Shown here one piece after another: positions 1 through 64,000 of a DNA stretch of 64,000 nucleotides. The notes under the pieces were generated by a model that saw only the letters and a program-made list of their open reading frames with translations, did no database searches and was not told the DNA's origin. The stretch spans positions 224,001-288,000 of the forward strand of contig CBDCWP010000030.1 of the NCBI GenBank assembly GCA_965223505.1. Direction: 5' to 3'. The number at the start of each line of letters is the position of its first letter. Position 1 is the first letter of the stretch. The position numbers and the translations under genes were made by a program. Source of the stretch: Planctomycetota bacterium. Its GTDB lineage: Bacteria; Planctomycetota; PLA2; JAEUHO01.

Positions 1-815
1 TTGATCGAGTGCAACAGCGGTTCGAGCTGATCGAGCACGATCATGTTCGGCCCGTCGGACTTCGCGTTGTCGGGGTCTTCGTGCACCTCCATGAAGAACC
101 CGTCGACGCCCACCGCGGCCGCGGCGCGCACGAGACCGGGCACCTCGGTGCGGTCGCCGCCCGACTTGTCGCCGAGCGCGCTCGGACGCTGCACGCTGTG
201 CGTGCCGTCGAAGACGACGGGATGTCCCATCGCGCGCATCATCGGAAGCGATCGGAAGTCGACGACGAGGTTGCCGTAGCCGAACGACGCGCCGCGCTCC
301 GTCAGCAACACGTCCTTGCAGCCCGACTCCTCGAGCTTCTGCACGACGGGACGCATGTTCTCCGGCGCGAGGAACTGTCCCTTCTTCACGTTCACGGCCT
401 TGCCGGTCTTCGCGGCCGCCACGAGCATGTCGGTCTGTCGGCACAGGAACGCGGGCACCTGCAGGATGTCCACGACCTCCCCCACCGCCGGCGCCTGGTC
501 GGCGCTGTGGAAGTCGGTCAGGACGCGCACGCCGGTCTCGCGGCGCACCTGCGCGAGGACGTCGAGCCCCTCGTCGATGCCGGGCCCGCGAAACGAGTGG
601 ATGCTGGTGCGGTTGGCCTTGTCGAACGACGACTTGAAGCAGTACTGGAAGCCCGCGCCTTCGGCGATCGCGCGGATGCGTTCCGCGTGACGCAGCGCCA
701 TGTCGCGACCCTCGATCACGCACGGACCCGCGATCAACAAGGGGCGCTCGCCGGGCCCCACGTTCTCGGCGCCGACGCGGCAGGGCGTGATCTGGACTTC
801 GGCGGTGGTGCTCAC
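1..815 (-). CDS. kdsA: 3-deoxy-8-phosphooctulonate (KDO-8-P) synthase, 3'-truncated by window edge
   Basis: Not in the ORF track; translated by hand. GTG at 815 overlaps the lysA TGA. Reads ...IAGPCVIE...[12 protein letters not shown]...[13 protein letters not shown]...NVKKGQF...ERGASFGY...[17 protein letters not shown], which are KdsA motifs. Confidence 0.95.
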
Positions 816-2113
816 TTCGAACTCTCCACACCCAGTTTGCGGTACGGCGCGTCGGGACGCTCACATCGAACCAGATCTTCGTAGGTCTCGCGCACGCGAA
901 CCACAGCGAACTCGGCCCCGTCCACCAGGACCTCGGGCGGCCGGCGGCGCTCGTTGTAATTGCTGGCCATCACGAAGGCGTAGGCGCCCACGCTCATGAC
1001 CGCGAGCACCTCGCCCGACGCAACCGGCGGCAGCGGCCGGTCTTGCGCCAGAAAGTCCCCGGTCTCGCAGACGGGCCCGACGATGTCGCACGGCGGCGCG
1101 TCGGCTTCTTCGCCCAGGGGCGGCGGCGCGTCGCCGGTGACCGGCCAGATGCGGTGGTAGCCCTCGTACAGGCTCGGACGAATGAGATCGTTCATGCCGG
1201 CGTCGACGATCACGAAGCGCCGGTCTCCCGACGCCTTGTTGAACAAGACGGTCGTCAGCAGCACGCCGGCGTTGCCGACGATCACGCGCCCGGGCTCCAT
1301 GATGAGCTTCAGGCCGCTCGAGCGAACGTCGTCGCGAACGGCGTCGGCGTAGTCGGCGAGGGCGGGGACGTTCTGATCGCGGTAGTAGATGCCGTAGCCG
1401 CCGCCCATGTTGAGCCACTCGATGTCGGGGATGTCTCGTCGAAGGTCGGTGGCGAGCTTGGCCGTTCGGCGCACGGCGGCTTGATACGGCTCGACGGACG
1501 AGATCTGGCTCCCGATGTGACACTGGATGCCGACGAGCCGCAGGTGCGTCGACGCGGCGATGCGTTGCGCGAGCCGGCCCGCGCGCTCGATGTCGACGCC
1601 GAACTTGGTCTCCTTCTGCCCCGTCGAGATGTAGCGGTGCGTCTTCGGGTCGACGTCGGGGTTGACACGAATGGCGACGTCGCCGCGTGTTCCGAGGCGC
1701 TTGGCGACCCGTTCGATGAGATCGAGCTCGGCTTCGCTCTCGACGTTGAACATGAGCAGCTTGGCTTCGAGGCCCGCCATGACCTCGCTCTCGGTCTTGC
1801 CGACACCGGAGAAGACGATGCGACTCGGGTCGGCGCCGGCGGCGAGAACACGTTGCAGCTCCCCCTCCGAGACGATGTCGAACCCCGTGCCGGCTTCGCG
1901 CAGGACGTTGAGCAGCGCGAGGTTGCCGTTCGCCTTGGCGGCGAAGCAGATGAGCGGATCGAGATCGCCGAACGCCTTGCGAATGCCGTCCACGTGATCG
2001 CGCACGGTGCGGGTGGAGTAGACGTACGCAGGCGTGCCGACCTCCCGCGCCAGCGCGTCGAGGGGCACGTCTTCGCACCAGAGGCGGCCGTCGTGGTGGT
2101 GGAACCGGTCCAT
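812..2113 (-). CDS. lysA: diaminopimelate decarboxylase
   Basis: [14 protein letters not shown] (PLP Lys), [26 protein letters not shown] motifs. Start taken as ATG 2113 (MDRFHH); the longer track start runs through a REP. Confidence 0.95.
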
Positions 2114-2126
2114 CGAACGAACGACT

Positions 2127-2213
2127 GTAGGGGCGGCCCTCGTGGCCGCCCACGAACTACTACAGTGTGAACGCCGCTCGCCGATCGCGGGCGGGCACAA
2201 GGCCCGCCCCTAC
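2127..2213. repeat. REP doublet (REPIN-like), GTAG family
   Basis: GTAGGGGCGGCCCTCGTGGCCGCCC (2127-2151) and inverted GGGCGGGCACAAGGCCCGCCCCTAC (2189-2213). Confidence 0.85.
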
Positions 2214-2215
2214 AC

Positions 2216-3094
2216 CTACACCCGGTGCCCGATCCTGGACGTCAACCGGTTCGTCGGCTGGACCGGCGCCTCGATCGAGCCGCCGTCGCTCATGCGGTCC
2301 AGGTACACCTTCAGCTTCTTCAGCGTCTTGGTGTGGATCTGGCACACGCGGCTCTCGGAGATGCCCATGACGCGGCCGATCTCCTTCATCGTGAGGCCTT
2401 CGTGATAGTAGAGCGCGATCACGGTGCGCTCGGGCTGGGTCAGCACCTCGACCAACGCGCCCGCCAGGTCCTGCGCGACGAGCTTGTCGAACGGAACCTC
2501 ACTGTCCTTGTCCATCAACGCGTCGAGCTTGCGCAGCATGCGCGGGTCGTCGTCGCGCTCGTCCTGCTGGTTGAGCGTGTACACGTTGGTGAGGTTCGAC
2601 TCGCGCCGCATCTTGACGGTCTCTTGATGCGACAGCTCCATGTACTGCGCCGTCTCGTGGTCGCTGGGCTCGCGGCCCAGGTCCTTGCGAAGCTCGGTCA
2701 GCGCCTTCTTGTAGGCGCTCGCGCGGTTGCGCACGAGGCGCGGGACCCAGTCCTGGGACCGCAGCTCGTCGAGGATCGCGCCGCGCACCCGCGTCGCGCA
2801 GTACGACTCGAACGGCGTGCCGCGCTCGAGATCGAAGTTCTCGATGGCCCGCATCAGGCCGAAGACGCCCGCGCTGCGCAGGTCCTGCACGTCGATCGAC
2901 CGCGGCAGGCGCGCCGCGATGCGGTTGCCGATGACCTTGACGAGGTAGTGGTAGGCCTCGACCAGCTGGTTGCGAAGCACCGGATCGCCGTGCGCCTTGT
3001 ACTTGCGCCAGACCTCCGTCATGTCCGGTCCCCGGCGCAGTCTGCGCTTCGGGGCGTTGCCGTTCTTCTGCGTCAGGGCCTGGCGAGCCTTCAC
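2216..3094 (-). CDS. FliA/WhiG-family RNA polymerase sigma factor (sigma-28-like)
   Basis: RNQLVEAY, DLRSAGVFGLMRAIENFD, RVRGAILDELRSQDWVPR, LYYHEGLTMKEIG..MGISESRVCQIH. GTG at 3094 is preceded by GGAGG. Confidence 0.9.
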   Translation of the reverse strand: MKARQALTQKNGNAPKRRLRRGPDMTEVWRKYKAHGDPVLRNQLVEAYHYLVKVIGNRIAARLPRSIDVQDLRSAGVFGLMRAIENFDLERGTPFESYCATRVRGAILDELRSQDWVPRLVRNRASAYKKALTELRKDLGREPSDHETAQYMELSHQETVKMRRESNLTNVYTLNQQDERDDDPRMLRKLDALMDKDSEVPFDKLVAQDLAGALVEVLTQPERTVIALYYHEGLTMKEIGRVMGISESRVCQIHTKTLKKLKVYLDRMSDGGSIEAPVQPTNRLTSRIGHRV

Positions 3095-3373
3095 GACGAT
3101 CCCTCCCATGTCCTTCGGGCAGGGCATCGAAACCGGCGCGCCGTAGGTCGCGCCGAGAGGCCCCCTCCCCGAGGCCCCCCGGCGCACGGCACCGGATGTC
3201 TGGCGTACGAAAGACACCCGATCTCGATGTCGCTGCCCGTCGAACCGATCCTTGCGGTGCCCACCGCGCCCACCAAGGTCAAATCTCTTCATCCGGCGCC
3301 GATCGGAACCGACCCAATGAAGGGGGACGACCTACCAGACTTCGCGTTTTCGCCCGGCGAGAACGGTCCGCAA

Positions 3374-3420
3374 CCTCAAGATGTTGTATTGAAACAGGAT
3401 ACGAACGCTACAGCTAGAGA
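3374..3420. promoter_or_regulatory. candidate tandem NrdR-type boxes
   Basis: cctCaAgATgTtGtat (3374-3389) and acgCtAcAGcTaGaga (3405-3420) fit acaCwAtATaTwGtgt and are 31 bp apart, in an AT-richer divergent intergenic region. Confidence 0.45.
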
Positions 3421-3591
3421 TTTGTCACGAAATGGTCACGGCCCCGTGATGCACCGGGGGCTCCCGCCGACAGCAGCGTTTGTAGCACCGGGGTCCCCCA
3501 CTGTCGGGCGCTCTGCTCGCAGCATTCGCGGCGTCCCGATCTGTCGCGCGGGTACAAATCGCTCTCGAATCCCTGCGGAAGGCATTGAGAC

Positions 3592-4950
3592 GTGAGCGAA
3601 ACCATGGAACAGGTCGTGGCGCTGACCAAGCGCCGCGGATTCGTCTATCCCTCGTCGGAGATCTACGGCGGCCTGCAGGCCACGTACGACTACGGCCCGG
3701 TCGGGATCGAGCTCAAGCGCCTCATCAAGGACGACTGGTGGCGCGCGATGGTGTCCGAGCGCGAGGACGTCGTGGGCCTGGACGCCTCGATCCTCATGGC
3801 CGCTCGCGTCTGGGAGGTGTCCGGCCACGTGGGCGGGTTCAACGACCCCCTGGTGGACTGCAAGAAGTGCAAGGCGCGCTTCCGCGAGGACAAGCTCGAT
3901 CAGTCGGTGTGCCCGAAGAAGCCGTCGAAGAAGCCGGGCGAGTGCGGCGGCGAGCTGACGGAGCCGCGCCTGTTCAACCTGATGTTCAAGACGAAGGTCG
4001 GGCCGGTGGACGACGACGCCGCCGTCACGTATCTGCGGCCGGAGACGGCGCAGGGCATCTTCGTCAACTTCAAGAACGTGATGGACACGACGCGCGTGAA
4101 GATCCCCTTCGGCATCGCGCAGATCGGAAAGGCGTTCCGCAACGAGATCGTGACGGGCAACCAGATCTTCCGGATGCGCGAGTTCGAGCAGATGGAGATG
4201 GAGTTCTTCTGCGAACCGGGCACGGACGCGGAGTGGCTCGCGTACTGGCAGAAGGAACGGCTCGAGTGGTGGCGTTCGCTGGGCGTGCGGTCGGAGAACC
4301 TGCGGATTCGCGACCACGAGGCCGACGAGCTGGCGCACTACGCGGCGGGCTGCGGCGACGTCGAGTACAAGTACCCGTGGGGTTGGGACGAGGTCGAAGG
4401 CGTCGCGAACCGCACCGACTACGACCTCAAGGCGCACACGGACGGCAGCGGGCGCAAGTTGACGTACCGCGACGAAGAGAAGAAGGAGTGGGTCACGCCG
4501 TACGTGATCGAGCCTTCCATGGGGGTCGATCGCTGCTTCTTGACGGTGCTGTGCGACGCCTACGAGGTCGAGGTGAAGCCCAACGGCGAGAAGCGCACCG
4601 TGCTGCACCTGCACCCGAAGCTGGCCCCGACGCAGGTGGGCGTGTTCCCGCTGGTCAAGCGCGACGGGATGCCGGAGAAGGCGCGCGCGATCTACGACGG
4701 CATCAAGCACACGTTCCGCGCGTTCTACGACGAGGGCGGCACGGTGGGGAAGCGCTACAGCCGTCTGGACGAGATCGGAACGCCGTTCGGCGTGACGGTC
4801 GACAGCCAGACGCTGGAGGACGGAACCGTCACGGTGCGCGACCGTGACTCGATGGCGCAGGACCGCGTCGCGTCCGATCAGGTCGCGAGCTTCATCGCGG
4901 AGCGCATCGGCGGCTGGACGCGCGAGACGGCCGGCAAGGCGGACGCATGA
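3592..4950 (+). CDS. glyQS: glycine--tRNA ligase (homodimeric alpha2 type)
   Basis: KRRGFVYPSSEIYGG, LRPETAQGIF, GKAFRNEI, FRMREFEQME, EG(V)ANRTDYDL, PYVIEPSMG, and a C-terminal anticodon-binding domain. Confidence 0.97.
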   Translation: MSETMEQVVALTKRRGFVYPSSEIYGGLQATYDYGPVGIELKRLIKDDWWRAMVSEREDVVGLDASILMAARVWEVSGHVGGFNDPLVDCKKCKARFREDKLDQSVCPKKPSKKPGECGGELTEPRLFNLMFKTKVGPVDDDAAVTYLRPETAQGIFVNFKNVMDTTRVKIPFGIAQIGKAFRNEIVTGNQIFRMREFEQMEMEFFCEPGTDAEWLAYWQKERLEWWRSLGVRSENLRIRDHEADELAHYAAGCGDVEYKYPWGWDEVEGVANRTDYDLKAHTDGSGRKLTYRDEEKKEWVTPYVIEPSMGVDRCFLTVLCDAYEVEVKPNGEKRTVLHLHPKLAPTQVGVFPLVKRDGMPEKARAIYDGIKHTFRAFYDEGGTVGKRYSRLDEIGTPFGVTVDSQTLEDGTVTVRDRDSMAQDRVASDQVASFIAERIGGWTRETAGKADA

Positions 4951-5381
4951 TGCGTGCCGCCCTGTGCTTCGTGTTGTTGTTGGCGGCGTGCTCGTCGAAC
5001 AGGGCGCCGGACGTCGATCCGAACGCGCCGGTGCCGGCGACGAACGTGCCGCCGCGGTTCGCGCGCATCAACCAGGTGCTCGAGCAGGCGCGCTTCCTGC
5101 TCTACAAGAACCGCGTCCCCGAGGTGCGTGCGTTGGACAACACGATCACCGACGAGGGACTCGCGTTGATTCGCGCGCGTTTGCCGAACGACCTGCGCCG
5201 GGCGGACGTGCCGCGTTACGAAGAGGGCCGCCGGGCATTCGGCGAAGCGCTGAAGGAGTACGCGGCGTCGGTGTCCGATCCGAACGACGCGCGGCTGCGT
5301 GCCGCGATCGAACGGCTCTACGACGCCCAGCGCGGTTGGGCCGACGCGTACGTGGGGCGACCCGTCGAATCGGCGATCTAG
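4947..5381 (+). CDS. hypothetical lipoprotein
   Basis: ATGA overlap with glyQS; signal peptide with lipobox LAAC. Confidence 0.75.
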   Translation: MMRAALCFVLLLAACSSNRAPDVDPNAPVPATNVPPRFARINQVLEQARFLLYKNRVPEVRALDNTITDEGLALIRARLPNDLRRADVPRYEEGRRAFGEALKEYAASVSDPNDARLRAAIERLYDAQRGWADAYVGRPVESAI

Positions 5382-5470
5382 CGCCGACGGATTCGATACC
5401 CTCTCCCTTGCGGTACGCACGAGCTCGTGCATCGCCGACCCCAGTGACGAACATCGAAGAGAAGGAAGCG

Positions 5471-5920
5471 ATGCAGCTCCTCGAACATCTATTTGTTTCC
5501 GGCGAGTTCCCCGAACGAGCCCGCCTGCTGTCCGGGCTGACGCTCGAGCAAGTCACGCTACGCCCCGATGGCGCGTCGCACTCGATCTACGAGGAGCTGT
5601 GGCACGTCGTGGCGTACCAGCACAGCGTCGTCGGCGGGGGCGACCCGGACGGCGCACGGTTTCCGACTGCGGCGCCGGAGCACGAGCACCAATGGCACGA
5701 CCTGGTGCGGAAGTTCCTGGACGGCGCTCGCGCTGCAGCGGCGTTGGGGCAGGCGCCCGAGCAGTTGGCGCGCGAGCTCGAGCCGGGGCTGACGCTGGCC
5801 GACGAGCTGAAGTGTGTGGCCGAGCACAACGCCTTTCACCTTGGCAAGATCGTTGCGTTACGGCAGCGGATTGGTGCGTGGCCGACAGCGGACGCGCCTG
5901 CTTCCGATCCCAGCTTGTGA
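5471..5920 (+). CDS. DinB family protein
   Basis: AGAAGGAAG upstream of ATG; HSIYEELWHV and EHNAFHLGKIVALRQ metal-binding His motifs. Confidence 0.8.
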   Translation: MQLLEHLFVSGEFPERARLLSGLTLEQVTLRPDGASHSIYEELWHVVAYQHSVVGGGDPDGARFPTAAPEHEHQWHDLVRKFLDGARAAAALGQAPEQLARELEPGLTLADELKCVAEHNAFHLGKIVALRQRIGAWPTADAPASDPSL

Positions 5921-5972
5921 GTTCCGAGACGAGGTGGGAAAGGCCGGCACGCATTCCGTACGATCGGCGGCG

Positions 5973-6764
5973 ATGGAGGCCCTGCGCGCGATTCGCGAGC
6001 TCTACGATCGTCACGAGCGGCGGCCTGTCGTCATCGACGGCATGGCGCGCGAAGAGACGAGCCGAACCCTGCGATTCGTCAACCTCGGCCGAGGTCCGGG
6101 CGTGGTGATCCACTCGAATCTCGACGAGGACAGCGCCGACGAGGCGATCGGTGCGGAGGTGGCTCGCTTCCGAGACGCCGGACAGGCGTTCGAGTGGAAG
6201 CTCCACGACTACGACGAGCCGTCTGATCTGCGACGGCGGCTGGGACGATTCGGCTTCGTTCCACAGCCGGAGGAAGTGCTCGTCGCGTTCGATCTCGACG
6301 GGCCCTTGCCGGCGACGCCGTCGGAGGTGGAAGTGCGATCCGTCGCTGACGTTGCGGGGTTGGACACAGTCCACGGCATCCGCAGCGCTGCGTTTGGTCG
6401 CGAGCAGGCGTGGCAAAGGGAGGCTCTGCGCGAGGAGTTCGCACGCGCACCGGAGGAGCTGCGCGTATTCGTCGCGTACGTCGACGGTGAGCCTGCCGCC
6501 GCCGGTTGGTCGCGTTTGCTTCCTGGCAGTCCGTTCGCCACCCTTTGGGGCGGCGGCACGGTGCCCGCTCGTCGTCGCCGGGGCGCCTACCGCGCCCTGG
6601 TGGCCCGGCGCCTTGCGGACGCGCGGCAGCGAGGGTACCGCCAGGCACTCGTCGATGCCGGGCCGGAGAGCCTGCCGATCTTGGAGCGACTGGGGTTCAT
6701 GCGCGTCGCCCGGATGACGCCGATGATGTGGCATCCGCCGGAAGCCGACGCGCAAGAAACGTAA
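5973..6764 (+). CDS. GNAT family N-acetyltransferase
   Basis: ATLWGGGTVPARRRRGAYRALV (motif A); S.PILERLGF. Confidence 0.85.
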   Translation: MEALRAIRELYDRHERRPVVIDGMAREETSRTLRFVNLGRGPGVVIHSNLDEDSADEAIGAEVARFRDAGQAFEWKLHDYDEPSDLRRRLGRFGFVPQPEEVLVAFDLDGPLPATPSEVEVRSVADVAGLDTVHGIRSAAFGREQAWQREALREEFARAPEELRVFVAYVDGEPAAAGWSRLLPGSPFATLWGGGTVPARRRRGAYRALVARRLADARQRGYRQALVDAGPESLPILERLGFMRVARMTPMMWHPPEADAQET

Positions 6765-6772
6765 CGCCGGTC

Positions 6773-6847
6773 ATGTTCTCGCGATGCGCCGCGCACGTCG
6801 AGCCGACGCCGTCGTGGCGCATACATGACGTGCAGGACTGGGCGTAA
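6773..6847 (+). repeat. shortened copy of the kinase-associated downstream element
   Basis: gtcgtggcgcatacatgacgtgcaggactgggcgtaa (6811-6847) matches the 3' ends of the copies ending at 10539 and 15128. Confidence 0.6.
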
Positions 6848-6891
6848 AGCGGGATCTTGCGCTGCGGGCGACCTCCCGGTTGACTCCCTCG

Positions 6892-9800
6892 GTGATCGGC
6901 AGCCGCGTCAGCGCCTACGAGGTCCTCTCCGAACTGGGTTCGGGCGGCATGGGGGCGGTCTACCTCGCCCGGTGCGCCGAAGCGTCGGCCGGGCTGGACG
7001 TCAGCACGCAGGTCGCGCTGAAGGTCATCCATCCGAACCTGCTGAGCCAGCCGGGGTTCTTCAAGCGCTTCCTGCGCGAGGCCCAGATCGGCCAGGACGT
7101 GCAGCACGAGAACGTCGTGCGGACCTACGACTGCGACGCGACCGACGTCGATGGCGCGGCCGCGCACTTCCTGGTCATGGAGTACGTCGAGGGCCAGACG
7201 CTGCGCGATCTCCTCGACGAGTTGGAGCGCGTCCCCGAGGAACTCTGCCGCCACGTCGGGTGCGAGGTGGCCAAGGGCTTGGCGGCGATCCACGAGGTGG
7301 GGGTCGTCCACCGCGACATCAAGCCCGAGAACGTGCTCATCACCGAGGACCACGTCGTGAAGGTGATGGACCTGGGCGTGGCGCGGCTCCAGGACGAGGC
7401 GATCCGGCTCTCGCAAACCGGGGCATTCGTGGGATCGCTGGAGTACGCCGCGCCCGAGCAGTTCCGCTCGGCCGACGGTGAGCCGGACGGACGCGCCGAC
7501 CTGCACTCCTTGGGCGTCGTGCTCTACGAGTTGGCGACGGGGCAGCATCCCTACCGCGACGAGGACGCCTCGAAGGTCCTGCGCAACATCCTCGACGTGG
7601 CGCCGAGGAAGGCGGGGGAGGTGAACCCGCAGCTATCGCCGTTCTTCGAGGAGGTCATCGGCACGCTGATCGCCAAGGACCGCGATGAACGGTTCGCCGA
7701 TGCGGCCGCCCTCGCGGCCGTGCTGGAGGAGGGCGAGCAGGGCGAGTGGTGGAAGGATCGCGCGAAGGCGCTGCGCATCGAGACGAAACGACCGCTGCGC
7801 CGCATCCGCATCCCCCGCGAGACGGCGCTCTACGGTCGCGACGACGACCTTGCCAAGCTCCAGTCACTGTACGAGAAGGCCAGGGATGGCGATGGGCAGG
7901 TCCTGCTGATCGAGGGCGAGGCGGGCATCGGCAAGACGCGGCTGGTGGACGAGTTCGTGGGGCGGCTTCGTCAGGAGGGCGAAGACCTCAACTTCCTATT
8001 CGGCTCCTACCCTCCGGGCGGCGCGGCGACGGCTTCGGGAGCCTTCTCCGAAGCGTACCGGGCGCAGTTCGGGGCGGAGGGCCTGGAGGAGACGCTCCGA
8101 GACCACCTGACCGTCACGCCCCTGCTGGTCCCCGCATTCGCCGCTCTCCTCAAGGGCGACGCGCCTCCCAAGGACGCCGAGCCCTTGACGAAGGACTCGC
8201 TCCAGACGGTGTTCGTCCACGCGACGCGCAATCTCGCCGCCGAGCGGCCGACGATCGTCTTGATCGACGACCTGCACTTCGCGCCGGAAGACGCGCGGTC
8301 GTTGTTCATGACGCTGGCGCTCGCCGTGCCGGGGCATCCGATCTTGCTCGTCGGGACGATGCGGCCGGGGGTGGACGAGACATGGATCTCGAACTTGACG
8401 AGGCTGGACCACGCCTCGCAGGCCGCGCTGCCGCGTCTCGGGCCGAAGGACTTGTCAGCGCTCCTGGAAGATGCATTCCGGTCCGAGCGACTTGCCGACG
8501 AGTTGGGCTGGAAAATCGCCCAGAGGTCCGACGGCAACCCCTTCTTCGCCTTCGAGATCATACGGGGCCTGCGCGAGGGGCAGTTCATCACGCAGCAGTC
8601 GGACGGCACCTGGGTCAGCACGCAGGTGATCCAGGACATCCAGATCCCCTCGTCGGTGCTGGACCTCGTGAGGGCACGCATCTCCGACTTGAGCCAGGGG
8701 GAGCGAGACCTGCTCGACGTGGCGTCGTGCTGCGGCTTCGAGTTCGATCCCGGGCTGCTGGCCACGGCCCTTGGCCAAGGCCGGATCCCTGTGCTCAAGG
8801 GTCTGGCGCAGATCGAGCGCGCCCATCGGCTCGTCCGGTCACGAGGTCGCAGCTTCGTTTTCGACCACCATCAGGTGCAGGAGGCGATCTACGACAGCCT
8901 GCCCGAGATGCTGCGCGAGGAGTACCACGCAGCCATCGCCGACGCGCTGGAGACGCGCGAGCAGGCCGCAGACAAGGATCCGCAGGACCTGGATGGTGCG
9001 TTGTGCGTGGACCTGTGCGAGCACTTCCTTCGAGGGGCGCAGGGGGACAAGGCTCTTCGTTATCTCGGCCCCGCCTTGAATCACTTGGAGGGAGCATATG
9101 TAAACGATCAGGCGGTCTCGCTGGTGACGCACGTCTTGGACGTCCCCGGGTTGCTGGAGGGCAGCATGCGGAGCGACACTCTGCTGCGTTTGATCTCGGT
9201 GCTCATGCGCCTCTCGCGTTACGCAGAGGCTGGAGAGGCTTGCAAGGAGGTGCTGCGCATCAGCGAGGCCCCGCGTGACCCAGCGAGAGCCGCCCAGGCT
9301 AGCGGCGAGTTGGGTTGGGCTCTCTATCGGCAGGGGCAGTACCAGGAGGCAGCCTTTAAGTTCGAGTCGGTGTTGAAGCTCGCCCGGGATCTCGGTGATC
9401 GGTCGATGGAGGCAAGGGCCGCTCTGGGTCTTGGCGGTGTGTTCGACTCCCTCGGGCAGCACATCGAGGCGCGTGCGGCTTGGGAGCGGGCCCTGGCTCT
9501 TGCCAGAGAGACTGGAGACCGGCGGACGGAGTCCGCATGCGTGACGAACATCGGCAACGCCTTCGCCGCCGAGGGGCGCAGCGCCGATGCCATCGAGCAC
9601 TACGAGATGTCGCACTCCCCGGACGATGGCCTCGAAGGCCGTTGGCGTCTCAATAGTCAGGCGATCACGCTTCACAATCGGGGAGTGGTCTTGGCGGCGC
9701 TGGGCGATCAAGAGGCGGCCGTGAGCTGTCAGGAGACGGCGATTCGAGTCAGTCGCGAGGCCGGATTCACGCACCTGACGGGCACGTCACTGATGGAGTT

Positions 9801-10296
9801 GGGACGCCTGCTGGAAGCCCGCGGCGAGCTAGAGGAGGCCGCCCGTACGCATGCTGATGGGATCCAGGTGCTCGCGGGGGTCGTGCGTGATGAGTTCGCC
9901 GCCTTGGGGCACCTCGCGTATGGGGTCCTTCTGGGACGCCTGGGCCACGAGGCCGAGGGGCGCGCCCACCTACGAGAATCGCTCGCTGTGGCTTCAGAGG
10001 CAGGAGCGCCAGGGGTGCGACTCCTCGCACTTCTCCAGCTGGAGCGTCTGGGTGAGTGTGAGGCCGAGCGTGTGCTAGCTGCCTTCGAAGAGGACAAGGA
10101 CCGCCTTCACCACGACGTGAAGCGAGAGGTCCTGCTGCTCCTCTACGACATGACGGGTGAGCGCCGGTACCTAGAGGATGCCCATCGACATCTCATGTTC
10201 TTCGTCGAGCACGCGCCCGCGCAGTACCGCGAGACCACGCTCACCAACGTCAGACTGCACCGCGAGATCATGGAGGCGTGGGACGAGCAGCAATAG
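6892..10296 (+). CDS. Ser/Thr protein kinase - AAA+/STAND-type ATPase - TPR protein (paralog 1)
   Basis: GSGGMG, VALK, HRDIKPEN, DLG, APE kinase motifs; Walker A GEAGIGKT, Walker B IVLIDDLH; GNPFF; C-terminal TPR-like repeats. GTG start chosen by alignment with paralog 2. Confidence 0.9.
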   Translation: MIGSRVSAYEVLSELGSGGMGAVYLARCAEASAGLDVSTQVALKVIHPNLLSQPGFFKRFLREAQIGQDVQHENVVRTYDCDATDVDGAAAHFLVMEYVEGQTLRDLLDELERVPEELCRHVGCEVAKGLAAIHEVGVVHRDIKPENVLITEDHVVKVMDLGVARLQDEAIRLSQTGAFVGSLEYAAPEQFRSADGEPDGRADLHSLGVVLYELATGQHPYRDEDASKVLRNILDVAPRKAGEVNPQLSPFFEEVIGTLIAKDRDERFADAAALAAVLEEGEQGEWWKDRAKALRIETKRPLRRIRIPRETALYGRDDDLAKLQSLYEKARDGDGQVLLIEGEAGIGKTRLVDEFVGRLRQEGEDLNFLFGSYPPGGAATASGAFSEAYRAQFGAEGLEETLRDHLTVTPLLVPAFAALLKGDAPPKDAEPLTKDSLQTVFVHATRNLAAERPTIVLIDDLHFAPEDARSLFMTLALAVPGHPILLVGTMRPGVDETWISNLTRLDHASQAALPRLGPKDLSALLEDAFRSERLADELGWKIAQRSDGNPFFAFEIIRGLREGQFITQQSDGTWVSTQVIQDIQIPSSVLDLVRARISDLSQGERDLLDVASCCGFEFDPGLLATALGQGRIPVLKGLAQIERAHRLVRSRGRSFVFDHHQVQEAIYDSLPEMLREEYHAAIADALETREQAADKDPQDLDGALCVDLCEHFLRGAQGDKALRYLGPALNHLEGAYVNDQAVSLVTHVLDVPGLLEGSMRSDTLLRLISVLMRLSRYAEAGEACKEVLRISEAPRDPARAAQASGELGWALYRQGQYQEAAFKFESVLKLARDLGDRSMEARAALGLGGVFDSLGQHIEARAAWERALALARETGDRRTESACVTNIGNAFAAEGRSADAIEHYEMSHSPDDGLEGRWRLNSQAITLHNRGVVLAALGDQEAAVSCQETAIRVSREAGFTHLTGTSLMELGRLLEARGELEEAARTHADGIQVLAGVVRDEFAALGHLAYGVLLGRLGHEAEGRAHLRESLAVASEAGAPGVRLLALLQLERLGECEAERVLAAFEEDKDRLHHDVKREVLLLLYDMTGERRYLEDAHRHLMFFVEHAPAQYRETTLTNVRLHREIMEAWDEQQ

Positions 10297-10539
10297 GCGG
10301 CCTCGCTGGCGCACCTGAATATTCTCTCGATGCGTTCGTCGGGACGCGGCTAGAGCACGCCGCATGGCGTGCCGAAGCGCCGCAACGCCCGAGTTCTTCG
10401 GCGTTGCGATGCACCCCCGTACGCGGGGGTGCAAGGGGGTGCATCGAACCCGCAGATCGCACTACTACCCGACGTTTCGGGCTCCGAGAGCATCACCTCG
10501 TCATCGTGGCGCATCCATGACGTGGGAGAGTGGGCGTGA
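10297..10539 (+). repeat. ~240-nt element repeated downstream of each kinase gene (decayed small gene or structured element)
   Basis: Shares blocks tcgtcgggacgcggc, agttcttcggcgttgcgatgcacccc, gcaaggggg.gcatcg and tcgtcatcgYggcgcatccaYgacgt with 14769-15128; contains several hairpins. Confidence 0.75.
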
Positions 10540-10989
10540 CTACTCGACGTCCTCACCGAGCGTACGAAGGTCGATGAGATCCTGCGGGCGTCCCGTGGCC
10601 CGCTTGTTGCGGATCAGGTCATGCCGGGAAATCACGTGGATGGGGCAGTCGCCGTACTGCGACTCGACACGCTCCGGCCACGATTCATGGAACTCGAGGC
10701 CTGTAACACCCATCAAGATGTCGATGCGGTTCGGGGGAACACCGATCTGGTACACCATTTCTTGGTTTGCGAGATCCTCAACCGTGACTTCGGAGACCGG
10801 CGCGCCGAACGAAGTCAGCGCCCGGTGCACTCGTGCGGCGTTCTCCGCCGATGCCTCGACCCAGATGTCGAGATCCTTGGTGAAGCGAGGCTGAGCGTGG
10901 AACGTGACCGCGTAGGCCCCGACCACGAGGTAGCGGACCTTAGCGGCGTTGAATGCGAGCAGTAGATCTCTGAAGTCGGGGTTGATCAC
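10540..10989 (-). CDS. nucleotidyltransferase-fold protein (DUF6036-like / minimal NTase)
   Basis: VRYLVVGAYAV..HAQPRFTKDLDIWV (G-A/G...DxD), C-terminal LIRNKRATGRPQDLIDL. Confidence 0.8.
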   Translation of the reverse strand: MINPDFRDLLLAFNAAKVRYLVVGAYAVTFHAQPRFTKDLDIWVEASAENAARVHRALTSFGAPVSEVTVEDLANQEMVYQIGVPPNRIDILMGVTGLEFHESWPERVESQYGDCPIHVISRHDLIRNKRATGRPQDLIDLRTLGEDVE

Positions 10990-11149
10990 CGTCGGCTCCC
11001 TGCCACACGCGGGCTTCCAGCACCATCTCCCACATGGCCTCCATGCGTCTCTCCGGAGCCACGCTACGCCAGAAGGCCGCGTCGAACGCCTGCTCGTCCT
11101 CTCCCTGGCGGACCAGACTCCCAGTTATGACGCGATCGCCAGACACCAT
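10940..11149 (-). CDS. small protein overlapping the nucleotidyltransferase start (putative antitoxin/partner)
   Basis: 69 aa, DAAFWRSVAPERRMEAMWEM...PRLQRS; TACAAT -10 box 6 nt before the ATG; 50-nt overlap with the NTase gene. Confidence 0.65.
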   Translation of the reverse strand: MVSGDRVITGSLVRQGEDEQAFDAAFWRSVAPERRMEAMWEMVLEARVWQGADGDQPRLQRSTARIQRR

Positions 11150-11255
11150 GGGCGCATTGTACCGGCCACTGGGGCCGTCCACGCGTCGGAAGACGCTGTG
11201 TCTCCGCGTGTGCGGGCCGCTTGCGCTGACAGGCCGTTCCCGCTTCACTCGTTCC

Positions 11256-14200
11256 GTGATCGGCAGCCGCATCAGCGCCTACGAGGTCCTCTCCGAGCTG
11301 GGTTCGGGTGGCATGGGGTCCGTCTATCTGGCGAGGTGCGCCGAGGAGGCGGCGGCGCTGGACGCTGGCGTCCAGGTCGCCCTCAAGGTCATCCATCCGA
11401 ACCTCCTGAGCCAGCCGGGCTTCTTCAAGCGCTTCCTGCGCGAGGCCCAGATCGGGCAGGAGGTGCAGCACGAGAACGTCGTGCGGACCTACGACTGCGA
11501 CGCGACCGACGTCGATGGCGCGGCGGCGCACTTCCTCGTCATGGAGTACGTCGAGGGCCAGACGCTGCGCGATCTCCTCGACGAGTTGGAGCGCGTCCCG
11601 GAGGAGCTCTGCCGCCACATCGGTCGCGAGGTGGCCAAGGGCTTGGCGGCGATCCACGAAGCGGGCGTCGTCCACCGCGACATCAAGCCCGAGAACGTGC
11701 TGATCACCGAGGGGCACGTCGTCAAGGTGATGGACCTGGGCGTCGCCCGCCTCCAGGACGAGGCGATCCGGCTCTCCCAGGCGGGCGCGTTCGTGGGCTC
11801 GTTGGAGTACGCGGCGCCCGAACAATTCCGTTCCGCCGATGCCGAGCCCGATGGCCGCGCCGATCTGCACTCGCTCGGCGTCGTGCTCTACGAGTTGGCC
11901 ACGGGGCAGCATCCCTACCGGGACGAGGACATCTCGAAGGTCATGCGGAACATCCTCGACGAGGAGCCGCGCAAGGCAGGGGAGATCAACCCGCAGCTAT
12001 CGCCATTCTTCGAGGAAGTGATCGGCACCCTCATCGCCAAGGAGCGCGATGCTCGCTTCGCCGATGCGGCCACCCTCGCGGGCGTGCTGGAAGAGGGCGA
12101 GGGCGGCGAGTGGTGGAAGGCGCGCGCCAAGGCGCTGCGCGTCGAGACGAAGCGTCCGCTCCGGCGGATCCGCATCCCGCGCGAGACGGCGCTCTACGGC
12201 CGCGACGACGACCTCGCGAAGCTCCACGCACTGTTCGACAACGCGAAGGCGGGGAACGGTCAAGTGCTCTTGATCGAAGGCGAAGCGGGCATCGGCAAGA
12301 CGCGCCTCGTGGACGAGTTCGTCGGGCGGCTGCGGCAAGAGGGCGAGGACATCAACTTCCTCTTCGGCAGCTACCCGCCGGGCGGAGCGGCGACGGCGGC
12401 GGGAGCCTTCTCCGAGGCGTACCGCGAGCAGTTCGGCGAGGAGGGCGCGGCACCCTGGCTTTCGCAGACGCCGATCCTGGTTCCCGCCTTCGACGCGCTG
12501 CTTCGCGGGGAGCCCGCGCCCAAGGACGCGGAGGCTCTCACGAAGGACTCGCTCGGGACGGTGTTCGTGCACGCGACGCGCAACCTCGCCGCCGAGCGGC
12601 CGACCATCGTGCTCATCGACGACCTCCACTTCGCGCCCGAGGATGCGCGGGCGTTGTTCTTGACGCTGGCCCTGGCTGCGCCCGGACATCCGATCCTGCT
12701 CGTGGGGACCATGCGCCCCGGTGTGGACGAAGAGTGGATCTCCCACGTGGCGCGGCTGGATCAGGCGTCGCACACGGGCCTGTTGCGATTGGGGCCGAAG
12801 GACCTGTTCAAGCTCCTCAAGGACTCGTTCCGTTCTGACCGCCTCGCTGAGGAACTGGGCATGCAGATCAGCGTGAAGTCCGACGGCAACCCGTTCTTCG
12901 CCTTCGAGATCATTCGGGGCCTGCGTGAGGGGCAGTTCATCACGCAGCAACTTGACGGAACCTGGGCTAGCACCCAGGTGGTCGAGGAGATCCAGATCCC
13001 GTCGTCGCTATTGGATCTCGTGAACGCGCGCGTTGCGGGCCTGTCCGAAGCAGAGCGCGATCTTCTCGATGTCGCCTGCTGCTGCGGGTTCGAGTTCGAT
13101 CCTGGCCTGATCGGGGACGTGCTGGGCCTGCGGCGCATTCCGCTGCTCAAGCGGTTCGGGCAGATCGAACGGGCGCATCGCCTCGTGCGCTCATCGGGGC
13201 GCAACTACGTCTTTGATCACCATCAAGTGCAAGAGGCTCTCTACGGCAGTCTGCACGAGCAGATGCGCGAGGAGTACCACGCCGCCATCGCCGACGCCTT
13301 GGAGGCTCGCGCGAACGCCGACGACAAGGACCCGAAGGACTTGGATGGCGCGTTGTGCGTAGACCTGTGTGAGCACTTCCTGAAGGGAGCGCAGGGAAAG
13401 TCTGCCCTCCGCTATCTCGACGCGGCGCTCACGCATCTGGAGGTGAGCTACCTAAACGAAAGCGCCATCAAACTCGCCGAGCGCGCTCTCGCGTCTCCCA
13501 GTCTGTTGGAGGGCGACCGGCGCTTCGATGTACTTTACCGAGAGAACGGAGTACTGGGCCGCCTGGGGCGCCGGGATGCGCAAGCAGAGGTTCTTGCTGA
13601 TGCGCTAGCTCTCGCCAACGGCTCGGGGAACCAGGGCGCTTCCGTGAAAGCGGAACAGGCCATGGCGTATCTGCTGGAGAGGACCGGCCGCTACGAGCTT
13701 GCGCTTCCGCACGCTCGACGGGCACTCGACATTGCCCGTGCCACCGATGATCGCAGGGGCGAGATAGGTGCGATCATCGTCGAGGGGTTAGTGCGGTACG
13801 CCCAGGGAATGTACTCGGAGGCCATCGCACAGTTCGAGCACGCACTATTGATCGCGCTGCAGATCGATGATCTCCTGGCCGAGGCCAGTGTGCGCCACAA
13901 CCTGGGGAACCCCTTGGCGAGCCTCGGGCGCATCGACGAGGCATGGGTGCACTTTAGTCGTGCGGCAGAATTGTATGAGGAGGTGGGTGACCTGCTGGCC
14001 CGGGGCAACATCGCGAACAATCTCGGACTAGTTTTGGTACTCAGAGGCCGACTTCGAGAAGCGGAATCCTGCTACGAGCGCGCTCTTGCCTACAAGCAGG
14101 CAGCGGGCGATCGTGCTTCCGAGTCCGTGACCATCGGAAACTTGGGGCAGTTGCAGTTGATGTACGGGAGCACGGACCATGCGCGGGTCGCTTGTGAGCG

Positions 14201-14768
14201 TGCGCTGACACTCGCTGAGCAATCTGGTGCACTACATGCAAGATGCGAGAGCCTCCATGCGCTTGGCATGGTGGCAGCGCAGGCTGGTGAACTTGTGCAA
14301 GCACGTGGCTGGTACGAACAGGCGTCGTCCGTTCGAAACGACGCTGGCTCGCTTCAAGGCGAAGCGGAGACTCTCTTGGCGCTTGGAGAGTGCCTGCTTC
14401 AGGAGGGACACCGCGAGCGAAGTGACGCGCTGATGGAGGCAGCCTTGGCGTTGGCAAGGGAGACGGGTGCGCGAGGCGCGGAGGTCGAAGCGGCCTGCCA
14501 CCTGGCGCTGCGACCCGGCGGGGACGTCGATGAGGCGTTGGCGTGTTTTGATGCGAGGCATGATGCGCTGGCACACCGTGAAAGGATGAGGGCGCGCTAC
14601 CTGTTGTTCAAGGCGACAGGCAGGCGCGAACACCTTGCCGAGGCCCGGCGCCTCCTGAACTACTTCGTAGAGCACGCCCCTGCGGAGCATCGCGAGTCGA
14701 TGTTGACCAACGTGCGCCTGCACCGCGAGATCATGGAGGCATGGGAGGCGCATCAGGCGGCCTCGTAG
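11256..14768 (+). CDS. Ser/Thr protein kinase - AAA+/STAND-type ATPase - TPR protein (paralog 2)
   Basis: Same motifs as 6892-10296. Homology starts at GTGATCGGCAGCCGC, so the track start at 11034 is over-extended. Confidence 0.9.
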   Translation: MIGSRISAYEVLSELGSGGMGSVYLARCAEEAAALDAGVQVALKVIHPNLLSQPGFFKRFLREAQIGQEVQHENVVRTYDCDATDVDGAAAHFLVMEYVEGQTLRDLLDELERVPEELCRHIGREVAKGLAAIHEAGVVHRDIKPENVLITEGHVVKVMDLGVARLQDEAIRLSQAGAFVGSLEYAAPEQFRSADAEPDGRADLHSLGVVLYELATGQHPYRDEDISKVMRNILDEEPRKAGEINPQLSPFFEEVIGTLIAKERDARFADAATLAGVLEEGEGGEWWKARAKALRVETKRPLRRIRIPRETALYGRDDDLAKLHALFDNAKAGNGQVLLIEGEAGIGKTRLVDEFVGRLRQEGEDINFLFGSYPPGGAATAAGAFSEAYREQFGEEGAAPWLSQTPILVPAFDALLRGEPAPKDAEALTKDSLGTVFVHATRNLAAERPTIVLIDDLHFAPEDARALFLTLALAAPGHPILLVGTMRPGVDEEWISHVARLDQASHTGLLRLGPKDLFKLLKDSFRSDRLAEELGMQISVKSDGNPFFAFEIIRGLREGQFITQQLDGTWASTQVVEEIQIPSSLLDLVNARVAGLSEAERDLLDVACCCGFEFDPGLIGDVLGLRRIPLLKRFGQIERAHRLVRSSGRNYVFDHHQVQEALYGSLHEQMREEYHAAIADALEARANADDKDPKDLDGALCVDLCEHFLKGAQGKSALRYLDAALTHLEVSYLNESAIKLAERALASPSLLEGDRRFDVLYRENGVLGRLGRRDAQAEVLADALALANGSGNQGASVKAEQAMAYLLERTGRYELALPHARRALDIARATDDRRGEIGAIIVEGLVRYAQGMYSEAIAQFEHALLIALQIDDLLAEASVRHNLGNPLASLGRIDEAWVHFSRAAELYEEVGDLLARGNIANNLGLVLVLRGRLREAESCYERALAYKQAAGDRASESVTIGNLGQLQLMYGSTDHARVACERALTLAEQSGALHARCESLHALGMVAAQAGELVQARGWYEQASSVRNDAGSLQGEAETLLALGECLLQEGHRERSDALMEAALALARETGARGAEVEAACHLALRPGGDVDEALACFDARHDALAHRERMRARYLLFKATGRREHLAEARRLLNYFVEHAPAEHRESMLTNVRLHREIMEAWEAHQAAS

Positions 14769-15128
14769 GCGCCCCGAACATTCGTGAGATGCCCTCGTCG
14801 AGCCGCGACAGTGAGATCGACCACATCTGCTTTGATCAGACAGGTGCGTACATTCCTCTGGGTGGCTAGCTCATGCGCAAGGCTTGATGGTTTGATCGCC
14901 GGGGGGCGGCGGCAGGATACGCTCGTCGGGACGCGGCAGGGGAATGCGGCTTGGCATGCGGAGGCGGCGTAGTGCCTCTAGTTCTTCGGCGTTGCGATGC
15001 ACCCCGTGTCCCCGGGGGAGCAAGGGGGAGCATCGCAGACACAGGCCAACGAATTGCGCCACGATCTGGGCTCCACGGGCGCCACGTCGTCATCGCGGCG
15101 CATCCACGACGTCGAGGACGGGGCGTAG
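14769..15128 (+). repeat. second full copy of the kinase-downstream element, with a ~105-nt insert
   Basis: Homologous to 10297-10539; the gatgccctcgtcgagccgcgac / gatacgctcgtcgggacgcggc near-duplication flanks the insert. Confidence 0.7.
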
Positions 15129-15159
15129 ATCGGTGTCAGGACGACACCCGGCCCGCGCG

Positions 15160-15365
15160 CTTGAGTACGGGTCACTCCAAGGATGGCGACGCCGACCTCC
15201 AGCAACAGGTAGATCACGAGTGTCACGCTGGGTCGGCCGTCGACGACGAGGCTCAGTACGCGACCTGCCGCGAGACCCGTCATCAAGAAAACGACGGAGA
15301 GCACGGCGGCTCGCGCCCAAGGGGGGCCGAACGCGGCCATCAGCCAGTAGAGCGACAGGCTCCCC
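15160..15365 (-). pseudogene. C-terminal fragment of a DUF4345-like membrane protein
   Basis: LYWLMAAFGPPWARAAVLSVVFLMTGLAAGRVLSLVVDGRPS..LLLE resembles the DUF4345 C-half; the N-terminus is absent. Ends are approximate. Confidence 0.55.
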
Positions 15366-15431
15366 CCGCGAGCAGCAGGCAGAATCTGGTGAACGTCAAG
15401 TCAGTCCTCGTTCTTCCCGCGGGCGTCTTGG

Positions 15432-15527
15432 GTCGAGCACGCGCCGGAGACGTATCGCCTCACCACGCTCACGAACGTCAGGCTCCACCGTGAGATCACG
15501 GATGCGTGGATCGCGTTGCGCGACTGA
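15432..15527 (+). pseudogene. orphan C-terminal tail of a third kinase-ATPase-TPR paralog
   Basis: Translates VEHAPETYRLTTLTNVRLHREITDAWIALRD*, versus VEHAPAQYRETTLTNVRLHREIMEAW (paralog 1) and VEHAPAEHRESMLTNVRLHREIMEAW (paralog 2). Confidence 0.85.
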
Positions 15528-15542
15528 GCGACGCGCGGCGTC

Positions 15543-17174
15543 CTAGTTCTCGACGACCTCTTCCATGCTCGGCATCGTCTCTTGATGCGCGAGCGCCGCC
15601 ACGATGAACTCGCGGAACAACGGGTGCGGCCTCGTCGGCTTGCTCTTGAACTCGGGATGGAACTGCACACCCACGAAGTACGGATGCTCGGGTAGCTCCA
15701 CGATCTCGACCAGATCGCGCTCCGGGTTCGTCCCGCCGATCAGCATGCCCGATTCGACCAATCGATCGCGGTACTCGTTGTTGAACTCGTACCGGTGACG
15801 ATGGCGCTCCTGCACCGTCTCGTCGTCGTACGCCGCGCGTGACTTCGATCCGGCACGAAGCGCACAGACGTACGCACCCAGACGCATGGTGCCGCCCTTC
15901 TCGAGTCCCTTCTGATCCGGCATCAGGTCGATCACCGGATGCGGCGTGTGCTCGTCGAACTCCGTGCTGTGCGCACCTTCGAGCCCCGCCACGTTGCGCG
16001 CGTACTCGATCACGGCGCACTGCATGCCGAGACACAGCCCCAGGAACGGCACCCCGTTCTCGCGCGCCCAGCGGATGGCCTCGACCTTGCCCTCGATGCC
16101 GCGCTCGCCGAACCCGCCCGGCACCACGATGCCGTGCACCCCGCCCAGGCGCTGCGCCGCGTTCTCCGCCGTGATGTCCTCGGCCTGTACCCGCCGCACC
16201 CGCACCTTCGACTCCGCGTGGAAGCCCGAGTGCGCGATCGCCTCGTACACGCTCTTGTACGCGTCGGTCAGCTCGATGTACTTGCCGACCAGCGCGACCT
16301 CGACCTGTCGTTTGGGGTTGCGAATGCGCTCGAGCAACGCGTGATAGGCGTCGAGCTGCAGTTCACCCATCGGCAATCCCAGCCGCTCCGTGATCAGCCG
16401 GTCCAGGCCCTGCTCCGCCAACATCTGGGGCACCTCGTAGATGCTCGTCGGCACGTCTTGCTCTTCCACGACGCAGTCCACCGGCACGTTGCAGAACAAC
16501 GAGAGCTTCGAACGAATCTCCTGTGTCAGCGGACGCTCCGTACGACAGATCAACACATCGGGCTGGATGCCGATCTCGCGCAGCTTCATCACCGAGTGCT
16601 GGCTCGGCTTCGACTTGAGCTCGCCACTGGCCCGCAGGTACGGGATCAACGTGAGGTGGCAGACCATCGCGTTTTCGCGGCCCACGTCGAGGATGAACTG
16701 ACGAATCGCCTCGAGGAACGGCTGGCTCTCGATGTCACCCGCCGTGCCGCCGAGCTCGCAGATCAGCACCTCGGCGTCGCCGGCGCCGGCGCGGATGCCC
16801 TGCTTGATCTCGTTCGTGACGTGCGGGATGACCTGGACCGTCTTGCCCAGGTAGTCGCCGCGCCGCTCCTTCTGGATGATGCTCGCGTAGATCTTGCCGG
16901 TCGTGTAGTTGCTGTCCTTCGTCAGGACCGCGCCCTCGGTGAAGCGCTCGTAGTGGCCCAGGTCGAGATCGGTCTCGGCGCCGTCCTCGGTGACGTAGAC
17001 CTCGCCGTGCTGATAGGGCGACATCGTCCCCGGATCGACGTTGAGGTACGGGTCCAGCTTCTGGTGCTGGACGCGGACGCCGCGGCCCTCGAGAAGGAGT
17101 CCGATCGACGCGCTCGTGAGTCCTTTGCCGAGGCTCGAGGCCACGCCCCCGGTCACGAAGATGTACTTCGTCAC
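15543..17174 (-). CDS. pyrG: CTP synthase
   Basis: [58 protein letters not shown]. Confidence 0.98.
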
Positions 17175-17289
17175 GTTGTGCTCTCCCGGGAAATGCAGAT
17201 TCTATCCGGACCGCCTCCGGAGGCAGCCAATTGAGCGGGCCGCCGCATCTCTGCCTTCCGAGCCCGGTTCTACAGGACGTGGCGGACGC

Positions 17290-18012
17290 TCAGGCGCCGC
17301 CCTCCCGGGCGAGCGCCGTCAGGAACGCGTCGTAGTCGGCGCGCGTGTCGATCCCGAACGCCGCGCGCGACGAATCGAGCACCTGGACGCGCCAGCCGTT
17401 GTCGAGCGCTCGCAGCTGCTCGAGCCGCTCCTGCGTCTCGCGTTCCGTGGGTCCGAGCTGAGCGAACTCGAGCAATCGCTCGCGGCGAAACGCGTAGATG
17501 CCGACGTGATGCAGCACCTCGCCCGCGACGTCGTCGCCGGGCGGATCGCGCTGGAAGCCGAGCGCCCAGCCCTCCGCGTTCCGGATCGCCTTGACCGCGT
17601 TCGGGTCCGCGAGCTGCGCCTCGTCGGCGAAGGGGAAGCCCAGCGTGGCGATGTCCGCGCCCTCGTGCACCGCGGCCGCGAGTGCGGCCAGATCGGCCGG
17701 ATCGAACAAGGGCTCGTCGCCCTGGACGTTGACGAAGACCTCCTCGTTGAGGTTCTCCGCCGCCTCGGCGCAGCGGTCGGTGCCGGAGGTGTGGTCGGCG
17801 CGGGTGCGGATGACGTCGCCGCCGAAGTCGCGAACCGCGTGCTCGACCCGGTCGTCGTCGGTCAGCACGAATACGCGGGTCACGCCGGTCGCGATGCGCG
17901 CCCGCTCGACCACGTGTTGGACGAGGTACTTCCCCGACTCGTCGAGCAGAACCTTCCCGGGCAGCCGCGTGCTGCCGAAGCGGGCGGGGATGAGGATGGC
18001 GTAGCGCGCCAC
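17290..18012 (-). CDS. kdsB: 3-deoxy-manno-octulosonate cytidylyltransferase
   Basis: IPARFGSTRLPGK, HTSGTDRCAEA, VNVQGDEP, HVGIYAFR, ERLEQLRAL, GIDT. Confidence 0.95.
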   Translation of the reverse strand: MARYAILIPARFGSTRLPGKVLLDESGKYLVQHVVERARIATGVTRVFVLTDDDRVEHAVRDFGGDVIRTRADHTSGTDRCAEAAENLNEEVFVNVQGDEPLFDPADLAALAAAVHEGADIATLGFPFADEAQLADPNAVKAIRNAEGWALGFQRDPPGDDVAGEVLHHVGIYAFRRERLLEFAQLGPTERETQERLEQLRALDNGWRVQVLDSSRAAFGIDTRADYDAFLTALAREGGA

Positions 18013-18028
18013 GCGCTCACTCCTGTGG

Positions 18029-18685
18029 CTAGTTTCCGGAGGTCGTCACCGTAAGCGAAGGCGACCGATTCCGCAGCATCGCAATCGCTTGTTTCACCTG
18101 CGAGTAGATGGCGGGAATGTGCTTCGAGTGCTCCTGCATGCCCTGTCCGCGCATCGAGAGCAGCGTCCAGCTGCTCACGCCGTCGTCCACGGTGACCCGG
18201 CCACGGGCCTGGCTGTGGGTGAAGAGCTGAAACTGCGAGTCCGTCGGCTTCGCGGCCTCGAAGAACTTGATCTTCTTCAACCCCTCGACCAGATCGAGCA
18301 TGTCCTGGTCGGGCACGACGCCGGTGCCCTCCTCGGCGTTCGTGGAGCCCTGGCGAATCTGCTCCGCCTCGGGGTGGCTCTCGTTGACGAGCACGATCTT
18401 CATCGGCGCCGAGCCGCTGCCGGGCCGGCGGCCGAAGCGCGGGTTCTCGTGCAGGTAGCGTTCGTGAGCGAGCGCCTCCCAGACGACCTTGACCGCCGGC
18501 TTGCGCCGTTCGGGTCCGTCCAGGCGGTCGGGCGTCGGCGCGTCGCCGCGATCGGCGACCGACGGCGCGGCCGGCCTGGGGGCTTCGGCCTTCGACGGCT
18601 GGCTGGAGGACGAGCAGCCGGATGTGACGAAGCTGACACAGAGCAGAAGGCCCAGCGCGGCGGCTACAAAAGAGGTGGATCGCAT
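18029..18685 (-). CDS. hypothetical lipoprotein
   Basis: MRSTSFVAAALGLLLCVSFVTSGC signal/lipobox; GGAGG upstream. Confidence 0.7.
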   Translation of the reverse strand: MRSTSFVAAALGLLLCVSFVTSGCSSSSQPSKAEAPRPAAPSVADRGDAPTPDRLDGPERRKPAVKVVWEALAHERYLHENPRFGRRPGSGSAPMKIVLVNESHPEAEQIRQGSTNAEEGTGVVPDQDMLDLVEGLKKIKFFEAAKPTDSQFQLFTHSQARGRVTVDDGVSSWTLLSMRGQGMQEHSKHIPAIYSQVKQAIAMLRNRSPSLTVTTSGN

Positions 18686-18817
18686 GGAAACCTCCGACAA
18701 TGGGGCTATGGAGGCACCGTGCCTCTGGCGGCGTCCAACGTCAAGCCCATGCGCGCGCCTTGACCCCCGCATTTGCCCTTCATAGGCTCTTTTGTGACAA
18801 GGAGTTGTGACGATCCC

Positions 18818-20335
18818 GTGACGAATTCCCGCCGACCGTTTCTGTTGTTGCCGTTGCTCCTCGTGTGCTGTGTCGCGCCGTGCCTGCGCCCGACCGAGGC
18901 GGCCGATCCGCTGCCGGACGGCGCCGTCGCCGTCGTGGCCGGCAAGACGCTCACGTTCAAGGGCCTGTGCTACGCCGCGTACCAGCACGCGCTACCGAAT
19001 CTGCGCTCCGCCGGCAGCATCGAGCGCCGCATCCTGCTGCAGGTGATCGACGAGCGCATCGTGGCCATGGAGGCCGAGGCGCTGAAGGTGGCCGTGACCA
19101 ACGACGACCTCAAGCAGCGCTACCGGGAGTGGGACAAGGCGCTGCGCGACAAGAGCAACGGCATGCGCACGCTGGCGGACCTCATGCGCGAGAAGCGCAC
19201 GTCCGTGCGGGAGTTCTGGCAGCAGATGCGCCACCAGCTCACGCTCGAGCGCGTCGCGAACCACAAGATCTACCTCAACGGCAAGCTGTCGAAGAGTCCC
19301 GCGAAGCGGCTCGGCGAGATCGCGCTGGTGCTGGAGCAGCTTCGCAAGCAGTCGGAGGTCGCGTTCGGCGTGACCATCGCCTCGCCCGTGCCGAAGCACT
19401 GGCGCCGCGAGGTGAAGCTGGAGAACGGAAACTGGCTCGCGACGGTCAAGAACCACGTGAAGTCGCCGCTCGCGCCGCGCCCCTTGACCAAGATCGACTA
19501 CGGCGAGCAGCTGGTGCTGCGGCTGAGCTCGGGCGCCGTGCGCGAGATCCTCGATCAGGAGTGCAAGACCGCGCTCATGGCCTCGAACGACCTGTCGCTC
19601 ACCGACGAGGAGTGGGACGAGGAGATCGGCGTCCAGAAGAAGCTGTGGCTGCTACAGCGCGAGCTCGCGAGCCAGGAAGCGTGGCGCAGCCTCTCCTACG
19701 ACGAGTACGTGAAGGTCAAGTACAAGATCTCGCTCGAGGACATGCGCAAGAACCGCTACTGGCGCGGCTTCTTCGGGCTGCTGCGCCGATTCCGCAACTC
19801 GGACGAGGTCCGCGAGCGGGTCCCGGCGCGCTACGAAGAGCAGCGCGAGAACGTCTGGGGGCCGTACATCCTGATCTGGGACATCACGATCGGGTTCGCG
19901 CAGGAGAAGGGCTTCGGCGACCGCAGCGGCCGGACACGCCGTCAAGCGGTGCAGATCGCGCGCGAGGTGCCGAAACAGCTCGCGAAGGGCATCCCGTTCA
20001 CGCAGGTCGTGAGCAAGATCAACGCGCAGAAGGACCCGACGTTCAAAGCCGAGCGCCGGCGCATCCGCAAGTCGCAGGAGGAGCACCTGCTGTGGGAGCG
20101 CGCGATCACCATGGAGGACGGGCAGCTGAGCGGCATCATCGAGACGCTCTCGGACCTGCATCTGATCCGGCGCGAGAAGAAGTACCCGGCGCCGGAGCGC
20201 GAGAAGGTGCTGCCGCTCGTGCTGGAGGGCATCGCCCGGCACGAGGCGCGTACCTGGCTCGGCAACAAGCTGCTCGACAACGAGGTCGTTCGGATCCGCT
20301 GGCCGCTCGAAGAGCGGACCGGCAAGCAAGACTGA
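18818..20335 (+). CDS. secreted SurA/PrsA-like (foldase/parvulin-like) protein
   Basis: Signal peptide; VAVVAGKTLT...LLQVIDERIVAMEAEALKVAVT (SurA-N-like); C-terminal GQLSGIIET..LHLIR parvulin-like segment. Start is approximate. Confidence 0.55.
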   Translation: MTNSRRPFLLLPLLLVCCVAPCLRPTEAADPLPDGAVAVVAGKTLTFKGLCYAAYQHALPNLRSAGSIERRILLQVIDERIVAMEAEALKVAVTNDDLKQRYREWDKALRDKSNGMRTLADLMREKRTSVREFWQQMRHQLTLERVANHKIYLNGKLSKSPAKRLGEIALVLEQLRKQSEVAFGVTIASPVPKHWRREVKLENGNWLATVKNHVKSPLAPRPLTKIDYGEQLVLRLSSGAVREILDQECKTALMASNDLSLTDEEWDEEIGVQKKLWLLQRELASQEAWRSLSYDEYVKVKYKISLEDMRKNRYWRGFFGLLRRFRNSDEVRERVPARYEEQRENVWGPYILIWDITIGFAQEKGFGDRSGRTRRQAVQIAREVPKQLAKGIPFTQVVSKINAQKDPTFKAERRRIRKSQEEHLLWERAITMEDGQLSGIIETLSDLHLIRREKKYPAPEREKVLPLVLEGIARHEARTWLGNKLLDNEVVRIRWPLEERTGKQD

Positions 20336-20350
20336 GCGCGTCTCGCGGTT

Positions 20351-21859
20351 CTACGGCGTGCGGCGGGCGTGGAGCCAGCCGCGCTCGTAGCTGAAGAGGT
20401 CGGGCTCGTCGTAGCCGAGCGTCGCGAGCGCCTGCTCGGCGGCCTCGTCCTGGCCCTTGGCGGCGGCCGCCCAGAAGGCCTTGCGTGCGGCGATCGCCTT
20501 GGCCTTCGCGTCGTCGTTCAGCTTCAGCTCGCCGCACCACCACTCGAACCAGGCGTCGGCGATCTGATCGCGCGTCACGCCGTGCAGCTCGCCTTCGTCG
20601 AAGAGCTGATTGATGGCCTTGTTGAGCTCGGGCATGTCGTTGCTGCGCCCGAGGTACTTCGCCTCCTCGGGGAAGCCGACGAACTCCTTGCCTCGCTTCT
20701 TGAGCGTCTGCAGGGCGAATTGGAACCCGAGCCGGCTCTCGCTCTCGTCGCGCACGACGCCGATGAAGCAACCCTCGTAACGAGGCTCCAGTACGCCCGA
20801 GAGCTTGGTCACGACCGATGCGCGCACCGCCGAGAGCGGGTGGTGGAAGTAGCGGGCCAGGTCACCCATGACGTCGGGGTCTTCCGACGCGATGAGGGCC
20901 TGCACGGCCGTGCGGATCTCGGTCTCGGGCGCGTCGCTGTCGACGATGGCCTGGAGCTGGTCGAGGGAACGCCGGGACCATGCGGGCGTCTGCTCGAGGA
21001 TCGTCATCGCGCCCATGCGAACGGCGTTGTCGGCGTCGTCGAGACGGCCGTGAACGAGCGCGAGCATGGCGTCTTCGGTGATCGCCTCGGCGCATTTCGG
21101 CGCGGGGCCGAACACGGTCTTGTGGATGGCCTGCATGCAGCGCAGCCGCACGAGACGGTCCGGATCCGATTCGACGAGCGCGGCGATGGTCGGGATGCTC
21201 TCGCAATCGCCGAAATGACAGAGCGCCGATGCGGCGGCGATGATCAACAGGCCCTCGTCCTTCTTGTTGGTCGTGGGGTTGTTCGACCGCATCAGGCACT
21301 TGCGCATGCCCGGCGCGAGGTCGGACCAGTCGAGCAGCTTGGCCACCTGGATCGCCCCCAGTCGGGTGACGTCGCCTTCGCGCGTCAGCCACTGTTCGAC
21401 GGTCGCGCGCACCTCGAACGTCTGATCGGGCGCGAAGTGCTCGATGAAGTCCGGGTGGCTGGACATGCGCGAGAGGATGACGGTGCGCGTGTCGAACGGG
21501 CCTTCGCGCCAGGCCTTCTCGACCAGCGTGAGGCGGTTGCGCTCGAGCAGGATGCCGACGCAGCGGCCGCGAATGCTGAACGCCTTGTCGGGGTCCCTGA
21601 TGACGTCGAGGATCATGTCGTCGACCCAAGGCTCGTTGGGAGACTCGACGAGGTCCTTGTGATGCCGCTTGCGCACGGACGGGTCGTCGGAGTGGAGCCC
21701 GTTGAGCGCCGACATCACCTTCAGGTTGGGCAGGAAGATGATGAAGAGGACGACGAGGACCACGAGCAGCGAGAGGAAGATCGCGGCGTAGCGCTTCCAC
21801 GGCTTGGACGGCGCCGCGTCGGGCGCGCCGGCTGCTTGCTTCTTGGGTGCTTCCGTCAT
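20351..21859 (-). CDS. membrane-anchored HEAT-repeat protein
   Basis: One N-terminal TM helix; repeats such as DPDRLVRLRCMQAI, DADNAVRMGAMTIL, ETEIRTAVQAL. Confidence 0.75.
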   Translation of the reverse strand: MTEAPKKQAAGAPDAAPSKPWKRYAAIFLSLLVVLVVLFIIFLPNLKVMSALNGLHSDDPSVRKRHHKDLVESPNEPWVDDMILDVIRDPDKAFSIRGRCVGILLERNRLTLVEKAWREGPFDTRTVILSRMSSHPDFIEHFAPDQTFEVRATVEQWLTREGDVTRLGAIQVAKLLDWSDLAPGMRKCLMRSNNPTTNKKDEGLLIIAAASALCHFGDCESIPTIAALVESDPDRLVRLRCMQAIHKTVFGPAPKCAEAITEDAMLALVHGRLDDADNAVRMGAMTILEQTPAWSRRSLDQLQAIVDSDAPETEIRTAVQALIASEDPDVMGDLARYFHHPLSAVRASVVTKLSGVLEPRYEGCFIGVVRDESESRLGFQFALQTLKKRGKEFVGFPEEAKYLGRSNDMPELNKAINQLFDEGELHGVTRDQIADAWFEWWCGELKLNDDAKAKAIAARKAFWAAAAKGQDEAAEQALATLGYDEPDLFSYERGWLHARRTP

Positions 21860-22025
21860 GGCCAAGGTCGCCTCCGCGGGTGCCAGGAGCCTATTCACGC
21901 ATGAGCACGCGGCGCGCCAAGATTCGGGACGCGAGCCGTTCGCGAGCGGGTCCGGGCTATACAAAGACCTCTTCCGCGCCCGCCCCCGGGCTCTTCACGC
22001 GATCAACGGCAGAACGGAGCCGCCC

Positions 22026-22979
22026 ATTCCCCCCGACCCCACACCGATCCGCCTGACGCTGGGCTCCGAGGCGGCCGGGCAGCGCCTGGATCGTGCGCTG
22101 GCGGACCGTCTGCCCGAGCACTCCCGCACGGTGCTCACGCAGTGGATTCGGGCCGGCCGGGTCCTCGTGGACGGCGAGCCGCTCCCGGCCAAACACAAGG
22201 TCGCGGGCGGCGAGGAGGTGGAGATCGACGTTCCGCCGCCGCGGCCGACGGAGCTGGTCGCCGAGGACCGGCCGCTGGACGTCCTGCACGAGGACGAGTG
22301 GTTGCTGCTCCTGAACAAGCCGGTCGACTGGACGGTTCATCCCGGCAGCGGCCGGCACACGGGCACCGTGGCCAATGCGCTCGTGCACCGGTTCCGGAAC
22401 CTGCCCGTCTTGGGCGGCTCCGACCGCCCGGGCATCGTCCATCGGCTCGACAAGGACACGTCGGGGGTGATGGTCGTGGCGAAGACGGAGCAGGTGCAGC
22501 GCGCGCTGTCGGACGCGTTTGCGCAGCGGACGGTGGAGAAGTCGTACCTGGCGTGCGTGCACGGGGTGTTCGACGAGGAGAGTACGACCGTCGATCTGCC
22601 GATCGGCCGGTCGCCGACGCATCGAACGCGCATGACGATCATCGAGGGCGGGCGCGAGTCCGTCACGCACGTGAGCGTCGAGCGCCGGTTCACGCGACAC
22701 ACGCTGCTGCACTGCCGCCCGCGCACGGGACGCACGCACCAGATCCGGGTGCATCTGCGCGCGCTGCATCACCCGATCGTGGGGGATCCGTTCTACGGCT
22801 GGAAGAGCGCGCCGGGCGACGGGCTGCCCGGCCGATTGATGTTGCACGCATGGCGATTGGCGTTCGTGCATCCGGGTACCGGCGAGAAGGTGTCGTTCGA
22901 GGCGCCGCCGCCGGAGGACTTCGTGCGCGGGCTCGAGGCGCTGGAGGCGTTGCCGCCGCGCGAGCGAGGACGGCCGTAG
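22026..22979 (+). CDS. rluD: RluA/RluD-family 23S rRNA pseudouridine synthase
   Basis: S4 domain (GQRLDRALA), [46 protein letters not shown]. Start uncertain; ATT at 22026 proposed. Confidence 0.88.
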
Positions 22980-23142
22980 CGCCGTTCGTGGTGACGGGGC
23001 GCTTCCCGCGAGCGCGGGCCCTCGTGGCAGCCCGAGCCCGACCCCTCGCACGTTTCTCTCGGGGCCCCCCAAACGCAACATCGCGCGAGCGCCCCCACGG
23101 GATACGCCGAGTAGCATTCGAGGTCGAATCGCGGAGGGTTCG

Positions 23143-24786
<1,644 letters not shown>

Positions 24787-24830
24787 CCGCGGGTCGTTCG
24801 CGGGCGACCACGGGTCTCCCCGGATCCGAC

Positions 24831-24997
24831 GTAGGGGCAGCCCTTGTGGCTGCCCAACCGTGGATGTGTCGGGACCTGATCGACGAACGGTTGGGCGGCC
24901 ACGAGGGTCGCCCCTACATTGGGCGGCAACGAGGTCGCCCCTACATTGGGCGACCACGAGGGTCGCCCCTACTGGCGACCACGAGGGTCGGCCCTAC
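24831..24997. repeat. REP cluster: one forward copy plus four tandem inverted copies
   Basis: GTAGGGGCAGCCCTTGTGGCTGCCC (24831-24855), then ~26-28-nt units like ttGGGCGACCACGAGGGTCGCCCCTAC x4 (24891-24997). Confidence 0.9.
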
Positions 24998-25551
24998 TGC
25001 CCGATCGCGTCGATCTTCGCCTTCCATCGTTCGATGACGGCCTGGTTCTTCGCGGCAAGGGAGTCGCCGCCCGGCAAGTCGTCGAGCGCACGCTGCAACG
25101 CATCGCGCGTGCCGGAGAGCCGCTTGACGGCGGCCTCGGTACCCGGCTTCGCCTTCATCGACTCGATCTGCTTTTCGAGCATGGCGATGTTGCTCTCCAT
25201 CTTCTCGCGCGCCGCGGGAGACACCTGCGGAGACCGGTGGCTGCTCACCTCGCGCACGATCGCGTTCCAACGCTCGGCGCTCCACCCGTGGCGCTCCAGG
25301 GCCTTCAACAGATCCGCTTGCCCTTCTTCACGAAGCCTCTTGATCTCGGTTGCGATCGCGACGTACTGCTCCATGACCTCGTCCGTCAGCACGAGCTCTT
25401 CCACCGTCATCTGCTCGCGCACCTCGTCGGCCGGGTTCGCGGCGCCGTCGCCGCCGGGATCGACGGCCGTGACGTCGGCCGGCTCCTCGTCACCGCACGC
25501 GGCGAGGCCGAGTCCGCAGGCAAGTACAAACGCGAGCGAAACGTAGCGCAT
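24994..25551 (-). CDS. hypothetical lipoprotein
   Basis: MRYVSLAFVLACGLGLAAC lipobox; its TAG stop lies inside the last REP copy. Confidence 0.75.
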   Translation of the reverse strand: MRYVSLAFVLACGLGLAACGDEEPADVTAVDPGGDGAANPADEVREQMTVEELVLTDEVMEQYVAIATEIKRLREEGQADLLKALERHGWSAERWNAIVREVSSHRSPQVSPAAREKMESNIAMLEKQIESMKAKPGTEAAVKRLSGTRDALQRALDDLPGGDSLAAKNQAVIERWKAKIDAIGQ

Positions 25552-25637
25552 GAATCCGTCTCCCAACCGGGGCGCGACATCGTACTCCCCTGCCGCGGCT
25601 CGCATTCAACGCGTCCGGCCCGGTACGATCTCGCGCC

Positions 25638-26090
25638 ATGACCGACCCGCCCCCGAACCCGCTTCCGCGCCTCGGCCCCGTCGACCACATCGGCATCGCG
25701 GTTCGAAGCCTCGACGAAGGCAAGCAGCTCTACGGCGACGCATTCGGTCTGACGCTGCTGCACGAAGAAGAGGTCCCCACCGAGAAGGTCCGCGTCGCTT
25801 GCTACGACGGCGGCGGATTGCGGATCGAGCTGCTCGAGTCCACCGACCCAGAAGGCCCCATCGCCCGGTTCGTAGAACGGCGCGGCCCGGGCATCCACCA
25901 CGTCTGCTACCGCGTCGACGACGCCGACGCGGCGCTCGCGCGCCTCAAGGAGGCCGGCCTGCAGACGCTCGACGACACGCCCCGGCCGGGCGCCGGCGGC
26001 TGCCGCGTCGCGTTCGTCCACCCCAAGTCGGCCGGCGGCGTCCTCGTCGAGATCTCCCAGCCCCCCGCCGATGGAGCCGCGCATGAGTGA
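25638..26090 (+). CDS. mce: methylmalonyl-CoA epimerase
   Basis: [40 protein letters not shown]; pathway context. Confidence 0.93.
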
Positions 26091-27633
26091 GGACCCGCGC
26101 ATCGAGGGCCTGCGCGAACGTCGCGAGGCCGCGCTCATGGGCGGCGGCGCCGCCGCCATCCAGCGCCAGCACGACAAGGGCAAGCTCACGGCGCGCGAGC
26201 GCATCGACCTGCTCGTCGACGAGGGCACGTTCGAAGAGATCGACCCCTTCAAGCTCCACCGCTGCCGCGAGTTCGGCATGGAGAGCAAGCAGTTTCCCGG
26301 TGACGGCGTCGTCACCGGACTCGGGCGCGTCGACGGGCGCGTCACGGCGGTCTTCGCGCAGGACTTCACCGTATTCGGCGGGTCCCTCTCGGGCGCCAAC
26401 GCCGAGAAGGTCTGCAAGCTGATGGACACGGCGATGAAGATCGGCGTGCCGATCGTCGGCCTCAACGACTCCGGCGGCGCGCGCATCCAAGAGGGCGTCG
26501 TCTCGCTGGGCGGGTACGCCGACATCTTCCTGCGCAACACGCTCGCCTCCGGCGTCGTGCCGCAGCTCTCCGCGATCCTCGGCCCGTGCGCGGGCGGCGC
26601 GGTCTACTCCCCTGCCATCACCGATTTCGTCATCATGGTGGACGGCACGTCGTACATGTACGTGACCGGCCCCGGCGTCACCAAGACGGTCACGCACGAA
26701 GAGGTCACCCACGACGAGCTGGGCGGCGCGACGGCGCACTCGGAGAAGTCGGGCGTCGCGCACTTCCGCGTCGACGACGACGCGAGCGCGATCGCGGCCA
26801 CGCGGCGGCTGCTGGCATTCTTGCCGCAGAACAACACCGAGGTCCCGCCCGCGGGGCGCGGCACCGACGATCCGAACCGCATGGAAGAGCGCCTCAACGC
26901 GCTCGTGCCGGAAGACCCGAACAAGCCGTACGACATGCGCGAGGTCATCCAGCTCGTCGTCGACGACGGCGACTTCATGGAGGTGCACGAGCACTTCGCC
27001 GGCAACATCGTCGTCGGGTTCGCGCATCTGGGCGGACGCACCGTCGGCGTGATCGGCAACCAGCCGCAGGTGCTCGCCGGCTGCCTCGACGTGGACGCCT
27101 CGGTCAAGGGCGCGCGATTCGTGCGCTTCTGCGACTGCTTCAACATTCCGCTCGTCACGTTCGAGGACGTCCCGGGGTTCCTGCCCGGCACCGACCAGGA
27201 GTGGAACGGCATCATCAAGCACGGCGCGAAGCTCCTGTACGCGTACTGCGAAGCGACCGTTCCGAAGCTCACCGTCATCACGCGCAAGGCCTACGGCGGC
27301 GCGTACGACGTCATGTCGAGCAAGCACATCCGCGGCGACTGGAACCTGGCCTGGCCGAGCGCCGAGGTCGCGGTCATGGGGCACAAGGGCGCGGTCGAGG
27401 TGATCTTCCGCAAGGAGATCGCGGCCGCCGACGACCCGGCCGCACTGCAGGCGAAGCTCGAACAGGAATACCGCGATCAGTTCGCCAACCCCTACGTGGC
27501 CGCGGAGCGCGGGTACCTCGACGACGTGATCGAGCCGAAGACGACGCGCCCGAAGCTCGTCGCGGCATTGGCGATGCTCGAGACCAAGCGCGACCAGAAC
27601 CCGCCGAAGAAGCACGGGAACATCCCGCTCTGA
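26083..27633 (+). CDS. pccB: propionyl-CoA carboxylase beta (carboxyltransferase) subunit
   Basis: [57 protein letters not shown]. Confidence 0.93.
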
Positions 27634-29144
27634 TGGCCGTGAAGAAACGCACGATCCGCAAGCTGCTCGTCGCGAATCGCGGTGAGATCGCGCTGCGCGT
27701 GATTCGCGCCGCGCACGAGGCGGGCATGCGTACGGTCGCGGTCTACTCCGATGCCGACCGCACGTCGATGCACGTTTGCGGCGCGCACGAAGCCGTGCGC
27801 CTCGGTCCGCCGGCGCCGGGCGAGTCCTACCTGCGCGCCGACGCGGTTCTGGCCGCGGCCGAACAGACCGGCGCGGACGCGGTTCACCCCGGCTACGGCT
27901 TCCTCGCCGAGAACGCGGCGTTCGCCGAAGCCGTCGAGGCGGCGGGACTCGTGTTCGTCGGCCCGTCGGGCGACGCCATGCGCGCCATGGGCGACAAGAT
28001 CTCCGCGAGGCGCACCGTGAGCGGTTCCGGCGTGCCGGTCGTGCCGGGCGCCGAGCTGCCGAACGCGGACGACGACAGAGCCGTGCTCGAGGCGGCGCGC
28101 GGCGTCGGGTTCCCGCTGCTCGTGAAGGCGTCGGCGGGCGGCGGCGGCAAGGGCATGCGCCTCGTCGACGCCGAAGACGGCGTGCTCGAAGCCGTCCAAC
28201 GCGCGTCGTCCGAAGCCGTGACGGCCTTCGGCGACGGAACGGTCTACCTCGAGCGATTCGTCGAGAAGCCGCGTCACGTCGAGATTCAGGTGCTCGCCGA
28301 CGCTCACGGCAACACCGTGGCGTTGGGCGAGCGCGAGTGCTCGGTGCAACGCCGCCATCAGAAGGTGATCGAAGAGACGCCTTCGCCGATCGTCACGCCG
28401 GAGCTGCGAGCGGAGATGGAAGCGGCCGCGATCGCGACGGCGAAGAGCTGCGACTACCTCGGCGCGGGCACGGTGGAGTTCCTGGTCGGCGCGGACCGGT
28501 CGTTCTACTTCCTCGAGATGAACACGCGCATCCAGGTCGAGCACCCGATCACCGAGCTGCGCTACGGCGTCGACCTCGTCGCTGAGCAGCTGCGCGTCGC
28601 TCAAGGGCTGCCGATCTCGTTCGCCAGCGAGACGCTGGAGCCGCAGGGACACGCCATCGAAGCGCGCATCTGCGCGGAGGACGCCGACCAGGGCTTCATG
28701 CCGAGCACCGGAACGCTCGGCGCCATCCAGCTACCCGGCGGTCCGGGGGTTCGCTGCGACGGCCACGTGTACGTCGGGCAGGAAGTGACGCTGCACTACG
28801 ACAACCTCCTGCTCAAGCTGATCGTGCATGCGGACGATCGCGACGAGGCCATCCGGCGCATGCGCCGCGCGCTTCACGAGACGCGCTTGCCGGGCGTGAC
28901 GACGAACATCCCGTTGTGCCTGCGCACGCTCGACGACCCGGCGTTCGCCACCGGCGACTACGACACGTCGGTGCTCGACGGCAGCGCGCCGCCTGAACCG
29001 CAGGCCGGCGACCTGATTCCGGTGGTCGCCGCGGCGCTGGCCATGCACCGGCGCGTCAAGAAGACGGCAATTCCCGAAACCGTTCAGTCCGGCCCGAAAC
29101 CGTCGGCATGGGTCGTCGCGGGAAGGCACTGGTGGCGCCGATGA
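27633..29144 (+). CDS. biotin carboxylase subunit (acetyl/propionyl-CoA carboxylase)
   Basis: LLVANRGEIALR, HPGYGFLAEN, GGGGKGMR, ERECSVQRRHQK, EMNTRIQVEH. TGATG coupling with pccB; the track start at 26586 is over-extended. Confidence 0.93.
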   Translation: MAVKKRTIRKLLVANRGEIALRVIRAAHEAGMRTVAVYSDADRTSMHVCGAHEAVRLGPPAPGESYLRADAVLAAAEQTGADAVHPGYGFLAENAAFAEAVEAAGLVFVGPSGDAMRAMGDKISARRTVSGSGVPVVPGAELPNADDDRAVLEAARGVGFPLLVKASAGGGGKGMRLVDAEDGVLEAVQRASSEAVTAFGDGTVYLERFVEKPRHVEIQVLADAHGNTVALGERECSVQRRHQKVIEETPSPIVTPELRAEMEAAAIATAKSCDYLGAGTVEFLVGADRSFYFLEMNTRIQVEHPITELRYGVDLVAEQLRVAQGLPISFASETLEPQGHAIEARICAEDADQGFMPSTGTLGAIQLPGGPGVRCDGHVYVGQEVTLHYDNLLLKLIVHADDRDEAIRRMRRALHETRLPGVTTNIPLCLRTLDDPAFATGDYDTSVLDGSAPPEPQAGDLIPVVAAALAMHRRVKKTAIPETVQSGPKPSAWVVAGRHWWRR

Positions 29145-29659
29145 AGTACTACGTCGAGTGGGCCGGCATGACGCACGTCGTCGAGATCCGTCAAAAGGGT
29201 GGCGAGACCACCGTGACGGTGGACGGCACCGCGTATCCCGCCGACGTCGCGTCGGTCGAAGGCGGCGACCTGCTCAACCTGCTCTTCGAAGGCAACAGCG
29301 CGACGTACGCGGCACGCTTCGAGAACGGCGCGGCGGTGCTGTCGTTTCACGACCGCGAGGTGCGCGTCCCGATCGAGGACGAACGCACCCGGTTGGCGCG
29401 CGAGGCCACGGGGGGCAAGCGCGGCGGCAAGGCCAGGTCCGACATCCAGAGCGTGATGCCGGGCGTGGTGAAGGAAATCCGCGTGGCAGAGGGCGATCCG
29501 GTCAAGAGCGGGCAACCGCTGCTGATCCTCGAAGCCATGAAGATGGAGAACGAGATCCGCGCGCCGATGTCCGGCATAGTGAAGAAAGTCCATGTTGCGC
29601 CCGGACAGGCGGTCGAAAAGGGCGCCGAGCTGATGGCTTTGGGCGCGGCCGGCGAATAG
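29141..29659 (+). CDS. biotin carboxyl carrier protein
   Basis: MPGVV...LEAMKMENEIRAP biotinylation motif; ATGA overlap. Confidence 0.92.
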   Translation: MKYYVEWAGMTHVVEIRQKGGETTVTVDGTAYPADVASVEGGDLLNLLFEGNSATYAARFENGAAVLSFHDREVRVPIEDERTRLAREATGGKRGGKARSDIQSVMPGVVKEIRVAEGDPVKSGQPLLILEAMKMENEIRAPMSGIVKKVHVAPGQAVEKGAELMALGAAGE

Positions 29660-29723
29660 GGCCCAACAAAGCGGACCCGTGCGCCGTACAGTCGGACGGC
29701 AGAGATTCGTTGGAGCGTTCAAG

Positions 29724-30551
29724 ATGGACAAGTTGGCACTCGTATTGGCCGTTGCGGCCGTCGCACTCGCGGGCTGGACCGCGTTCGGCGCCGGACATTC
29801 CGCCGGCACGGACGTGGAGCGTCTGGATTCGTTGGATGCGTCGGTTTCCGAGCTGACTGCGTCCATCGCGTCGCTCGAGAAGCGGATCGGAGAGATTCCC
29901 TCCGCGGCCATGGTCGGCAACGGCGGCATGACGGGCGATGACGCGGGCCTCGAAGGCAACGTACGCCCCGCGACGATGTCGGACCGCGTCGCCGAGCTCG
30001 AGAAAACCGTCAAGGATCAGAACGAGCGGCTCGCGTCGATGCAGGATCAGGTCGACAAGCAGCCGGGCGCCGGGCGCTTCATCAGCCCGCGGCATTCGAT
30101 CTTCTTCCGCAGCGTCGACGACGCCGCCAAGCAGCTCGAGCTCGATCCCGGGCAGCGCGCCCAGATGGACCGCATCATCGAGTCCACGAAACGTGAGCTC
30201 GAGGACCTCTACAACACGCCCAACGACGAAGGCAAGACGTGGGCGGAGATGAAGAAGTTCAACCTCAAGAAGCTGACCAGCGGCGACGCGAGTGACGGCA
30301 TCGTCGCGTTTACCTCGAACTTCGCCAAGATCGCCAAGTTCAAGAAAACGAAGATTCCCGGCAGCAACGAGACCTTCGGCGAAGCGGAGACGCGCATCAA
30401 GAACCTCGCCAAGGAGAACATCGGCGAGACGCTGAACCAGGAGCAGAAGGAGAAGTGGGACAACGCCCACACCGATCACCTCGTCGGCGGCGGCGGCTCC
30501 AGCATGACGTTCTCGTCGGTCGTGATGGAACGCGAGGCCGAAGACAAGTAG
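29724..30551 (+). CDS. hypothetical secreted coiled-coil protein
   Basis: GGAG RBS, signal peptide, coiled-coil segments; codon usage like host genes. Confidence 0.7.
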   Translation: MDKLALVLAVAAVALAGWTAFGAGHSAGTDVERLDSLDASVSELTASIASLEKRIGEIPSAAMVGNGGMTGDDAGLEGNVRPATMSDRVAELEKTVKDQNERLASMQDQVDKQPGAGRFISPRHSIFFRSVDDAAKQLELDPGQRAQMDRIIESTKRELEDLYNTPNDEGKTWAEMKKFNLKKLTSGDASDGIVAFTSNFAKIAKFKKTKIPGSNETFGEAETRIKNLAKENIGETLNQEQKEKWDNAHTDHLVGGGGSSMTFSSVVMEREAEDK

Positions 30552-30577
30552 CAGACGCCGTTTTCGGCGAGCGACGG

Positions 30578-32011
30578 TCAGTCGCCCTTGATCGTCTCCA
30601 AAGCCTCGAGCGCTTCGTTCCGCGCCTCGGCGTGATCGACGATCGGATTCGGATACGTCTCGCCCAGCCGCACGTCCGCGTCGGCGAGCACGTCGTCCGA
30701 CGCCTCCCAAGGCGCGTGGATGTGTTCGGTCGGTAGCGCCGCCAGCTCGGGCACCCAGCGCCGCACGTAGGCACCGTCGGGATCGAATTTCTTGCCCTGC
30801 AAGACCGGGTTGAACACACGGAAGTAGGGCGCCGCGTCCGCGCCGCAGCCCGCGACCCACTGCCAGCTCGCGCTGTTGTTCGCGAGATCGGCGTCGACCA
30901 GCGTGTCCCAGAACCAGGCCGCGCCGTCCTGCCACGGTAGGAGCAGGTCCTTCACGAGGAACGACGCCGCGATCATGCGGACGCGGTTGTGCATCCACCC
31001 CGTGTGCCAGAGCTCGCGCAGGCCGGCATCGACGATCGGATACCCCGTGCGCCCCTTCTGCCACGCGGACAGCTGGTCCGCGTCGTCGCGCCACGGGAAG
31101 TCCGCGAACTCGGGTCGGAAAGGCGCCTCCGGCAGGTCGGGCCAATGATGAAGCAGGTGATACGAGAACTCGCGCCAGCCCAGCTCGCGCAAGAACGCAT
31201 CCGCGCCCTTGGCTTCGTTGCCGACGCGGTCCGCCGCCGCGGCCTCGTGGCGGCACTGGCGCGGGCCGATCTCGCCGAAGTGCAGATGGGGCGAGAGCCG
31301 TGAGGTGCCTTCGATGTCGGGGCGGTCACGTTGTGACGCATAGTCCGCGATCGGTCCGTCGAGGAACGCCCGCAGCCGCTCCTGCGCGCCGGCCTCGCCC
31401 GGCGTCCACGTCTCGCGCAAGCCGCCGGCCCAGTCGGGCCGCGTGGGCAACAGGCGCCAGCTGGCGAGGTCGTCGGACGCGGGCGCAGACGTGGGCGCGC
31501 GAAGGGTGTCGGGCGCGGCGACCGTCGGCTCGGGTTCCGGCCGCGCCAAGCAGGCTTTCCAGAAGGGCGTGAAGACGCGGTAGGGCTCCCCGGACTTGTT
31601 CGCGACGTCCTCGGGCTCGTAGAGCAACACGCCGCCGAAACGCTTGCAGGCGACACCGCGCTCCTCGAGGGCTTTGGCCAGCGCGGGCTCGGCCTCGGCG
31701 TCGTCGGGCTCGTACCCGCGTGTCCAGTGGACGGCGGTCGCACCCGTCTCCTCGATCAGCTCGTCGAGCACGTCTTCGATGCGGCCCTTGCGCAGCACGA
31801 GCATCGAACCGGCGTCCTCCAACGACGCCTGCAGCGACGCCAGGCTGTGGTGCAGCCACCAGCGGCTCGCCCCACCGAGAGACGCGCGCTCGTCGAACAC
31901 GTAGAGCGGGATGACGGGGCGGCCCGTATCGACGGCCGCCTTCAGGGCCGGGTTGTCCGCGAGCCGAAGATCCCGACGAAACCAGTGGATGACCGGATCA
32001 CGAGACGACAT
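30578..32011 (-). CDS. phrB: deoxyribodipyrimidine photolyase (class I/III CPD)
   Basis: WFRRDLRLADNPAL, TSRLSPHLHFGEI, GRTGYPIVDAG, GWMHNRVRM, WQWVAGCGADAAPYFRVFNP. Confidence 0.95.
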   Translation of the reverse strand: MSSRDPVIHWFRRDLRLADNPALKAAVDTGRPVIPLYVFDERASLGGASRWWLHHSLASLQASLEDAGSMLVLRKGRIEDVLDELIEETGATAVHWTRGYEPDDAEAEPALAKALEERGVACKRFGGVLLYEPEDVANKSGEPYRVFTPFWKACLARPEPEPTVAAPDTLRAPTSAPASDDLASWRLLPTRPDWAGGLRETWTPGEAGAQERLRAFLDGPIADYASQRDRPDIEGTSRLSPHLHFGEIGPRQCRHEAAAADRVGNEAKGADAFLRELGWREFSYHLLHHWPDLPEAPFRPEFADFPWRDDADQLSAWQKGRTGYPIVDAGLRELWHTGWMHNRVRMIAASFLVKDLLLPWQDGAAWFWDTLVDADLANNSASWQWVAGCGADAAPYFRVFNPVLQGKKFDPDGAYVRRWVPELAALPTEHIHAPWEASDDVLADADVRLGETYPNPIVDHAEARNEALEALETIKGD

Positions 32012-32023
32012 GGGCGGACGGCC

Positions 32024-33091
32024 TCACAAGCGTGCAACGAGGGCACGCGCCGCAGCGCGCTTCCCCGCGCCGGCGGACGCGGGTACGACCGAGATCGAAG
32101 CATCGACCTGCGCCCGCGTCGCACCCAAACGGACCGCAGCGCGCATGTGTCCAAGAAGCGGATCACGCAGCGTTCCGAGCGCGGTCAGGATCGAGACGGC
32201 CAGGAGCTCGCGCTCGAGCAGCGTCAGCACGTGGTCGCGCGCGAGCACGCGTCCGTACGCGAAGTCGAGGGTCCAATCCGCAAGCCGCTCGCTCAAGCCT
32301 CGCAGCCCGGCTTCGACCTGCGGCGCCGTGTCCCCGTACACCTGTGCAAAGGTCGCGGGTCCGTCGCCGCCGGCGCCGCCGGGATCCGGACCCGGCGCAC
32401 CCAACGTCTCACGCGCGGCGGCGAACGCGGCGATCGCACGCGGAAAGCCCGCGTACGGAACGAGCTGCAGAAGCGTCTCACGAACGCGCTCGATCGACTC
32501 GCCGCTCTCCACGGCCGTGCGCACCTCGCGCTGCACGAGCGCCGCGTCCCCCACCGCGCCCGCCGCCGCGATGACGAGCAACGCTCGCGGGATCTCCGCG
32601 TCCGCTGCCCGCGGCTGCGGTTCGAGCCAGGTGAGCGTTCGATGGCGGCGCGGATCACCGTCCAGATAGGCGCGCAAGGGCTCGTGATACGGCGCCTCCA
32701 GCCGCTCGACGACCTCGTCTTCGGGCACCCACGCCGCCGCATCGATGCCGAGGCCCGGAACGGGCTCGCCCTCGCACCGAAGCTCGAAGAAGAACGCGCG
32801 CCAGGTGTAGTGCGCCGGGGCGCTCGGCGCGGCGCGTTTGACGCCGTCGACCACCAGGAACAGATCGCCCACCCGCGCCGGCAGCCCGGTCTCCTCGCGC
32901 CACTCTCGAACCAGGCCCTGTTCGAGGCGCTCGCCGGGCCTGACGGCGCCGCCGGGCAGGTCCCACCAGGAGACGGCCCGCCCCTGCGAGACACGCGGGT
33001 TTTGCACCATCAAGACGCGTCCGTTGCGGCGCGCGAGACCGAAGGCCGCGTCCCGGTGGCCCGACGGTTCAGGTAAGTGTTCGTTCGCCAT
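32024..33091 (-). CDS. NUDIX hydrolase fused to a carboxymuconolactone decarboxylase/AhpD-like domain
   Basis: Nudix box GGAVRPGERLEQGLVREWREETG; C-half ETLLQLVPYAGFPRA, FAYGRVLARD.L...RELLAV, HMRAAVRLGAT. Confidence 0.75.
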   Translation of the reverse strand: MANEHLPEPSGHRDAAFGLARRNGRVLMVQNPRVSQGRAVSWWDLPGGAVRPGERLEQGLVREWREETGLPARVGDLFLVVDGVKRAAPSAPAHYTWRAFFFELRCEGEPVPGLGIDAAAWVPEDEVVERLEAPYHEPLRAYLDGDPRRHRTLTWLEPQPRAADAEIPRALLVIAAAGAVGDAALVQREVRTAVESGESIERVRETLLQLVPYAGFPRAIAAFAAARETLGAPGPDPGGAGGDGPATFAQVYGDTAPQVEAGLRGLSERLADWTLDFAYGRVLARDHVLTLLERELLAVSILTALGTLRDPLLGHMRAAVRLGATRAQVDASISVVPASAGAGKRAAARALVARL

Positions 33092-33212
33092 CGCGTCGGG
33101 TTCTACCAGGGAAGGGGTGCCATGCTGTCAAACGCCTAAAGCTCGGCTTCTGCGGAGGTCGATAGACCCTCGGTGGCCCCGATTCGGGGGGCTCGAAGGT
33201 TTCGCTCCGCTC

Positions 33213-35735
33213 ATGCTCAAGCCTGCATCGACCCGGCACACGTTGCTGCGCAGTATCGTGCTCTTGACCAGCGCAACCGCTGCGTACGGTCTCACGGGGT
33301 TCGAGGCGGAGCTCAGCGGCCTGAACGTGCTCATGCTCGCGCACTTCGTATCGGTGTACAGCGCCGCCGCGCTCAAGCCCGCGACCCTGACGATTCGAGC
33401 GCGCATTGCGTATCTCACCGGCGATCTGGTGGTGCTCGGATCGGTCGCCTACCTCGCATCGGTCCCGGCGCACGCGGAGCTCGGACATCACTCGGTATTC
33501 CTCGCCGCGTTCGTCATCTCGACGATGGCCGCCGTGATCGGGCGCGAGTCCGTCGCGGCACTGTTCGCGGTGCTGAGCGGCATGTTGGTCATCGGGCTCG
33601 GCGCCGCGCTGTTGAGCCGACAGGGCGCAGACGTCGAGTGGCTCGTGATCGCCGCGCAGATGCTCTGGATCGTGATCGCCGCGGCCGAAGCCGCGATCAT
33701 CACGGACTGGGTAGACCGCAAGAACGCGTGGATGCAGCTCAACAACTCCGTCGATCGCGAGCTCAAGGCGCGCGAGGACGAAGCGGCGGAGCTCAAGGCC
33801 TTCTCGCACTCGCTCGCCGACGCCGTCGGTGTGCATGAGCTGGCCGACGCGGTGTTGCGCCACCTGCGATGCCATCTCGAGGTGCGCGCACGCGCGATCG
33901 TCATCGAGTCGGACAGCGACGAGGTCGCGGTGTGGGAGGAGTCGGGGCGACTCGAACACGACCACATCGAACGTCGGCGCGTCGCCGTTCAAAAGGCGCT
34001 GTCACGCAACGGCTCCAACTACGTCATCCACCGCCTGATGGGCCGCTCGATGAGCAGCCGCTCGCTGCCGGAGAAGCTCGATTTCCACACGTCCGTCGAC
34101 GTGCCGATCCAAGCCGGCGGCCGCGTCGCCGGCCTGCTCTTGCTCGCCGACCCCGCGCGCGGCGCGCTGCCGCCCCACCGCATCGGCATCCTGGCGGACG
34201 TCGCGCGGCAGGCCGGTGAGGCGCTTCAGCGAATCGAACGCCGGCGCGATCTCGAGAACCGCCGTACGGCGCTGTTGCTGCGCCAGATGCGCGAAGGCGT
34301 GCTGCTCCTGGGGCCCGACGGCAACGTGCTTCTGGCCAATCCGGCGGCGAAGACAGCGCTGGCCGCCAGCGCCGACGAGACCGGCTCGGAGTCCATCGGC
34401 GGCGTGTCGCTGCGGGAGCTCGGCAAGACGCCGCCCGGCATCTCGCGCCGTTTCCGCGCGCACATCGCCGGCGCGACCGAGGGCGAGCGCGCAACCGAGC
34501 TGTCCTGCACCGCCGTCGGCGTCATGGACAACGGCAAGCGGGTCGGCACGCTGGTCACCATCACGGACATCACCGACGAGGAGCTCGCCCGCCGTCAGCT
34601 CATGCAGGCGGAGCGCAGCACCCTCGTCGGACAGACCCTCGCCGGCGTCGCGCACGAGCTCAACAACCCGCTCGCGGCTTTGATCGGATACGCCGACATC
34701 CTCGGCGCGCAGGAGGTGCCCGCCACGATCGAGAAGCCGGTGCGGCGCATGCGCGAGCAGGCGCAGCGCGCAACCCGCATCGTTCGCAACCTCTTGAACT
34801 TCGCGCGACGGCGGAATCCGACGCGCAGCGAAACCCATCTCGGCGAGCTCGTCGAGGCGACCGTGGAGCTCTTCGCGTACGAGGCGCGCATGATCGACGC
34901 GGAGCTCGACGTCGACATCCCCGACGACGCTCCGATCGTCCTCGCCGACAAGCACGCACTGCAACAGATCCTCGTCAACCTGGTGCAGAACGCGCTGCAC
35001 GCGTTGGCGGCGTGGAACGGCGATCGAAAGCTCTCGATCTCGTTGCAGGCCGCAGGCGAGATGGTCGCACTCACCGTCGCCGATACCGGCGGCGGCGTAC
35101 CGGACGAACTGCGGACGAGCATCTTCCAGCCGTTCTTCACCACGAAGGGCCCCGGCAAGGGAACGGGCCTGGGGCTCGCGCTCTCCGCATCGATCGCGCG
35201 TGAGCACGGCGGCGAGCTGATCCTCGAGCCCGACACGGGCGTCGGAGCGAGGTTCGTCTTGCGGCTGCCGGTGCGCGCGTCGGCCCCGGAGACGACGCCG
35301 GCCATCGACGACCCGTTGGAGGGCCTCATGCGCTCCGTCCCGGGTCACATCCTCGTGGTCGACGACGAGCCGTCGGTGCGCGAGTCGCTCGTGACGCAGC
35401 TCGGCAACCTGGGTTCGCGCGTGGACAGCGCGCGGGACTCGGCGGAGGCCGAGCGGATGATCAACGACGGCCACTACGACGCCGTCCTGCTCGACATCCG
35501 CATGCCGGGAGCGTCGGGCATCGAGCTGCATCGGACGATCGCGAAACGGAACCCGACGCTGGCGGACAAGGTCGTGTTCATGACGGGCGACTTCGTCAAC
35601 GACGATGTCCTGGGCCGGGTCATGAAGACCGGCAATCAGCTGCTCGAGAAGCCGTTCACGATGGATGAGCTCACGAAGGCGCTCGGACATACGCCCAAGC
35701 CGCCCCCCTCGCACCCGTACACCATCACGTCGTAG
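33213..35735 (+). CDS. membrane hybrid sensor histidine kinase (GAF/PAS-HisKA-HATPase-REC)
   Basis: Several TM helices; AGVAHELNNPL; QILVNLVQNA; DTGGG; FQPFFTTKGPGKGTGLGL; REC ILVVDDE..LLDIRMPG..KPF. Confidence 0.92.
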   Translation: MLKPASTRHTLLRSIVLLTSATAAYGLTGFEAELSGLNVLMLAHFVSVYSAAALKPATLTIRARIAYLTGDLVVLGSVAYLASVPAHAELGHHSVFLAAFVISTMAAVIGRESVAALFAVLSGMLVIGLGAALLSRQGADVEWLVIAAQMLWIVIAAAEAAIITDWVDRKNAWMQLNNSVDRELKAREDEAAELKAFSHSLADAVGVHELADAVLRHLRCHLEVRARAIVIESDSDEVAVWEESGRLEHDHIERRRVAVQKALSRNGSNYVIHRLMGRSMSSRSLPEKLDFHTSVDVPIQAGGRVAGLLLLADPARGALPPHRIGILADVARQAGEALQRIERRRDLENRRTALLLRQMREGVLLLGPDGNVLLANPAAKTALAASADETGSESIGGVSLRELGKTPPGISRRFRAHIAGATEGERATELSCTAVGVMDNGKRVGTLVTITDITDEELARRQLMQAERSTLVGQTLAGVAHELNNPLAALIGYADILGAQEVPATIEKPVRRMREQAQRATRIVRNLLNFARRRNPTRSETHLGELVEATVELFAYEARMIDAELDVDIPDDAPIVLADKHALQQILVNLVQNALHALAAWNGDRKLSISLQAAGEMVALTVADTGGGVPDELRTSIFQPFFTTKGPGKGTGLGLALSASIAREHGGELILEPDTGVGARFVLRLPVRASAPETTPAIDDPLEGLMRSVPGHILVVDDEPSVRESLVTQLGNLGSRVDSARDSAEAERMINDGHYDAVLLDIRMPGASGIELHRTIAKRNPTLADKVVFMTGDFVNDDVLGRVMKTGNQLLEKPFTMDELTKALGHTPKPPPSHPYTITS

Positions 35736-35780
35736 CTCCCGTCGCGGGCAGAGGCAACCGCCGCTCGGTCGCGATCCGAC

Positions 35781-37022
35781 TCAACGTTCCTTCGATCGCG
35801 AAACGCGCGCAAGCCGCGCCCCGACCCAACGCATGCCGGCGAAACCGCTCAACGCGCCGAACACGCCCGCGATGCCGAACAGAACGCGCGTTCCCGCCGC
35901 TTGTGCGATCCACCCGCACGCGAGCGCCGACAGCGACGTCATGCCGAGCACCGTCAGGTTGACGAGGGCGAACACCTTGCCGCGTCGCTCCTCGGGCACG
36001 TGCACCTGCAGCAGGCTCGTGCGGCCGACCACGATGAACGGGATGAAGACGCCGTGCGCCGTGATCAGCAGCAGCGCCGGGACGTAGTCGGCGATCCAGA
36101 GGAACGGGATGTACGTAAGCCCGTCCATCACCATGCCCCACAGCACGACCTTGCCCATCGGCCAGCGCCGGCCCATGCGGCTCAGCCACAGCGCCCCCAA
36201 CAGCATGCCCACGGCCATGCAGCCCTCGAACCACGCCAGATGCTGGGGGCCGAGCTCGTACACGTTGCGAATCAACAGAACGGCGCCCACGATCGCGGGG
36301 CCCATGATGGCGAGGTTGTTGAGCGCCGTCAGCACCAGCAACCCGCCGACGACCTTGTCGCGCCTGGCGTACGCGAGCCCCTCGCCGACCTCGCGCCAGA
36401 AGCCGCCGCGCGCGCCCTTCGTCCGGCGCCGGCGTGGATGCACGATCAGCAGGAGCGCGATCGCCGAGACGACGAACGTCAACCCGTCGAGCTGCAGCAC
36501 GTCGAGCACGCGCTCGGACTCGTCGCCGGATCCGCCCGCCAGGAGGAGCCCGCCCGCCGACAGTCCGACGATCAACGCCAGGTGTTGCGACGTCTGCAAG
36601 AACGCGTTCCAACGCGTCAAGGAGGCGCCGCCGACCAGCTCGGGCAGGAACGCGTCGCGCGCAGCCATGAAAGGCGCGGAGAACGCCGCCAGAAGGAACG
36701 CAACGCCGATGATCAGCGGATACGACACGCCGCCCACGGCCATCACGACGACGGGCAGCGCGATCAGCGTCGCGGCACGCACGACGTCGGAGACGATCAT
36801 GAGCGTGCGGCGGTCGAGCCGGTCGGCGAACGTGCCCGCCATCGGACCGAACAGGAGATGCGGGACCGTGGCGATGAAAACGGCGAACCCTACGGGCGCT
36901 TCGTCGCCGGTGACGTCGCCGACCAGCCAGAGGATGCAAGGGAGGAAGAGCGAGTCGCCGACGGCCGAGATGAACTGCGCGGTCCAGAGCAGCCACGCGT
37001 TGCGCTGAACGCGATCGCTCAC
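35781..37022 (-). CDS. MFS transporter (DHA3/macrolide-efflux-like)
   Basis: LLWTAQFISAVGD, GTFADRLDRRTLMIVSD, VPEERRGKVFA; about 12 TM; GTGA overlap with the upstream gene. Confidence 0.9.
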   Translation of the reverse strand: MSDRVQRNAWLLWTAQFISAVGDSLFLPCILWLVGDVTGDEAPVGFAVFIATVPHLLFGPMAGTFADRLDRRTLMIVSDVVRAATLIALPVVVMAVGGVSYPLIIGVAFLLAAFSAPFMAARDAFLPELVGGASLTRWNAFLQTSQHLALIVGLSAGGLLLAGGSGDESERVLDVLQLDGLTFVVSAIALLLIVHPRRRRTKGARGGFWREVGEGLAYARRDKVVGGLLVLTALNNLAIMGPAIVGAVLLIRNVYELGPQHLAWFEGCMAVGMLLGALWLSRMGRRWPMGKVVLWGMVMDGLTYIPFLWIADYVPALLLITAHGVFIPFIVVGRTSLLQVHVPEERRGKVFALVNLTVLGMTSLSALACGWIAQAAGTRVLFGIAGVFGALSGFAGMRWVGARLARVSRSKER

Positions 37023-38437
37023 TTGTCTTCGGTGGGGTGCCACGGCACCACTTCGATCGGGCAGACTTGCGGCAGCGGCCCTGCGCCGGGCCCCGTCTTC
37101 GGCTTCAGCTCGCCGGCGGCGCGCGCGAGCCAGTAGGCGAAGAGCCAGTCGGCACGCGTGAGCGTCATGGTCGGGTGATCGGGCGAGCCCTTGACCGGCT
37201 TGCGTACGAGATTCAGCCGCGACTTCCAAGCCCAGTTGTGATGTCCCTCGCGCTCCCGGATGGTCGCGATGCGGCGCACCGTCCACTCCGCGATGTCGCG
37301 CTTGGGAATCTCACGTTCCGACATGATGTGAAGCACGGCGCGCAGCTCGGCGATGATGCCCGGCCGCCGGCCGCCCGCGATGCCGCCGAGCAGCTGGCAC
37401 GCGCAGTAGCCCGCGTTCCACCAGCCACGCGTCGCTCGGTGCAGCGCTTCGAGGCCCTTGCGCGCGTGATGCTGCGCCTTGCCGTCGCGCGCCCACAGGC
37501 GAATGGCGAGCAACGCGACGTGGGTCATGTTCACGTTCGACGCGGTCAGCGCGGGCCTCACCCAGGTGTGTTGGTCGTCGAGCGCCTGCGGATAGCGCTT
37601 GCGAATGAGCTCCAGGTACTCGAGCTTCACGGGTTGATCGTCGGTCGCATTCGCGGCAACGGCGAAAGGCGCGAGCGCGATCGCGGCGTTCTGACCGTTG
37701 CCGACGCCGAGGACCTTCACGTCCCGGCGCAAGTCGCCGAACCGGGTCTTCTTGCCGGTGTGGTCGCGCAACCACATGCCGTCGTCCCACAGACGCCGCG
37801 CGACGTTCTTGATCTGCTCCTTGGCGAGCGCCTGGATCTCGGGATCGTCCACGTAGCGCAGGATGCACGCCCAGCCGAGCGTGAGTCCGGAGAGCTGATC
37901 GCGGCTCACGTCCGGTCGGAACGCCATGCCTTCGATCGCCGGCGACGCGATCACCTTCTCGAGCGGCGGCGAACCCGCGACCAGCCGGGACTTGTCCTGG
38001 ACGATGCGGCCGGCATTGCGCGCGAAGCGCCCCGGCTGTCCGGTGACGTCCGAGAGCACCGCGAGGCCCTTTGCCAGATGGCGCACCTGTTCGAGCGCAT
38101 CGGGGTCCTTGGTGACGTGCCAGCGGCAGGCCTGGCTGGCGGCGTAGCAACCGGTCCACATCGCGGCGTCGGAGAGCGTGAGCGCGTAGTGCGAGAGCAC
38201 CTCTTCGCCGGCGCCCTGCTGGTGATAGTCGACGAGCAGGCCTTCCGGCGACAGGTGCCACCACATGCGCGCCTGGATGCGCATCGCCTTCGCGTAGAGC
38301 ATCGCGTCGGTGTTGCCCGGCTTGGGAACGATCGGCTTGCCGGGACCGAATCCGCCGCCTTTGCGCGGGTGCGCCTCGACGGACGGCGTCCAGGCGAGGC
38401 ACAGCGCGAACAGAAGGAGGGCGACGAGGCGGCGCAT
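37019..38437 (-). CDS. hypothetical secreted protein (possibly alpha/alpha-barrel enzyme)
   Basis: Signal peptide; DAAMWTGCYAASQA and DVSRDQLSG motifs; family not recognised with certainty. Confidence 0.7.
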   Translation of the reverse strand: MRRLVALLLFALCLAWTPSVEAHPRKGGGFGPGKPIVPKPGNTDAMLYAKAMRIQARMWWHLSPEGLLVDYHQQGAGEEVLSHYALTLSDAAMWTGCYAASQACRWHVTKDPDALEQVRHLAKGLAVLSDVTGQPGRFARNAGRIVQDKSRLVAGSPPLEKVIASPAIEGMAFRPDVSRDQLSGLTLGWACILRYVDDPEIQALAKEQIKNVARRLWDDGMWLRDHTGKKTRFGDLRRDVKVLGVGNGQNAAIALAPFAVAANATDDQPVKLEYLELIRKRYPQALDDQHTWVRPALTASNVNMTHVALLAIRLWARDGKAQHHARKGLEALHRATRGWWNAGYCACQLLGGIAGGRRPGIIAELRAVLHIMSEREIPKRDIAEWTVRRIATIREREGHHNWAWKSRLNLVRKPVKGSPDHPTMTLTRADWLFAYWLARAAGELKPKTGPGAGPLPQVCPIEVVPWHPTEDK

Positions 38438-38463
38438 CGGGCGCGCAATGCTACAGGCAGCGT

Positions 38464-38532
38464 GCAGGGGCCGGTCCCTGTGTCCGCCAGGGTCACCTTG
38501 ACCAGTTGGGCGACCACGAGGGTCGCCCCTAC
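38464..38532. repeat. REP doublet (degenerate forward copy + intact inverted copy)
   Basis: gcaggggccggtccctgtgtccgcc ... ttgggcgaccacgagggtcgcccctac (38506-38532). Confidence 0.8.
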
Positions 38533-39311
38533 AGGACGCGCTCGAAGAAGGCCCGCGTCCGCTCGTCCTTCGGGTTCGTCAACACCTGCTCGGCGTCTCC
38601 GATCTCCAGAATGCGCCCTTCCTGCAGAAAGGCCACCCGGTCCGCCGCCTCGCGCGCGAACGCGTACTCGTGCGTCACCACCATCAGTGTGCGCTTGTGC
38701 TCGGCTGCGAGCGCCCGCATCACCTCCAACACCTCCGCCGTCATCTCCGGGTCGAGCGCCGACGTCGGCTCGTCGAACAAAAGGATCTCGGGATCCATCG
38801 CCAGCACGCGCGCGATCGCAACGCGCTGCTGCTGTCCGCCCGACAGCTGCCGCGGATAGTTGTTCGCCTTCTCCGCCAGGCCGACCCGCTCGAGCAGCGA
38901 CGCCGCGCGCTTCGCCGCGGCCTCCGGCGCCACGCCGTTGACCTTCACGGGCGCCAGCGTGACGTTCTCCAGCGCCGTCTTGTGCGGATACAGATGAAAC
39001 GCCTGGAACACGAACCCGATCTTGCGCCGCAGCGGGATCCAGAACGGATCGCTGATCGATCCGCCGCCGTCGGCCGCGGGCACGACCTTGCCGAGCACCG
39101 TCATCTCGCCCGCGTCGCGCACCTCCAGACCGTTGAGCAATCGCAACAACGTCGACTTGCCGCCGCCGCTCGGTCCCACCAGCGCGACGACCTCGCCCGC
39201 GTACACCTCGAGATCGACGCCCGATAGCACTTCGAGCGCCCCGAAGCGCTTCACCACGCCGTGCAGCTCGATCTGGGGCGCGCGTGCGTCCTGCTGGCCG
39301 GCGCCGGTCAG
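38529..39311 (-). CDS. polar amino acid ABC transporter ATP-binding protein (GlnQ-like)
   Basis: GPSGGGKST, LSGGQQQRVAIAR, LLFDEPTSALDPE, VVTHE. Start uncertain: GTG 39257/39260, or CTG 39311 overlapping the upstream TGA. Confidence 0.9.
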   Translation of the reverse strand: MTGAGQQDARAPQIELHGVVKRFGALEVLSGVDLEVYAGEVVALVGPSGGGKSTLLRLLNGLEVRDAGEMTVLGKVVPAADGGGSISDPFWIPLRRKIGFVFQAFHLYPHKTALENVTLAPVKVNGVAPEAAAKRAASLLERVGLAEKANNYPRQLSGGQQQRVAIARVLAMDPEILLFDEPTSALDPEMTAEVLEVMRALAAEHKRTLMVVTHEYAFAREAADRVAFLQEGRILEIGDAEQVLTNPKDERTRAFFERVL

Positions 39312-39610
39312 ACGCGAAGCTCCATCACCTGGAACTGCGGATCACGTACGTGCCGATACGGAACCGACGGCAGGTCGCTCGCCGTGCGCACGTGTTTCGA
39401 CATCTCGACGTACGCGTCACGGTCGGGCAGCACGTTGAGCTCCACGAGCCGGCCGGTCGGTCCCGTCGGGCCGACCTCCTCGTAGACCTCGTAGCGCGTC
39501 GACCCCTTGCCTTCCCAGTACGGCTTGAGCTCCTCCCTGGCGCGGCGCAGGAAGTCGTCCTTGTGGCAGGCTTCGATCGAGAACGTCACCAAGCTGATCA
39601 CGTGGGCCAT
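39308..39610 (-). CDS. small hypothetical protein (ABM/NIPSNAP-like alpha-beta fold possible)
   Basis: 100-aa ORF with host-like codon usage, coupled to the ATPase gene. Confidence 0.6.
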   Translation of the reverse strand: MAHVISLVTFSIEACHKDDFLRRAREELKPYWEGKGSTRYEVYEEVGPTGPTGRLVELNVLPDRDAYVEMSKHVRTASDLPSVPYRHVRDPQFQVMELRV

Positions 39611-39687
39611 GGGTCAAGGATCCCGAGGACGTCCCCGCAGGCCTCCGATTTACCGACTGCCGCGCAGCGGGTGGTAGCCTCGTAGCC

Positions 39688-40140
39688 GTGCGCACGCTGC
39701 TGCTCATCCTCCTGCCCGCCGCCGCCGCCTTCGGAATCTGGCAGTACTTCGACGACGGAGCGCCGGAGGCGGAGCGCGAGGACCGCCCGCGCGTCGAGCG
39801 CGACAGCCCGAACGATCCCCGGGCCTATGCGCGCGGCCGCATCCGATACGGCACCCTGATCGTGTCCGTCCAGACCCGCGAAGGGACCATCCCCGAGGGC
39901 ATCGAGGTCGGCTACTTCGAGCCCTACCGGGACGCACCGCGGTTGGTCTACGCCGACCGCAACGGCCGCCGCACCTTCACGGACGCGCCCTTGGGCGAGA
40001 TCGAGGTCATCGCGCAAGCCCCCGGCTACAAGCGCGCCAAGCGCAAGGCCGTGCTCCAGGCGGGCATCCAGGAGAGCGTGAAGCTCTTTCTCCTCCCCGG
40101 CGACGGCGATCTCGACGCCAAGCTGCCGAGCGACGGCTAG
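39688..40140 (+). CDS. hypothetical exported protein with a carboxypeptidase-regulatory-like beta domain
   Basis: N-terminal TM/signal; ADRNGRRTFTDAPLGEIEVIAQAPGY. Confidence 0.65.
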   Translation: MRTLLLILLPAAAAFGIWQYFDDGAPEAEREDRPRVERDSPNDPRAYARGRIRYGTLIVSVQTREGTIPEGIEVGYFEPYRDAPRLVYADRNGRRTFTDAPLGEIEVIAQAPGYKRAKRKAVLQAGIQESVKLFLLPGDGDLDAKLPSDG

Positions 40141-40250
40141 CACCGCGCCGGACGACCGCCAGCCGCCGGCCGTGAAGACCGCCGGACCACCGGTCCGGAT
40201 TCCGGGAAGGACGGCCGAGATGACGGCGTCGAAGCTGCGGGGGTAGAACC

Positions 40251-41750
40251 TTGGCCTCGTCGCGACTCGCACTCCCGTCCGCCCTCCTCGCGGTCGCGGT
40301 ATGCCTGCTCCTGGCCGCCTGCGGCGGCGCCGCGCCGGTGCTGGGCGCCGGATCGGCCGGGACGCAAGCTCCCGACGCCTCGAGTCCGGATGCGATCGTC
40401 GTCGCCACCGATGCCGACGGAGACGGCCGCGCGGACGTCCTGCTGCTCGACCCGGACGGCGAGCTCGCGTCGTTGGCGTGGCGGGCAGACGACGCCGGCT
40501 TCGCGGAGCTGATCGCGCCGGACGAGGGCGTGACGACCGTCGAGCACGGCATCCTGGGCCGCCCGCCCTTCGTGCTGCGCTCTGGCGGCGGCGTACACCG
40601 GCTGGCCGGCAGCGTGTCGGGCGCCGCCGGCGCCCCGTTCGTCGTGCTGCACACCGGGCGCGCCGACGACATGCCGCTCGGCCCGCCCGAGGTGGACGAG
40701 GTCGTCCCGGCGGCCGGCGTGCCCGGCACCTGGGTCACGCTCCGCGGTCGCGGGCTGGCTGCGCGTGGCGAGGCCACCCGCGTGCTGTTCGACGACGTCG
40801 AGGCCGCCGTCCTCGTCGCCGTGCCGGAGTTCGTGGTCGCGGTCGTCCCGATGGACCTCGCGCCGGGCGGAACGATGCTGGTCGTCGAACGCGATGACGA
40901 GCGCAGCGTGGCACAGCCGTTCGAGATCACCGCCCAGACCGCGCCGCGCATCGACGCGGTGCATCCGCAGCCGGTCGTCGCGGGCGCGCTCGCGCTCCTC
41001 CGCGGCGCCGACCTCGGCACCCCGGGCAACGACGTCACCGTGGACTTCGACGGCGTGGCCGCGCGTCACGTCGTGCCGCTGGGCGACCGCCTGATCGTCG
41101 AGGTGCCGCACGGCGCCATGGCGGGCGCGGTCACTGTGCGCGTCGACGGCGTGCCGAGCGAACCGTTCAACGTCGAGATCACGCTGGAGCAACCCACGCC
41201 GGTCATCGAGCAGGTGACGCCGGCGGCCGCGTCGCCGGGCTCGCTCGTGCGCCTCGACGGATCCAACTTCTTCGTCCCCGGAGAGCGCGTGCGGGTCCAC
41301 TTCGGCGGCGCCCCGGCCGCGGTGTTCGAAGCCGACACCGACTCGCTCACCGTCGTCGTTCCGCCGGACGCCGATTCCGGCTCCGTGTCCGTGCATGTGG
41401 GCGAGCGCGTGTCGGAGCCCGCGACGTTCGACCTCCTCGTTCGCTCGGCGCCGACACTCGTCGAGATCACCCCGAACGAAGGTGCGCCCCGCGACCGCAT
41501 TCTCCTTCACGGCAGCGATCTCTTCGACCTCTCGCAGTGGCGTGCGGACCGTCCTCCGCCCGCACTGGACCCCTTCGGCGACGTGGACGTTCGCTTCGGC
41601 GACGTGCGCGCCTGGGCTTTCCTTCCGACGATCGAGGGTCTCTCGGTCATCGTTCCGTTCCGCGCTCAGAGCGGCGACGTCACGGTCTCGGTGAACGGCG
41701 TTCGCAGCAATGTCGTACAGGTCACCGTGCGCGAAACATCCGCCCCGTAG
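40251..41750 (+). CDS. lipoprotein with tandem IPT/TIG domains
   Basis: LAAC lipobox; four repeats P.I..V.P....G..V.L.G..(L/F)....V.F; DADGDGRAD Ca-binding-like motif. Confidence 0.8.
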   Translation: MASSRLALPSALLAVAVCLLLAACGGAAPVLGAGSAGTQAPDASSPDAIVVATDADGDGRADVLLLDPDGELASLAWRADDAGFAELIAPDEGVTTVEHGILGRPPFVLRSGGGVHRLAGSVSGAAGAPFVVLHTGRADDMPLGPPEVDEVVPAAGVPGTWVTLRGRGLAARGEATRVLFDDVEAAVLVAVPEFVVAVVPMDLAPGGTMLVVERDDERSVAQPFEITAQTAPRIDAVHPQPVVAGALALLRGADLGTPGNDVTVDFDGVAARHVVPLGDRLIVEVPHGAMAGAVTVRVDGVPSEPFNVEITLEQPTPVIEQVTPAAASPGSLVRLDGSNFFVPGERVRVHFGGAPAAVFEADTDSLTVVVPPDADSGSVSVHVGERVSEPATFDLLVRSAPTLVEITPNEGAPRDRILLHGSDLFDLSQWRADRPPPALDPFGDVDVRFGDVRAWAFLPTIEGLSVIVPFRAQSGDVTVSVNGVRSNVVQVTVRETSAP

Positions 41751-41772
41751 AGGACGTGCTACGCTCGATTGC

Positions 41773-43005
41773 ATGTCCGACGGACCGACGGCAAAGAGCA
41801 CCGCGCCCTTCGAGGAGCGCTACTTCCGCAAGGGTCTCGGTCTGCGCCAGGAGGTGCGCGGCGAGGTCAGCAACGAGTACTGCTCTGACCTCGTTCAGCA
41901 CTTCAAGGACAGCGGCTACACCCTCGAGATGGGCGACACGACGTATCGTCTCGCCCAGGAGTTCGGCTTCTGCTACGGCGTCGAGCGCTCGGTGGACTAC
42001 GCGTACGAGACGCTGAAGCGCTTTCCCGACAAGCGCATCGTCCTCACCGGCGAGATCATCCACAACCCGAAGGTGAACGGGCGGCTGCGTGAGCTCGGGA
42101 TCCGTTTCTACGGCGACGAGGGCATGTCGGGCGCTGCCGACCTGACGCCGGACGACGTCGTCATCCTGCCGGCCTTCGGCGTTGCGACCGGCGAGATGGA
42201 CGCCGTGCGCGACGCGGGCGCCGTGGTCGTCGACACCACGTGCGGATCGGTGCTGAACGTCTGGAAAAACGTCGAGCGCTACGCGAAGCACGACATGACG
42301 TCGCTCGTGCACGGCAAGCACGATCACGAGGAGACGCGCGCGACGGTGAGCCGCGTCACGATGCACGGCGGCCACTACGTCGTCGTGCTCGACATGGACG
42401 AGGCGCAGATCGTGGCCGACACGATCGCCGGCGCCGTCGACGCCGAGACGTTTCTGCGCACGTTCCCCGCGCCGAAGACGTCGCCGGGCTTCGACCCAGC
42501 GCGGCACCTCGAGCGCATCGGCGTCGCCAACCAGACCACGATGCTGGCCGGCGAGTCGCTGGCGATCGCACGCCGCATCGGCGAGGCGCTGGACGCACGC
42601 TACGGCGACGGCGCCGACACGGAGCGTTTCCGTTCCTTCGACACGATTTGCTCCGCGACGCAGGAACGGCAGGACGCGCTGCGCGACCTCATCGAAGAGC
42701 CGCTCGATCTGCTCGTGGTGGTCGGCGGCTACAACTCGTCCAACACCGGGCATCTGGTCGAGATGGCCGAGGGCGTCGTTCCCGTGTTCCACGTGAAGGG
42801 CGCCGAGTGCTTGGTGAGCGCGGACCGGATTCGCCACAAGCCCGTCGGCCGAACGGACGAATTCGAGGCGCGTGACTGGCTGCCGGCGAAGCCCGGCGCC
42901 GTGATCGGTCTCTCGTCCGGCGCGTCGACGCCGGACGCGGTGCTCGGCGCCGTCGTGCACCGCTTGCACGAGCTGCGGTCGGGCGCGACTGCGCCCGGGG
43001 CGTGA
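41773..43005 (+). CDS. ispH: 4-hydroxy-3-methylbut-2-enyl diphosphate reductase
   Basis: FGFCYGVER, EIIHNP, VDTTC, HEET, NQTT, DTICSATQERQ, GGYNSSNT, SGASTPD. Confidence 0.96.
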   Translation: MSDGPTAKSTAPFEERYFRKGLGLRQEVRGEVSNEYCSDLVQHFKDSGYTLEMGDTTYRLAQEFGFCYGVERSVDYAYETLKRFPDKRIVLTGEIIHNPKVNGRLRELGIRFYGDEGMSGAADLTPDDVVILPAFGVATGEMDAVRDAGAVVVDTTCGSVLNVWKNVERYAKHDMTSLVHGKHDHEETRATVSRVTMHGGHYVVVLDMDEAQIVADTIAGAVDAETFLRTFPAPKTSPGFDPARHLERIGVANQTTMLAGESLAIARRIGEALDARYGDGADTERFRSFDTICSATQERQDALRDLIEEPLDLLVVVGGYNSSNTGHLVEMAEGVVPVFHVKGAECLVSADRIRHKPVGRTDEFEARDWLPAKPGAVIGLSSGASTPDAVLGAVVHRLHELRSGATAPGA

Positions 43006-43700
43006 AGGTTCGCCGGCTTCATCCGTTCGACATGCCGCCGAAGGACGGCGTACGCCTGCAGCGCTGGCTGGCGTCGCAGGTGGAACCGCGGGGCCGCTTC
43101 CGCCGCAAGCTGCGCCACGTCGCGGCCGCCGACTGCTCGCCGTCGCCCGACGGCACCGTGCACGCGGCGGTCGTGTTGTGTGAAGCGCCCGACTGGGAGG
43201 TGGTCGAAGAAGCCCATGCGTCCGCCAAGCCGCTCATGCCGTACGTGCCGGGACTGCTCTCCTTCCGCGAGGCGCCGGTCGTGCTGGACGCGCTGCGCCG
43301 GCTGAAGACGACGCCGGACGTCCTGTTGGTCGACGGTCACGGACTCGCGCACCCGCGGCGAATGGGCATCGCGACCCACGTCGGGCTCCACATCGACGTG
43401 CCGACGATCGGTGTCGGGAAGAGCCGGCTCACCGGCGCCCACGACGAGCCCGGCCGCCGGTTCGGGCAGTGGGAGCCGCTCACGGACGACGGCGCGCGCA
43501 TCGGCGCGGTCCTGCGCACGCGCGACGACGTGAAGCCGGTCTACGTGAGTGTCGGCAACCGGATCGGACTGCTCCCGGCCGTTCGCATCGTGCTGAGCAC
43601 GGTTCGGCGCTACCGGATTCCCGAGCCGATTCGGCACGCGGATCGCCGCAGCCGCGCTCGTGCGCGAGGCCGGAACCGGGCGAAGGCGGATCGAATGTAG
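43002..43700 (+). CDS. nfi: endonuclease V (deoxyinosine 3' endonuclease)
   Basis: PYVPGLLSFRE, VDGHGLAHPRRMGIATH, GVGKSRL, KPVYVSVG, RIPEPIRHAD. Confidence 0.95.
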   Translation: MKVRRLHPFDMPPKDGVRLQRWLASQVEPRGRFRRKLRHVAAADCSPSPDGTVHAAVVLCEAPDWEVVEEAHASAKPLMPYVPGLLSFREAPVVLDALRRLKTTPDVLLVDGHGLAHPRRMGIATHVGLHIDVPTIGVGKSRLTGAHDEPGRRFGQWEPLTDDGARIGAVLRTRDDVKPVYVSVGNRIGLLPAVRIVLSTVRRYRIPEPIRHADRRSRARARGRNRAKADRM

Positions 43701-43839
43701 CGGACACGCGACAGGAGTGTGGCGGCACGGGCACACCCGCGGACGACAAAGGCGTCCGGTCGGCGACGGAGTACGCAACACTGACTGGCGGGCGACGGGG
43801 GTTTGTCGCACGCCGAATGACCTCATAGGTTGGTGGGCC

Positions 43840-45669
43840 ATGGACATGCGCAACCGCTGGGTGGTCTTGCTGCTCCTGCCGCTTTGCTGCGTTGTGCAAA
43901 CGGCCGGCGCCGAGCCCGAGAAGCGCGAGGGTGGGACGCTCCAGGTCGCGGTACCGAACAAGATCCAGAGCCTCGATCCGACCCAAGCCGAAGACGAGCC
44001 GAGCAAGCTTCTCGTCTGGAACCTCTTCGACCAGTTGTACGAATACCACTATCTGAAGCGGCCGTACGAGCTGGTCCCCTGTCTGGCCGCGGCCCTGCCC
44101 GCCGTGTCGGACGATCAGCTGACGTACACGATCCGATTGAAGAAAGGCGTTCGGTACGTGGACGACGCCTGCTTCCCGGGCGGGAAGGGACGCACGCTGA
44201 ACGCGTCGGACGTCGTGTTCTGCTTCAAGCGGCTGATGGACGCGCGCGTCAAGAGCCCCGGCACGTGGGTGCTCAAGGGCCGCATCGCGGGGCTCGATGC
44301 GTTCGCCGAGAGCTCGAAGACGTGGAAGCCCAAGCCGGACGAGACGACGTACCCGGACGTGGAAGGCATCGTCGCGGTCGACGCGCACACGGTGCGCATC
44401 AAGCTCGTGAGGCCATACGCGCAGATTCGCTGGCTGCTGGCGTCGCAGTACCTGTCGATCTACCCGCCGGAGGCGGTTGCGGCGTACGGGGACAAGCTCG
44501 GCGAGCACGCGGTCTCGACGGGGCCCTATGTCGTGAGCGCCTACGAGCCGGCGACGAGCGTCCTGCTCAAACGCAATCCGAACTACCGCGAGGACCGGTA
44601 CCCGTCGGAGGGCAAGGCGGGCGACGACGAGGCCGGCTTTCTCGCGGACGAGAGCCGCCTGCTTCCGCTGCATTCGATGGTCGTGGTCAAGGTCTTCGCG
44701 GGCAAGCCGCTGTCGGAGTGGCTGTACTTCCGCGAGGGACAGATCGACGTGACGATGCTGCCCGCAGGGGAGGCGTTCGACGCGGCGATCGACCGCAGCA
44801 CCATGGATCTCGTGCCGGACCTGAAGAAGGTCGGGATGCGGCTGAACAAGGAGCCGCGGCTCGAGATCTGGTACGACGCGTTCAACATGGAGGACCCGAT
44901 ACTCGGGCATCCCAACGGTGAGAAAGGCAAGGCGATCCGGCGCGCCATCAGCCTGGTCACCGACGACGACTGGACGATGAACACGCTCTACCGCGGGCAG
45001 ATGATCCCGCAGCACGGACCGATCCTGCGCGAGTTCCAGGAGTACGACGAGTACTTCATGAACGACGCCAAGCGCCAGCCCGGTGACACGCGGCAGCGGA
45101 TGATCCGCGAGGCGCGCAAGGAGCTGGAGAGGGCCGGATATCCGGACGGCAAGGGGCTGCCGGTGTTCAAGAAGGACGTCACGGAGTACGGCCAGTCGAT
45201 CTTCGAGCGGTTTCAGAAAGACGCGGCGCAGATCGGCATCAAGTTCGAGGGCAACCCGATCAAGTGGGGCGACTACAAGACGCGGCTCGCGAACAAGGAA
45301 GCGCAGATGTGGTCGATCTCGTGGACCGCGGACTATCCGGACGCGCAAAACTTCCTGCAGCTGTTCTACGGACCGAACAGCCCGGACCCGAACGCGAGCA
45401 ACTACGACAACCCCGCGTTCAACGAGCTGTACGAGAAGGCGATGCAGCTCCCGCCGGGCGAAGAACGGACGGATCTGTACCGGGAGATGGCGGAGATCGT
45501 CGCGGAGGACTGCCCGTGGATCTTCCGGTACCGCCGGGTGCGTTACGGCGTGACGCAGCACTGGCTGCAGAACTACCGGTTCAACGCGATGGGCGAGCGT
45601 TTCTTCAAGTACTGCCGTGTCGACACGGCCGCGCGGATCCGGGGTTTGGTTCCGATCGATGATAAGTAG
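43840..45669 (+). CDS. ABC transporter substrate-binding protein, family 5 (OppA/DppA-like)
   Basis: IQSLDP, LYEYHYLKRPYEL.P.LA, WTADYPDAQNFLQLFYGPN, NPAFNELYE. Confidence 0.92.
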   Translation: MDMRNRWVVLLLLPLCCVVQTAGAEPEKREGGTLQVAVPNKIQSLDPTQAEDEPSKLLVWNLFDQLYEYHYLKRPYELVPCLAAALPAVSDDQLTYTIRLKKGVRYVDDACFPGGKGRTLNASDVVFCFKRLMDARVKSPGTWVLKGRIAGLDAFAESSKTWKPKPDETTYPDVEGIVAVDAHTVRIKLVRPYAQIRWLLASQYLSIYPPEAVAAYGDKLGEHAVSTGPYVVSAYEPATSVLLKRNPNYREDRYPSEGKAGDDEAGFLADESRLLPLHSMVVVKVFAGKPLSEWLYFREGQIDVTMLPAGEAFDAAIDRSTMDLVPDLKKVGMRLNKEPRLEIWYDAFNMEDPILGHPNGEKGKAIRRAISLVTDDDWTMNTLYRGQMIPQHGPILREFQEYDEYFMNDAKRQPGDTRQRMIREARKELERAGYPDGKGLPVFKKDVTEYGQSIFERFQKDAAQIGIKFEGNPIKWGDYKTRLANKEAQMWSISWTADYPDAQNFLQLFYGPNSPDPNASNYDNPAFNELYEKAMQLPPGEERTDLYREMAEIVAEDCPWIFRYRRVRYGVTQHWLQNYRFNAMGERFFKYCRVDTAARIRGLVPIDDK

Positions 45670-45761
45670 GGCAGCCGTTCAGGCTGCCTAACGCGGAGCG
45701 CGTACGTCTCTAGTGGGCCCTGGCCTTGCGGTACCTGTAGGGGCAGCCCTTGTGACTGCCC
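45666..45761. repeat. REP-like copies
   Basis: gtagggcagccgttcaggctgcct (from 45666, includes the SBP stop) and GTAGGGGCAGCCCTTGTGACTGCCC (45737-45761). Confidence 0.7.
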
Positions 45762-46158
45762 AAATGGCCGTCACAACCGTCTACGCGCTGCCTGAATCTC
45801 TGGTTCCGCTGCCGACTTCGTCGGCGGGCGTCTTAACTCCTGTGCTGTTTAAGGCTCCCCCGCTTCCACCCCCTCCTCCTCCCCCTCCCGGGTGGCCACC
45901 TCCCGTGTGGCCCCCTAGCACCTCGGTTTCCCTTGGCTGTTTCTGGCCATGCAAGTGCCGCCGACGCCTACCCTGCTCGAAGGCATGAACAGGCTCGTCG
46001 CAGAGCAGCTGGGAAAGCGCGAAGGTGAGAAGGTAGAGGCGAAGAAGAAGAGCTGGAAGCGCGCCGATCCTCTAAAGGAGTTCATTGGAAAGGTCGCGAA
46101 TGTCCTGCGCACTGGGATCTCGACAGTCTCAGCTATCTTGGGGCCCGCGACACTTCGC

Positions 46159-47533
46159 GGCAGAGCAACGTTCTTTCTGTAAATCGCTGAGCGGGATCAA
46201 GCGCGTCCCTCAAGTTCCGTCCGGTTTCCCAACGATGAGCACCGCGCTCGCAAGCCGCAGCAAGGACGCTTCGTTTGGAAAGAGTCCGGCAACACGCGTG
46301 CGCCGCCGGATCTGTTGATTCAGGTTTTCGAGGCTGTTGGTGGTGCGCAGGCGCTTGCGTTGCGCCTCGTTGAGGCCATGGTCGAACACGGTGAATCCCT
46401 GCGAGATGTTCTCCTCGGCCCAACGCGCCAAGTCGGGCGCGGGCTTGTCCCACTTCTTTACGAAGGCCTCGAGCTTCTCTTGAGCCTCGCGCCGCGACGT
46501 CGCGTTGAACGCGGCGCGAAGATCAGCGGCGACGTCGCGTCGAAGCTTCTGACGCGGCACGTAAGCTTGTGCGTTCTGCTGCAGGTGGAACTGGCAGCGC
46601 TGCCAGGCGACGCCGGCGAAGCGGGCAGCGAGCGCGGCGGCCAAGCCCTTGTGGCCGTCGCTGGTGATGAGCTCGACGCCATGCAGTCCGCGGTCCTGGA
46701 GCGAGCTGAGGAACTCGCGCCAGTGAACCTCGGCTTCCGAAAGGCTCACGCTCGTTCCCAGCACGCTGCGCCTGCCGTCGTGGCCGATGCCGATGGCGAT
46801 GAGCAGCGCGCAGTCGCGCACCGATCCGCCGTGGCGCACCTTCTCGTAGCGGGCATCGAGCACGAGGTACTTGAATGCCCCGAGCGGCCGTGTGCGCCAA
46901 CGCGAAAGCTCCTCATCGAGCAGCGCAGCTGCTCGCGACACGCTCGTGGAGCTGATTTCAAGGCCGTTGCAAAGCACCTTCGTAATCTCCTCGACACGGC
47001 GCGTCGAAACACCCTGGACGTACATCTCCGCCAAAGCCAGCGTGAGCGCTCTCTCGCTTCGCTGGCCGCGTTCAAGGCTCGATGGGTAAAACGCATCGCC
47101 GCCCTCGACGTCGCGCACCTGAGGCACCTGTACGTCGATCTCGCCTAGGCGCGTGCGAACGCGCTTGGGCTTGAACCCGTTGGCGTACCCGCGACGCTGC
47201 TCGCTGCGCTCGTGCGGTTCAGCGCCGAGGAAGGCACTGCGTTCGATTCTCATGGACTCGTTGATCAGCACTCGCATCGCCTCGGCCATGCCGTCGAATC
47301 CGCTCTCGCTGAGCGCTTCCAGGGCGTCGGCCCACGGCGTACGCTGTTCGTGGTGGGTCACGTCGATCTCCAATGCAAGTTGTCGTAGACCTGCAAAGGT
47401 ACGGCGTTGATCCGCCACTCAGTTGACCCCGGGAGATGGCGGCGCGCCCGCTTCGCTTGAATCAGCTAGCTGATTCAAGCGAAGCGAGCGCCTCTCTCTC
47501 GGGAGCCATTTACAGAAAGAACGGTACACCCTC
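46159..47533 (-). mobile_element. IS256-family insertion sequence
   Basis: Imperfect 26-bp terminal IRs (ggcagagcaaCGTTCTTTCTGTAAAT 46159-46184; ATTTACAGAAAGAACGgtacaccctc 47508-47533) and 8-bp TSD CACTTCGC (46151-46158, 47534-47541). Confidence 0.95.
46210..47361 (-). CDS. IS256 (Mutator-type DDE) transposase, C-terminal frameshift/deletion
   Basis: EMYVQGVSTRRV, LDARYEKVR, ITSDGHKGL, WQRCQFH, RTTNSLENLN.QIRRRT, FPNEASLLRL. The family ending WETGR lies in another frame. GTG start with GGAG. Confidence 0.9.
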   Translation of the reverse strand: MTHHEQRTPWADALEALSESGFDGMAEAMRVLINESMRIERSAFLGAEPHERSEQRRGYANGFKPKRVRTRLGEIDVQVPQVRDVEGGDAFYPSSLERGQRSERALTLALAEMYVQGVSTRRVEEITKVLCNGLEISSTSVSRAAALLDEELSRWRTRPLGAFKYLVLDARYEKVRHGGSVRDCALLIAIGIGHDGRRSVLGTSVSLSEAEVHWREFLSSLQDRGLHGVELITSDGHKGLAAALAARFAGVAWQRCQFHLQQNAQAYVPRQKLRRDVAADLRAAFNATSRREAQEKLEAFVKKWDKPAPDLARWAEENISQGFTVFDHGLNEAQRKRLRTTNSLENLNQQIRRRTRVAGLFPNEASLLRLASAVLIVGKPDGT

Positions 47534-47744
47534 CACTTCGCTGAGTGCAGTTGGAACTTCAAGAAGACGATGGAGCACATCCGCAGCATGGCAGAGACTC
47601 TGGTTGCCGCAGCCGCAGCGTGCGGTTCGGACGAGTGGGGCACCGCCCCGTCACAAGAAGGACTCCGTGAATTGCCGGAACTTGCCAACGCATTCGGTGA
47701 GGCCGCCGGGATCACTGCACCTGACATGATGCCCGGCAGGTAGT

Positions 47745-48326
47745 ATGACGCTGAGTCGCATCTGGGCCGTCATGGCGATTGTACTCCTGTCCGCTTGCCG
47801 GACGAGTGTTCGTGATTCCAGCGTTTCGAGCACATGGACGGATCGCGATCGCCCACGGCAACTCAAGCAGATTCCGGGTTGCAGGCGTTTTCGTGAATAC
47901 CTGACGCAATCACATGCGACTGCGAGCGTCAAGGGACGTGACTGGGTTGAGCGGCAGCTTGGAAGCCCCGAGCGACTTGGAAGACGCGACACTCTCGCAC
48001 TGCTGGTCTGGACATACGACAACGCGCGATCTACCAACGAGCGCTGCTATCTTCTGACTGCCATCGTCCATAGATTTGATGAGGAAATCCTGTGCGTGTT
48101 GGATGCCGCCCTCGAAAGTCGCGACGTAGAGGTTAGGAGCACTGCTATCGACCTACTTGAGCAGGACGTGCTAGACATGCCCAAGTCAGAGCGCGGCAGC
48201 GCTGTGGATGATGAAGCGCGAGCAGGGCAACTTCGACTCTTGCTCCGGCGCGATTCCGAGACGATCAAGCGTCGGCTTCTTGAGAAGCGGGCGGCACAAC
48301 AGCGCGCTGCCGATCGACTGCGTTAG
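47745..48326 (+). CDS. hypothetical lipoprotein with HEAT-like segment (foreign codon usage)
   Basis: LSAC lipobox; ALESRDVEVRSTAIDLL; visibly more A/T at third positions than flanking genes. Confidence 0.6.
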   Translation: MTLSRIWAVMAIVLLSACRTSVRDSSVSSTWTDRDRPRQLKQIPGCRRFREYLTQSHATASVKGRDWVERQLGSPERLGRRDTLALLVWTYDNARSTNERCYLLTAIVHRFDEEILCVLDAALESRDVEVRSTAIDLLEQDVLDMPKSERGSAVDDEARAGQLRLLLRRDSETIKRRLLEKRAAQQRAADRLR

Positions 48327-48589
48327 TCAATGGTGGAACGGCCAGCCGACGTACGCATCGTTGGCCGCCGTATCGATTGCTTTTCGATTTCAGCCTCCTG
48401 GCATTACAGCCCGAAGGGTGTCACCAAGACCGACTCGAATTCGGCGGCCCGCCGCTAGTCGCCGACCTCGCTGCCTAGTGATGCTGACTGGCCGGGTCGT
48501 CTGTCCTGCTCCAATCGCTCGATGGAGGCCATCGTCATCACACTGGTAATGGCGGGCGTCGCCACAACAGCGTCAACCGCGTATGTGGG

Positions 48590-49789
48590 TCAGATCCGCA
48601 GCCGCGGATCCAGCGCGTCGCGAACCGCGTCCGTCAGCAGGTTCACGACCAACACCAATCCGAACAACGCCACGGTCGCCGCCGTCAGCTGCCACCACAC
48701 CGTATCGGGGCGCAGCAGCTCCAGCTTCGCCTGGCTGATCATGCCGCCCCACGACCCCTCGCCGGGCTCGAGCCCCATGCCCAGGAACGACAGGATCACC
48801 TCGAACTTGATCGCCGAGACGAAGAGCAGCGAGAAGCTGATCAGCACGAGATGAAAGACGTTCGGCAGGATGTGACGGAAGATGATCCGGCGCGTCGGCA
48901 CGCCGATGGCGCGAGCTGCGGTCACGTACTCGCGGTCGCGGTGCTTGATGTACTCGCTGCGCACGATCCGGCACACCCCCACCCAGCTCGTGATGCCGAT
49001 CACGACGATGATCTGCGCGAGCCCGAGCGACACCTTGAGCGACGTCTTGAAGAAGGTGTCGTCGTACCACTCCCGAAGTCCCGGCGTGTTCTTGATCACG
49101 TACGCGAACGAGAGCAGCAGCAGCAGGTACGGGATCGAGTCCAGCGTGGTGTAGAACCACACGATCACGTCGTCGACCCAGCCGCCGAAGTACCCGGCGA
49201 TCGAGCCGAGCGCGACGCCGATCACGCAGGAGATCAGCGCGGCGAACATGCCGATCCAGAGCGCGGTCGTGGTGCCGCGCAGGGTCATCTTGAAGACGTC
49301 CTTGCCCATGAAGTCCGTCCCCATGAGGAAGCCGCCCTCGCCCGGCGCCAGGTACTCGGCATCCTTGTGCGACGCGTCGAAGCCGGCGGCGATCCACCCC
49401 GTCTGGGCGGCGAAGCCGACGTACAGGTAGAGCACCAAGACGAGGGCGCTGGCCATCGCGACGTGGCTCTTGCTGAGCCTGCGTTTCGCGTCGTACCACG
49501 GGCCCGTGCTCTCACCTTCCTTGCGCACCCGCCCGTCGAGCGGCGGGAATTCGTCCGACCGAAACGTCAGATAGCGCAATCCCTGTTCGCAGAAGTCGCC
49601 CAACCGTGTCTGGGCGTCCGGGAATCCGCGCTCCGGGTTGCCCTGGTGCAACGCGGCCGCGACACCGAGGCCCAGGACGCGCCACAGGATGCCGATCAGG
49701 AACACCAGCACCGTCAGGGGCCAGCAGAACACGCGCACGGGCCACACGAGCCAGGACGGACGATAGACGTTTTCGGAGACCGTCGTCAT
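48590..49789 (-). CDS. oligopeptide ABC permease OppC/DppC with an extra N-terminal domain
   Basis: MGTDFMGKDV, EYVTAARAIG...IIFRHILPN, LSFLGMG, DAVRDALDPR. Confidence 0.92.
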   Translation of the reverse strand: MTTVSENVYRPSWLVWPVRVFCWPLTVLVFLIGILWRVLGLGVAAALHQGNPERGFPDAQTRLGDFCEQGLRYLTFRSDEFPPLDGRVRKEGESTGPWYDAKRRLSKSHVAMASALVLVLYLYVGFAAQTGWIAAGFDASHKDAEYLAPGEGGFLMGTDFMGKDVFKMTLRGTTTALWIGMFAALISCVIGVALGSIAGYFGGWVDDVIVWFYTTLDSIPYLLLLLSFAYVIKNTPGLREWYDDTFFKTSLKVSLGLAQIIVVIGITSWVGVCRIVRSEYIKHRDREYVTAARAIGVPTRRIIFRHILPNVFHLVLISFSLLFVSAIKFEVILSFLGMGLEPGEGSWGGMISQAKLELLRPDTVWWQLTAATVALFGLVLVVNLLTDAVRDALDPRLRI

Positions 49790-50715
49790 TTGAGCCGCAC
49801 CCGGGGATCGACGACGGCGTAGAGCACGTCCGCCAAGAGGCTGAAGAAGATGTAGGCGATCGAGCCGAAGACGACCATCGCCTTGATGACGGGGAAGTCG
49901 TCGGTCTGGAGGGCCTCGATGGACATCGCGCCGAGGCCGGGCACGCCGAAGAACGTCTCCAGCAACAAGCTGCCGACGAACAGGAACGGGATCGTGATCA
50001 TCACGCGCGTGATGAGCGGAATCATGCCGTTCTTCAGGATGTGCTTGAACAGGATCGTCCGCGTGCTCAGCCCCTTGGCCGCCGCGGTGCGCACGTAGTC
50101 CTGCCGCATCTCGTCGAGCATCGTCGTGCGGAAGAACCGCGTCTCACCGCCGACGGACAGGAACACCCAGATCGTCCACGGCAGCAGCAAGAACACGATG
50201 CCCTGCCAGGACCACTCGTAGCCGAAGATCGGCAGCAGGTTCCAGCGGTAGGCGATGAAATACTGTCCGAACAGGATGTACGCGAGGCTCGAGATCGACA
50301 TGCCCGCGACCGACGCGATCACGGTCGTTCGGTCCGCGAGCGAGTCCCGGTAGAACGCGCAGAACAGGCCGAGTGACACTGCGAACATCACCGCCATGAG
50401 GAACGCGGGGAACGTGATCGACATGCTGGGCCCCAGGCCCTCCAAGATCATGTCGTTGACGTCCCGGTTCGTCTTCCAGGACTCGCCGAAGTCGAGCGTG
50501 AAGGTCTGCCCCAGGAACTCGAGGTATTGCACGAGGAGGGGACGGTCGGTCCCCAGCTCCTTGCGGGTCTCTTCGATCTGCTTCGGGCTGGCTTTGAGTC
50601 CCGCCTGCGTAATGGCGGGGTCGGTGATCACGTTGAAGAGCAGGAACGTGATGATCGTGATCCCGATCAGCGTCGGAATGGCCAGCAACAGGCGACGAAC
50701 GACGTAGGCCGTCAA
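49786..50715 (-). CDS. oligopeptide ABC permease OppB/DppB
   Basis: YVVRRLLLAIPTL, QDYVRTAAAKGL, ETFFGVPGLG, ADVLYAVVDPRVR. Confidence 0.93.
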   Translation of the reverse strand: MTAYVVRRLLLAIPTLIGITIITFLLFNVITDPAITQAGLKASPKQIEETRKELGTDRPLLVQYLEFLGQTFTLDFGESWKTNRDVNDMILEGLGPSMSITFPAFLMAVMFAVSLGLFCAFYRDSLADRTTVIASVAGMSISSLAYILFGQYFIAYRWNLLPIFGYEWSWQGIVFLLLPWTIWVFLSVGGETRFFRTTMLDEMRQDYVRTAAAKGLSTRTILFKHILKNGMIPLITRVMITIPFLFVGSLLLETFFGVPGLGAMSIEALQTDDFPVIKAMVVFGSIAYIFFSLLADVLYAVVDPRVRLK

Positions 50716-50716
50716 C

Positions 50717-52657
50717 TCACCACCCCCTCTTCGTTCGTCGCGCAGAGAACAACGTCGTCCCGATGAGCAAGGCGAAGAGGCCCAACACGACGAACACCGG
50801 CCACACCACCGGCTGGTTCATCTCCTCGACGCGCCTGTCACGCATGCCCTCGTCGACCCGGCAATACTGGAAGTACTTCTCACTGATGTCGTTGTAGTAG
50901 AAGCCGTGCAGCCACGGCTGCATGAGACTGAACGTGATGCGTCGGAACCGGAACACCCAAGGACACTGATCGACGACGATGCGCTGGATCTCGCGGTACA
51001 GCCGCGTCCGCTCCTGGCCGGGCGGCAGTCGAATCGCCTGGGCGTAGAGCTCGTTGAGCTTCGCGTCGTTGAAGTTCGACGAGTTCGGGCTGGGGCTGTT
51101 GGGCCCGTAGAACAGCTGCAGGAAGTTCTGCGCTTCGGGATAGTCGGCGCCCCACGACACGCCCCACATCGAGGCCTTCTTCTCCTTCGTGCGGCGGAGG
51201 AACTCGGGCCACGACGCGACATACGGCCGGAATTCGAGACCGATGTCGCTCATGTCGCGTTTGAACGCCTCGAAGTGCTGCCGTGACGTCTGGTCGTTGA
51301 GAATGTCCTTCTCGAGCACGGGAACGCCCTCGCCGCCCGGCATGCCGGCGTCGGCGAGCACCTTGCGCGCCCGCGCCAAGGCCTGCTCCCGGGTCTCGCC
51401 CGGCTGCCGCAGCCAGGGGTTCTTCAGAGCGGGGTCGTACTCCGGAAACTCCTCGATGATGGGGCCCTGCATCGGCGTCGCGCGCCCGTTGTAGAGGTGC
51501 TCGATCGCCCACTCGCGATCGTTGGCGAGCGAGATGGCGCGCCGAAGCGCCAGTCCCTTCTCGCCGGCCGGGTAGCCGAAGACCTCGTTCTCCATGTTGA
51601 AGGCGTCGTAGATCACCTCGAGCTTGGGATCGACGTGCAGGCGGATGCCGCGCGCCTTCATTTCGGGAAGGAGGTCCATCGTCGCCGCGTCGACGGCGCC
51701 GCCGAAGTTGTCCTTCGGGATGCGCCCGCGATCGAGATAGCCCCGCTGGAAGTAGAGCCAGAGCGGGGTGTCCTCGCGGAAGACCGTCGCGACGACGCGG
51801 TCGTTGAGCGGCAGCCGCTTGCCGGCCTCCTTCATGATGCCGCGCTCGTGCGCCTGCCGGCTGCCCTCGGTCGGAAAGTACGCCTCGCGGAAGTTCTCGT
51901 TCTTGACCAGGATCAGGTGCTTGGTGCCGTTGAACGACTCGAGTCGGTAGGGCCCGCTGCCCACGCCGTGCTGGCCGAACTCCTTGCCGTGGTACTTCAC
52001 GGCTTCGGGCGGGTAGATCGACGTGTACGGCATCGCGAGCACCCAACGCAGCTCCGGGTAGGGCTCGACGAGCTTGATCATCAGGGTGTGGCGGTCGACG
52101 GCCTTCAGCCCGGCGACCTCCGGGTAGCCCTCTTCCTGGGTGTACTTGTCCCGCCCGGGGTTCTTGCGCACGCCGGCGGACTGCTCGGTGAACGCGTCGA
52201 GGCCTTCCACGCGGCCCGCGAGCACCCAGCGCCCGGGGCTCTTCGTGCGCGAGTCCATCAGGCGCTTCAGACAGAACACGACGTCGGAGGCCACGACCTC
52301 TCGGCCCTTGCCGTCTGGGAAGCACGGATCGTTCGCGTAGCGAACGCCCTGCTTGAGCCTGATCGTGTACGTCAGCGCGTCGTCCGACATCTCGGGCAGC
52401 GCGTCGGCGAGGCAGGGCTTCAGCTCGTAGGGCCGTTTCGTGTAGTGGTACTCGTACAGCTGGTCGTACAGGTTGAGCACGCTGAGGACGCCGAATTGCC
52501 CGTCCGCCAGCGCCGGGTCGAGGCTCTTGACCGCGTCACGCAGGTACGTGTGTAGGGTGCCCTTCGGCTCACTGGGGTACGGGTTCGATCCGCATGCGAG
52601 CAGCGACGCGAGCAGGACGACGCCGCACGCCTGACGGATGATTCGAATGCCCCGCAC
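50717..52657 (-). CDS. ABC substrate-binding lipoprotein, family 5 (paralog of 43840-45669)
   Basis: LLAC lipobox; LYDQLYEYHYTKRPYELKPCLA; WGADYPEAQNFLQLFYGPN. Confidence 0.92.
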   Translation of the reverse strand: MRGIRIIRQACGVVLLASLLACGSNPYPSEPKGTLHTYLRDAVKSLDPALADGQFGVLSVLNLYDQLYEYHYTKRPYELKPCLADALPEMSDDALTYTIRLKQGVRYANDPCFPDGKGREVVASDVVFCLKRLMDSRTKSPGRWVLAGRVEGLDAFTEQSAGVRKNPGRDKYTQEEGYPEVAGLKAVDRHTLMIKLVEPYPELRWVLAMPYTSIYPPEAVKYHGKEFGQHGVGSGPYRLESFNGTKHLILVKNENFREAYFPTEGSRQAHERGIMKEAGKRLPLNDRVVATVFREDTPLWLYFQRGYLDRGRIPKDNFGGAVDAATMDLLPEMKARGIRLHVDPKLEVIYDAFNMENEVFGYPAGEKGLALRRAISLANDREWAIEHLYNGRATPMQGPIIEEFPEYDPALKNPWLRQPGETREQALARARKVLADAGMPGGEGVPVLEKDILNDQTSRQHFEAFKRDMSDIGLEFRPYVASWPEFLRRTKEKKASMWGVSWGADYPEAQNFLQLFYGPNSPSPNSSNFNDAKLNELYAQAIRLPPGQERTRLYREIQRIVVDQCPWVFRFRRITFSLMQPWLHGFYYNDISEKYFQYCRVDEGMRDRRVEEMNQPVVWPVFVVLGLFALLIGTTLFSARRTKRGW

Positions 52658-52702
52658 GACCGGGGACCATACGGATTGCCCGCGCGCGGAGCAACCGCGC
52701 GA

Positions 52703-54043
52703 TCAGAACCGCTGGCGGGGATCCATGGCGTCGCGCAACGCGTCGCCGACGAGGTTGAAGCAGACGACGGCGAGCACGATCGCGAACCCGGGCAGCGTCG
52801 ACACCCACCAGGCCGTCTCGAGAACGCCGCGGCCGTCGTTGACGATGTTGCCCCAGGTCGCCGTGGGCGGCGTGATCCCGAGACCGAGGAACGACAGGCT
52901 CGCCTCCACGAGGATGGTGTTCCCGAGCTGCAGCGTCGACGCCACGATCACCGGCGCCATCGCGTTCGGCACGAGGTGGCGGAAGATGATCCGGCGCTTG
53001 CCGAAGCCCATCGACTTCGCCGCCGCGGTGAAGTCGAGCTCCTTCAGCCGGAGCAACTCAGCCCGAATGAGTCGCGCCACCCCCATCCAACCGGTTGCGC
53101 CCAGGATCAACACGATCGTGAAGATGCCCGCCCCTTCATAGACGGTCACGATCAGCAACAGCAGCAGCAGTCGGGGGAACGCCAACAGGATGTCGACGAA
53201 CCGCATGATCGCGCCGTCGATGAAACCACCGAAGTACCCGGCGAGCGCGCCGAACAAGACGCCGAGAGAGACCGCGACGCCGACCGCCAGGAAGCCGATG
53301 ACCAAAGAAATGCGGCTGCCGTAGATGATGCGGCTCAGGAGATCGCGCCCCTTGTCGTCGGTGCCGAGCAGATAGGTCTCGGTGCGGAACGGCACCTCCT
53401 TGTCGCCGAGCATCATCGTCTGCTCGGTGTCCGCGCGGCGCTTCCAGCCGCGCTTGGGCTCGCCGATCCTGTTCAGCCGCACCTTCTTCTCGGGATGGTC
53501 GCCGCCGCGCTCCAGGATGAGCTTGTCGTCTTCGATGCGATAGCTCAGCCCGGCGACCTCGCCGCGCTTCGTGTCGCCGAAGATGGTGACGGTGTCGCCG
53601 GGCGCGCGGTAGGCGCTGGGCGCGGTGTCCTTGGGAATCTCGTTCGGCCCGTAGGGCGCGAGCACAGGACAGAGGAACCCGACGCCGTAGACCAGGCCGA
53701 GGATCGTGAGCCCCCACACGCCGCGCGGCTTCGTCTTGAACGCGCGGAAGGCGAGTTGCCACGTGCCCATGCCTTCCTTCGGCGGCGGCGTCACGAGGTT
53801 CTTGAGGCTCTTGTGCGCCCACCAGATCAGCGCGAACGGCGCGGCCGCCAGGAACCCGATGGCGACGACGTTCTCCGCCGACCAATCGCCGAAGATCTCC
53901 CCAATCCGGTCCCAGCGTCCGATGACGACAGCGCCGTAGGCGACGGTGTACAGCAGCGGCCGCCAGGCCTGACGCAAGTACCCGCGCCGAAGGTGCCCGA
54001 CGCCGGGGATCAAGCTCTCGTAGACCTGCGCGGGCGTCGTCAT
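52703..54043 (-). CDS. oligopeptide ABC permease OppC/DppC, extended N-terminus
   Basis: LGTDDKGRDLLSRIIYGSRISL, IIFRHLVPN, EASLSFLGLG, GDALRDAMDPR. Confidence 0.92.
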   Translation of the reverse strand: MTTPAQVYESLIPGVGHLRRGYLRQAWRPLLYTVAYGAVVIGRWDRIGEIFGDWSAENVVAIGFLAAAPFALIWWAHKSLKNLVTPPPKEGMGTWQLAFRAFKTKPRGVWGLTILGLVYGVGFLCPVLAPYGPNEIPKDTAPSAYRAPGDTVTIFGDTKRGEVAGLSYRIEDDKLILERGGDHPEKKVRLNRIGEPKRGWKRRADTEQTMMLGDKEVPFRTETYLLGTDDKGRDLLSRIIYGSRISLVIGFLAVGVAVSLGVLFGALAGYFGGFIDGAIMRFVDILLAFPRLLLLLLIVTVYEGAGIFTIVLILGATGWMGVARLIRAELLRLKELDFTAAAKSMGFGKRRIIFRHLVPNAMAPVIVASTLQLGNTILVEASLSFLGLGITPPTATWGNIVNDGRGVLETAWWVSTLPGFAIVLAVVCFNLVGDALRDAMDPRQRF

Positions 54044-55491
54044 CTGAGCCTCACGCGCGGGTCTGCGACCGCATAGAGAATGTCCGCGATCAGACTCCCG
54101 ACGACGACCATCACCGTTCCGATCAGCGTGATGGCGGTCACCGTCGTCACATCGCGACCGTTGATGGCCGTGATCGCCTCGCGACCCATGCCGGGCCAGT
54201 TGAAGATGTACTCCGTGATGACGGCGCCCGACACGAGGAACGGCATCCAGAGACCGAACAGTGTGATGATCGGCAGCAGCGAGTTGCGCAGCGCGTGCTT
54301 GAAGATCACCTTGCGCTCACTCAGCCCCTTCGCACGCGCGGTGCGGATGTAGTCCTGTCCCATCACCTCGAGCATGGCGGAGCGCTGATAGCGTGCCGTG
54401 CCAGCAGCGCCCGCGATGCCGAGTACGAAGGCCGGGCCGATCATGTGCCATAACGTGTCGAGTAAGCCGTCCTCGCCGATGCTGTTCATGCCGGAAGTCG
54501 GGAGGACGTCGAACCGAACAGCGAACGTCAAGATAATCATCAGCCCGAGCCAGAAGCCGGGCATGGAGTAGACGAAGAGCGCGCCGACCGTGATGCCGTG
54601 ATCGAGCGCAGTGTCCTGCTTCACGGCGGAGATCACACCGATGATGATGCCGACGATGAAATTCAGGATGATCGCGAGGGACGCGAGCTTGAGCGTGTTC
54701 CAGAGCGGCTCGCTCAGATGCTCAAGGACCGGCGTTCGGTTCAGGATCGACGTGCCCAAGCTGAAGCGTAGGCCCGTCTCGTCCAACGGATCGTCGGGAA
54801 CGACGATACGCGTCGACGCGAACTCGTACTGATCCGGCTTGGCGGCAGCGGGACCGAACGTCCCGTCGTCGTTGCGCTTCAGCGTGAGCGGCGTCAGGTC
54901 CGTCGCCGTGAGCACCAGCTCGTGCGGCGGGGTCGCCAGCGTCTTCTCGACGATCACACGGCCGCCGTCACCGTTCCGGATCGTGAGGCCCTGCCAGAGG
55001 AGCGTGGACGTCGGGTCACCGGCGAGAAAGGTACGGCCGTCGACCTCGTAGTGCCCTTCCGCCAGCTCGAACGGTGAGAAAGCACCGTCGGCCCCGGCGC
55101 TCACCGTCACAGGAGGCGGCACCACGTCGCCAGGGTCCTCTCTGTAGTGCTCGAACGTGATCGAGGTGGCGGGCTCCTGTACGCGGGCCCGAATGTGTCC
55201 TCTCTTGTCGATGGAGAACACCTCGAAGTCGTATCCACCACCGTCGTACGAGTCGACCTCCTCCTTCCCCCAGAACATCGTCTTGATCTGGTGGATATAG
55301 CGCTTGAAGATCGGCTTGTCGTAGCCCCACTTCGCGCGCAAACGCTCGAAGTCCTTCTCCTTCATCTTCGGGTTCTCGGCAGCCGAGAACGCGTCACCCG
55401 GCGCCAGGTTGACCGCGAAGAACGTGAGCGTGTAGACGCCCCAGATGATGAAGAGGCCGAGCAGCAGGCGGCGAACGATGTATGCGTACAA
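54040..55491 (-). CDS. oligopeptide ABC permease OppB/DppB with a large periplasmic insertion
   Basis: YIVRRLL..., then ~170 extra beta-rich residues, then LGTS...QDYIRTARAKGL...ADILYAVADPRVR. Confidence 0.9.
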   Translation of the reverse strand: MYAYIVRRLLLGLFIIWGVYTLTFFAVNLAPGDAFSAAENPKMKEKDFERLRAKWGYDKPIFKRYIHQIKTMFWGKEEVDSYDGGGYDFEVFSIDKRGHIRARVQEPATSITFEHYREDPGDVVPPPVTVSAGADGAFSPFELAEGHYEVDGRTFLAGDPTSTLLWQGLTIRNGDGGRVIVEKTLATPPHELVLTATDLTPLTLKRNDDGTFGPAAAKPDQYEFASTRIVVPDDPLDETGLRFSLGTSILNRTPVLEHLSEPLWNTLKLASLAIILNFIVGIIIGVISAVKQDTALDHGITVGALFVYSMPGFWLGLMIILTFAVRFDVLPTSGMNSIGEDGLLDTLWHMIGPAFVLGIAGAAGTARYQRSAMLEVMGQDYIRTARAKGLSERKVIFKHALRNSLLPIITLFGLWMPFLVSGAVITEYIFNWPGMGREAITAINGRDVTTVTAITLIGTVMVVVGSLIADILYAVADPRVRLR

Positions 55492-55512
55492 GGGGGTTGC
55501 TCGCGGCTCTCG

Positions 55513-57207
55513 CTACTTCTGGATCCACCACTCGTGGACGTTGCGTAGGTACCGCAAGGAGGTCACCTTCACGTTCGTGAACTTCTTGTTGATGCCGACG
55601 AGCCCGCGGGACTCGTACAACATCGTGTAGGGCTGGTCTTTGTACAGGATGTCCTGGAACTCGTGCCAGAGCGGCCGCGCATCCTCGACGTTGGGCAATG
55701 CGCGCCCCTTCTCGATGAGCTCGTCGAGGCGCGGGTTCTTGTAGTCGCAGTAGTTGTAGCCTTTGTTGGCCGCCGACGAGTGCCACGTGGACTTCGGATC
55801 CACCTTCGTGGCGACGCCCCAGCCCGCGACCCAGCTCGTGTACCCGTGCCGCTTGAGCTGCGTCGACATCAGGTTGAAGTCCTTGATCTCGATGTTGACC
55901 TTGACGCCGATCTCGGCCAAGTCCGACTGCGCAAACTCGGCGATCTGCTTCCGCACGTTGTTGCCCACGTTGGTGACCATCGTGAAGATGAGCGGCTTCC
56001 CGTCCTTGGCGTAGATTCCGTCCGCGTTCTTCTTCCAGCCGGCCTCCTGAAGCAGCTCCTCGGCCTTGTCCGGATCGTACTCGTAGGGTTCGAGGTCCTT
56101 CTTCGACGCCCAGAACGAGCTGATGATGTTCGGACCCGCGACCTTGGCGTACCCGTAGAAGACCGTGTCGATGATATTCTCGCGGTCGATGGCGTAGGTC
56201 ATCGCCTGCCGCACGCGGTAGTCGTCGAATGGGAAGGTCGTGCAGTTCCAGCCGATGTATCCGAAGACACGTGACATGTGGGTGTAGAGCTCCAGGTGCT
56301 CGGTCTTGCCGACGCGCGCGACGTCCTTCGGCAGGACGCTGTTCATCACGTCGACGTCGCCGCCGATCAGCGACGTGAACATGGCGCCCATGTCGCCGAA
56401 GATGCGGAAGACGACCTTGTCGAGATACGGCTTGGGCGCGTCCCAGTACCTCTCGTTGCGAACGAGGGTAATTTCCTGGTTGGGCTTGTACTCCCCGAGC
56501 TTGAAGGGGCCGCCTGCGGCGGACGTGGCCTGCTCCAACCAGCTGCCGTACGTCTGCCACTTCGAGAACGGCACCTTGCCGAAGCTGTGCTTCGGGATGA
56601 CCATCGCGTCGTTGATGTCCATCAGCTGGTAGGGATAGTCCTCGGAGTAGCGCACGACGAAATTGCGCCCGTCTTCCGGGTCCACCTCGACGGCGACAAT
56701 GCGGTCCACGATCGAACGCCCGGTCCAGGCGACGTCCTCGTTCTTGCCGGCCTCCACGGAGAAGGCGATGTCGTGTCCGGTGATCTGCGTGCCGTCGGCC
56801 CAGTAGCACTCGCGCAAGCGGAAATGGAGCGACTTCTTGTCGTCGCCACGCTTCGGCAACGCCTCGGCGATGTTGGGTGTGAACGTGGGCGGGCCGTTGT
56901 AGTAGTCGGCCTCTTCGACGTAGAGCCGCGGGAAGACGAGCTCCTGCACCTCCGATGCGGTCAACGAAGACGAGATGTAGGGGTTGATGGCGTCGATGTC
57001 CTGAAGGATCGCGACGATGACCGCGCCGCCCCGGACCGGCTTCACGCCCGCGGGGGGCTTCTTCCACGCCTCGGTGGGGGTCGCGTCGTCCGATCGAACC
57101 TCGTTGGCCAGCGGTTCCCTCTCGGCCGAGGAGACGGGCGCGATCGAGGCGACGACGGCCGCAAGAAGGAAGAGGTGCAAGGTGAACCGAAGTCGAATGG
57201 GCGTCAT
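55513..57207 (-). CDS. ABC substrate-binding protein, family 5 (peptide-binding)
   Basis: GGAVIVAILQD..INP, GPFKLGEY, RNERYW..KPYLDKV, DYRVRQAMTYAIDR, YKNPRLDELIE. Confidence 0.92.
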   Translation of the reverse strand: MTPIRLRFTLHLFLLAAVVASIAPVSSAEREPLANEVRSDDATPTEAWKKPPAGVKPVRGGAVIVAILQDIDAINPYISSSLTASEVQELVFPRLYVEEADYYNGPPTFTPNIAEALPKRGDDKKSLHFRLRECYWADGTQITGHDIAFSVEAGKNEDVAWTGRSIVDRIVAVEVDPEDGRNFVVRYSEDYPYQLMDINDAMVIPKHSFGKVPFSKWQTYGSWLEQATSAAGGPFKLGEYKPNQEITLVRNERYWDAPKPYLDKVVFRIFGDMGAMFTSLIGGDVDVMNSVLPKDVARVGKTEHLELYTHMSRVFGYIGWNCTTFPFDDYRVRQAMTYAIDRENIIDTVFYGYAKVAGPNIISSFWASKKDLEPYEYDPDKAEELLQEAGWKKNADGIYAKDGKPLIFTMVTNVGNNVRKQIAEFAQSDLAEIGVKVNIEIKDFNLMSTQLKRHGYTSWVAGWGVATKVDPKSTWHSSAANKGYNYCDYKNPRLDELIEKGRALPNVEDARPLWHEFQDILYKDQPYTMLYESRGLVGINKKFTNVKVTSLRYLRNVHEWWIQK

Positions 57208-57344
57208 CGAGGCGTGCTCCGTGAGGTCGGGGCCGGTCGGCGCGGCCGGGCCGCTAGCCTAGCGGTTGGGGGCAGGGTGGAAAGGCCTGCCGGGCCGAAA
57301 GCCCGTGGCCCGAGTCAGTCGGCCCTCATCGGTACGCTGACGGC

Positions 57345-58094
57345 ATGAGTGCGCTCTTCCTTGCCAACGTCACCCTCATGGGCGTCGCGGCCAGCGTCGC
57401 CCTGGGCCTTGCGATCATCCTGTTTTGGCGACTGAACCGCCGCAACGAGGCGCTGCGGGCCGACATGGACCGCTTGAAGCGCGAGCACGGCGAGGCGACG
57501 GCCGACCTGCGCTCGCGCATCAGCGAGATCGCGCGGCAGGTGGACTCGGTCCACGAGGAGGTGCCTCCGCTCGTGTCGCGCTTCAAGGAGCACATTCCGG
57601 CGCTCGAGACCCGGGTCGAGGGCGCCGAGAAGCAGCTCTCGGCGGTCGAGCGCCAGCTCAAGGCGGCGGCCGAGGGCGTTCAGACCGCGCGCAAGGAGAC
57701 GGACAAGGTGCAGTCCATCGTGACGAAGCGCGAAGCGTCGCTTTCAGAGCTGCGGGAGGCGATCACGCTCCTGCGCGGGACGGTGGACGAGCATCTCGCG
57801 CGCCGGGGCGCCGACCTCGACGCGGAGGAGGCGCAAGCAGGCGCCGCGACGGCGGTCATCGCCAAACCCGCTGCGACGAAAAAGGCCAAGACGAAGGTCG
57901 TGAGCAAGCCGTCGCCCAAGGCCGCGAAGGCGCCGAAGCAGGCGTCCGCGAAAGGAGCGGCGGAGCCGAAGGCGAAGTCGGCGGCGGCGAGCGGCGAGGA
58001 CGGCGCCGACATCTCGGGCGCGCGTTGGATCTTCGTCGTCATGGCGGCGTTGCTCGGCGCCGCGTTGCTGGCCCAGTGGATCCGGACCCAATAG
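57345..58094 (+). CDS. membrane protein with coiled coil and Lys/Ala-rich linker
   Basis: TM helices at both ends, heptad coiled coil, AK-rich low-complexity segment. Confidence 0.7.
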   Translation: MSALFLANVTLMGVAASVALGLAIILFWRLNRRNEALRADMDRLKREHGEATADLRSRISEIARQVDSVHEEVPPLVSRFKEHIPALETRVEGAEKQLSAVERQLKAAAEGVQTARKETDKVQSIVTKREASLSELREAITLLRGTVDEHLARRGADLDAEEAQAGAATAVIAKPAATKKAKTKVVSKPSPKAAKAPKQASAKGAAEPKAKSAAASGEDGADISGARWIFVVMAALLGAALLAQWIRTQ

Positions 58095-58111
58095 CGCGGA
58101 CGGCGAACACG

Positions 58112-58184
58112 GTAGGGGCAGCCCTTGTGGCTGCCCAACCCGGGACGCCAAGACACGCCGAATTGGGCGACCACAAGGGTCGCC
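58112..58184. repeat. REP doublet, left part, interrupted by the IS110-family element
   Basis: GTAGGGGCAGCCCTTGTGGCTGCCC...TTGGGCGACCACAAGGGTCGCC| ; the missing CCTAC is found at 59546-59550. Confidence 0.9.
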
Positions 58185-58189
58185 GGTTT

Positions 58190-58415
58190 AGGGAATGGCA
58201 AGCCCTTTTCTGTCGGCCGTGCGTCCTTTCCGCGTCGCCAGGGTCGGATCCGTCCACTCGGGTTTTCGAGCTCGCCTATTCGGGCGGCGTCATGAGGGGG
58301 AGTCGGACGCGCCTCTCAATCGCCTACACGAGCTGATGCGCTCAGCGGCCCGCCGGAGTACGCGCCCGTTGGTGTCCGATTCCTGGTTTCGCTTCCTCTC
58401 TCTCAGTGCGTTCGC
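58190..58415 (-). ncRNA. putative bridge/seek RNA of the IS1111-like element
   Basis: ~230-nt non-coding end with stem AGCUCG/CGAGCU enclosing UGUAGG and GCCGCCC (target matches) around an inner hairpin; AAACC and AUCC match the donor junction. Boundaries inferred. Confidence 0.6.
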
Positions 58416-59462
58416 TCAGGCAGCCTGGCCTAGGCACCGACGCAGCGAGAACACCTCGCCACGCGAGAACATCACCCACACGCCCACCAGTAGCCGGCGT
58501 GCAAGCGCCATTCGAACCTTGTTGCGGTGCATGCGCCTGAGCATCGGCTGTGCCCACGCCTTCACCTCTGGGTCGAAGGCCAGCAACCGAACCGCCCATT
58601 GCCCCAGCACCCAACGCAACTCGGCGTTTCCGCGTTTGGTCATGCGGCCGTGGTGCGCTCGATCCGCCGAGGCCGAAACGCGTGGAACGACACCCCCATA
58701 GCTCGAGATCTGTCGAGCACCGCGGAAGCGGGTTGCGTCACCCAACTCAGCTTGAAGCGTCAGAGCCGTCTGGGCTCCCGCCTGTGGCAGATTCCGAACG
58801 ATCCAGCCTGAGACTTCGTCCTGCTCGGCCAACTCGCGGATTCGAGCGGTGAGCTTCTCGATGCGCTCCTGCAGAGCCGCAACGACATCCACCAGCGACT
58901 GCAGCGCCAGATCCTGGTTCTCATCACCCAGTCGCTGCTCGCGAAGCCACTGGATCCCGCGCTTGGTGTACAGCTGCGTCACCGGCGCTCGCAGCAGGTA
59001 CGCGTTGAGCATGCCGCGGATGTGCGCCAGCACGCTGGTTCGATGCTGAACGAGCTGATGCCGAACCCGCAACACCTTGCGCTGGCCGAACTCGGCTTCG
59101 GTGGCGAAGTAGGTCAGTGCGTAGCGGTCCAGGTCGCCAAGGTACAGCCGGCGCGAGATCTCCTGGGCGTCGCGTCGATCCGTCTTCTTGCCCTGCTTCT
59201 TCAGATCGAGCTTCGTGGCGTCCACCACAAGCATCTCCAAACCCGCTTCGCGGCAGGCCAGCACGAACCAGCGGTTGCAGCCCAACGCTTCCACCGCGAA
59301 GCGCCCGCCGCCGTAGGTGCCAAGAAACGCAACCAGCGCCGCGGCCGCCTTTCGATCCGGCAGGCGCCACCGCCGCTCCTCTTCGATCTCGCCCTTCGCA
59401 TCACGGACGCAGATTTGGGCGACACTCTTGTGCAGGTCGATTCCGACGTGGTACGCAGTCAT
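58416..59462 (-). CDS. IS110-family transposase (DEDD RuvC-like + Ser-containing Tnp domain)
   Basis: HVGIDLHK (D), AVEALG (E), KKTDRRDA (DD), GVVPRVSASA (Ser), GRMTKRGNAELRW, MALARRL; GAGGAAGG upstream of the ATG. Confidence 0.95.
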   Translation of the reverse strand: MTAYHVGIDLHKSVAQICVRDAKGEIEEERRWRLPDRKAAAALVAFLGTYGGGRFAVEALGCNRWFVLACREAGLEMLVVDATKLDLKKQGKKTDRRDAQEISRRLYLGDLDRYALTYFATEAEFGQRKVLRVRHQLVQHRTSVLAHIRGMLNAYLLRAPVTQLYTKRGIQWLREQRLGDENQDLALQSLVDVVAALQERIEKLTARIRELAEQDEVSGWIVRNLPQAGAQTALTLQAELGDATRFRGARQISSYGGVVPRVSASADRAHHGRMTKRGNAELRWVLGQWAVRLLAFDPEVKAWAQPMLRRMHRNKVRMALARRLLVGVWVMFSRGEVFSLRRCLGQAA

Positions 59463-59620
59463 GGGGTGGCAGTTCCTTCCTCGGCTGATGCCGTAAACAC
59501 ACTTGGCACGACCGAGGATCAGGGCTGCCACCCCCTATCCCATCCCCTACCTCCGCACCCGCGTTCACCGCCTCGCGGTCCGGGGTGTCGTGCACGATCA
59601 CGTTCACGTGCCGATTCCCC

Positions 59621-59698
59621 GTAGGGGCAGCCCTTGTGGCTGCCCAACCCGTGACGCCAAGACACACGCCATTGGGCGACCACGAGGGTCGCCCCTAC
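59621..59698. repeat. intact REP doublet, near-identical to the interrupted one
   Basis: GTAGGGGCAGCCCTTGTGGCTGCCCAACCCGTGACGCCAAGACACACGCCATTGGGCGACCACGAGGGTCGCCCCTAC. Confidence 0.92.
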
Positions 59699-59741
59699 AA
59701 ACCCGTAGCCGACAGATCACCACCCGTGGGAGATGACGGCG

Positions 59742-60065
59742 CTAGTCGCCCTTCTTGCGTACCAACGTCACGAGGAACGCTGCGTTCTCGGTTCCGGGAT
59801 TGCTCGGACCTGCCGGCTTCGAACCGTCATAGAACGCGAGATCGCCCTTGGTGACCTCCGCGTCGCCTTCGCCGGGCGTGACGCGCACGGCCCCTTCGAG
59901 GCAGTACAGGATTGCCTCGCGCCGGCGATGGGTGAACGGCGTGAGCCCTTGTCCGGGCTTCAGACACACCAGCGTCACGATCGACCGGTCGGTCTCGATG
60001 ATCTTCTTCGTGAACGGACCGTCGTCGCGGAACTCCATCCACTGCTCTACGGAACGCGTGTCCAT
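59742..60065 (-). CDS. cupin-domain protein
   Basis: LVCLKPGQGL.PFTH..EAILYCLEG.V...G....V.KGDL cupin pattern. Confidence 0.8.
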   Translation of the reverse strand: MDTRSVEQWMEFRDDGPFTKKIIETDRSIVTLVCLKPGQGLTPFTHRRREAILYCLEGAVRVTPGEGDAEVTKGDLAFYDGSKPAGPSNPGTENAAFLVTLVRKKGD

Positions 60066-60090
60066 CGGCGCAGTGTACCGTCCTCGTCGC

Positions 60091-61488
60091 CTACCTACCC
60101 GGGTTCGTCATGTGGGTGACGTCGAGCACCTTCTCGAGCTTCGCGGGCGGCAGCAGCTTCTTCTCGGTCGCGATCTCGCGAATCGTACGGCCCGTCTGGT
60201 AGGCCTCCTTGGCGAGCGCGGCCGCCTGGTCGTACCCGATGTGCGGCGCCAACGCCGTTCCCAGCATCAGGCTCTCTTCGACGATCTTCTCGACGCGGTC
60301 GCGATCGACCTCGATGCCCTTGACGCAACGAAGGCGGAAGCCCTCAACGGCGCCGCTCAGCACCTGGATGCCGTCCAACAGCGTGTCGGCCATCAGCGGC
60401 AGCGTGACATTGAGCTCGAACACGCCGGAGGCGCCGGCGGCATTGACCGTCGTCACGTAGCCCTGCACCAGCTGACAGGCCATCAGCAGGCTCTCGCTGA
60501 GCACCGGGTTGACCTTGCCGGGCATGATCGACGAGCCGGGCTGGATCGCGGGCAGCTTCAGCTCGCCGAGGCCGCAGCGCGGACCCGAGCCGAGGTGGCG
60601 GATGTCGTTGGCGACCTTGGTGAGCGCCGCCGCGGCCGAGCCGAGCGCGCCCGCGAAGAACACGCAGGCCTCTCGCCCGCCGAGCTGTTCGAAGAAGTTC
60701 CGCGCGGGACGCAGCTGCATCCCGGTGCGCTTCGACAGGTGCGCGATCGCCTTGGTGTGGAACTTCGGATGGCGGCCGATGCCCGTCCCGACGGCGGTGC
60801 CGCCGAGCGCGACCTCCAGCAGTCCGTCGTACGCGAGCGCGACGCGCTGGCAGGAGTGCGCGACCTGGGCTGCGTAGCCCTGGAACACCTGCCCCATGCG
60901 CACCGGCGTGGCGTCCTGCAGGTGCGTGCGCCCGACCTTCACGACGTCGTCGAACTCCTTCGACTTCTCGAGCAGCGCCACCGCCAGCGAGCTCATCGCG
61001 GGAATGAGCTGTTCCTTCGCCGCGCGCGCGACCGATAGGTGCAAGGCCGTCGGGATGACGTCGTTGCTGGACTGCCCCAGGTTGACGTGGTCGTTCGGGT
61101 GGACCGGCGTCTTCGCGCCGGCCTTCGACCCCAGACCGATGTTGGCGATGTTGCTCAGCACCTCGTTCATGTTCATGTTCGAGGACGTGCCGGAACCCGT
61201 CTGGAAGACGTCGATCGGGAACTCCTCGTCGCGCTTGCCCTTGACGACCTCGTCTGCCGCCTTGCGAATGGCGCTGGCCATGCGCGGCTTGAGCAACTTG
61301 AGCTCCTGATTGGCCTTCGACGCGGCCCACTTGATGTCCGCGAGCGCGTAGAGGAACCGCTTCGGCATCGTGCGGCCCGACACCTTGAAGTTGTCCACCG
61401 CGCGCTGCGTTTGCGCGCCCCACATGCGCTTCGCCGGGACCTTCACGGCCCCCATCGAGTCCTTCTCGGTGCGCATCCGCTGAGCCAT
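60091..61488 (-). CDS. fumC: class II fumarate hydratase
   Basis: RTEKDSMG, WGAQTQRA, FQTGSGTSSNMN, HPNDHVN..QSSND, GRTHLQDATP, GSSIMPGKVNP. Confidence 0.95.
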   Translation of the reverse strand: MAQRMRTEKDSMGAVKVPAKRMWGAQTQRAVDNFKVSGRTMPKRFLYALADIKWAASKANQELKLLKPRMASAIRKAADEVVKGKRDEEFPIDVFQTGSGTSSNMNMNEVLSNIANIGLGSKAGAKTPVHPNDHVNLGQSSNDVIPTALHLSVARAAKEQLIPAMSSLAVALLEKSKEFDDVVKVGRTHLQDATPVRMGQVFQGYAAQVAHSCQRVALAYDGLLEVALGGTAVGTGIGRHPKFHTKAIAHLSKRTGMQLRPARNFFEQLGGREACVFFAGALGSAAAALTKVANDIRHLGSGPRCGLGELKLPAIQPGSSIMPGKVNPVLSESLLMACQLVQGYVTTVNAAGASGVFELNVTLPLMADTLLDGIQVLSGAVEGFRLRCVKGIEVDRDRVEKIVEESLMLGTALAPHIGYDQAAALAKEAYQTGRTIREIATEKKLLPPAKLEKVLDVTHMTNPGR

Positions 61489-61570
61489 CGTCGACCTCCG
61501 ATTTCGCTTTCGGTCCGGCTTCATGCCGGCAACCACGAAAGGTAGCTCCGCGCCAAACCGCGGGGTCGAT

Positions 61571-62716
61571 TTACCCGAGCGCCCGCGACACGTCCGACCA
61601 CAGGTCGTCGACGTCCTCCAGGCCGACCGAAAGGCGCACGAGATCGTCGGTGATGCCGGCCTGCTCTCGCTGCGCCGGTGTCAGTCCCGCGTGACTCGTC
61701 AACGCGGGCGAGCATGCGAGCGTTTCCACACCGCCGAGGCTGGGCGCGTTCGCGATCAAGCGCAGCCCGTCGATGAACGCGCGCGCGTCGCCGTCCGCGA
61801 CGGCGAAAGCGAGGATCGATCCGGCTTCTTGCTCGAGCCGTTGCAACAGCGCGTGGTCCGGGTGGCTCTTCAGCCCCGGATAGAGCACGCGGCCGACGCG
61901 CTCGTCGCTCTCGAGCCGTCGCGCGAGCTCGGCGGTCGTCTCGTCCTGTCGTCGCACGCGCACGGCAAGCGTCTTGAGGCCGCGGTCGAGCAGCCAAGCC
62001 GTCTCGGGATCGCAGATGCCGCCATATACCTTGCGCATGCGGCGGACCTCGGCCGTCAAGGCCGCGCTCCCGGCCACGAAGCCCCCCAGCAGGTCACTGT
62101 GGCCGCCGAGCGACTTCGTCGCGCTCTCCACGACGAGGTCCACGCCGTGGGCGAGCGGCTGCAGCCGCAGCGGGCCCGCGAACGTCGCGTCGAGCACGAA
62201 GAGCGCGCCGTGCGCCTTGCAGCGTTCGGCGATCGCCGGCACGTCGAGCACCCTCAGCACGGGGTTGGTCGGGCTCTCGCCGATCAGGATCGCCGCCCCC
62301 TCCAGGGACTCGTCGACGGCGTCCGGTGTGCTGTCGGTCCAGACGACGTCGATCCCCTCGTGGGACGCGAGCCGCTCGAGCAGCTCGCGCGTGCCGCCGT
62401 ATAGATCGCGTAGCGCGACGATGCGCGCCCCCGCGTTGCCGTGGGCGTGGAAGACGCCGGCCAATGCCGCCATCCCCGACGCGAACAGCACGGCTTCTTC
62501 GGCGCCGTGCAGCGCGGCGAACTTGCGCTCGGCGACCTCGAAGTTCGGATGGCCGTAGCGCGTGTAGAAGCCGCCGGCGCCCGCGGCGTTCTCGAGCAGT
62601 GCGTCTGTAGAGGCGAAGCGAAAGGTGCTCGTCCGATGGATCGGCGTGACGACCGGCCCGTCGCGCTCGTCGTCCGGCGGATCACCGTGGACCGAGCGGG
62701 TTCCGGGTCCGGGCAT
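61571..62716 (-). CDS. PLP-dependent trans-sulfuration enzyme (cystathionine gamma-synthase/lyase family)
   Basis: YTRYGHPN, FASGMAA, ESPTNP, DATFA, ESATKSLGGHSD, SLGGVE, VRLSVGLED. Confidence 0.9.
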   Translation of the reverse strand: MPGPGTRSVHGDPPDDERDGPVVTPIHRTSTFRFASTDALLENAAGAGGFYTRYGHPNFEVAERKFAALHGAEEAVLFASGMAALAGVFHAHGNAGARIVALRDLYGGTRELLERLASHEGIDVVWTDSTPDAVDESLEGAAILIGESPTNPVLRVLDVPAIAERCKAHGALFVLDATFAGPLRLQPLAHGVDLVVESATKSLGGHSDLLGGFVAGSAALTAEVRRMRKVYGGICDPETAWLLDRGLKTLAVRVRRQDETTAELARRLESDERVGRVLYPGLKSHPDHALLQRLEQEAGSILAFAVADGDARAFIDGLRLIANAPSLGGVETLACSPALTSHAGLTPAQREQAGITDDLVRLSVGLEDVDDLWSDVSRALG

Positions 62717-62731
62717 GTTCCTCCCCGGTGG

Positions 62732-63166
62732 CTACAGCTCGCAGACGATGGCGCCGAGCACCGACGGTGCGTCGAGCGGAAGGACGTAGCGGCGTGTCGG
62801 TCCGGTGACCGACTGATCGGTCTTCTCGGCTTCATCGCCGGCGCCGACACCGGTCATGATGATCGGGAGCTGGCGCGTCGCGCGATCGGCGCGCAGCTGC
62901 GAAGCGATGTGCCGTGCGCGGTCGTGCTGGTCCTGCATGTCGATGACGATGAGGTCCGGCCGGAACTCGCGCAGCGCAGGCGCGATCTCGCTGCCCGGTT
63001 CGGCCGAACGCGCTTCGTGGCCGGCGGCCTCGATCGCGGCAACCGCGCTGTCAAGACGCGCCGGGTCCAACCCCAGCACCCACACCCTACGCTTGATGAC
63101 CGGTGTCTTGCGCATGCGCACGGTGCTCGGCTCCTCAGGTTCTTGCTTCTTCGACAACGTCAACAT
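62732..63166 (-). CDS. atypical single-domain response regulator-like protein
   Basis: RPDLIVIDMQ and LRADRATRQLPIIMT resemble REC; the acidic pocket and KP motif are degenerate. Confidence 0.6.
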   Translation of the reverse strand: MLTLSKKQEPEEPSTVRMRKTPVIKRRVWVLGLDPARLDSAVAAIEAAGHEARSAEPGSEIAPALREFRPDLIVIDMQDQHDRARHIASQLRADRATRQLPIIMTGVGAGDEAEKTDQSVTGPTRRYVLPLDAPSVLGAIVCEL

Positions 63167-63257
63167 CCTCGCTGGTCCCCGTCCCGGTGGGGAAGCGGAA
63201 GAGTGTAGGTCCGCAGGCGGAAGGCCCGAAGCGACGTCGGGGGTGCGTCGAGCGCGC

Positions 63258-64000
63258 CTACTCGACCTCCCGGCGAATTCGGGCTTTCCATGCGTCCGGC
63301 ACGACCGAAACCGGAATCGCGACGCCCAGCACCTCGTTGTTGCCCAACGTCGCCGCCGCGACGCCGATCAGACGGGCCTGCGCGTCGATGACGGACCCGC
63401 CGCTGTGGCCCATGCCGATCCAGGCGTCGGTCTTGATCCAGCGCAGCGCGCTGTTCTTGCGCTCCAGCCCGGCCACCGAGCCGCGCGTCAGGATGACCGG
63501 CGTGCGGCTGCGGTCGGAGCCCTCGGCCGGATACCCGAGCACCCACAACGGATCGCCGAGGTGCAGGCCCGCCGAGGCGCCCATGCGAACCCAGGGCAAC
63601 GCAAGTCCCCGGGGGATCTTGCGTTCGAACACGTCAGTCGTCAGCTCGAGCAGCGCGAGGTCCTTGGCCTTGTCTTCCTCGACGACGCGGGCGAAGAAGG
63701 CCTGGGTCGGCGGCGCGTCGAGCCTCGTCGGAAACGCGACGAGAATGCGCCGGCGTTGGATCATGCCGTCACGCCGGCGGGGGTCGAGCACATGGCGGCA
63801 CGTGAGGATCAAGCCGCGCGGCGAGACGCAGGCGCCACTCCCGCCGGCATCGCCCGCGACGGTGAGCTCGACCGTCGCCGCCGCGACGCGCTCGCGATCG
63901 TTGAGTCCTTCGAGCGACATGACCGGCGGCCACACCAGGTCCTTCGGCAACGCGGGCGGGCCGTTGAAGCTGAGTGCCAAGCGGTACCGCACCTCGTCGC
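63258..64000 (-). CDS. trypsin-like serine protease domain protein, 5'-truncated by window edge
   Basis: GSGACVS..GLILTCRHV (His), DLALL (Asp), GHSGG (Ser), LGYP, IKTDA. Confidence 0.85.
   Translation of the reverse strand, partial: DEVRYRLALSFNGPPALPKDLVWPPVMSLEGLNDRERVAAATVELTVAGDAGGSGACVSPRGLILTCRHVLDPRRRDGMIQRRRILVAFPTRLDAPPTQAFFARVVEEDKAKDLALLELTTDVFERKIPRGLALPWVRMGASAGLHLGDPLWVLGYPAEGSDRSRTPVILTRGSVAGLERKNSALRWIKTDAWIGMGHSGGSVIDAQARLIGVAAATLGNNEVLGVAIPVSVVPDAWKARIRREVE

Follow-up and report, generated by a model that had tools for sequence, protein, structure and literature searches.

Tandem planctomycete STAND Ser/Thr kinases with similar signaling parts and strongly diverged TPR blocks

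Two neighboring genes in a planctomycete contig encode proteins that resemble each other closely at both ends and poorly in the TPR region between, which raises the question of how the ends have stayed alike while the middle has diverged. The window referred to below is the whole 64-kb stretch of DNA that was analyzed.

Architecture and Surroundings of the Two Genes

The gene lengths given in Table 1 rest on GTG starts at 6892 and 11256, whereas the public call for gene 2 starts at ATG 11148 and gives 1206 amino acids. Gene 1 encodes, in order, a Hanks Ser/Thr kinase, a STAND NTPase composed of a NOD and an arm, a TPR solenoid, and a tail, and the same architecture is found for gene 2 by Pfam and alignment. 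The Pkinase domain is placed by Pfam at residues 9-269 in gene 1 (E 1.6e-45) and 9-268 in gene 2 (E 3.2e-46), with AAA_16 above its cut-off at 313-486 (E 4.5e-20) and 313-482 (E 8.5e-19), respectively. The repeat region is matched by TPR_12 and TPR_MalT at 763-1032 in gene 1, the TPR_MalT score of 32.9 bits being under its Pfam cut-off of 45 bits, and by five stretches of TPR_12 in gene 2. Both genes encode the kinase motifs GSGGMG, VALKV, HRDIKPEN, DLG, and AAPE, and in the alignment each also shows a Walker A (GEAGIGKT) and a Walker B (LIDDLH) motif. In 82 aligned proteins including both genes, K44, D142, N147, and D160 of the kinase never vary, nor do G342, G345, and G347 of Walker A (G342-K348) or D460 and H462 of Walker B, and K348 is kept in at least 90%.

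The AF2 model of gene 1 (pLDDT 89.6) has an order of secondary structural elements that fits an NBD, a helical domain, a winged helix, an arm, and a repeat sensor. Foldseek matches the kinase fold to PknB (TMt 0.92) and finds 6mfv_A, a STAND protein whose sensor consists of TPRs, with an E value of 3.8e-14 over 795 columns, the low TM scores of this match (0.24 and 0.34) being expected when several domains are superposed. An effector-STAND-TPR architecture had been proposed in an earlier note on this DNA, and it holds by the Pfam assignments, the order of elements in the model, and the Foldseek matches. No transmembrane segment was found in the two proteins, the maximum KD(19) of 1.66-1.77 falling within an NBD strand. 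Both are soluble Hanks-kinase/AAA_16 STAND/TPR proteins of the PknK/MalT-like kind.

Gene 1 and gene 2, arranged in tandem, are paralogues from a very large family of STAND Ser/Thr kinases that is mainly planctomycete, with thousands of members mostly from Planctomycetota MAGs (6874 of the 8000 scored candidates pass E <= 0.001). A search of genome contigs gave 75 family loci, 18 of them in one MAG, and at least two long same-strand copies lie within about 20 kb at 7 of 74 loci. Genes close to the pair encode a decarboxylase, a sigma factor, a class II tRNA synthetase, DinB, GNAT, pyrG, kdsB, and a SurA-like protein; farther away are a mutase, a carboxyltransferase, a photolyase, peptide ABC transporters, and a fumarase. 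The 64-kb window holds housekeeping and transport genes, and neither a defense island, integrase, or transposase nor a gene for FHA, PP2C, or another evident partner was found in it.

The last ~45 nucleotides of the gene 1 leader are common to gene 2 and to L001, a homologue from another genome, in a three-way alignment. Downstream of each gene lies a copy of a non-coding element (E1 and E2). E1 contains two G+C-rich hairpins that E2 has not kept, the fold z is -4.9 for the E1 core and -1.3 for the E2 core, and no match to E1 was found in Rfam. The 149-amino acid ORF between the kinase genes is outside the repeat unit; its Pfam match to DUF6036 (E 9.4e-05, 22.7 bits) is under the cut-off of 23.6, and homologues with 49-50% identity occur near family kinases at two other loci (L004 and L031). 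The DUF4345 gene fragment spans profile positions 61-116 of 119 (E 4.6e-08, Pfam).

Table 1. Coordinates of features at the tandem kinase locus
Feature	Position	Strand	Remarks
Upstream leader, gene 1	6814..6891	+	Conserved; blastn match to L001 extends to 6814
Gene 1	6892..10296	+	1134 aa from GTG 6892; alternative TTG 6880
Tract of highest gene 1/gene 2 identity (kinase domain)	7012..7371	+	92-97% nucleotide identity, columns 41-160
Partner of this tract in gene 2	11376-11735
Divergent TPR block, gene 1	9067..10197	+	aa 726-1102, GC3 0.748
Conserved tail, gene 1	10198..10293	+	FFVEHAP...HREIMEAWDEQQ
Non-coding element E1, downstream of gene 1	10329..10523	+	75% identical to E2 (blastn)
149-aa ORF between kinase genes	10540..10989	-	Weak DUF6036 nucleotidyltransferase match
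Upstream leader, gene 2	11206..11255	+	Resembles gene 1 and L001 leaders (blastn, alignment)
Gene 2	11256..14768	+	1170 aa from GTG 11256
Divergent TPR block, gene 2	13419..14660	+	aa 722-1135, GC3 0.693
Conserved tail, gene 2	14661..14765	+	From alignment and family tail profile
Non-coding element E2, downstream of gene 2	14916..15112	+	Copy of E1
DUF4345 gene fragment	15173..15340	-	Between E2 and orphan tail
Orphan third tail copy	15429..15527	+	WVEHAPETYRLTTLTNVRLHREITDAW...stop

Conserved Ends and a Diverged TPR Block

The two genes align by blastn from 6856-9044 against 11220-13396 with 82.7% identity over 2198 nucleotides, and no DNA match was found by blastn across their TPR blocks. 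In the codon alignment the kinase and STAND-ATPase region (columns 1-725, termed the N part) is 84.0% identical in protein and 82.2% in nucleotide sequence, compared with 32-33% and 44.2% for the TPR block. Both alignments confirm the coordinates of the paralogues and the alternation of high identity, divergence, and high identity that had been read from the letters. The decoupling of N part and TPR block in this pair is extreme: for 88 family pairs with an N-part identity of 0.80-0.85 the median TPR identity is 0.55, whereas gene 1 and gene 2 have 0.32.

The tails are 72.7-77% identical in protein and 77.8% in nucleotide sequence (blastn aligns 10200-10324 with 14663-14783 at 80%), so that the reconvergence after the TPR block reported earlier is borne out. 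In the AF2 model the TPR solenoid ends in two helices made up by the tail, and a profile of the tail matches 113 of 118 family proteins. The tail is a conserved two-helix C-terminal cap and a family-wide motif, and this distribution attributes its conservation to selection on the protein and argues against a dedicated recombination anchor, the role given to it before. The orphan third copy is 82% identical in DNA to 10204-10281 (blastn) and 78% over 27 amino acids (tblastn), ends 15 nucleotides before the pyrG stop, and accounts for the span of the earlier note reaching to 15527. It is what remains, next to pyrG, of the 3' end of a family gene that has been lost, and its presence shows that the locus has been rearranged.

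At the amino acid level, identity declines gradually over ~50 residues past ALRYL, with 48% in columns 721-780. Synonymous sites behave differently, codon identity at identical residues being 0.28 within columns 718-1145 (n = 127) and 0.69 outside (n = 614). These columns are the ones picked by a two-breakpoint scan (chi2 72), a value attained in 0 of 200 permutations; with four-fold sites alone the left break shifts to column 605, and the left TPR boundary is therefore known to ~100 codons. Both change-points (718 or 605, and 1145) coincide with the TPR borders, although the poor alignment of the TPR blocks affects them. Counted at the four-fold sites of identical residues, identity reaches 0.73 for the kinase, 0.52 for the NTPase part, and 0.22 for the TPR block against composition expectations of 0.47, 0.39, and 0.30, the apparent saturation in the TPR block being partly an alignment effect of chance or out-of-register matches at 33% identity. 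The mosaic at synonymous sites is real. Divergence along the genes is non-uniform in the codon alignment, at four-fold sites, and in the breakpoint scan; of the sharp divergence described before, the step survives at synonymous sites and gives way to gradual borders in the amino acid sequence.

The TPR region also has more A/T-ending codons, as had been noticed by eye, with GC3 falling from 0.90 and 0.88 in the N parts of gene 1 and gene 2 to 0.75 and 0.69. Neither TPR value reaches even the lowest figure (0.751) among 91 control windows, each 1098 nucleotides long, taken from 23 other genes of the 64-kb window (mean 0.905, S.D. 0.036). The dip relative to the N part is -0.15 in gene 1, -0.19 in gene 2, and -0.14 in the L001 gene; the family median is -0.024, with 40 of 53 family genes having a lower GC3 in the TPR block. 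In a set of 54 family genes, the size of the GC3 drop and the uniqueness of the TPR block are only weakly correlated (rho 0.23, p 0.09). At GC1 and GC2 the TPR blocks have the same values as the N parts. The GC3 dip stays outside what the best explanation accounts for.

A three-way comparison of gene 1, gene 2, and L001 shows how relationships change along the N part. In columns 81-160 the informative sites group gene 1 and gene 2 together (33 versus 6 and 7), whereas they favor gene 2 with L001 in columns 401-480 (36 versus 13 and 12) and gene 1 with L001 in columns 481-640 (88 versus 26 and 24), a heterogeneity with chi2 112.1 (df 16, p 1.8e-16). The closest relative thus switches along the N part, and the copies therefore recombine in the conserved part; with a single outside sequence, this mosaic does not extend to the genome or timing of the exchanges. 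The tract of highest identity between the two genes, together with its partner, is a candidate for recent gene conversion. Incongruence between N-part and TPR trees, suggested earlier as a check, is found with an AU p value of 0.008 for "quick" LG+G4 trees with long branches and poorly alignable TPR blocks. End branches measure 1.1-1.9 in the TPR tree versus 0.1 in the N tree, and the TPR placement of P0008 is congruent with its wider N-part clade.

Origin of the TPR Divergence

The probable explanation, held with moderate confidence, is that these are tandem STAND kinases in which the N part, tail, and flanks are kept alike by selection and exchange, and the TPR blocks have diverged outside the exchanged tracts. 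Purifying selection and repeated homologous exchange among family copies, by either gene conversion or recombination, keep the kinase-NOD part, tail, and short flanks alike. The TPR blocks lie outside the exchange tracts and have synonymous saturation, very long branches, and no close relative; either fast in-place change or replacement by a foreign block is behind their divergence.

A specific form of replacement, in which gene 1, gene 2, and the L001 gene took over their TPR blocks from family members of lower-GC organisms by recombining in the conserved parts, with amelioration of the blocks now under way, is rather unlikely. It draws on the GC3 of 0.69-0.75 in these blocks versus 0.83-0.90 in the three corresponding N parts, set beside the small family median, on the long TPR end branches, and on the existence of family genes with a GC3 of 0.73-0.79 throughout (e.g. 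L043). It needs three independent imports with every source unsampled, however, neither of the large protein collections yielded a donor-like block, and GC1 and GC2 are the same as in the N part.

The earlier note had read the genes as NLR/Avs-like immune or conflict receptors with a kinase output, in which the N part and tail anchor the swapping of TPR cassettes, and this we consider improbable. The domain order, the extreme decoupling, the synonymous breakpoints at both TPR borders, the tree incongruence, and the demonstrable recombination in the conserved part all agree with such a reading; the low TPR GC3 could mark imported DNA, the orphan tail shows that breakage occurred there, and kinase-based defenses (PD-T4-6, mad6, and MkoA) exist in PADLOC. 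Against it, neither TPR block occurs in any second protein. In a collection of 5.8 billion proteins no relative of either block above 37-38% identity and no shared or donor cassette was found, and the best non-self TPR identity in a representative library is 39%. The recombination that had been invoked is accordingly retained as a mosaic within the conserved part, and the exchange of TPR modules is not. Full-length PADLOC matches all lie within residues 1-302 (best 25 of 35 families), and the NOD-TPR part gives generic TPR matches and, for gene 2 only, Avs2 with E 0.0092 and 12 bits. The neighbors are housekeeping genes, and an immune or conflict role is unsupported; the tail, kept as expected of a protein motif, and the gradual amino acid borders also speak against this reading.

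Plain differential constraint, with one old tandem duplication, parts of equal age, and faster TPR drift without recombination, fits the family-wide tendency of the TPR block to diverge faster than the N part (always so by medians), its generally lower GC3, the conserved tail, and the gradual borders, but is very improbable in view of the four-fold-site step, the changing nearest relative along the N part, the 75% identity of downstream non-coding DNA versus 44% for TPR DNA, and the position of this 44% at or below neutral decay (~57%; Jukes-Cantor, N-part dS 0.63).

Relation to Known Systems and Proposed Signaling

PMC4381067 counts PknK among the STAND kinases and sets out how arm and sensor work as a switch in MalT. 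The N-terminal Hanks kinase, AAA_16 NOD, helical arm, and C-terminal TPR/MalT-like sensor are shared with this branch, the likeness to PknK being drawn from domain order and from the description in that text; the present family differs in its own C-terminal motif and its massive lineage-specific expansion. Planctomycetota have lineage-specific expansions of Ser/Thr kinases that carry TPR or WD40 arrays, as described in PMC11032199, where "duplication and/or recombination" is proposed from Pkinase trees. Those kinases are likewise planctomycete proteins with C-terminal TPR arrays and lineage-specific expansion, but are described there as mostly membrane-spanning with periplasmic repeats, whereas gene 1 and gene 2 are soluble; the main text of that paper has 0 occurrences of "AAA," and gene 1 and gene 2 have a STAND NTPase between kinase and TPR. 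With both accounts in print, the suggestion of an undescribed system is not upheld.

Antiviral STAND proteins of the Avs/NLR-like type also combine an effector, a STAND NTPase, and a TPR-like sensor that is far more variable. The NTPase of gene 1 and gene 2 is AAA_16, a type not listed for Avs, a kinase takes the place of a nuclease or protease as output, Avs models give only a 12-bit P-loop match, and the 64 kb around the genes has no defense-island context. The ATPase-TPR part of TIGR03903 (TOMM kinase/cyclase fusion), profile positions 463-940 of 1267, can be aligned with gene 1 over residues 294-771 (E 2.3e-69). Assignment as a TOMM fusion was rejected, the scores being 234.4 and 209.7 bits versus a curated cut-off of 705.75, with the cyclase domain absent by Pfam and TOMM genes absent nearby.

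Eukaryotic NLR families of fungi and plants have a conserved NOD and hypervariable repeat sensors. The present family resembles them in being a large tandem family with a conserved signaling part, hyper-divergent repeats, and paralogue exchange; no evidence of near-identical internal repeats, allelic polymorphism, or an immune phenotype was seen for gene 1 and gene 2. Variable TPR/WD sensors of fungal incompatibility NLRs are mentioned in PMC10907252.

By analogy with MalT and other STAND proteins, the arm and TPR would keep the ADP-bound NOD closed in the resting state. Binding of a protein or small-molecule ligand to the arm-TPR surface would open the NOD, and the exchange of ADP for ATP would lead to multimerization. 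The N-terminal kinases may thereby be brought together for trans-autophosphorylation and phosphorylation of downstream targets. With its own TPR block each paralogue may read a different ligand and deliver an identical kinase output. In this pair the signaling parts have been kept alike while the sensor parts grew unrecognizably different, leaving a sensor that is unusually decoupled.

Architecture and family of the paired kinases

The tandem paralogues gene 1 and gene 2 encode proteins with an identical order of Pfam domains, in which a kinase and a STAND ATPase (together the N part, ending at an ALRYL border) are followed by a divergent TPR block, the sensor, and a conserved C-terminal tail. 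The GTG starts of both genes were picked by alignment with the starts of homologues; the public call for gene 2 begins at ATG 11148 (1206 aa), and the extra N terminus is absent from gene 1. The kinase motifs GSGGMG, VALK, HRDIKPEN, DLG and AAPE and the Walker A (GEAGIGKT) and Walker B (LIDDLH) motifs are intact in both proteins, their residues being nearly all invariant in 82 aligned family proteins with the Walker A lysine at least 90% conserved.

Features of the gene pair and its surroundings (nucleotide positions in the window unless residues or a locus are named)
Feature	Position	Strand	Details
Gene 1, long ORF	6880/6892-10296	+	1134 aa from GTG
Gene 2, long ORF	11034/11256-14768	+	1170 aa from GTG
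Pkinase	residues 9-269		Pfam E 1.6e-45 (gene 1), 3.2e-46 (gene 2)
AAA_16	residues 313-486		Pfam E 4.5e-20 (gene 1), 8.5e-19 (gene 2)
TPR_12, TPR_1, TPR_2, sub-threshold TPR_MalT	residues ~760-1030		Pfam
Kinase fold	gene 1 residues 1-298		AlphaFold2 model
Alpha/beta NBD, helical and winged-helix parts	gene 1 residues 317 to ~660		AlphaFold2 model
Helical arm	gene 1, up to residue ~734		AlphaFold2 model
TPR solenoid	gene 1, up to residue 1133		23 helices, AlphaFold2 model
TPR block, gene 1	9067-10197	+	TPR-minus-N GC3 difference -0.150
TPR block, gene 2	13419-14660	+	TPR-minus-N GC3 difference -0.189
Leader of gene 1, gene 2 and L001 gene	6814-6891; 11206-11255; L001 9923-10000		three-way alignment
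Elements E1 and E2	10329-10523; 14916-15112		~195 nt, non-coding, downstream, 75% identity (blastn)
DUF6036-like nucleotidyltransferase ORF	10540-10989	-	149 aa, match under Pfam cut-off
ORF overlapping the DUF6036-like ORF	10940-11272	-	110 aa, no family match
DUF4345 fragment	15173-15340	-	C-terminal half only, profile positions 61-116 of 119
Orphan third tail	15429-15527	+	32 codons (blastn)

The AlphaFold2 model of gene 1, built on the 82-protein family alignment, has a mean pLDDT of 89.6 and a pTM of 0.65. Foldseek matches it in the PDB to the PknB kinase domain (TMt 0.92) and, over 795 columns with an E value of 3.8e-14, to 6mfv_A, a "STAND protein with a tetratricopeptide repeat sensor", for which the TM scores are low as in any multi-domain superposition. 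A PDB sequence search with gene 1 residues 287-1134 gives no match for the NOD, all 24 matches being TPR proteins (LGN/Pins and designed TPRs). No NCBIfam model reaches its curated cut-off for either protein; the TOMM kinase/cyclase fusion family matches the NOD best, yet at 234 bits compared with a cut-off of 705.75. Neither protein has a transmembrane-like segment, and the two products are soluble STAND Ser/Thr kinases.

The whole-protein search yields at least 6874 relatives at E ≤ 0.001 (6874 of 8000 candidates scored), and the best non-self matches among those scored are 50-66% identical, the named ones being "Planctomycetota bacterium" kinase/TPR proteins. A pattern scan of genome contigs other than those of the window's own genome matched 142 stretches, of which 97 encode a relative, with 75 distinct loci kept. 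Nearly all of these are in Planctomycetota or Planctomycetia MAGs, with five labeled Candidatus Eisenbacteria and one labeled Gemmatimonadales, and one MAG supplies 18 loci. Two or three long same-strand copies lie within ~20 kb in 7 of the 74 loci having a long N-part match. Within the expanded planctomycete kinome, gene 1 and gene 2 belong to the PknK/MalT-like STAND kinases, an architecture that is already known. Passages of PMC11032199 report that Ser/Thr kinases carrying TPR or WD40 arrays have expanded in Planctomycetota and propose duplication and/or recombination from Pkinase trees; the kinases treated there are mostly membrane-spanning and the term AAA is absent from the main text (the supplements may list the architecture), whereas gene 1 and gene 2 encode soluble proteins with a STAND NTPase.

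Divergence along the gene pair

The uneven divergence recorded in the earlier note is borne out by comparison of identity and GC3 along the two genes. Blastn aligns 6856-9044 with 11220-13396 at 82.7% DNA identity, gives no match across the TPR blocks, and aligns the tails (10200-10324 with 14663-14783) at 80%. In the codon alignment the protein and nucleotide identities are 84.0% and 82.2% for the N part (columns 1-725), 32.8% and 44.2% for the TPR block, and 72.7% and 77.8% for the tail. The corresponding GC3 values for gene 1 and gene 2 are 0.90 and 0.88 in the N part, 0.75 and 0.69 in the TPR block and 0.94 and 0.85 in the tail, in a window of ~67% G+C.

Weaker constraint on the TPR block is rejected as the sole account of this pattern because synonymous identity itself drops there. 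At four-fold sites, compared only in codons with an identical residue in both genes, identity is 0.73 in the kinase (n 140, composition expectation 0.47), 0.52 in the NTPase part (n 192, expectation 0.39) and 0.22 in the TPR block (n 76, expectation 0.30). The baseline for amino-acid-specific codon preference comes from distant family members, in which the excess over expectation is ~0.05-0.27 for the N part and ~0-0.13 for the TPR block. When two breakpoints are fitted to codon identity at residues shared by both genes, columns 718-1145 are selected, with identity of 0.28 inside (n=127), a value pushed toward its floor because some identical residues in a repeat alignment of 33% identity match by chance or out of register, compared with 0.69 outside (n=614; χ2 72.0, 0/200 permutations). 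Four-fold sites alone place the segment at columns 605-1153 (0.29 compared with 0.64, χ2 45.4, 0/200 permutations). Independent of misalignment, the non-coding DNA past the tail is 75% identical compared with 44% for the TPR DNA.

Both TPR-block GC3 values are below the minimum of 91 same-length control windows (mean 0.905, S.D. 0.036, minimum 0.751) drawn from 23 other genes in the window, and GC1 and GC2 show no difference between the N part and the TPR block. In 53 family genes with DNA the median TPR-minus-N difference is -0.024, with the TPR block lower in 40, and gene 2 and gene 1 are the two extremes. The L001 gene, a relative in another MAG left out of this set as a duplicate of its own protein entry P0012, has a difference of -0.138. 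A similar value (-0.145) is seen in an unrelated family gene at locus L047. The dip is compatible with blocks imported from lower-GC relatives or with relaxed codon-usage selection in fast-changing DNA; several family genes with equally unique TPR blocks show no dip. Biased gene conversion, by which low GC3 would follow from few recombination partners, is rejected with a correlation between the dip and TPR uniqueness of only 0.23 (Spearman, p 0.09, n 54). None of the explanations considered fully fits the dip of the gene 1, gene 2 and L001 blocks.

The return of similarity in the tail had been read as a recombination anchor, and this is unsupported. The consensus ...L(D)x(V)EHAPEExRESMLxNVRLHREIxxAW occupies the ~45 C-terminal residues of nearly every homologue listed, and in the gene 1 model the tail makes up the final two helices of the solenoid. 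At E ≤ 1e-3 the tail profile matches 113 of 118 family proteins, including 33 of the 38 outside its training set, and the five misses (P0033, P0050, P0084, P0087 and P0101) have truncated or aberrant C termini. The conservation of the tail calls for no recombination argument.

Separate histories of the N part and the TPR block

For comparison across the family, 167 complete proteins were split at the ALRYL border and the tail and the parts aligned pairwise, TPR identity being computed for 2183 of 13,861 pairs (all 683 with N identity ≥0.72 and 1500 random pairs). TPR identity climbs with N-part identity, from a median of 0.36 at N identities of 0.4-0.55 to 0.48 at 0.70-0.75 and 0.55 at 0.80-0.85 (n=88, range 0.289-0.802). 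Gene 1 and gene 2, with identities of 0.840 (N), 0.323 (TPR) and 0.767 (tail), have sensors among the most decoupled of the 2183 pairs examined. Equally low TPR identity occurs elsewhere only in the pairs gene 1-P0012 (N 0.854, TPR 0.275), gene 1-P0008 (0.849, 0.289) and gene 2-P0012 (0.835, 0.316), all from one small clade, and other co-located pairs (N 0.44-0.85, TPR 0.34-0.61) are none as decoupled. The gene 1 N part is thus equally near to gene 2, its tandem neighbor, and to P0012, which another genome encodes, with DNA identities of 83.7% to L001 and 82.7% to gene 2.

The earlier proposal that the genes are mosaics and that their conserved DNA recombines holds, and in the N part the nearest relative switches along the sequence. 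In a three-way codon alignment of the N part, sites at which exactly two of the three sequences agree number 183 for gene 1 and gene 2, 202 for gene 1 and L001 and 170 for gene 2 and L001, and they are strongly clustered. Columns 81-160 favor gene 1 with gene 2 (33 compared with 6 and 7, at 92-97% nucleotide identity), columns 401-480 favor gene 2 with L001 (36 compared with 13 and 12) and columns 481-640 favor gene 1 with L001 (88 compared with 26 and 24), the heterogeneity over nine bins being significant (χ2 112.1, df 16, p 1.8e-16). Three different nearest-neighbor relations along 2.2 kb are a hallmark of exchange between copies of the family, by gene conversion or recombination; the mosaic rests on one outside sequence, from which the timing and host genome of the exchanges are not readable.

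Trees of the two parts, "quick" LG+G4 trees of the same 40 proteins, disagree. The N-part tree places gene 2 with gene 1, P0008 and P0012 in a tight clade with end branches of ~0.1 and P0032 as its sister (SH-aLRT 99 for the group including P0032). In the TPR-block tree the four are scattered, and keeping their blocks together costs 70.8 log-likelihood units (AU p 0.008), a test and a placement weakened by long branches (end branches of 1.37 for gene 1, 1.11 for gene 2 and 1.87 for P0012). The P0008 block is 57% identical to that of P0009 and is placed in the wider clade that holds the P0008 N part, so that it looks vertically inherited.

The swapping of TPR cassettes that the earlier note envisaged is not visible in large protein collections, where no shared or donor cassette is found for either gene. 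The best non-self identity is 37% for gene 1 residues 740-1100 in a collection of 5.8 billion proteins (8000 scored, at least 143 of them at E ≤ 0.001) and 39% for the gene 2 block (722-1135) among 1.84 billion representatives. Because a shared block might escape notice among representatives clustered at 50% whole-protein identity, the search was repeated on the collection of 5.8 billion proteins, clustered at 90%, with a best value of 38% for gene 2 residues 735-1130. The word index may miss relatives under ~40-50% identity and would not miss a shared cassette. A diversity-generating retroelement, considered from passages of PMC10907252, gains no support from blastn, which finds no template-like repeat of the TPR blocks in the window.

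Locus organization and meaning for the family

The repeat unit consists of a ~45-nt leader, the gene and a trailer of ~230 nt. The ~45 nt 5' of the start (CTTGCGCTG...TCCCGGTTGACTC) are common to gene 1, gene 2 and the L001 homologue and may serve as a leader or promoter of all three or belong to the converted tract. E1 contains two strong G+C-rich hairpins (z -4.9), degraded in E2 (z -1.3). Element E is no known RNA, with 0 Rfam matches at E ≤ 1 across 6000-16000, and a conserved structured RNA is rejected with the hairpins not retained in E2. Wedged between the two genes are the DUF6036-like and 110-aa ORFs, possibly a small mobile or toxin-antitoxin-like pair. Homologues of the former (49-50% identity) lie 0.3-3 kb from family kinases in L031 and L004, and it is the only one of 12 neighboring proteins with matches in the 75 related loci. 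There is thus no conserved synteny that would establish gene 1 and the L001 gene as orthologues. On the 3' side of the second unit, the opposite-strand DUF4345 fragment, which is consistent with a rearrangement, precedes the orphan tail, which is nearer to the gene 1 tail (82% in nucleotides) than to that of gene 2 and stops 15 nt short of the stop codon of the convergent pyrG. At least one further family gene once ended at 15527 and was lost save for its last 32 codons.

The neighbors of the pair encode a PLP decarboxylase, a sigma-70 factor, a class II tRNA synthetase, DinB-like, GNAT and SurA-like proteins, pyrG and kdsB. The remaining 44 kb holds, among others, enzymes (pseudouridine synthase, methylmalonyl-CoA mutase, carboxyltransferase, photolyase, LytB and fumarase), a hybrid histidine kinase and peptide ABC transporters. 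The peptide-type transporter genes are repeated in 43597-57258, where three SBP_bac_5 binding proteins occur along with four permease ORFs, of which adjacent ones overlap and have provisional starts. No integrases, transposases or known defence genes are present among the window's genes.

An immune function, also raised in the earlier note, is unsupported. PADLOC matches 35 families per full protein, of which the best 25 all fall within residues 1-302 (PD-T4-6, mad6, MkoA and a "kinase" model), and the NOD-TPR part alone matches only generic TPR models and, for gene 2 and marginally, Avs2 (E 0.0092, 12 bits). A defence role is supported by nothing beyond the architecture and contradicted by no result. 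Passages of PMC10907252 and PMC7159879 deal with conflict systems of multicellular bacteria that include STAND and kinase components, and do not describe the architecture of gene 1 and gene 2. The mechanism proposed for the pair is modeled on the NOD-arm-sensor switch described in passages of PMC4381067. It is improbable that the family is a bacterial counterpart of eukaryotic NLR repertoires. As such it would comprise dozens of kinase-output STAND receptors per genome with a signaling chassis kept uniform by conversion and TPR sensors diversified or replaced via flank crossovers for changing non-self (phage, prey or non-kin cells). The low-GC3 TPR blocks of gene 1, gene 2 and L001, which lack close relatives, would then be the newest sensors.

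Because the architecture is known, the value of the pair is in its evolutionary pattern, with signaling and sensor parts having separate histories in one tandem pair and the conserved part a patchwork of exchange among paralogues. Large receptor repertoires with a common output and diverse inputs are generally studied in the NLRs of plants and fungi. If the TPR blocks do not vary between strains, the genes would add two members to the expanded planctomycete kinome and would mainly caution against reading "effector-STAND-TPR" as immune by default. If they do vary, the family would offer a tractable bacterial model of repertoires with a common output and diversifying inputs.

Follow-up and report, generated by a model that had tools for sequence, protein, structure and literature searches.

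An insertion sequence of 1361 bp lies on the minus strand at positions 58185..59545 of the window, the 64,000-nucleotide stretch of Planctomycetota DNA analyzed here, and splits one arm of a REP doublet. The best account of this element is RNA-guided, IS1111-type recombination at a REP arm, to which we assign a probability of about 0.85. We demonstrate site-specific insertion, the anatomy of the element, conservation of an RNA scaffold and covariation between guide segments and flanks in relatives. The element is a new IS1111-type sequence of a well-known type and not a new mechanism. Publications already describe REP-targeting IS110/IS1111 elements (ISPa11, IS621, ISPpu9/10), 2-nt cores, junction promoters and 3' seek or bridge RNAs.

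The boundaries of the element can be read directly from its junctions. The left flank ends ...CAAGGGTCGCC at 58184, and the element begins GGTTTAGGG at 58185. At the other side, the element terminates ...CCCATCC at 59545, and the right flank begins CCTAC at 59546. Deletion of 58185-59545 in silico results in GGGTCGCCCCTAC, which is identical to 59686-59698 of the intact sister REP doublet nearby (59621..59698, plus strand), where this target is uninterrupted. The junctions have only CC in common (58183-58184 and 59544-59545), and the 1361 bp include one of these core copies (59544-59545). By sequence inspection, arm 1 of the interrupted doublet (58112..58136, plus strand) is whole and of the GTAGGGGCAGCC... 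type. Arm 2, also on the plus strand, is divided into its inner 20 nt (GGGCGACCACAAGGGTCGCC, 58165..58184) and its outer 5 nt (CCTAC, 59546..59550). Read on the element strand, the inner part is the core plus the right target, with 58183-58184 (CC) as one core copy, and the outer part is the left target, GTAGG.

Three further places in the same genome carry these 1361 bp in full (query 1-1361, 100% identity), for a total of four full copies and one rearranged fragment. The full copies differ by at most one base, a single substitution in one copy. All four are flanked as ...GGGCGACCAC(A/T)(A/G)GG(G/A)TCGCC-IS-CCTAC..., with the flank of the inner arm recurring at each. On the element strand, the insertion point reads GTAGG-GG-CGA(C/T)CC and falls at the same REP arm position every time, with the 2-bp core at both junctions. 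None of the four has a target duplication, and the overlap is limited to the 2-bp CC/GG. The rearranged fragment, on contig C40, adjoins REP sequence and retains the left-target junction. This recurrence of the element with the same junctions is far beyond chance. A first-pass annotation had described an element inserted in a REP, with an empty site restored by its removal and only CC shared between the junctions, and both the junction letters and the sister REP agree with it. End-to-end identity of the copies puts the element ends exactly where it had placed them, and the flanks of all full copies support its proposal that the GTAG REP family of this lineage is targeted with a GG/CC core. Of the refuting outcomes that it had named, each one that was checked came out in its favor: in place of copies at unrelated sequences, for instance, all four full copies occupy one and the same REP position.

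In the genome, arms of this REP family number more than 220. The arm 1 type sequence GTAGGGGCAGCCC occurs 130 times, the intact target GTAGGGGCGACCC is present at 92 sites, and GTAGGGG followed by the first bases of the element occurs five times. For the host genome, the element accounts for a multi-copy repeat and shows the REP family acting as a landing pad.

One alternative is that the assembler joined a repeated contig piece to REPs. The genome assembly consists of 44 contigs, and the independent contig set breaks at REPs, both of which would fit an artefact. However, independent contigs from two samples cross the right junction from inside the element into unique sequence. A piece from run X1 covers 58121-59590 and a piece from run X4 covers 58162-59647, with 0 differences each, and complementary halves of one REP arm are found at both junctions in all four places. 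We consider an artefact scarcely credible. The element was found in four public runs, which come from one study and two samples and were used as contigs only; no RNA run was among those listed. No joint in these contigs skips exactly 58185-59545; the two skipping joints listed link REP copies that are separated by other letters. The circle joint is not among the contig joints either, and the contig data are neutral on a circular intermediate.

Another possible explanation is that the copies owe their spread to homologous recombination between REPs or to duplicated REP-flanked segments, and not to site-specific transposition; the element itself may then be inert. Every copy is flanked by REPs that are able to support recombination, and the contig C40 copy is rearranged next to a REP. 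Against this, identity ends at the same two bases in 4/4 full copies, with unrelated sequence on both sides beyond the REP. The split in the REP falls at one fixed phosphodiester with a 2-bp overlap, which is the signature of IS110-family insertion, and the gene and ends are intact in copies that are at most one base apart. Spread by homologous recombination is very unlikely, and we continue with site-specific transposition.

The transposase gene (58416..59462, minus strand) is an intact ORF for a putative bridge recombinase of 348 aa. Its start codon was set at the ATG at 59462, and not at the GTG at 59531, where the longest ORF begins, because 20 of 20 aligned homologues begin at the equivalent Met. 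The protein matches Pfam PF01548 (E 5e-11) and PF02371 (E 2.8e-19) and scores 181.5 bits against the cut-off of 140 for NCBIfam NF033542, "IS110 family RNA-guided transposase". Numbered from Met1, the DEDD residues are D9, E58, D95 and D98, and the serine is Ser265 in a G-x-x-P-x-x-x-x-S-A motif. These catalytic residues (D, E, D, D and the C-terminal Ser) are invariant in all 21 aligned sequences. A profile match to IS621 (E 1.3e-17) aligns GID.., ..E.., KTDxxDA and the Ser of P-R-x-x-x-S, which we take to be the IS621 catalytic residues. The best PDB match is the solved IS621 structure, and the match of the single sequence to IS621 is restricted to the C-terminal part (E 2.3e-5). Judged by these matches, the protein is an IS110-family DEDD/Ser transposase, and an intact transposase with DEDD and Ser had been correctly recognized in the first pass. 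The residue after the catalytic Ser, usually Gly, is Ala here; among the 21 aligned sequences, it is Ala in 19 and Gly in 2. Of the C-terminal IS1111 motif G(L)-P----S/T-G, the G-x-x-P-x-x-x-x-S portion is thus found here; the seekRNA paper gives the end of the motif as SG, TG and, occasionally, TA.

The nearest protein found is 79% identical, and proteins with 65-79% identity were found on short contigs. In 41 related genomes, the best full-length match has 53% identity and the best partial match 63%, and full-length matches do not exceed 56% identity among 69 genome-contig loci and 11 metagenome-contig loci. Alignment over 96% of the protein gave 33% identity to ISHvo10, the nearest named IS family, 29% to ISPa25 and 24% to IS5075/IS4321. 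The first pass had suggested a possibly uncharacterised IS110/IS1111 member. None of the 12 papers listed in a literature search on IS110 and bridge RNA mentions planctomycetes.

The ends of the element carry imperfect sub-terminal inverted repeats of 17-18 bp, with the same layout in relatives. The core part of the left repeat (59521..59537, minus strand) starts 8 nt from the end, and that of the right repeat (58189..58206, minus strand) ends 4 nt from the end. The non-coding end downstream of the gene has 231 nt, compared to 83 nt upstream. Both the imperfect sub-terminal repeats and the long downstream end had been noted previously and are seen again in these values. The repeats and the longer downstream end assign the element to the IS1111 group within the IS110 family, and we read it as an autonomous insertion sequence.

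Once joined, the ends would form a promoter. Motif comparison places a -35-like hexamer, TTGCCA, in the right end (58196..58201, minus strand) and a -10-like hexamer, GATAGG, in the left end (59534..59539, minus strand), 17 nt apart in the joined form. This predicted junction promoter, TTGCCA-17-GATAGG, scores 8/12 and is weaker by this measure than those of relatives, which score 8-10/12 (9-10 in nine of ten). The geometry, with the -35 in the right end, a 17-nt spacer and the -10 from left-end position 7, is common to 11 of 11 loci. A search for sigma-70-like promoters within the integrated copy gave none. The left repeat can also be predicted to occlude the start-codon region. Positions 12-21 of the element, within the repeat at 9-25, are the 5' arm of a leader hairpin (59525-59534), and the 3' arm (59463..59472, minus strand) is directly upstream of the ATG (MFE -46.5 kcal/mol). 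All 11 loci examined have this hairpin in the same arrangement with different sequences.

Downstream of the gene, alignments and folds reveal a conserved RNA scaffold of about 130 nt with two loop domains (58242..58372, minus strand), a candidate seek or bridge RNA. The scaffold is alignable in 22 loci, and the source MAGs carry the labels Planctomycetota, Gemmatimonadota, Myxococcota, Krumholzibacteria and others. The closing helix of domain 1, which differs in sequence between lineages, appears in 22 of 22 MFE folds when the dot-brackets are read by eye and in 15 of 22 by a strict script count. Three loop segments match the right target, left target and right end of the element. The putative right target guide, GGGCCG-CU (58344..58351, minus strand), is predicted to pair with the top strand GG+CGACCC at 7 of 8 positions, with one G.U pair and one C.A mismatch. 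The putative left target guide, GUAGG-CG (58321..58327, minus strand), has the same sense as the left target GTAGG plus core. The putative left donor guide, AAACC-CG (58259..58265, minus strand), corresponds in the same sense to AAACC, the final 5 nt of the element, plus core. Between the two target guides is a small central hairpin (58330..58343, minus strand), assigned by homology with the folds of loci L019 and L036. The top-strand match (element 1195-1202) is 5' of the bottom-strand match (1219-1225), which is the order published for IS1111 seekRNAs.

An Rfam scan of 57900-59900 with E up to 10 returned four matches, each scoring far under its gathering score, and no family for the scaffold. 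The whole non-coding end, folded as a single sequence, was no stabler than shuffled sequence (z = +1.03). RNAalifold predicted 0 pairs from the 22-sequence MAFFT alignment, which we attribute to misaligned 3' strands and still count as a negative result. After this null, helices were judged from single-sequence folds.

The insertion sites of the relatives differ in sequence, and guides were compared with cognate and non-cognate flanks and ends. For the left target guide, a free longest-common-substring comparison of guides and flanks discriminated poorly between cognate and non-cognate pairs; therefore, fixed-register and fixed-length measures were used instead. In a fixed register, the left target guide has an identity of 5.0/6 with its cognate (7 lineages) and 1.73 with non-cognates (56 pairs). 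For the left donor guide, the values are 4.88/5 (8 lineages) and 2.80 (64 pairs). The best 8-nt duplex of the right target guide reaches 7.0/8 with cognates (8 lineages) and 5.43 with non-cognates; 4 of these 56 non-cognate pairs reach 7, and none reaches 8. The core was followed as well. Locus L036 has a GA core at both junctions; in its RNA, each of the two same-sense guides is followed by CA, and the right target guide by UC. Lineages with a GG core have CG after the same-sense guides and CU or CC after the right target guide. These comparisons indicate that the predicted guides track flanks and ends across lineages with unrelated targets, including a core-base change. Support for the readable target proposed in the first-pass annotation comes from the scaffold loop segments, which correspond to the REP half-sites and to the right end of the element itself and covary in relatives. 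For a right donor guide, we inspected the 5' side of loop 2 visually against the left ends of every lineage and found no segment that covaries.

The REP could also be found mainly by its hairpin shape or by direct protein-DNA contacts, with the RNA matches being incidental or a second check. The insertion point is at the foot of the GC-rich REP hairpin, and for ISPpu10 a second determinant of specificity, a stem-loop in the target, is reported in a 2026 preprint. In addition, the pair count of the right target guide does not separate used from unused arms. With every observed target, the guide leaves a C.A mismatch. The CAGCCC arms (130 sites), which are not used, fit equally well by this count as the CGACCC arms that are, and CGGCCC, a rare variant with 4 sites and no insertion, fits better. 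Against this alternative stand three separate RNA segments that track flanks and ends in lineages with unrelated targets and that follow a change in the core base; the insertion sites of the relatives also differ in sequence. We regard this alternative as unlikely and retain RNA-guided recognition as the preferred reading.

A further proposal is put forward tentatively, and the odds are against it. The element may belong to an uncharacterised, deep-branching IS1111-like clade found over several mostly uncultivated phyla, whose compact two-loop RNA reads the core asymmetrically. Both same-sense guides have an RNA C at the first core position, which is G in the DNA. Facing the bottom strand, this invariant C would form a C.C mismatch, the second guide position changes together with the core (G or A), and the right target guide would tolerate an internal mismatch. 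The choice of REP arm type would therefore depend on the position of the mismatch or on the REP hairpin. If true, this would be a natural variant of core recognition, with bearing on the order of strand exchange and on the off-target rules of bridge recombinases.

In the RNA-guided mechanism that we propose, the recombinase and an RNA from the 231-nt downstream region would recombine the joined ends, as donor, with the outer foot of a REP arm. The target on the element strand would be GTAGG-GG-CGACCC. Crossover would take place inside the 2-bp GG core common to donor and target and would therefore leave no target duplication. The published work on IS621, ISEc11 and ISPa11 suggests that the RNA is made and binds the protein. 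Under the guide-to-strand pairing rule taken from the IS621 work, the left target guide and left donor guide would pair with the bottom strands of the left target and right end. By analogy, the element would move via a circle, and the circle junction would create the promoter from a -35 in the right end and a -10 in the left end. On read-through transcripts that start outside the element, the left repeat may fold back on the start-codon region and block translation.

Tools for programmable DNA insertion are being developed from bridge and seek RNA recombinases, and natural orthologues whose donor, target and guides can all be read are useful starting points for this work. The present element combines a GG core and a compact 3' RNA with a defined target of 13 nt, and its relatives have naturally reprogrammed guides. 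It leaves knowledge of how such elements work unchanged.

Among known systems, ISPa11, an IS1111-group element of Pseudomonas aeruginosa, is also of IS1111 type and occupies a fixed position in a host REP. Its transposase is reported to co-purify with RNA from the region downstream of tnp, in which the top-strand match is 5' of the bottom-strand match. The two differ in REP family and target sequence, and the present element is known from sequence alone. ISEc11, an IS1111-group element of E. coli and Shigella, likewise has sub-terminal repeats and a downstream non-coding region. That region is described as giving an 82-nt seekRNA, the joined ends as forming a junction promoter, and the system as reprogrammed by changing guide and flank. 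It has another target, and the present scaffold of about 130 nt also has a segment matching its own right end, whereas the ISEc11 account consulted notes no donor match.

IS621, of the IS110 group in E. coli, shares the DEDD/Ser recombinase and REP-associated targets. The left and right guides of its bridge RNA are each reported to include the 2-nt core, as do the putative guides of the present element. In contrast to the present element, the published IS621 has its RNA upstream of the gene, the reverse guide order, a CT core in place of GG and sub-terminal repeats of only 2-3 bp. ISPpu10 and ISPpu9, of the IS110 group in Pseudomonas putida, are also described as REP-targeting, with insertion around a conserved dinucleotide at one fixed position. 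A hybrid junction promoter is reported for ISPpu10, along with a target stem-loop as an extra specificity gate. Unlike the present element, both belong to the IS110 group and are described without long sub-terminal repeats, and ISPpu9 is reported to have its own promoter and extra small RNAs. Finally, the ISHvo10 family of Haloferax is the nearest named family, with 33% identity over the 97% of the protein that was aligned, and the seekRNA paper treats ISHvo10 as a diverged relative of the IS1111 cluster. It differs in being archaeal, in the long non-coding regions reported on both sides of its gene and in its low similarity to the present protein.

The element interrupts a REP, a repeated hairpin of the host that occurs as doublets of two arm types. 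The left flank runs to ...GGGCGACCACAAGGGTCGCC at 58184, the element spans 58185 (GGTTTAGGG...) to 59545 (...CCCATCC), and the right flank begins with CCTAC from 59546. Only the dinucleotide CC is common to both junctions. Excision of the element in silico yields GGGTCGCCCCTAC, identical to the end of an uninterrupted REP doublet located 76 bp beyond the element (59621-59698; the restored 13-mer is at 59686-59698). The first-pass annotation had described these boundaries, the CC overlap and the restoration of the REP, and the sequence reads as described. On the minus strand, the longest open reading frame starts with GTG at 59531. An ATG at 59462 gives a protein of 348 aa, and the corresponding methionine is the start in all 20 aligned homologues.

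The 1361-bp element matched six places in the host assembly, which comprises 44 contigs and 5.15 Mb and is 92.5% complete. Four are full copies, aligned from query base 1 to 1361 at 100% identity, with a single-base difference in one. The remaining matches are two adjoining pieces of a rearranged fragment on contig C40. At C40:226615-227210 (loci L005, L006, L017 and L018), the left end and first third of the transposase gene adjoin an internal piece in inverted orientation, with REP sequence right next to the break; the fragment lacks the RNA region. This could be the result of decay or misassembly. The fragment has kept the junction ...CATCC/CCTAC.

The other copies might have been found at unrelated sites, as the first-pass annotation had considered. 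Instead, all four full copies split one REP arm at the same bond (...GGGCGACCAC(A/T)(A/G)GG(G/A)TCGCC / element / CCTAC), and their flanks outside the REP are unrelated sequences. The target reads GTAGG-GG-CGA(C/T)CC on the element strand, in agreement with the GG/CC core and GTAG REP family proposed earlier. The host has a large family of GTAG-type REP doublets, with examples in the window at 58112-58184 and 59621-59698. In a census of the host genome, GTAGGGGCGACCC occurred intact at 92 sites, the sister arm type GTAGGGGCAGCCC at 130, GTAGGGGCGGCCC at 4 and GTAGGGGCGATCC at 1. Five target sites are occupied and, therefore, about 5% of the preferred sites carry an insertion. The preference for CGA(C/T)CC arms is a modest signal: all four insertions with a preserved right side lie in such arms, which, by arithmetic from the census counts, would happen by chance about 3 times in 100 if the arm types were equally good targets. 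A search for a Y1/RAYT transposase (PF01797) found none in the host assembly, which is 92.5% complete, and control genomes did give matches. Among the contigs of public runs that cover the locus, neither the exact empty site nor the circle joint was seen.

The transposase (58416-59462, minus strand) matches the Pfam families DEDD_Tnp_IS110 and Transposase_20 and, above the cut-off, NCBIfam NF033542, "IS110 family RNA-guided transposase". A profile built from 21 homologues matched the solved IS621 transposase (E 1.3e-17) and ISCro4 (1e-15). In the IS621 alignment, the GID, E and KTDxxDA motifs and the serine after P-R-x-x-x are in register; as a single sequence, the transposase matches IS621 in its C-terminal part only. 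The serine is invariant in all 21 aligned sequences and is followed by alanine in 19 and glycine in 2. The seekRNA paper reports SG, TG and occasionally TA at this Ser/Thr motif.

A search of 5.8 billion clustered proteins gave a best homologue with 79% identity, followed by others at 70% or less; almost all of them come from contigs of 1.2-2.5 kb. When 41 related genomes (the host and its 40 nearest) were searched, matches with an E-value of 1e-30 or lower came from six, the host among them, and the highest identity of a full-length match was 53%. Full-length relatives with 44-56% identity were found in species-representative genomes and JGI metagenomes, under record titles naming Planctomycetota, Gemmatimonadota, Myxococcota, Krumholzibacteria, Anaerolineales and others. 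The best named families in a plasmid search were ISHvo10 (33%), ISPa25 (29%) and IS5075/IS4321 (24% over 96% of the protein). We take these as IS1111-type because the literature places or treats each so: ISHvo10 is stated to be IS1111-type in the seekRNA paper, IS4321/IS5075 are called so in reference titles, and ISPa25 is treated together with IS1111 members. A second, different IS110-family gene lies about 20 kb before the window on the same contig (C30:203722-204150; PF01548, 48.8 bits; open frame of 356 aa).

An imperfect inverted repeat emerged when the upstream region was locally aligned to the reverse-complemented downstream region; its core parts are TAGGGGGTGGCAGCCCT, 8 nt from the left end, and TAGGGAATGGCAAGCCCT, 4 nt from the right end. 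The relatives likewise have a repeat starting with TAG or TAA at identical offsets. The gene is flanked by non-coding ends of 83 nt (upstream) and 231 nt (downstream). Both the sub-terminal repeats and the long downstream end had been noted from the sequence alone, and these two features are reported to separate the IS1111 group from the IS110 group. The element has those defining features of the IS110 family that were tested and, as far as testable, those of the IS1111 group.

At 58242-58372 (minus strand), 3' of the stop codon, lies a scaffold of some 130 nt that can be aligned in 22 loci. Single-sequence folds gave one design for domain 1 in all 22: a closing helix is followed by a bulge of 1-2 bases, a further short helix and an internal loop that contains a small hairpin at its centre. 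The sequence of the closing helix varies by lineage, e.g. CGGUGGCGC/GCGCCACCG, CGGUGCCGG/CCGGCACCG, GGAGGUGG/CCACCUCC and GUCAGGU/GCCUGGC. A strict script rule found it in 15 of the 22, and the other seven have the helix after 1-3 outer pairs, as read from the folds. The stability of the whole non-coding end is not unusual (z = +1.03), RNAalifold on a MAFFT alignment gave no pairs, and no Rfam family matched. These three results speak against an RNA or at least give it no support.

Guides were assigned from two rules in the literature. According to the first, top-strand pairing belongs to the right guide and bottom-strand pairing to the left guide, with the core part of both; according to the second, the top-strand match precedes the bottom-strand match in IS1111 members. 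The putative right target guide is the 5' side of loop 1 (GGGCCG, then CU), the putative left target guide its 3' side (GUAGG, then CG), and the putative left donor guide AAACC, then CG, in loop 2, immediately 5' of a conserved UGGAC. A right donor guide was looked for and none was found.

The relatives' ends were set solely by the repeat-offset rule from this element, and guides and flanks were then compared. In a fixed register, the left target guide had a mean identity of 5.0/6 in 7 cognate lineages vs 1.73 in 56 non-cognate pairs, of which 8 reach 4 and 1 reaches 6. For the left donor guide, the values were 4.88/5 (8 lineages) vs 2.80 (64 non-cognate pairs, 16 reaching 4 and 2 reaching 5). 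The right ends of the relatives comprise at least five distinct sequences (AAACC, AAACG, A/GAAG, AAAGA, AAGGA, AAAGG), and the RNA matches 4 or 5 of the 5 nt in every lineage. The best 8-nt duplex of the right target guide averaged 7.0/8 for cognate vs 5.43 for non-cognate pairs (4/56 reach 7, 0/56 reach 8), at a constant loop offset in nearly all cognate cases. Some loci fit less well: the left flank matches the guide at only 3/6 in L019 and 4/6 in L023 and L091, and the right end of L040 departs from the rule.

The core is GG in nearly all lineages with mapped ends. The relative L036 has GA at both junctions instead, and is an internal control for the guide assignment. Its RNA has CA after both same-sense guides (left target and left donor) and UC after the right target guide, as compared with CG and CU or CC, respectively, in GG-core lineages; the predicted RNA would be altered to match at all three core-reading positions. 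The scaffold at L091:1284-1409 differs little from the scaffold of the L092 group, yet both target-guide positions carry other bases. This looks like natural retargeting. The L091 contig stops before the right flank.

Pairing is imperfect at two points. CG follows each of the two same-sense guides in 21 of 22 loci (CA in L036), so with a GG core the RNA and the bottom strand would form a C.C mismatch at the first core position. The right target guide has a C.A mismatch to every observed target. Pairing reaches 7/8 for CGACCC and CGATCC, the same as for the unused CAGCCC, and 8/8 for the rare, unoccupied CGGCCC variant. The C.A mismatch falls on the third base after the core in used arms and on the second in unused arms. 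Its position could matter for arm choice, or the REP hairpin could contribute, as has been reported for the target hairpin of ISPpu10.

When right and left ends were joined by script, the right end supplied a -35-like hexamer in all 11 loci examined, separated by 17 nt from a -10-like hexamer that starts at left-end position 7. The motifs of the ten relatives range from TTGACG-17-CATAGA (8/12) to TTGACA-17-TATAGG (10/12), and that of the element is TTGCCA-17-GATAGG (8/12). A search within the integrated copy gave no sigma-70-like promoter; the consensus may, however, be a poor fit for this host phylum. In all 11 loci, the bases directly 5' of the start codon pair with the left repeat, with sequences that vary by lineage. 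A transcript from the putative junction promoter would lack most of the hairpin's 5' arm, which would favour translation from the circle and block it in read-through transcripts. Junction promoters have been reported for ISEc11, IS621 and ISPpu10.

Several relatives (L097, L098, L038, L039, L031-L033, L035 and L037) are inserted at the centre of short palindromes. One group lies inside TTGCGCC-GG-CGCAA and another within a stretch of six C and then six G, with outer bases that vary among copies of one element. L024, L027, L028, L088, L092 and L095, from MAGs of different phyla, have homologous flanks of about 20 bp on both sides (...GAGCTGTGG..-GG-TCAGCTGCAGCGCCTTGTTAGGCGGC); the target they have in common may itself be a repeat that is mobile or shared widely. 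At least four copies of a relative with 54-58% identity are present in a single complete Myxococcota chromosome record (L027, L028, L042, L044).

REP-specific insertion was shown in 2006 for ISPa11, ISPpu9, ISPpu10 and others, and publications from 2024 describe how RNA guides these elements, their 2-nt core and, for IS1111 members, the position of the RNA on the 3' side. What is new here is the lineage, with at most 33% identity to named IS families and a nearest neighbour at 79%, in line with the earlier suggestion of a possibly uncharacterised member, together with the RNA details and the target. The element shares insertion into REPs with ISPa11, ISPpu9 and ISPpu10, but the REP family it uses is a different one.

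Follow-up and report, generated by a model that had tools for sequence, protein, structure and literature searches.

A predicted bridge/seek RNA with covarying target and donor guides in the 3' non-coding end of an IS1111-type insertion sequence of a Planctomycetota bacterium

The window, i.e., the whole stretch of 64,000 nucleotides that was analysed, contains an insertion sequence on its minus strand. The host genome (5.15 Mb, 44 contigs) carries four full copies of this element, which are about 100% identical, and one rearranged fragment. The ends were set by comparison of the flanks of the four copies: the element starts with ATGGGATAGG at 59543 and ends with CCCTAAACC at 58185. The flanks of the copies diverge upstream of GTAGGGG and have a REP-like target in common downstream. 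The element and its insertion site comprise the following features, given in window coordinates.

58185..59543, minus strand: insertion sequence, IS1111-type, 1359 bp, ends from the four-copy comparison, with GG at 59545-59544 and 58184-58183
58416..59462, minus strand: transposase (recombinase) gene, 348 aa, recognized by Pfam domains
59521..59537, minus strand: left subterminal inverted repeat TAGGGGGTGGCAGCCCT, 6 nt inside the left end
58206-58189, minus strand: partner inverted repeat AGGGCTTGCCATTCCCTA, 4 nt inside the right end
59550-59544, minus strand: left half of the interrupted REP-like target, GTAGG GG, read from the sequence and the copy flanks
58110..58184, minus strand: right half of the interrupted REP-like target (GG CGACCCTTGTGGTCGCC...GGGCAGCCACAAGGGCTGCCCCTAC), read in the same way

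The deduced transposase matched PF01548 (DEDD_Tnp_IS110, residues 6-155, E 5e-11) and PF02371 (Transposase_20, residues 222-302, E 2.8e-19). Its C-terminal domain carries GxxPxxxxS, which reads G-V-V-P-R-V-S-A-S-A in the protein of the window and G-L-V-P-R-V-S-x-S-A in the family consensus. Compared with the IS1111 motif GL-P----S(t)G, as given in the sections of PMC11187229 used here, the protein agrees in the spacing and in the serine and differs in the last residue, which is A instead of G. The transposases of IS621 and ISCro4 were matched weakly and over the C-terminal domain only (E 2e-5). The closest named elements in plasmid records were ISHvo10 (33% protein identity) and IS5075/IS4321 (24%).

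All four copies are inserted in the same orientation at GTAGG-GG-CGA(C/T)CC, and only GG is present on both sides. The left flank is GTAGG in 4/4 copies, and the right flank reads CGA(C/T)CC(T/A)TGTGGTCGCC in all of them. The site is one arm of a REP-like repeat that is built of two hairpins; an intact copy of this repeat is located at 59700-59620, 75 bp upstream of the element. With its two transposase domains and its site- and orientation-specific insertion without a long target duplication, the element belongs to the IS110/IS1111 superfamily. In the available sections of two papers (PMC11187229, PMC11208160), the IS1111 group is characterized by inverted repeats that are subterminal, 7-17 bp long, and flanked by short terminal extensions, by a longer non-coding region downstream of the gene, and by a C-terminal motif. 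The element has both the subterminal inverted repeats and the longer downstream region of this group. The repeat is imperfect and 17-18 bp long, based on the sequence and on local alignment of the reverse-complemented left end with the right end of the element itself and of related loci. The non-coding region measures 231 nt downstream of the transposase gene (58415-58185) versus 81 nt upstream (59543-59463).

In an earlier note, made from the sequence of the window alone, a bridge/seek RNA with target and donor guides had been proposed in the interval 58190-58415, which is the long 3' non-coding end of the element. The target and circle junction assumed there agree with the four copies, which are flanked by GTAGG-GG and GG-CGA(C/T)CC and have the ends CCCTAAACC and ATGGGATAGG. 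The strings quoted as parts of this RNA are all in place on the minus strand, namely UGUAGG (58328-58323), CGA (58322-58320), GCCGCCC (58288-58282), AAACC (58265-58261), a second CGA (58260-58258), AUCC (58249-58246), AGCUCG (58334-58329), and CGAGCU (58274-58269). To estimate the chance level of such matches, the 231-nt end was shuffled 5000 times with dinucleotides preserved. Of these shuffles, 283 contained the left-target 5-mer, 119 contained both left 5-mers, and 4317 contained a 6-of-8 match to the reverse complement of GG+CGACCC. Matches within the window are thus not beyond chance, and the question was settled only with relatives of the element. The right end itself contains AAACC.

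Relatives were collected at three levels. A scan of a collection of species genomes with the transposase protein gave only two loci. A search of 401 genomes of the phylum gave five genomes with a match including the source genome, i.e., four further genomes. In a metagenome scan with an alignment of seven proteins as query, the best 80 of 279 relatives were kept; among these best 80, about 45 had 44-64% identity to the query, and the remainder 26-31%. The related loci have in common a block downstream of the gene that contains the invariant words GAGCUCGA and CGA. Thirty-four distinct downstream blocks were aligned with MAFFT (alignment A2, trimmed to A3). RNAalifold on the aligned blocks gave a long-range helix, which was unexpected. 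A four-helix structure was fixed, and the covariance model R1 was built from it. The search with R1 in 87 sources (E up to 0.01) returned 51 matches: 45 full-length matches of about 117-138 nt, each downstream of a transposase gene and on the strand of that gene, two matches cut by contig ends, and four weak matches of about 80 nt, which cover the target module only, in the distant relatives L090, L094, L099, and L101. The model matched exactly once in the 64-kb window and four times in the source genome, in each case within one of the four element copies. An Rfam scan of 57000-61000 with E up to 1 gave no relevant family and one chance match of 26 nt to a viral pseudoknot.

The left ends of relatives were set by the motif rule NNG[G/A]NAT[A/G][A/G], preceded by the dinucleotide, and the right ends by counting 4 nt onwards from where the inverted repeat stops, a rule that is valid for the four copies studied here; these ends thus come from rules and not from empty-site comparison. 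They were corrected by hand at about 10 loci (11 positions, including the left ends of L045 and L071), and the right end of L063 was left out of the assignment. For column scans, the RNA segment ending at each alignment column was compared with DNA segments of its own locus and of the other loci. Permutation tests of guides were performed with one representative per group of near-identical guides.

The structure predicted for the non-coding end on the transposase strand consists of a basal stem (P0) and two modules.

58238..58386, minus strand: predicted bridge/seek RNA, about 149 nt, closed by P0 (fold and covariation)
58386-58382 with 58242-58238, minus strand: outer part of basal stem P0, CCAGG with CCUGG (pairing in the copy of the window)
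58379-58375 with 58248-58244, minus strand: inner part of P0, UCGGA with UCCGA (outside model R1)
58356..58364, minus strand: 5' strand of P1 (CGCGUACUC), which pairs with 58315-58308 (GAGGCGCG) and encloses the target module
58330..58343, minus strand: hairpin P2 (GAG...CUC, extended by C58340-G58333), which separates the target guides
58254..58306, minus strand: donor module, closed by P3' (CCG 58306-58304 with UGG 58256-58254; pairing from the alignment)
58267..58292, minus strand: hairpin P4 (UGA(C)GCCG 58292-58285 with CGAGCUCG 58274-58267), which holds the family-invariant GAGCUCGA

Standard base pairs were found in 94.4% of the cells of A3 and in 95.9% of those of the model-fitted alignment A4, which is biased towards the structure because it was fitted to R1. 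When the 3' partners were slid by 1-3 columns, pairing fell to 34-42% (A3) and 34-43% (A4). Changes on both sides were observed for 11 of 21 pairs on A3 and for 14 of 21 on A4, and the covariation score was reached by 0/500 shuffles on each alignment. Most of this signal is carried by P1, in which 7 of 8 pairs are changed on both sides on A3 (96.7% of cells paired) and 8 of 8 on A4 (97.2%). In P2, two of three modelled pairs are changed on both sides (88-94% of cells paired), and in P4, with seven pairs (92-94%), the two distal pairs covary. The three pairs of P3' are near-invariant (98-99%); P3' and the proximal part of P4 vary so little that they are uninformative with respect to covariation either way. 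For P0, the longest helix formed between the two flanks of the model had 6.09 bp within loci versus 5.23 bp across loci (0/20000 permutations, 43 distinct loci).

The unconstrained minimum-energy fold of 58386-58238 (-60.8 kcal/mol) contains P0, P1, P2, P3', and P4. Compared with shuffles, the fold of the 149-nt RNA is mildly favoured (z -1.38); that of an entire 236-nt end is not better than shuffles (z +0.41). G.U pairs are frequent, with U.G in 41/43 sequences at the first pair of P4 and G.U in 34/43 sequences in P3'. Since such pairs would be C.A on the opposite strand, it is the transposase strand that appears to be read as RNA. Both modules are built alike, from NCGR, right guide, hairpin, left guide, and CGA. 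The non-coding end thus appears to encode a conserved structured RNA, as expected of a bridge/seekRNA, which would be closed by the basal stem and would consist of two similar modules, with a helix enclosing these parts in each.

The predicted guides occupy the following positions.

58344..58351, minus strand: right-target guide GGGCCGCU, which would pair with the top strand of GG+CGACCC
58323..58327, minus strand: left-target guide GUAGG, which repeats the 5 bases immediately left of the insertion point and precedes the invariant CGA at 58322-58320
58294..58299, minus strand: candidate right-donor guide CCCCUC, in the C-rich 5' strand of the donor loop (58303-58293)
58261..58265, minus strand: left-donor guide AAACC, identical to the last 5 element bases and followed by CGA at 58260-58258

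The scan for the left-target guide gave a single peak at column 74, directly before the first CGA. Identity to the left flank was 4.23/6 for the own locus versus 1.55-1.68 across loci (0/20000 permutations; 22 representatives of 36 loci). The scan for the right-target guide also gave a single peak, at column 32, where the second base of the dinucleotide and six right-flank bases were matched with 4.94/7 (own) versus 2.26 (cross). The best 8-nt match was 7.14 (own) versus 3.56 (cross), again with 0/20000 permutations (29 representatives of 40 loci). Both target guides covary with the flanks, which is the behaviour expected of a bridge/seekRNA. In the copy of the window, the right-target guide forms six Watson-Crick pairs and one U.G pair and has one C.A mismatch at C58348; this mismatch occurs with all four own sites, and the score of 6/8 is at the low end of the family. 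The right-target guide (58351-58344) lies 5' of the left-target guide (58327-58323), so that the segment complementary to the top strand comes first; the left-target guide would pair with the bottom strand.

The closest relative among those kept (L042, 64% protein identity) retained the guide GUAGG together with the left flank GTAGG. Its right guide, CACGAUGCC, matches its right flank GG+CATCGTG, and its donor guide AGACC equals its right end AGACC. Judged from these matches, L042 and the element of the window would represent a worked example of natural retargeting.

The dinucleotide is treated differently by the guides of the two sides. The left guides end before it, and only the right guides cover it. 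When the comparison is shifted by one column, identity to the left flank falls from 4.23 to 2.29, and C-G-A follows both left guides at the place where G-G would be required; a core within the left guides, as in IS621, is thus not apparent from the alignments. Both junctions were available for 36 relatives. In 24 of them the dinucleotide is GG at each side; in nine, GG is present next to the left end, and a different dinucleotide stands next to the right end. The reverse asymmetry was found in 0/36, and the three other cases are GT/GC, CG/CG, and TG/TA. In most of the nine asymmetric loci, the right-target guide fits the dinucleotide of the right side in at least its second base, and in L065 and L083 in both bases. 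From the cleavage of the top strand by IS621 (PMC13626964, in the portion consulted), we infer that a staggered overlap should give both outcomes after replication. The asymmetry of nine versus none suggests that GG travels with the left end. The dinucleotide may then represent the first two bases of the element rather than an exchanged core, with the crossover on its 5' side. This reading is given as a tentative one of rather low probability, because the ends of the loci come from rules and some of the loci are not independent of each other. If it is true, recombinases of this clade would have no need for a fixed target core, and a constraint on programmable bridge recombination would be lifted. 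The asymmetric treatment of the crossover dinucleotide is a testable hint from the variation of the clade.

For the left-donor guide, a single peak was found at column 142, directly before the second CGA, with 4.82/5 (own) versus 2.45 (cross) for 11 distinct ends. The 4 nt before CGN are the last 4 nt of the right end in 44/44 loci, and agreement extends to 5 nt in 31/44. The two left guides named in the earlier note, GUAGG at 58327-58323 and AAACC at 58265-58261, were therefore corroborated by covariation with the left flank and with the right end, respectively, and the CGA following both of them proved to be a feature of the entire family.

The right-donor guide is less clear. With the dinucleotide and the first six left-end bases as DNA segment, the best column was 109, at a small margin of 4.72-4.93/8 (own) versus 4.36-4.48 (cross), and 218/20000 permutations reached this value. 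Because the left terminus shows little variation of its own, with 14 distinct forms, this permutation test has little power. The candidate could pair with G+ATGGG of the circle junction except at left-end base 2, where it has a mismatch. By position, pairing was found in 30/39 loci for the second core base and in 26/39, 5/39, 37/39, 34/39, and 23/39 for left-end bases 1 to 5; base 2 faces C in nearly all loci whatever its identity and is unpaired in 34/39. The segment 58299-58294 is therefore proposed only tentatively as the best candidate. Two further candidates were discarded: NNCC before the 3' GA, when compared by eye with the left end and with the right flank, matched neither consistently, and complementarity between donor loop and left inverted repeat was suggestive by eye at some loci and gave no clear peak in the column scan.

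Taken with the structure, the covariation of three guides with DNA makes it very probable that the region is the 3' non-coding end of an IS1111-type element encoding a guide RNA of about 150 nt (a bridge RNA or long seekRNA) on the transposase strand. The proposal of a bridge/seek RNA with target and donor guides was to this extent upheld.

A more restricted function, in which only the 5' target module guides (as a short seekRNA) while the 3' module serves as scaffold or in processing and the protein reads the ends via the inverted repeats, has some precedent. According to the part of PMC11187229 that was used, an 82-nt form of the ISEc11 RNA with target matches only sufficed for movement, and a role of the long form was not established. 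The weakness of the right-donor guide and the four distant relatives that match the model over the target module only point in the same direction. The match of the 4 nt before the second CGA to the right-end terminus in every one of the 44 loci, over 11 distinct ends, is hard to explain unless the RNA reads the right end, and both modules are of the same build; guidance by the 5' module alone is therefore regarded as unlikely.

The same data bear on the layout given in the earlier note, in which a loop closed by AGCUCG/CGAGCU holds UGUAGG on its 5' side and GCCGCC(C) on its 3' side, followed by AAACC and AUCC as donor guides. In its favour, the strings are present, GCCGCC reads GGCGGC in reverse complement, which is one base off GGCGAC, AUCC in the same way reads GG+AT, as at the junction, and the order of left before right guide is that of IS621 (PMC11208160, sections consulted). 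The covariation of these loops with target and donor in homologues, which had been suggested as a check, was positive for the left-target and left-donor positions and negative for the right-target and right-donor positions named. The closing stem shows no covariation; it is paired in 63.9% of cells versus 62.9% in shuffles, of which 127/500 were as high, and is specific to the copy of the window and its closest relative. The supposed right-target guide at 58282-58288 lies within the covarying hairpin P4, in its 5' strand and loop, and does not vary with the right flank, and a far better right-target guide, 58351-58344, covaries with this flank 5' of the left one. AUCC at 58246-58249 is part of the basal stem (UCCGA/UCGGA) and shows no covariation with the left end; AUCC or AACC is retained in relatives whose left end starts with AA or AC. 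As a whole, this layout has very little probability.

That the non-coding end acts as DNA, with binding sites for the transposase and with flank matches as by-products of insertion into repeats, is equally improbable: although IS1111 subterminal inverted repeats are thought to serve in end recognition (PMC11187229, as far as consulted) and no RNA run was among the sequencing runs listed as containing the element sequence, compensatory changes maintain helices including the strand-specific G.U pairs, the guides vary with the flanks of each relative at fixed positions of the structure, including targets that are not of one repeat kind, and a distance of 50-150 nt between the right end and the conserved block further inside separates this block from the inverted repeat.

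For expression of the guide RNA, two further sequences at the ends of the element were considered.

58196..58201, minus strand: TTGCCA, -35-like hexamer in the right end, at the same position as hexamers of relatives
59539-59534, minus strand: GATAGG in the left end, 17 nt downstream of TTGCCA in the circle

In the integrated element, a promoter scan gave no promoter-like (sigma-70-like) sites, and a terminator scan gave two terminator-like sites, both inside the gene and at chance level. At the positions of the two hexamers, relatives have TTGAC[A/T/G] in 27/38 loci and a hexamer starting with TATAG or TATAA in 26/38. In the circular form, the junction would bring TTGCCA and GATAGG together as a promoter. 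This arrangement fits the junction promoter that is described for ISEc11 and IS621 in the consulted parts of PMC11187229 and PMC12288879. Transcription probably starts from this predicted junction promoter, and the guide RNA would be processed from the 3' part of the transposase transcript. Contigs of four DNA runs covering 57700-60000 break at repeats, and neither an empty site nor a circle junction was seen in them. One joint and extra letters in these contigs represent repeat-to-repeat joins.

Bound to the DEDD/serine recombinase, the RNA would unite the circular RE-GG-LE junction with the REP-like site GTAGG-GG-CGACCC, and the outcome, by analogy with IS621 and ISEc11, would be a site-specific exchange. 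Such guidance by RNA would account for the presence of a repeat in four copies and for the preferred insertion of this repeat into one arm of a REP-like element that is abundant in the genome.

Bridge/seek RNAs, programmable guides for DNA insertion that have become known only recently, are best studied in IS621 (IS110 group) and in a few IS1111 elements of enterobacteria and pseudomonads. The RNA of the window is a new, well-resolved IS1111-type example of this class, from a clade far from the studied ones. The locus and its approximately 45 relatives, counted among the best 80 of 279, form a distant clade with 24-33% protein identity to named elements, and the natural variation of this clade resolves three of the four guides at base resolution. 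The analysis yields a covariance model, a retargeting example (the element of the window versus L042), and evidence for reading of the right end of the element by an IS1111-type RNA. In the consulted sections of Durrant et al. 2024 (PMC11208160), bridge RNAs are predicted in the right end of 93% of IS1111 elements.

Published systems were compared on the basis of the sections of the cited papers that were available. The seekRNAs of ISEc11, ISPa11, ISKpn4, and ISPst6 (Siddiquee et al. 2024, PMC11187229) are likewise encoded in the long non-coding region downstream of the transposase, and have the segment complementary to the top strand 5' of that for the bottom strand. Their long form measures 145-170 nt, compared with about 149 nt here, and the IS1111 elements also share subterminal inverted repeats, a circle-junction promoter (here a predicted one), and repeat sequences as targets. 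The two target matches of ISEc11 overlap, whereas the left guide here ends before the dinucleotide. A donor-reading segment, which is clear in the family studied here, is not described in those sections of the seekRNA paper.

The bridge RNA of IS621/IS110 (Durrant et al. 2024, PMC11208160; Hiraizumi et al. 2024; PMC13626964; each in the sections used) is similar in that one RNA contains a target and a donor module, in each of which the left guide has the sequence of the top strand and the right guide its complement. A conserved dinucleotide at the crossover and a DEDD and serine recombinase are further common features. In contrast to IS621, in which the RNA is encoded at the 5' end, the order of guides within the loops is left then right (PMC11208160), and the core CT takes part in all four pairings, the RNA here is located at the 3' end, the order of guides is reversed, and the left guides are followed by CGA without the dinucleotide, which is GG and not CT. 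Unlike in IS621, a hairpin separates the two guides of each loop, and the proteins match over the C-terminal domain only (E 2e-5). ISPpu9 of Pseudomonas putida, likewise a member of the IS110 family, is targeted to REP sequences, where it inserts at a fixed dinucleotide, and has a circular form as well. According to the part of PMC12288879 consulted, it belongs to the IS110 group without inverted repeats and has its bridge RNA upstream, and its downstream small RNA Ssr9 is dispensable for transposition; it is therefore not a model for the RNA described here.

The sequence GTAGGGG occurs at 579 sites in the source genome and is followed by CAGCCC at 130, by CGACCC at 92, and by CGGCCC at four of them. 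The CGGCCC sites would match the guide perfectly, whereas CGACCC is mismatched at right-flank base 3 and CAGCCC at base 2. All four insertions are at CGA(C/T)CC although both abundant variants carry one mismatch; based on four events, this is only a hint that the position of the mismatch matters. The target of ISPa11, as listed in the part of a review table that was used (PMC13604230), likewise begins with GTAGG.

The target of the IS1111-type element was a REP-like repeat of two hairpins, GGCGACC..GGTCGCC and GGGCAGCC..GGCTGCCC, which is bounded by GTAGGGG and CCCCTAC.

Window 58110-58184: REP-like two-hairpin repeat
Window 59620-59700: REP-like two-hairpin repeat

GTAGGGG was counted 579 times in the 5.15-Mb genome, and the arms of the repeat were represented by 92 CGACCC sites and 130 CAGCCC sites. 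All four copies of the element were inserted in the CGACCC kind of arm and none in the CAGCCC arm. In a sub-family of relatives (L032, L073 and L074), the target was a near-perfect palindrome, TTGCGCC GG CGCAA, and both target guides therefore read nearly one word on two strands.

The dinucleotides at the two junctions were asymmetric in nine loci (L045, L046, L048, L055, L060, L061, L065, L080 and L083), where GG adjoined the left end and TG, CG, GA or GT the right end. Among the 36 loci for which both junctions were available, none had the opposite arrangement, GG at the right end and another dinucleotide at the left. The right-target guide of most of the nine asymmetric loci fitted the right-side dinucleotide in its second base or in both bases.

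Both modules of the predicted RNA were flanked by the same nearly invariant motifs in the model-fitted alignment A4, with NCG(R) at the start, behind the closing helix, and CGA at the finish, behind the left guide. Loop closure or protein contact may be considered as candidate roles.

Window 58355-58353 (A4 columns 21-23): start of target module
Window 58322-58320 (columns 75-77): finish of target module
Window 58306-58303 (columns 95-98): start of donor module
Window 58260-58258 (columns 143-145): finish of donor module

Four distant relatives (27-28% protein identity) were matched by the RNA model in the target module only (about 80 nt), with E-values of 0.0009-0.007. These loci may encode a one-module seekRNA, or else a diverged donor module.

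L090:1411-1491: target module only
L094:1722-1803: target module only
L099:1615-1696: target module only
L101:1300-1380: target module only

Promoter-like hexamers were located at the two ends of the element.

Window 58196-58201: -35-like hexamer; TTGAC(A/T/G) at the same positions in 27 of 38 relatives
Window 59534-59539: -10-like hexamer; hexamer starting TATAG or TATAA at the same positions in 26 of 38

Their spacing of 17 nt would arise solely in the circular form, in which, judged by sequence, the two hexamers would be joined to a predicted junction promoter. The strong conservation of the left terminus may be due to this promoter.

Contig C40 of the element's own genome (226626-227215; L005, L006) bore a disrupted remnant of the element, partly in inverted orientation. 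In this remnant, about 400 bp from the start of the element and 188 bp from its interior stood on opposite strands, and the RNA module was absent. The second copy on contig C44 of this genome (L004) carried one G-to-A exchange in the left subterminal inverted repeat (L004:1510-1530), reading TAGGAGG instead of TAGGGGG, and was otherwise identical.
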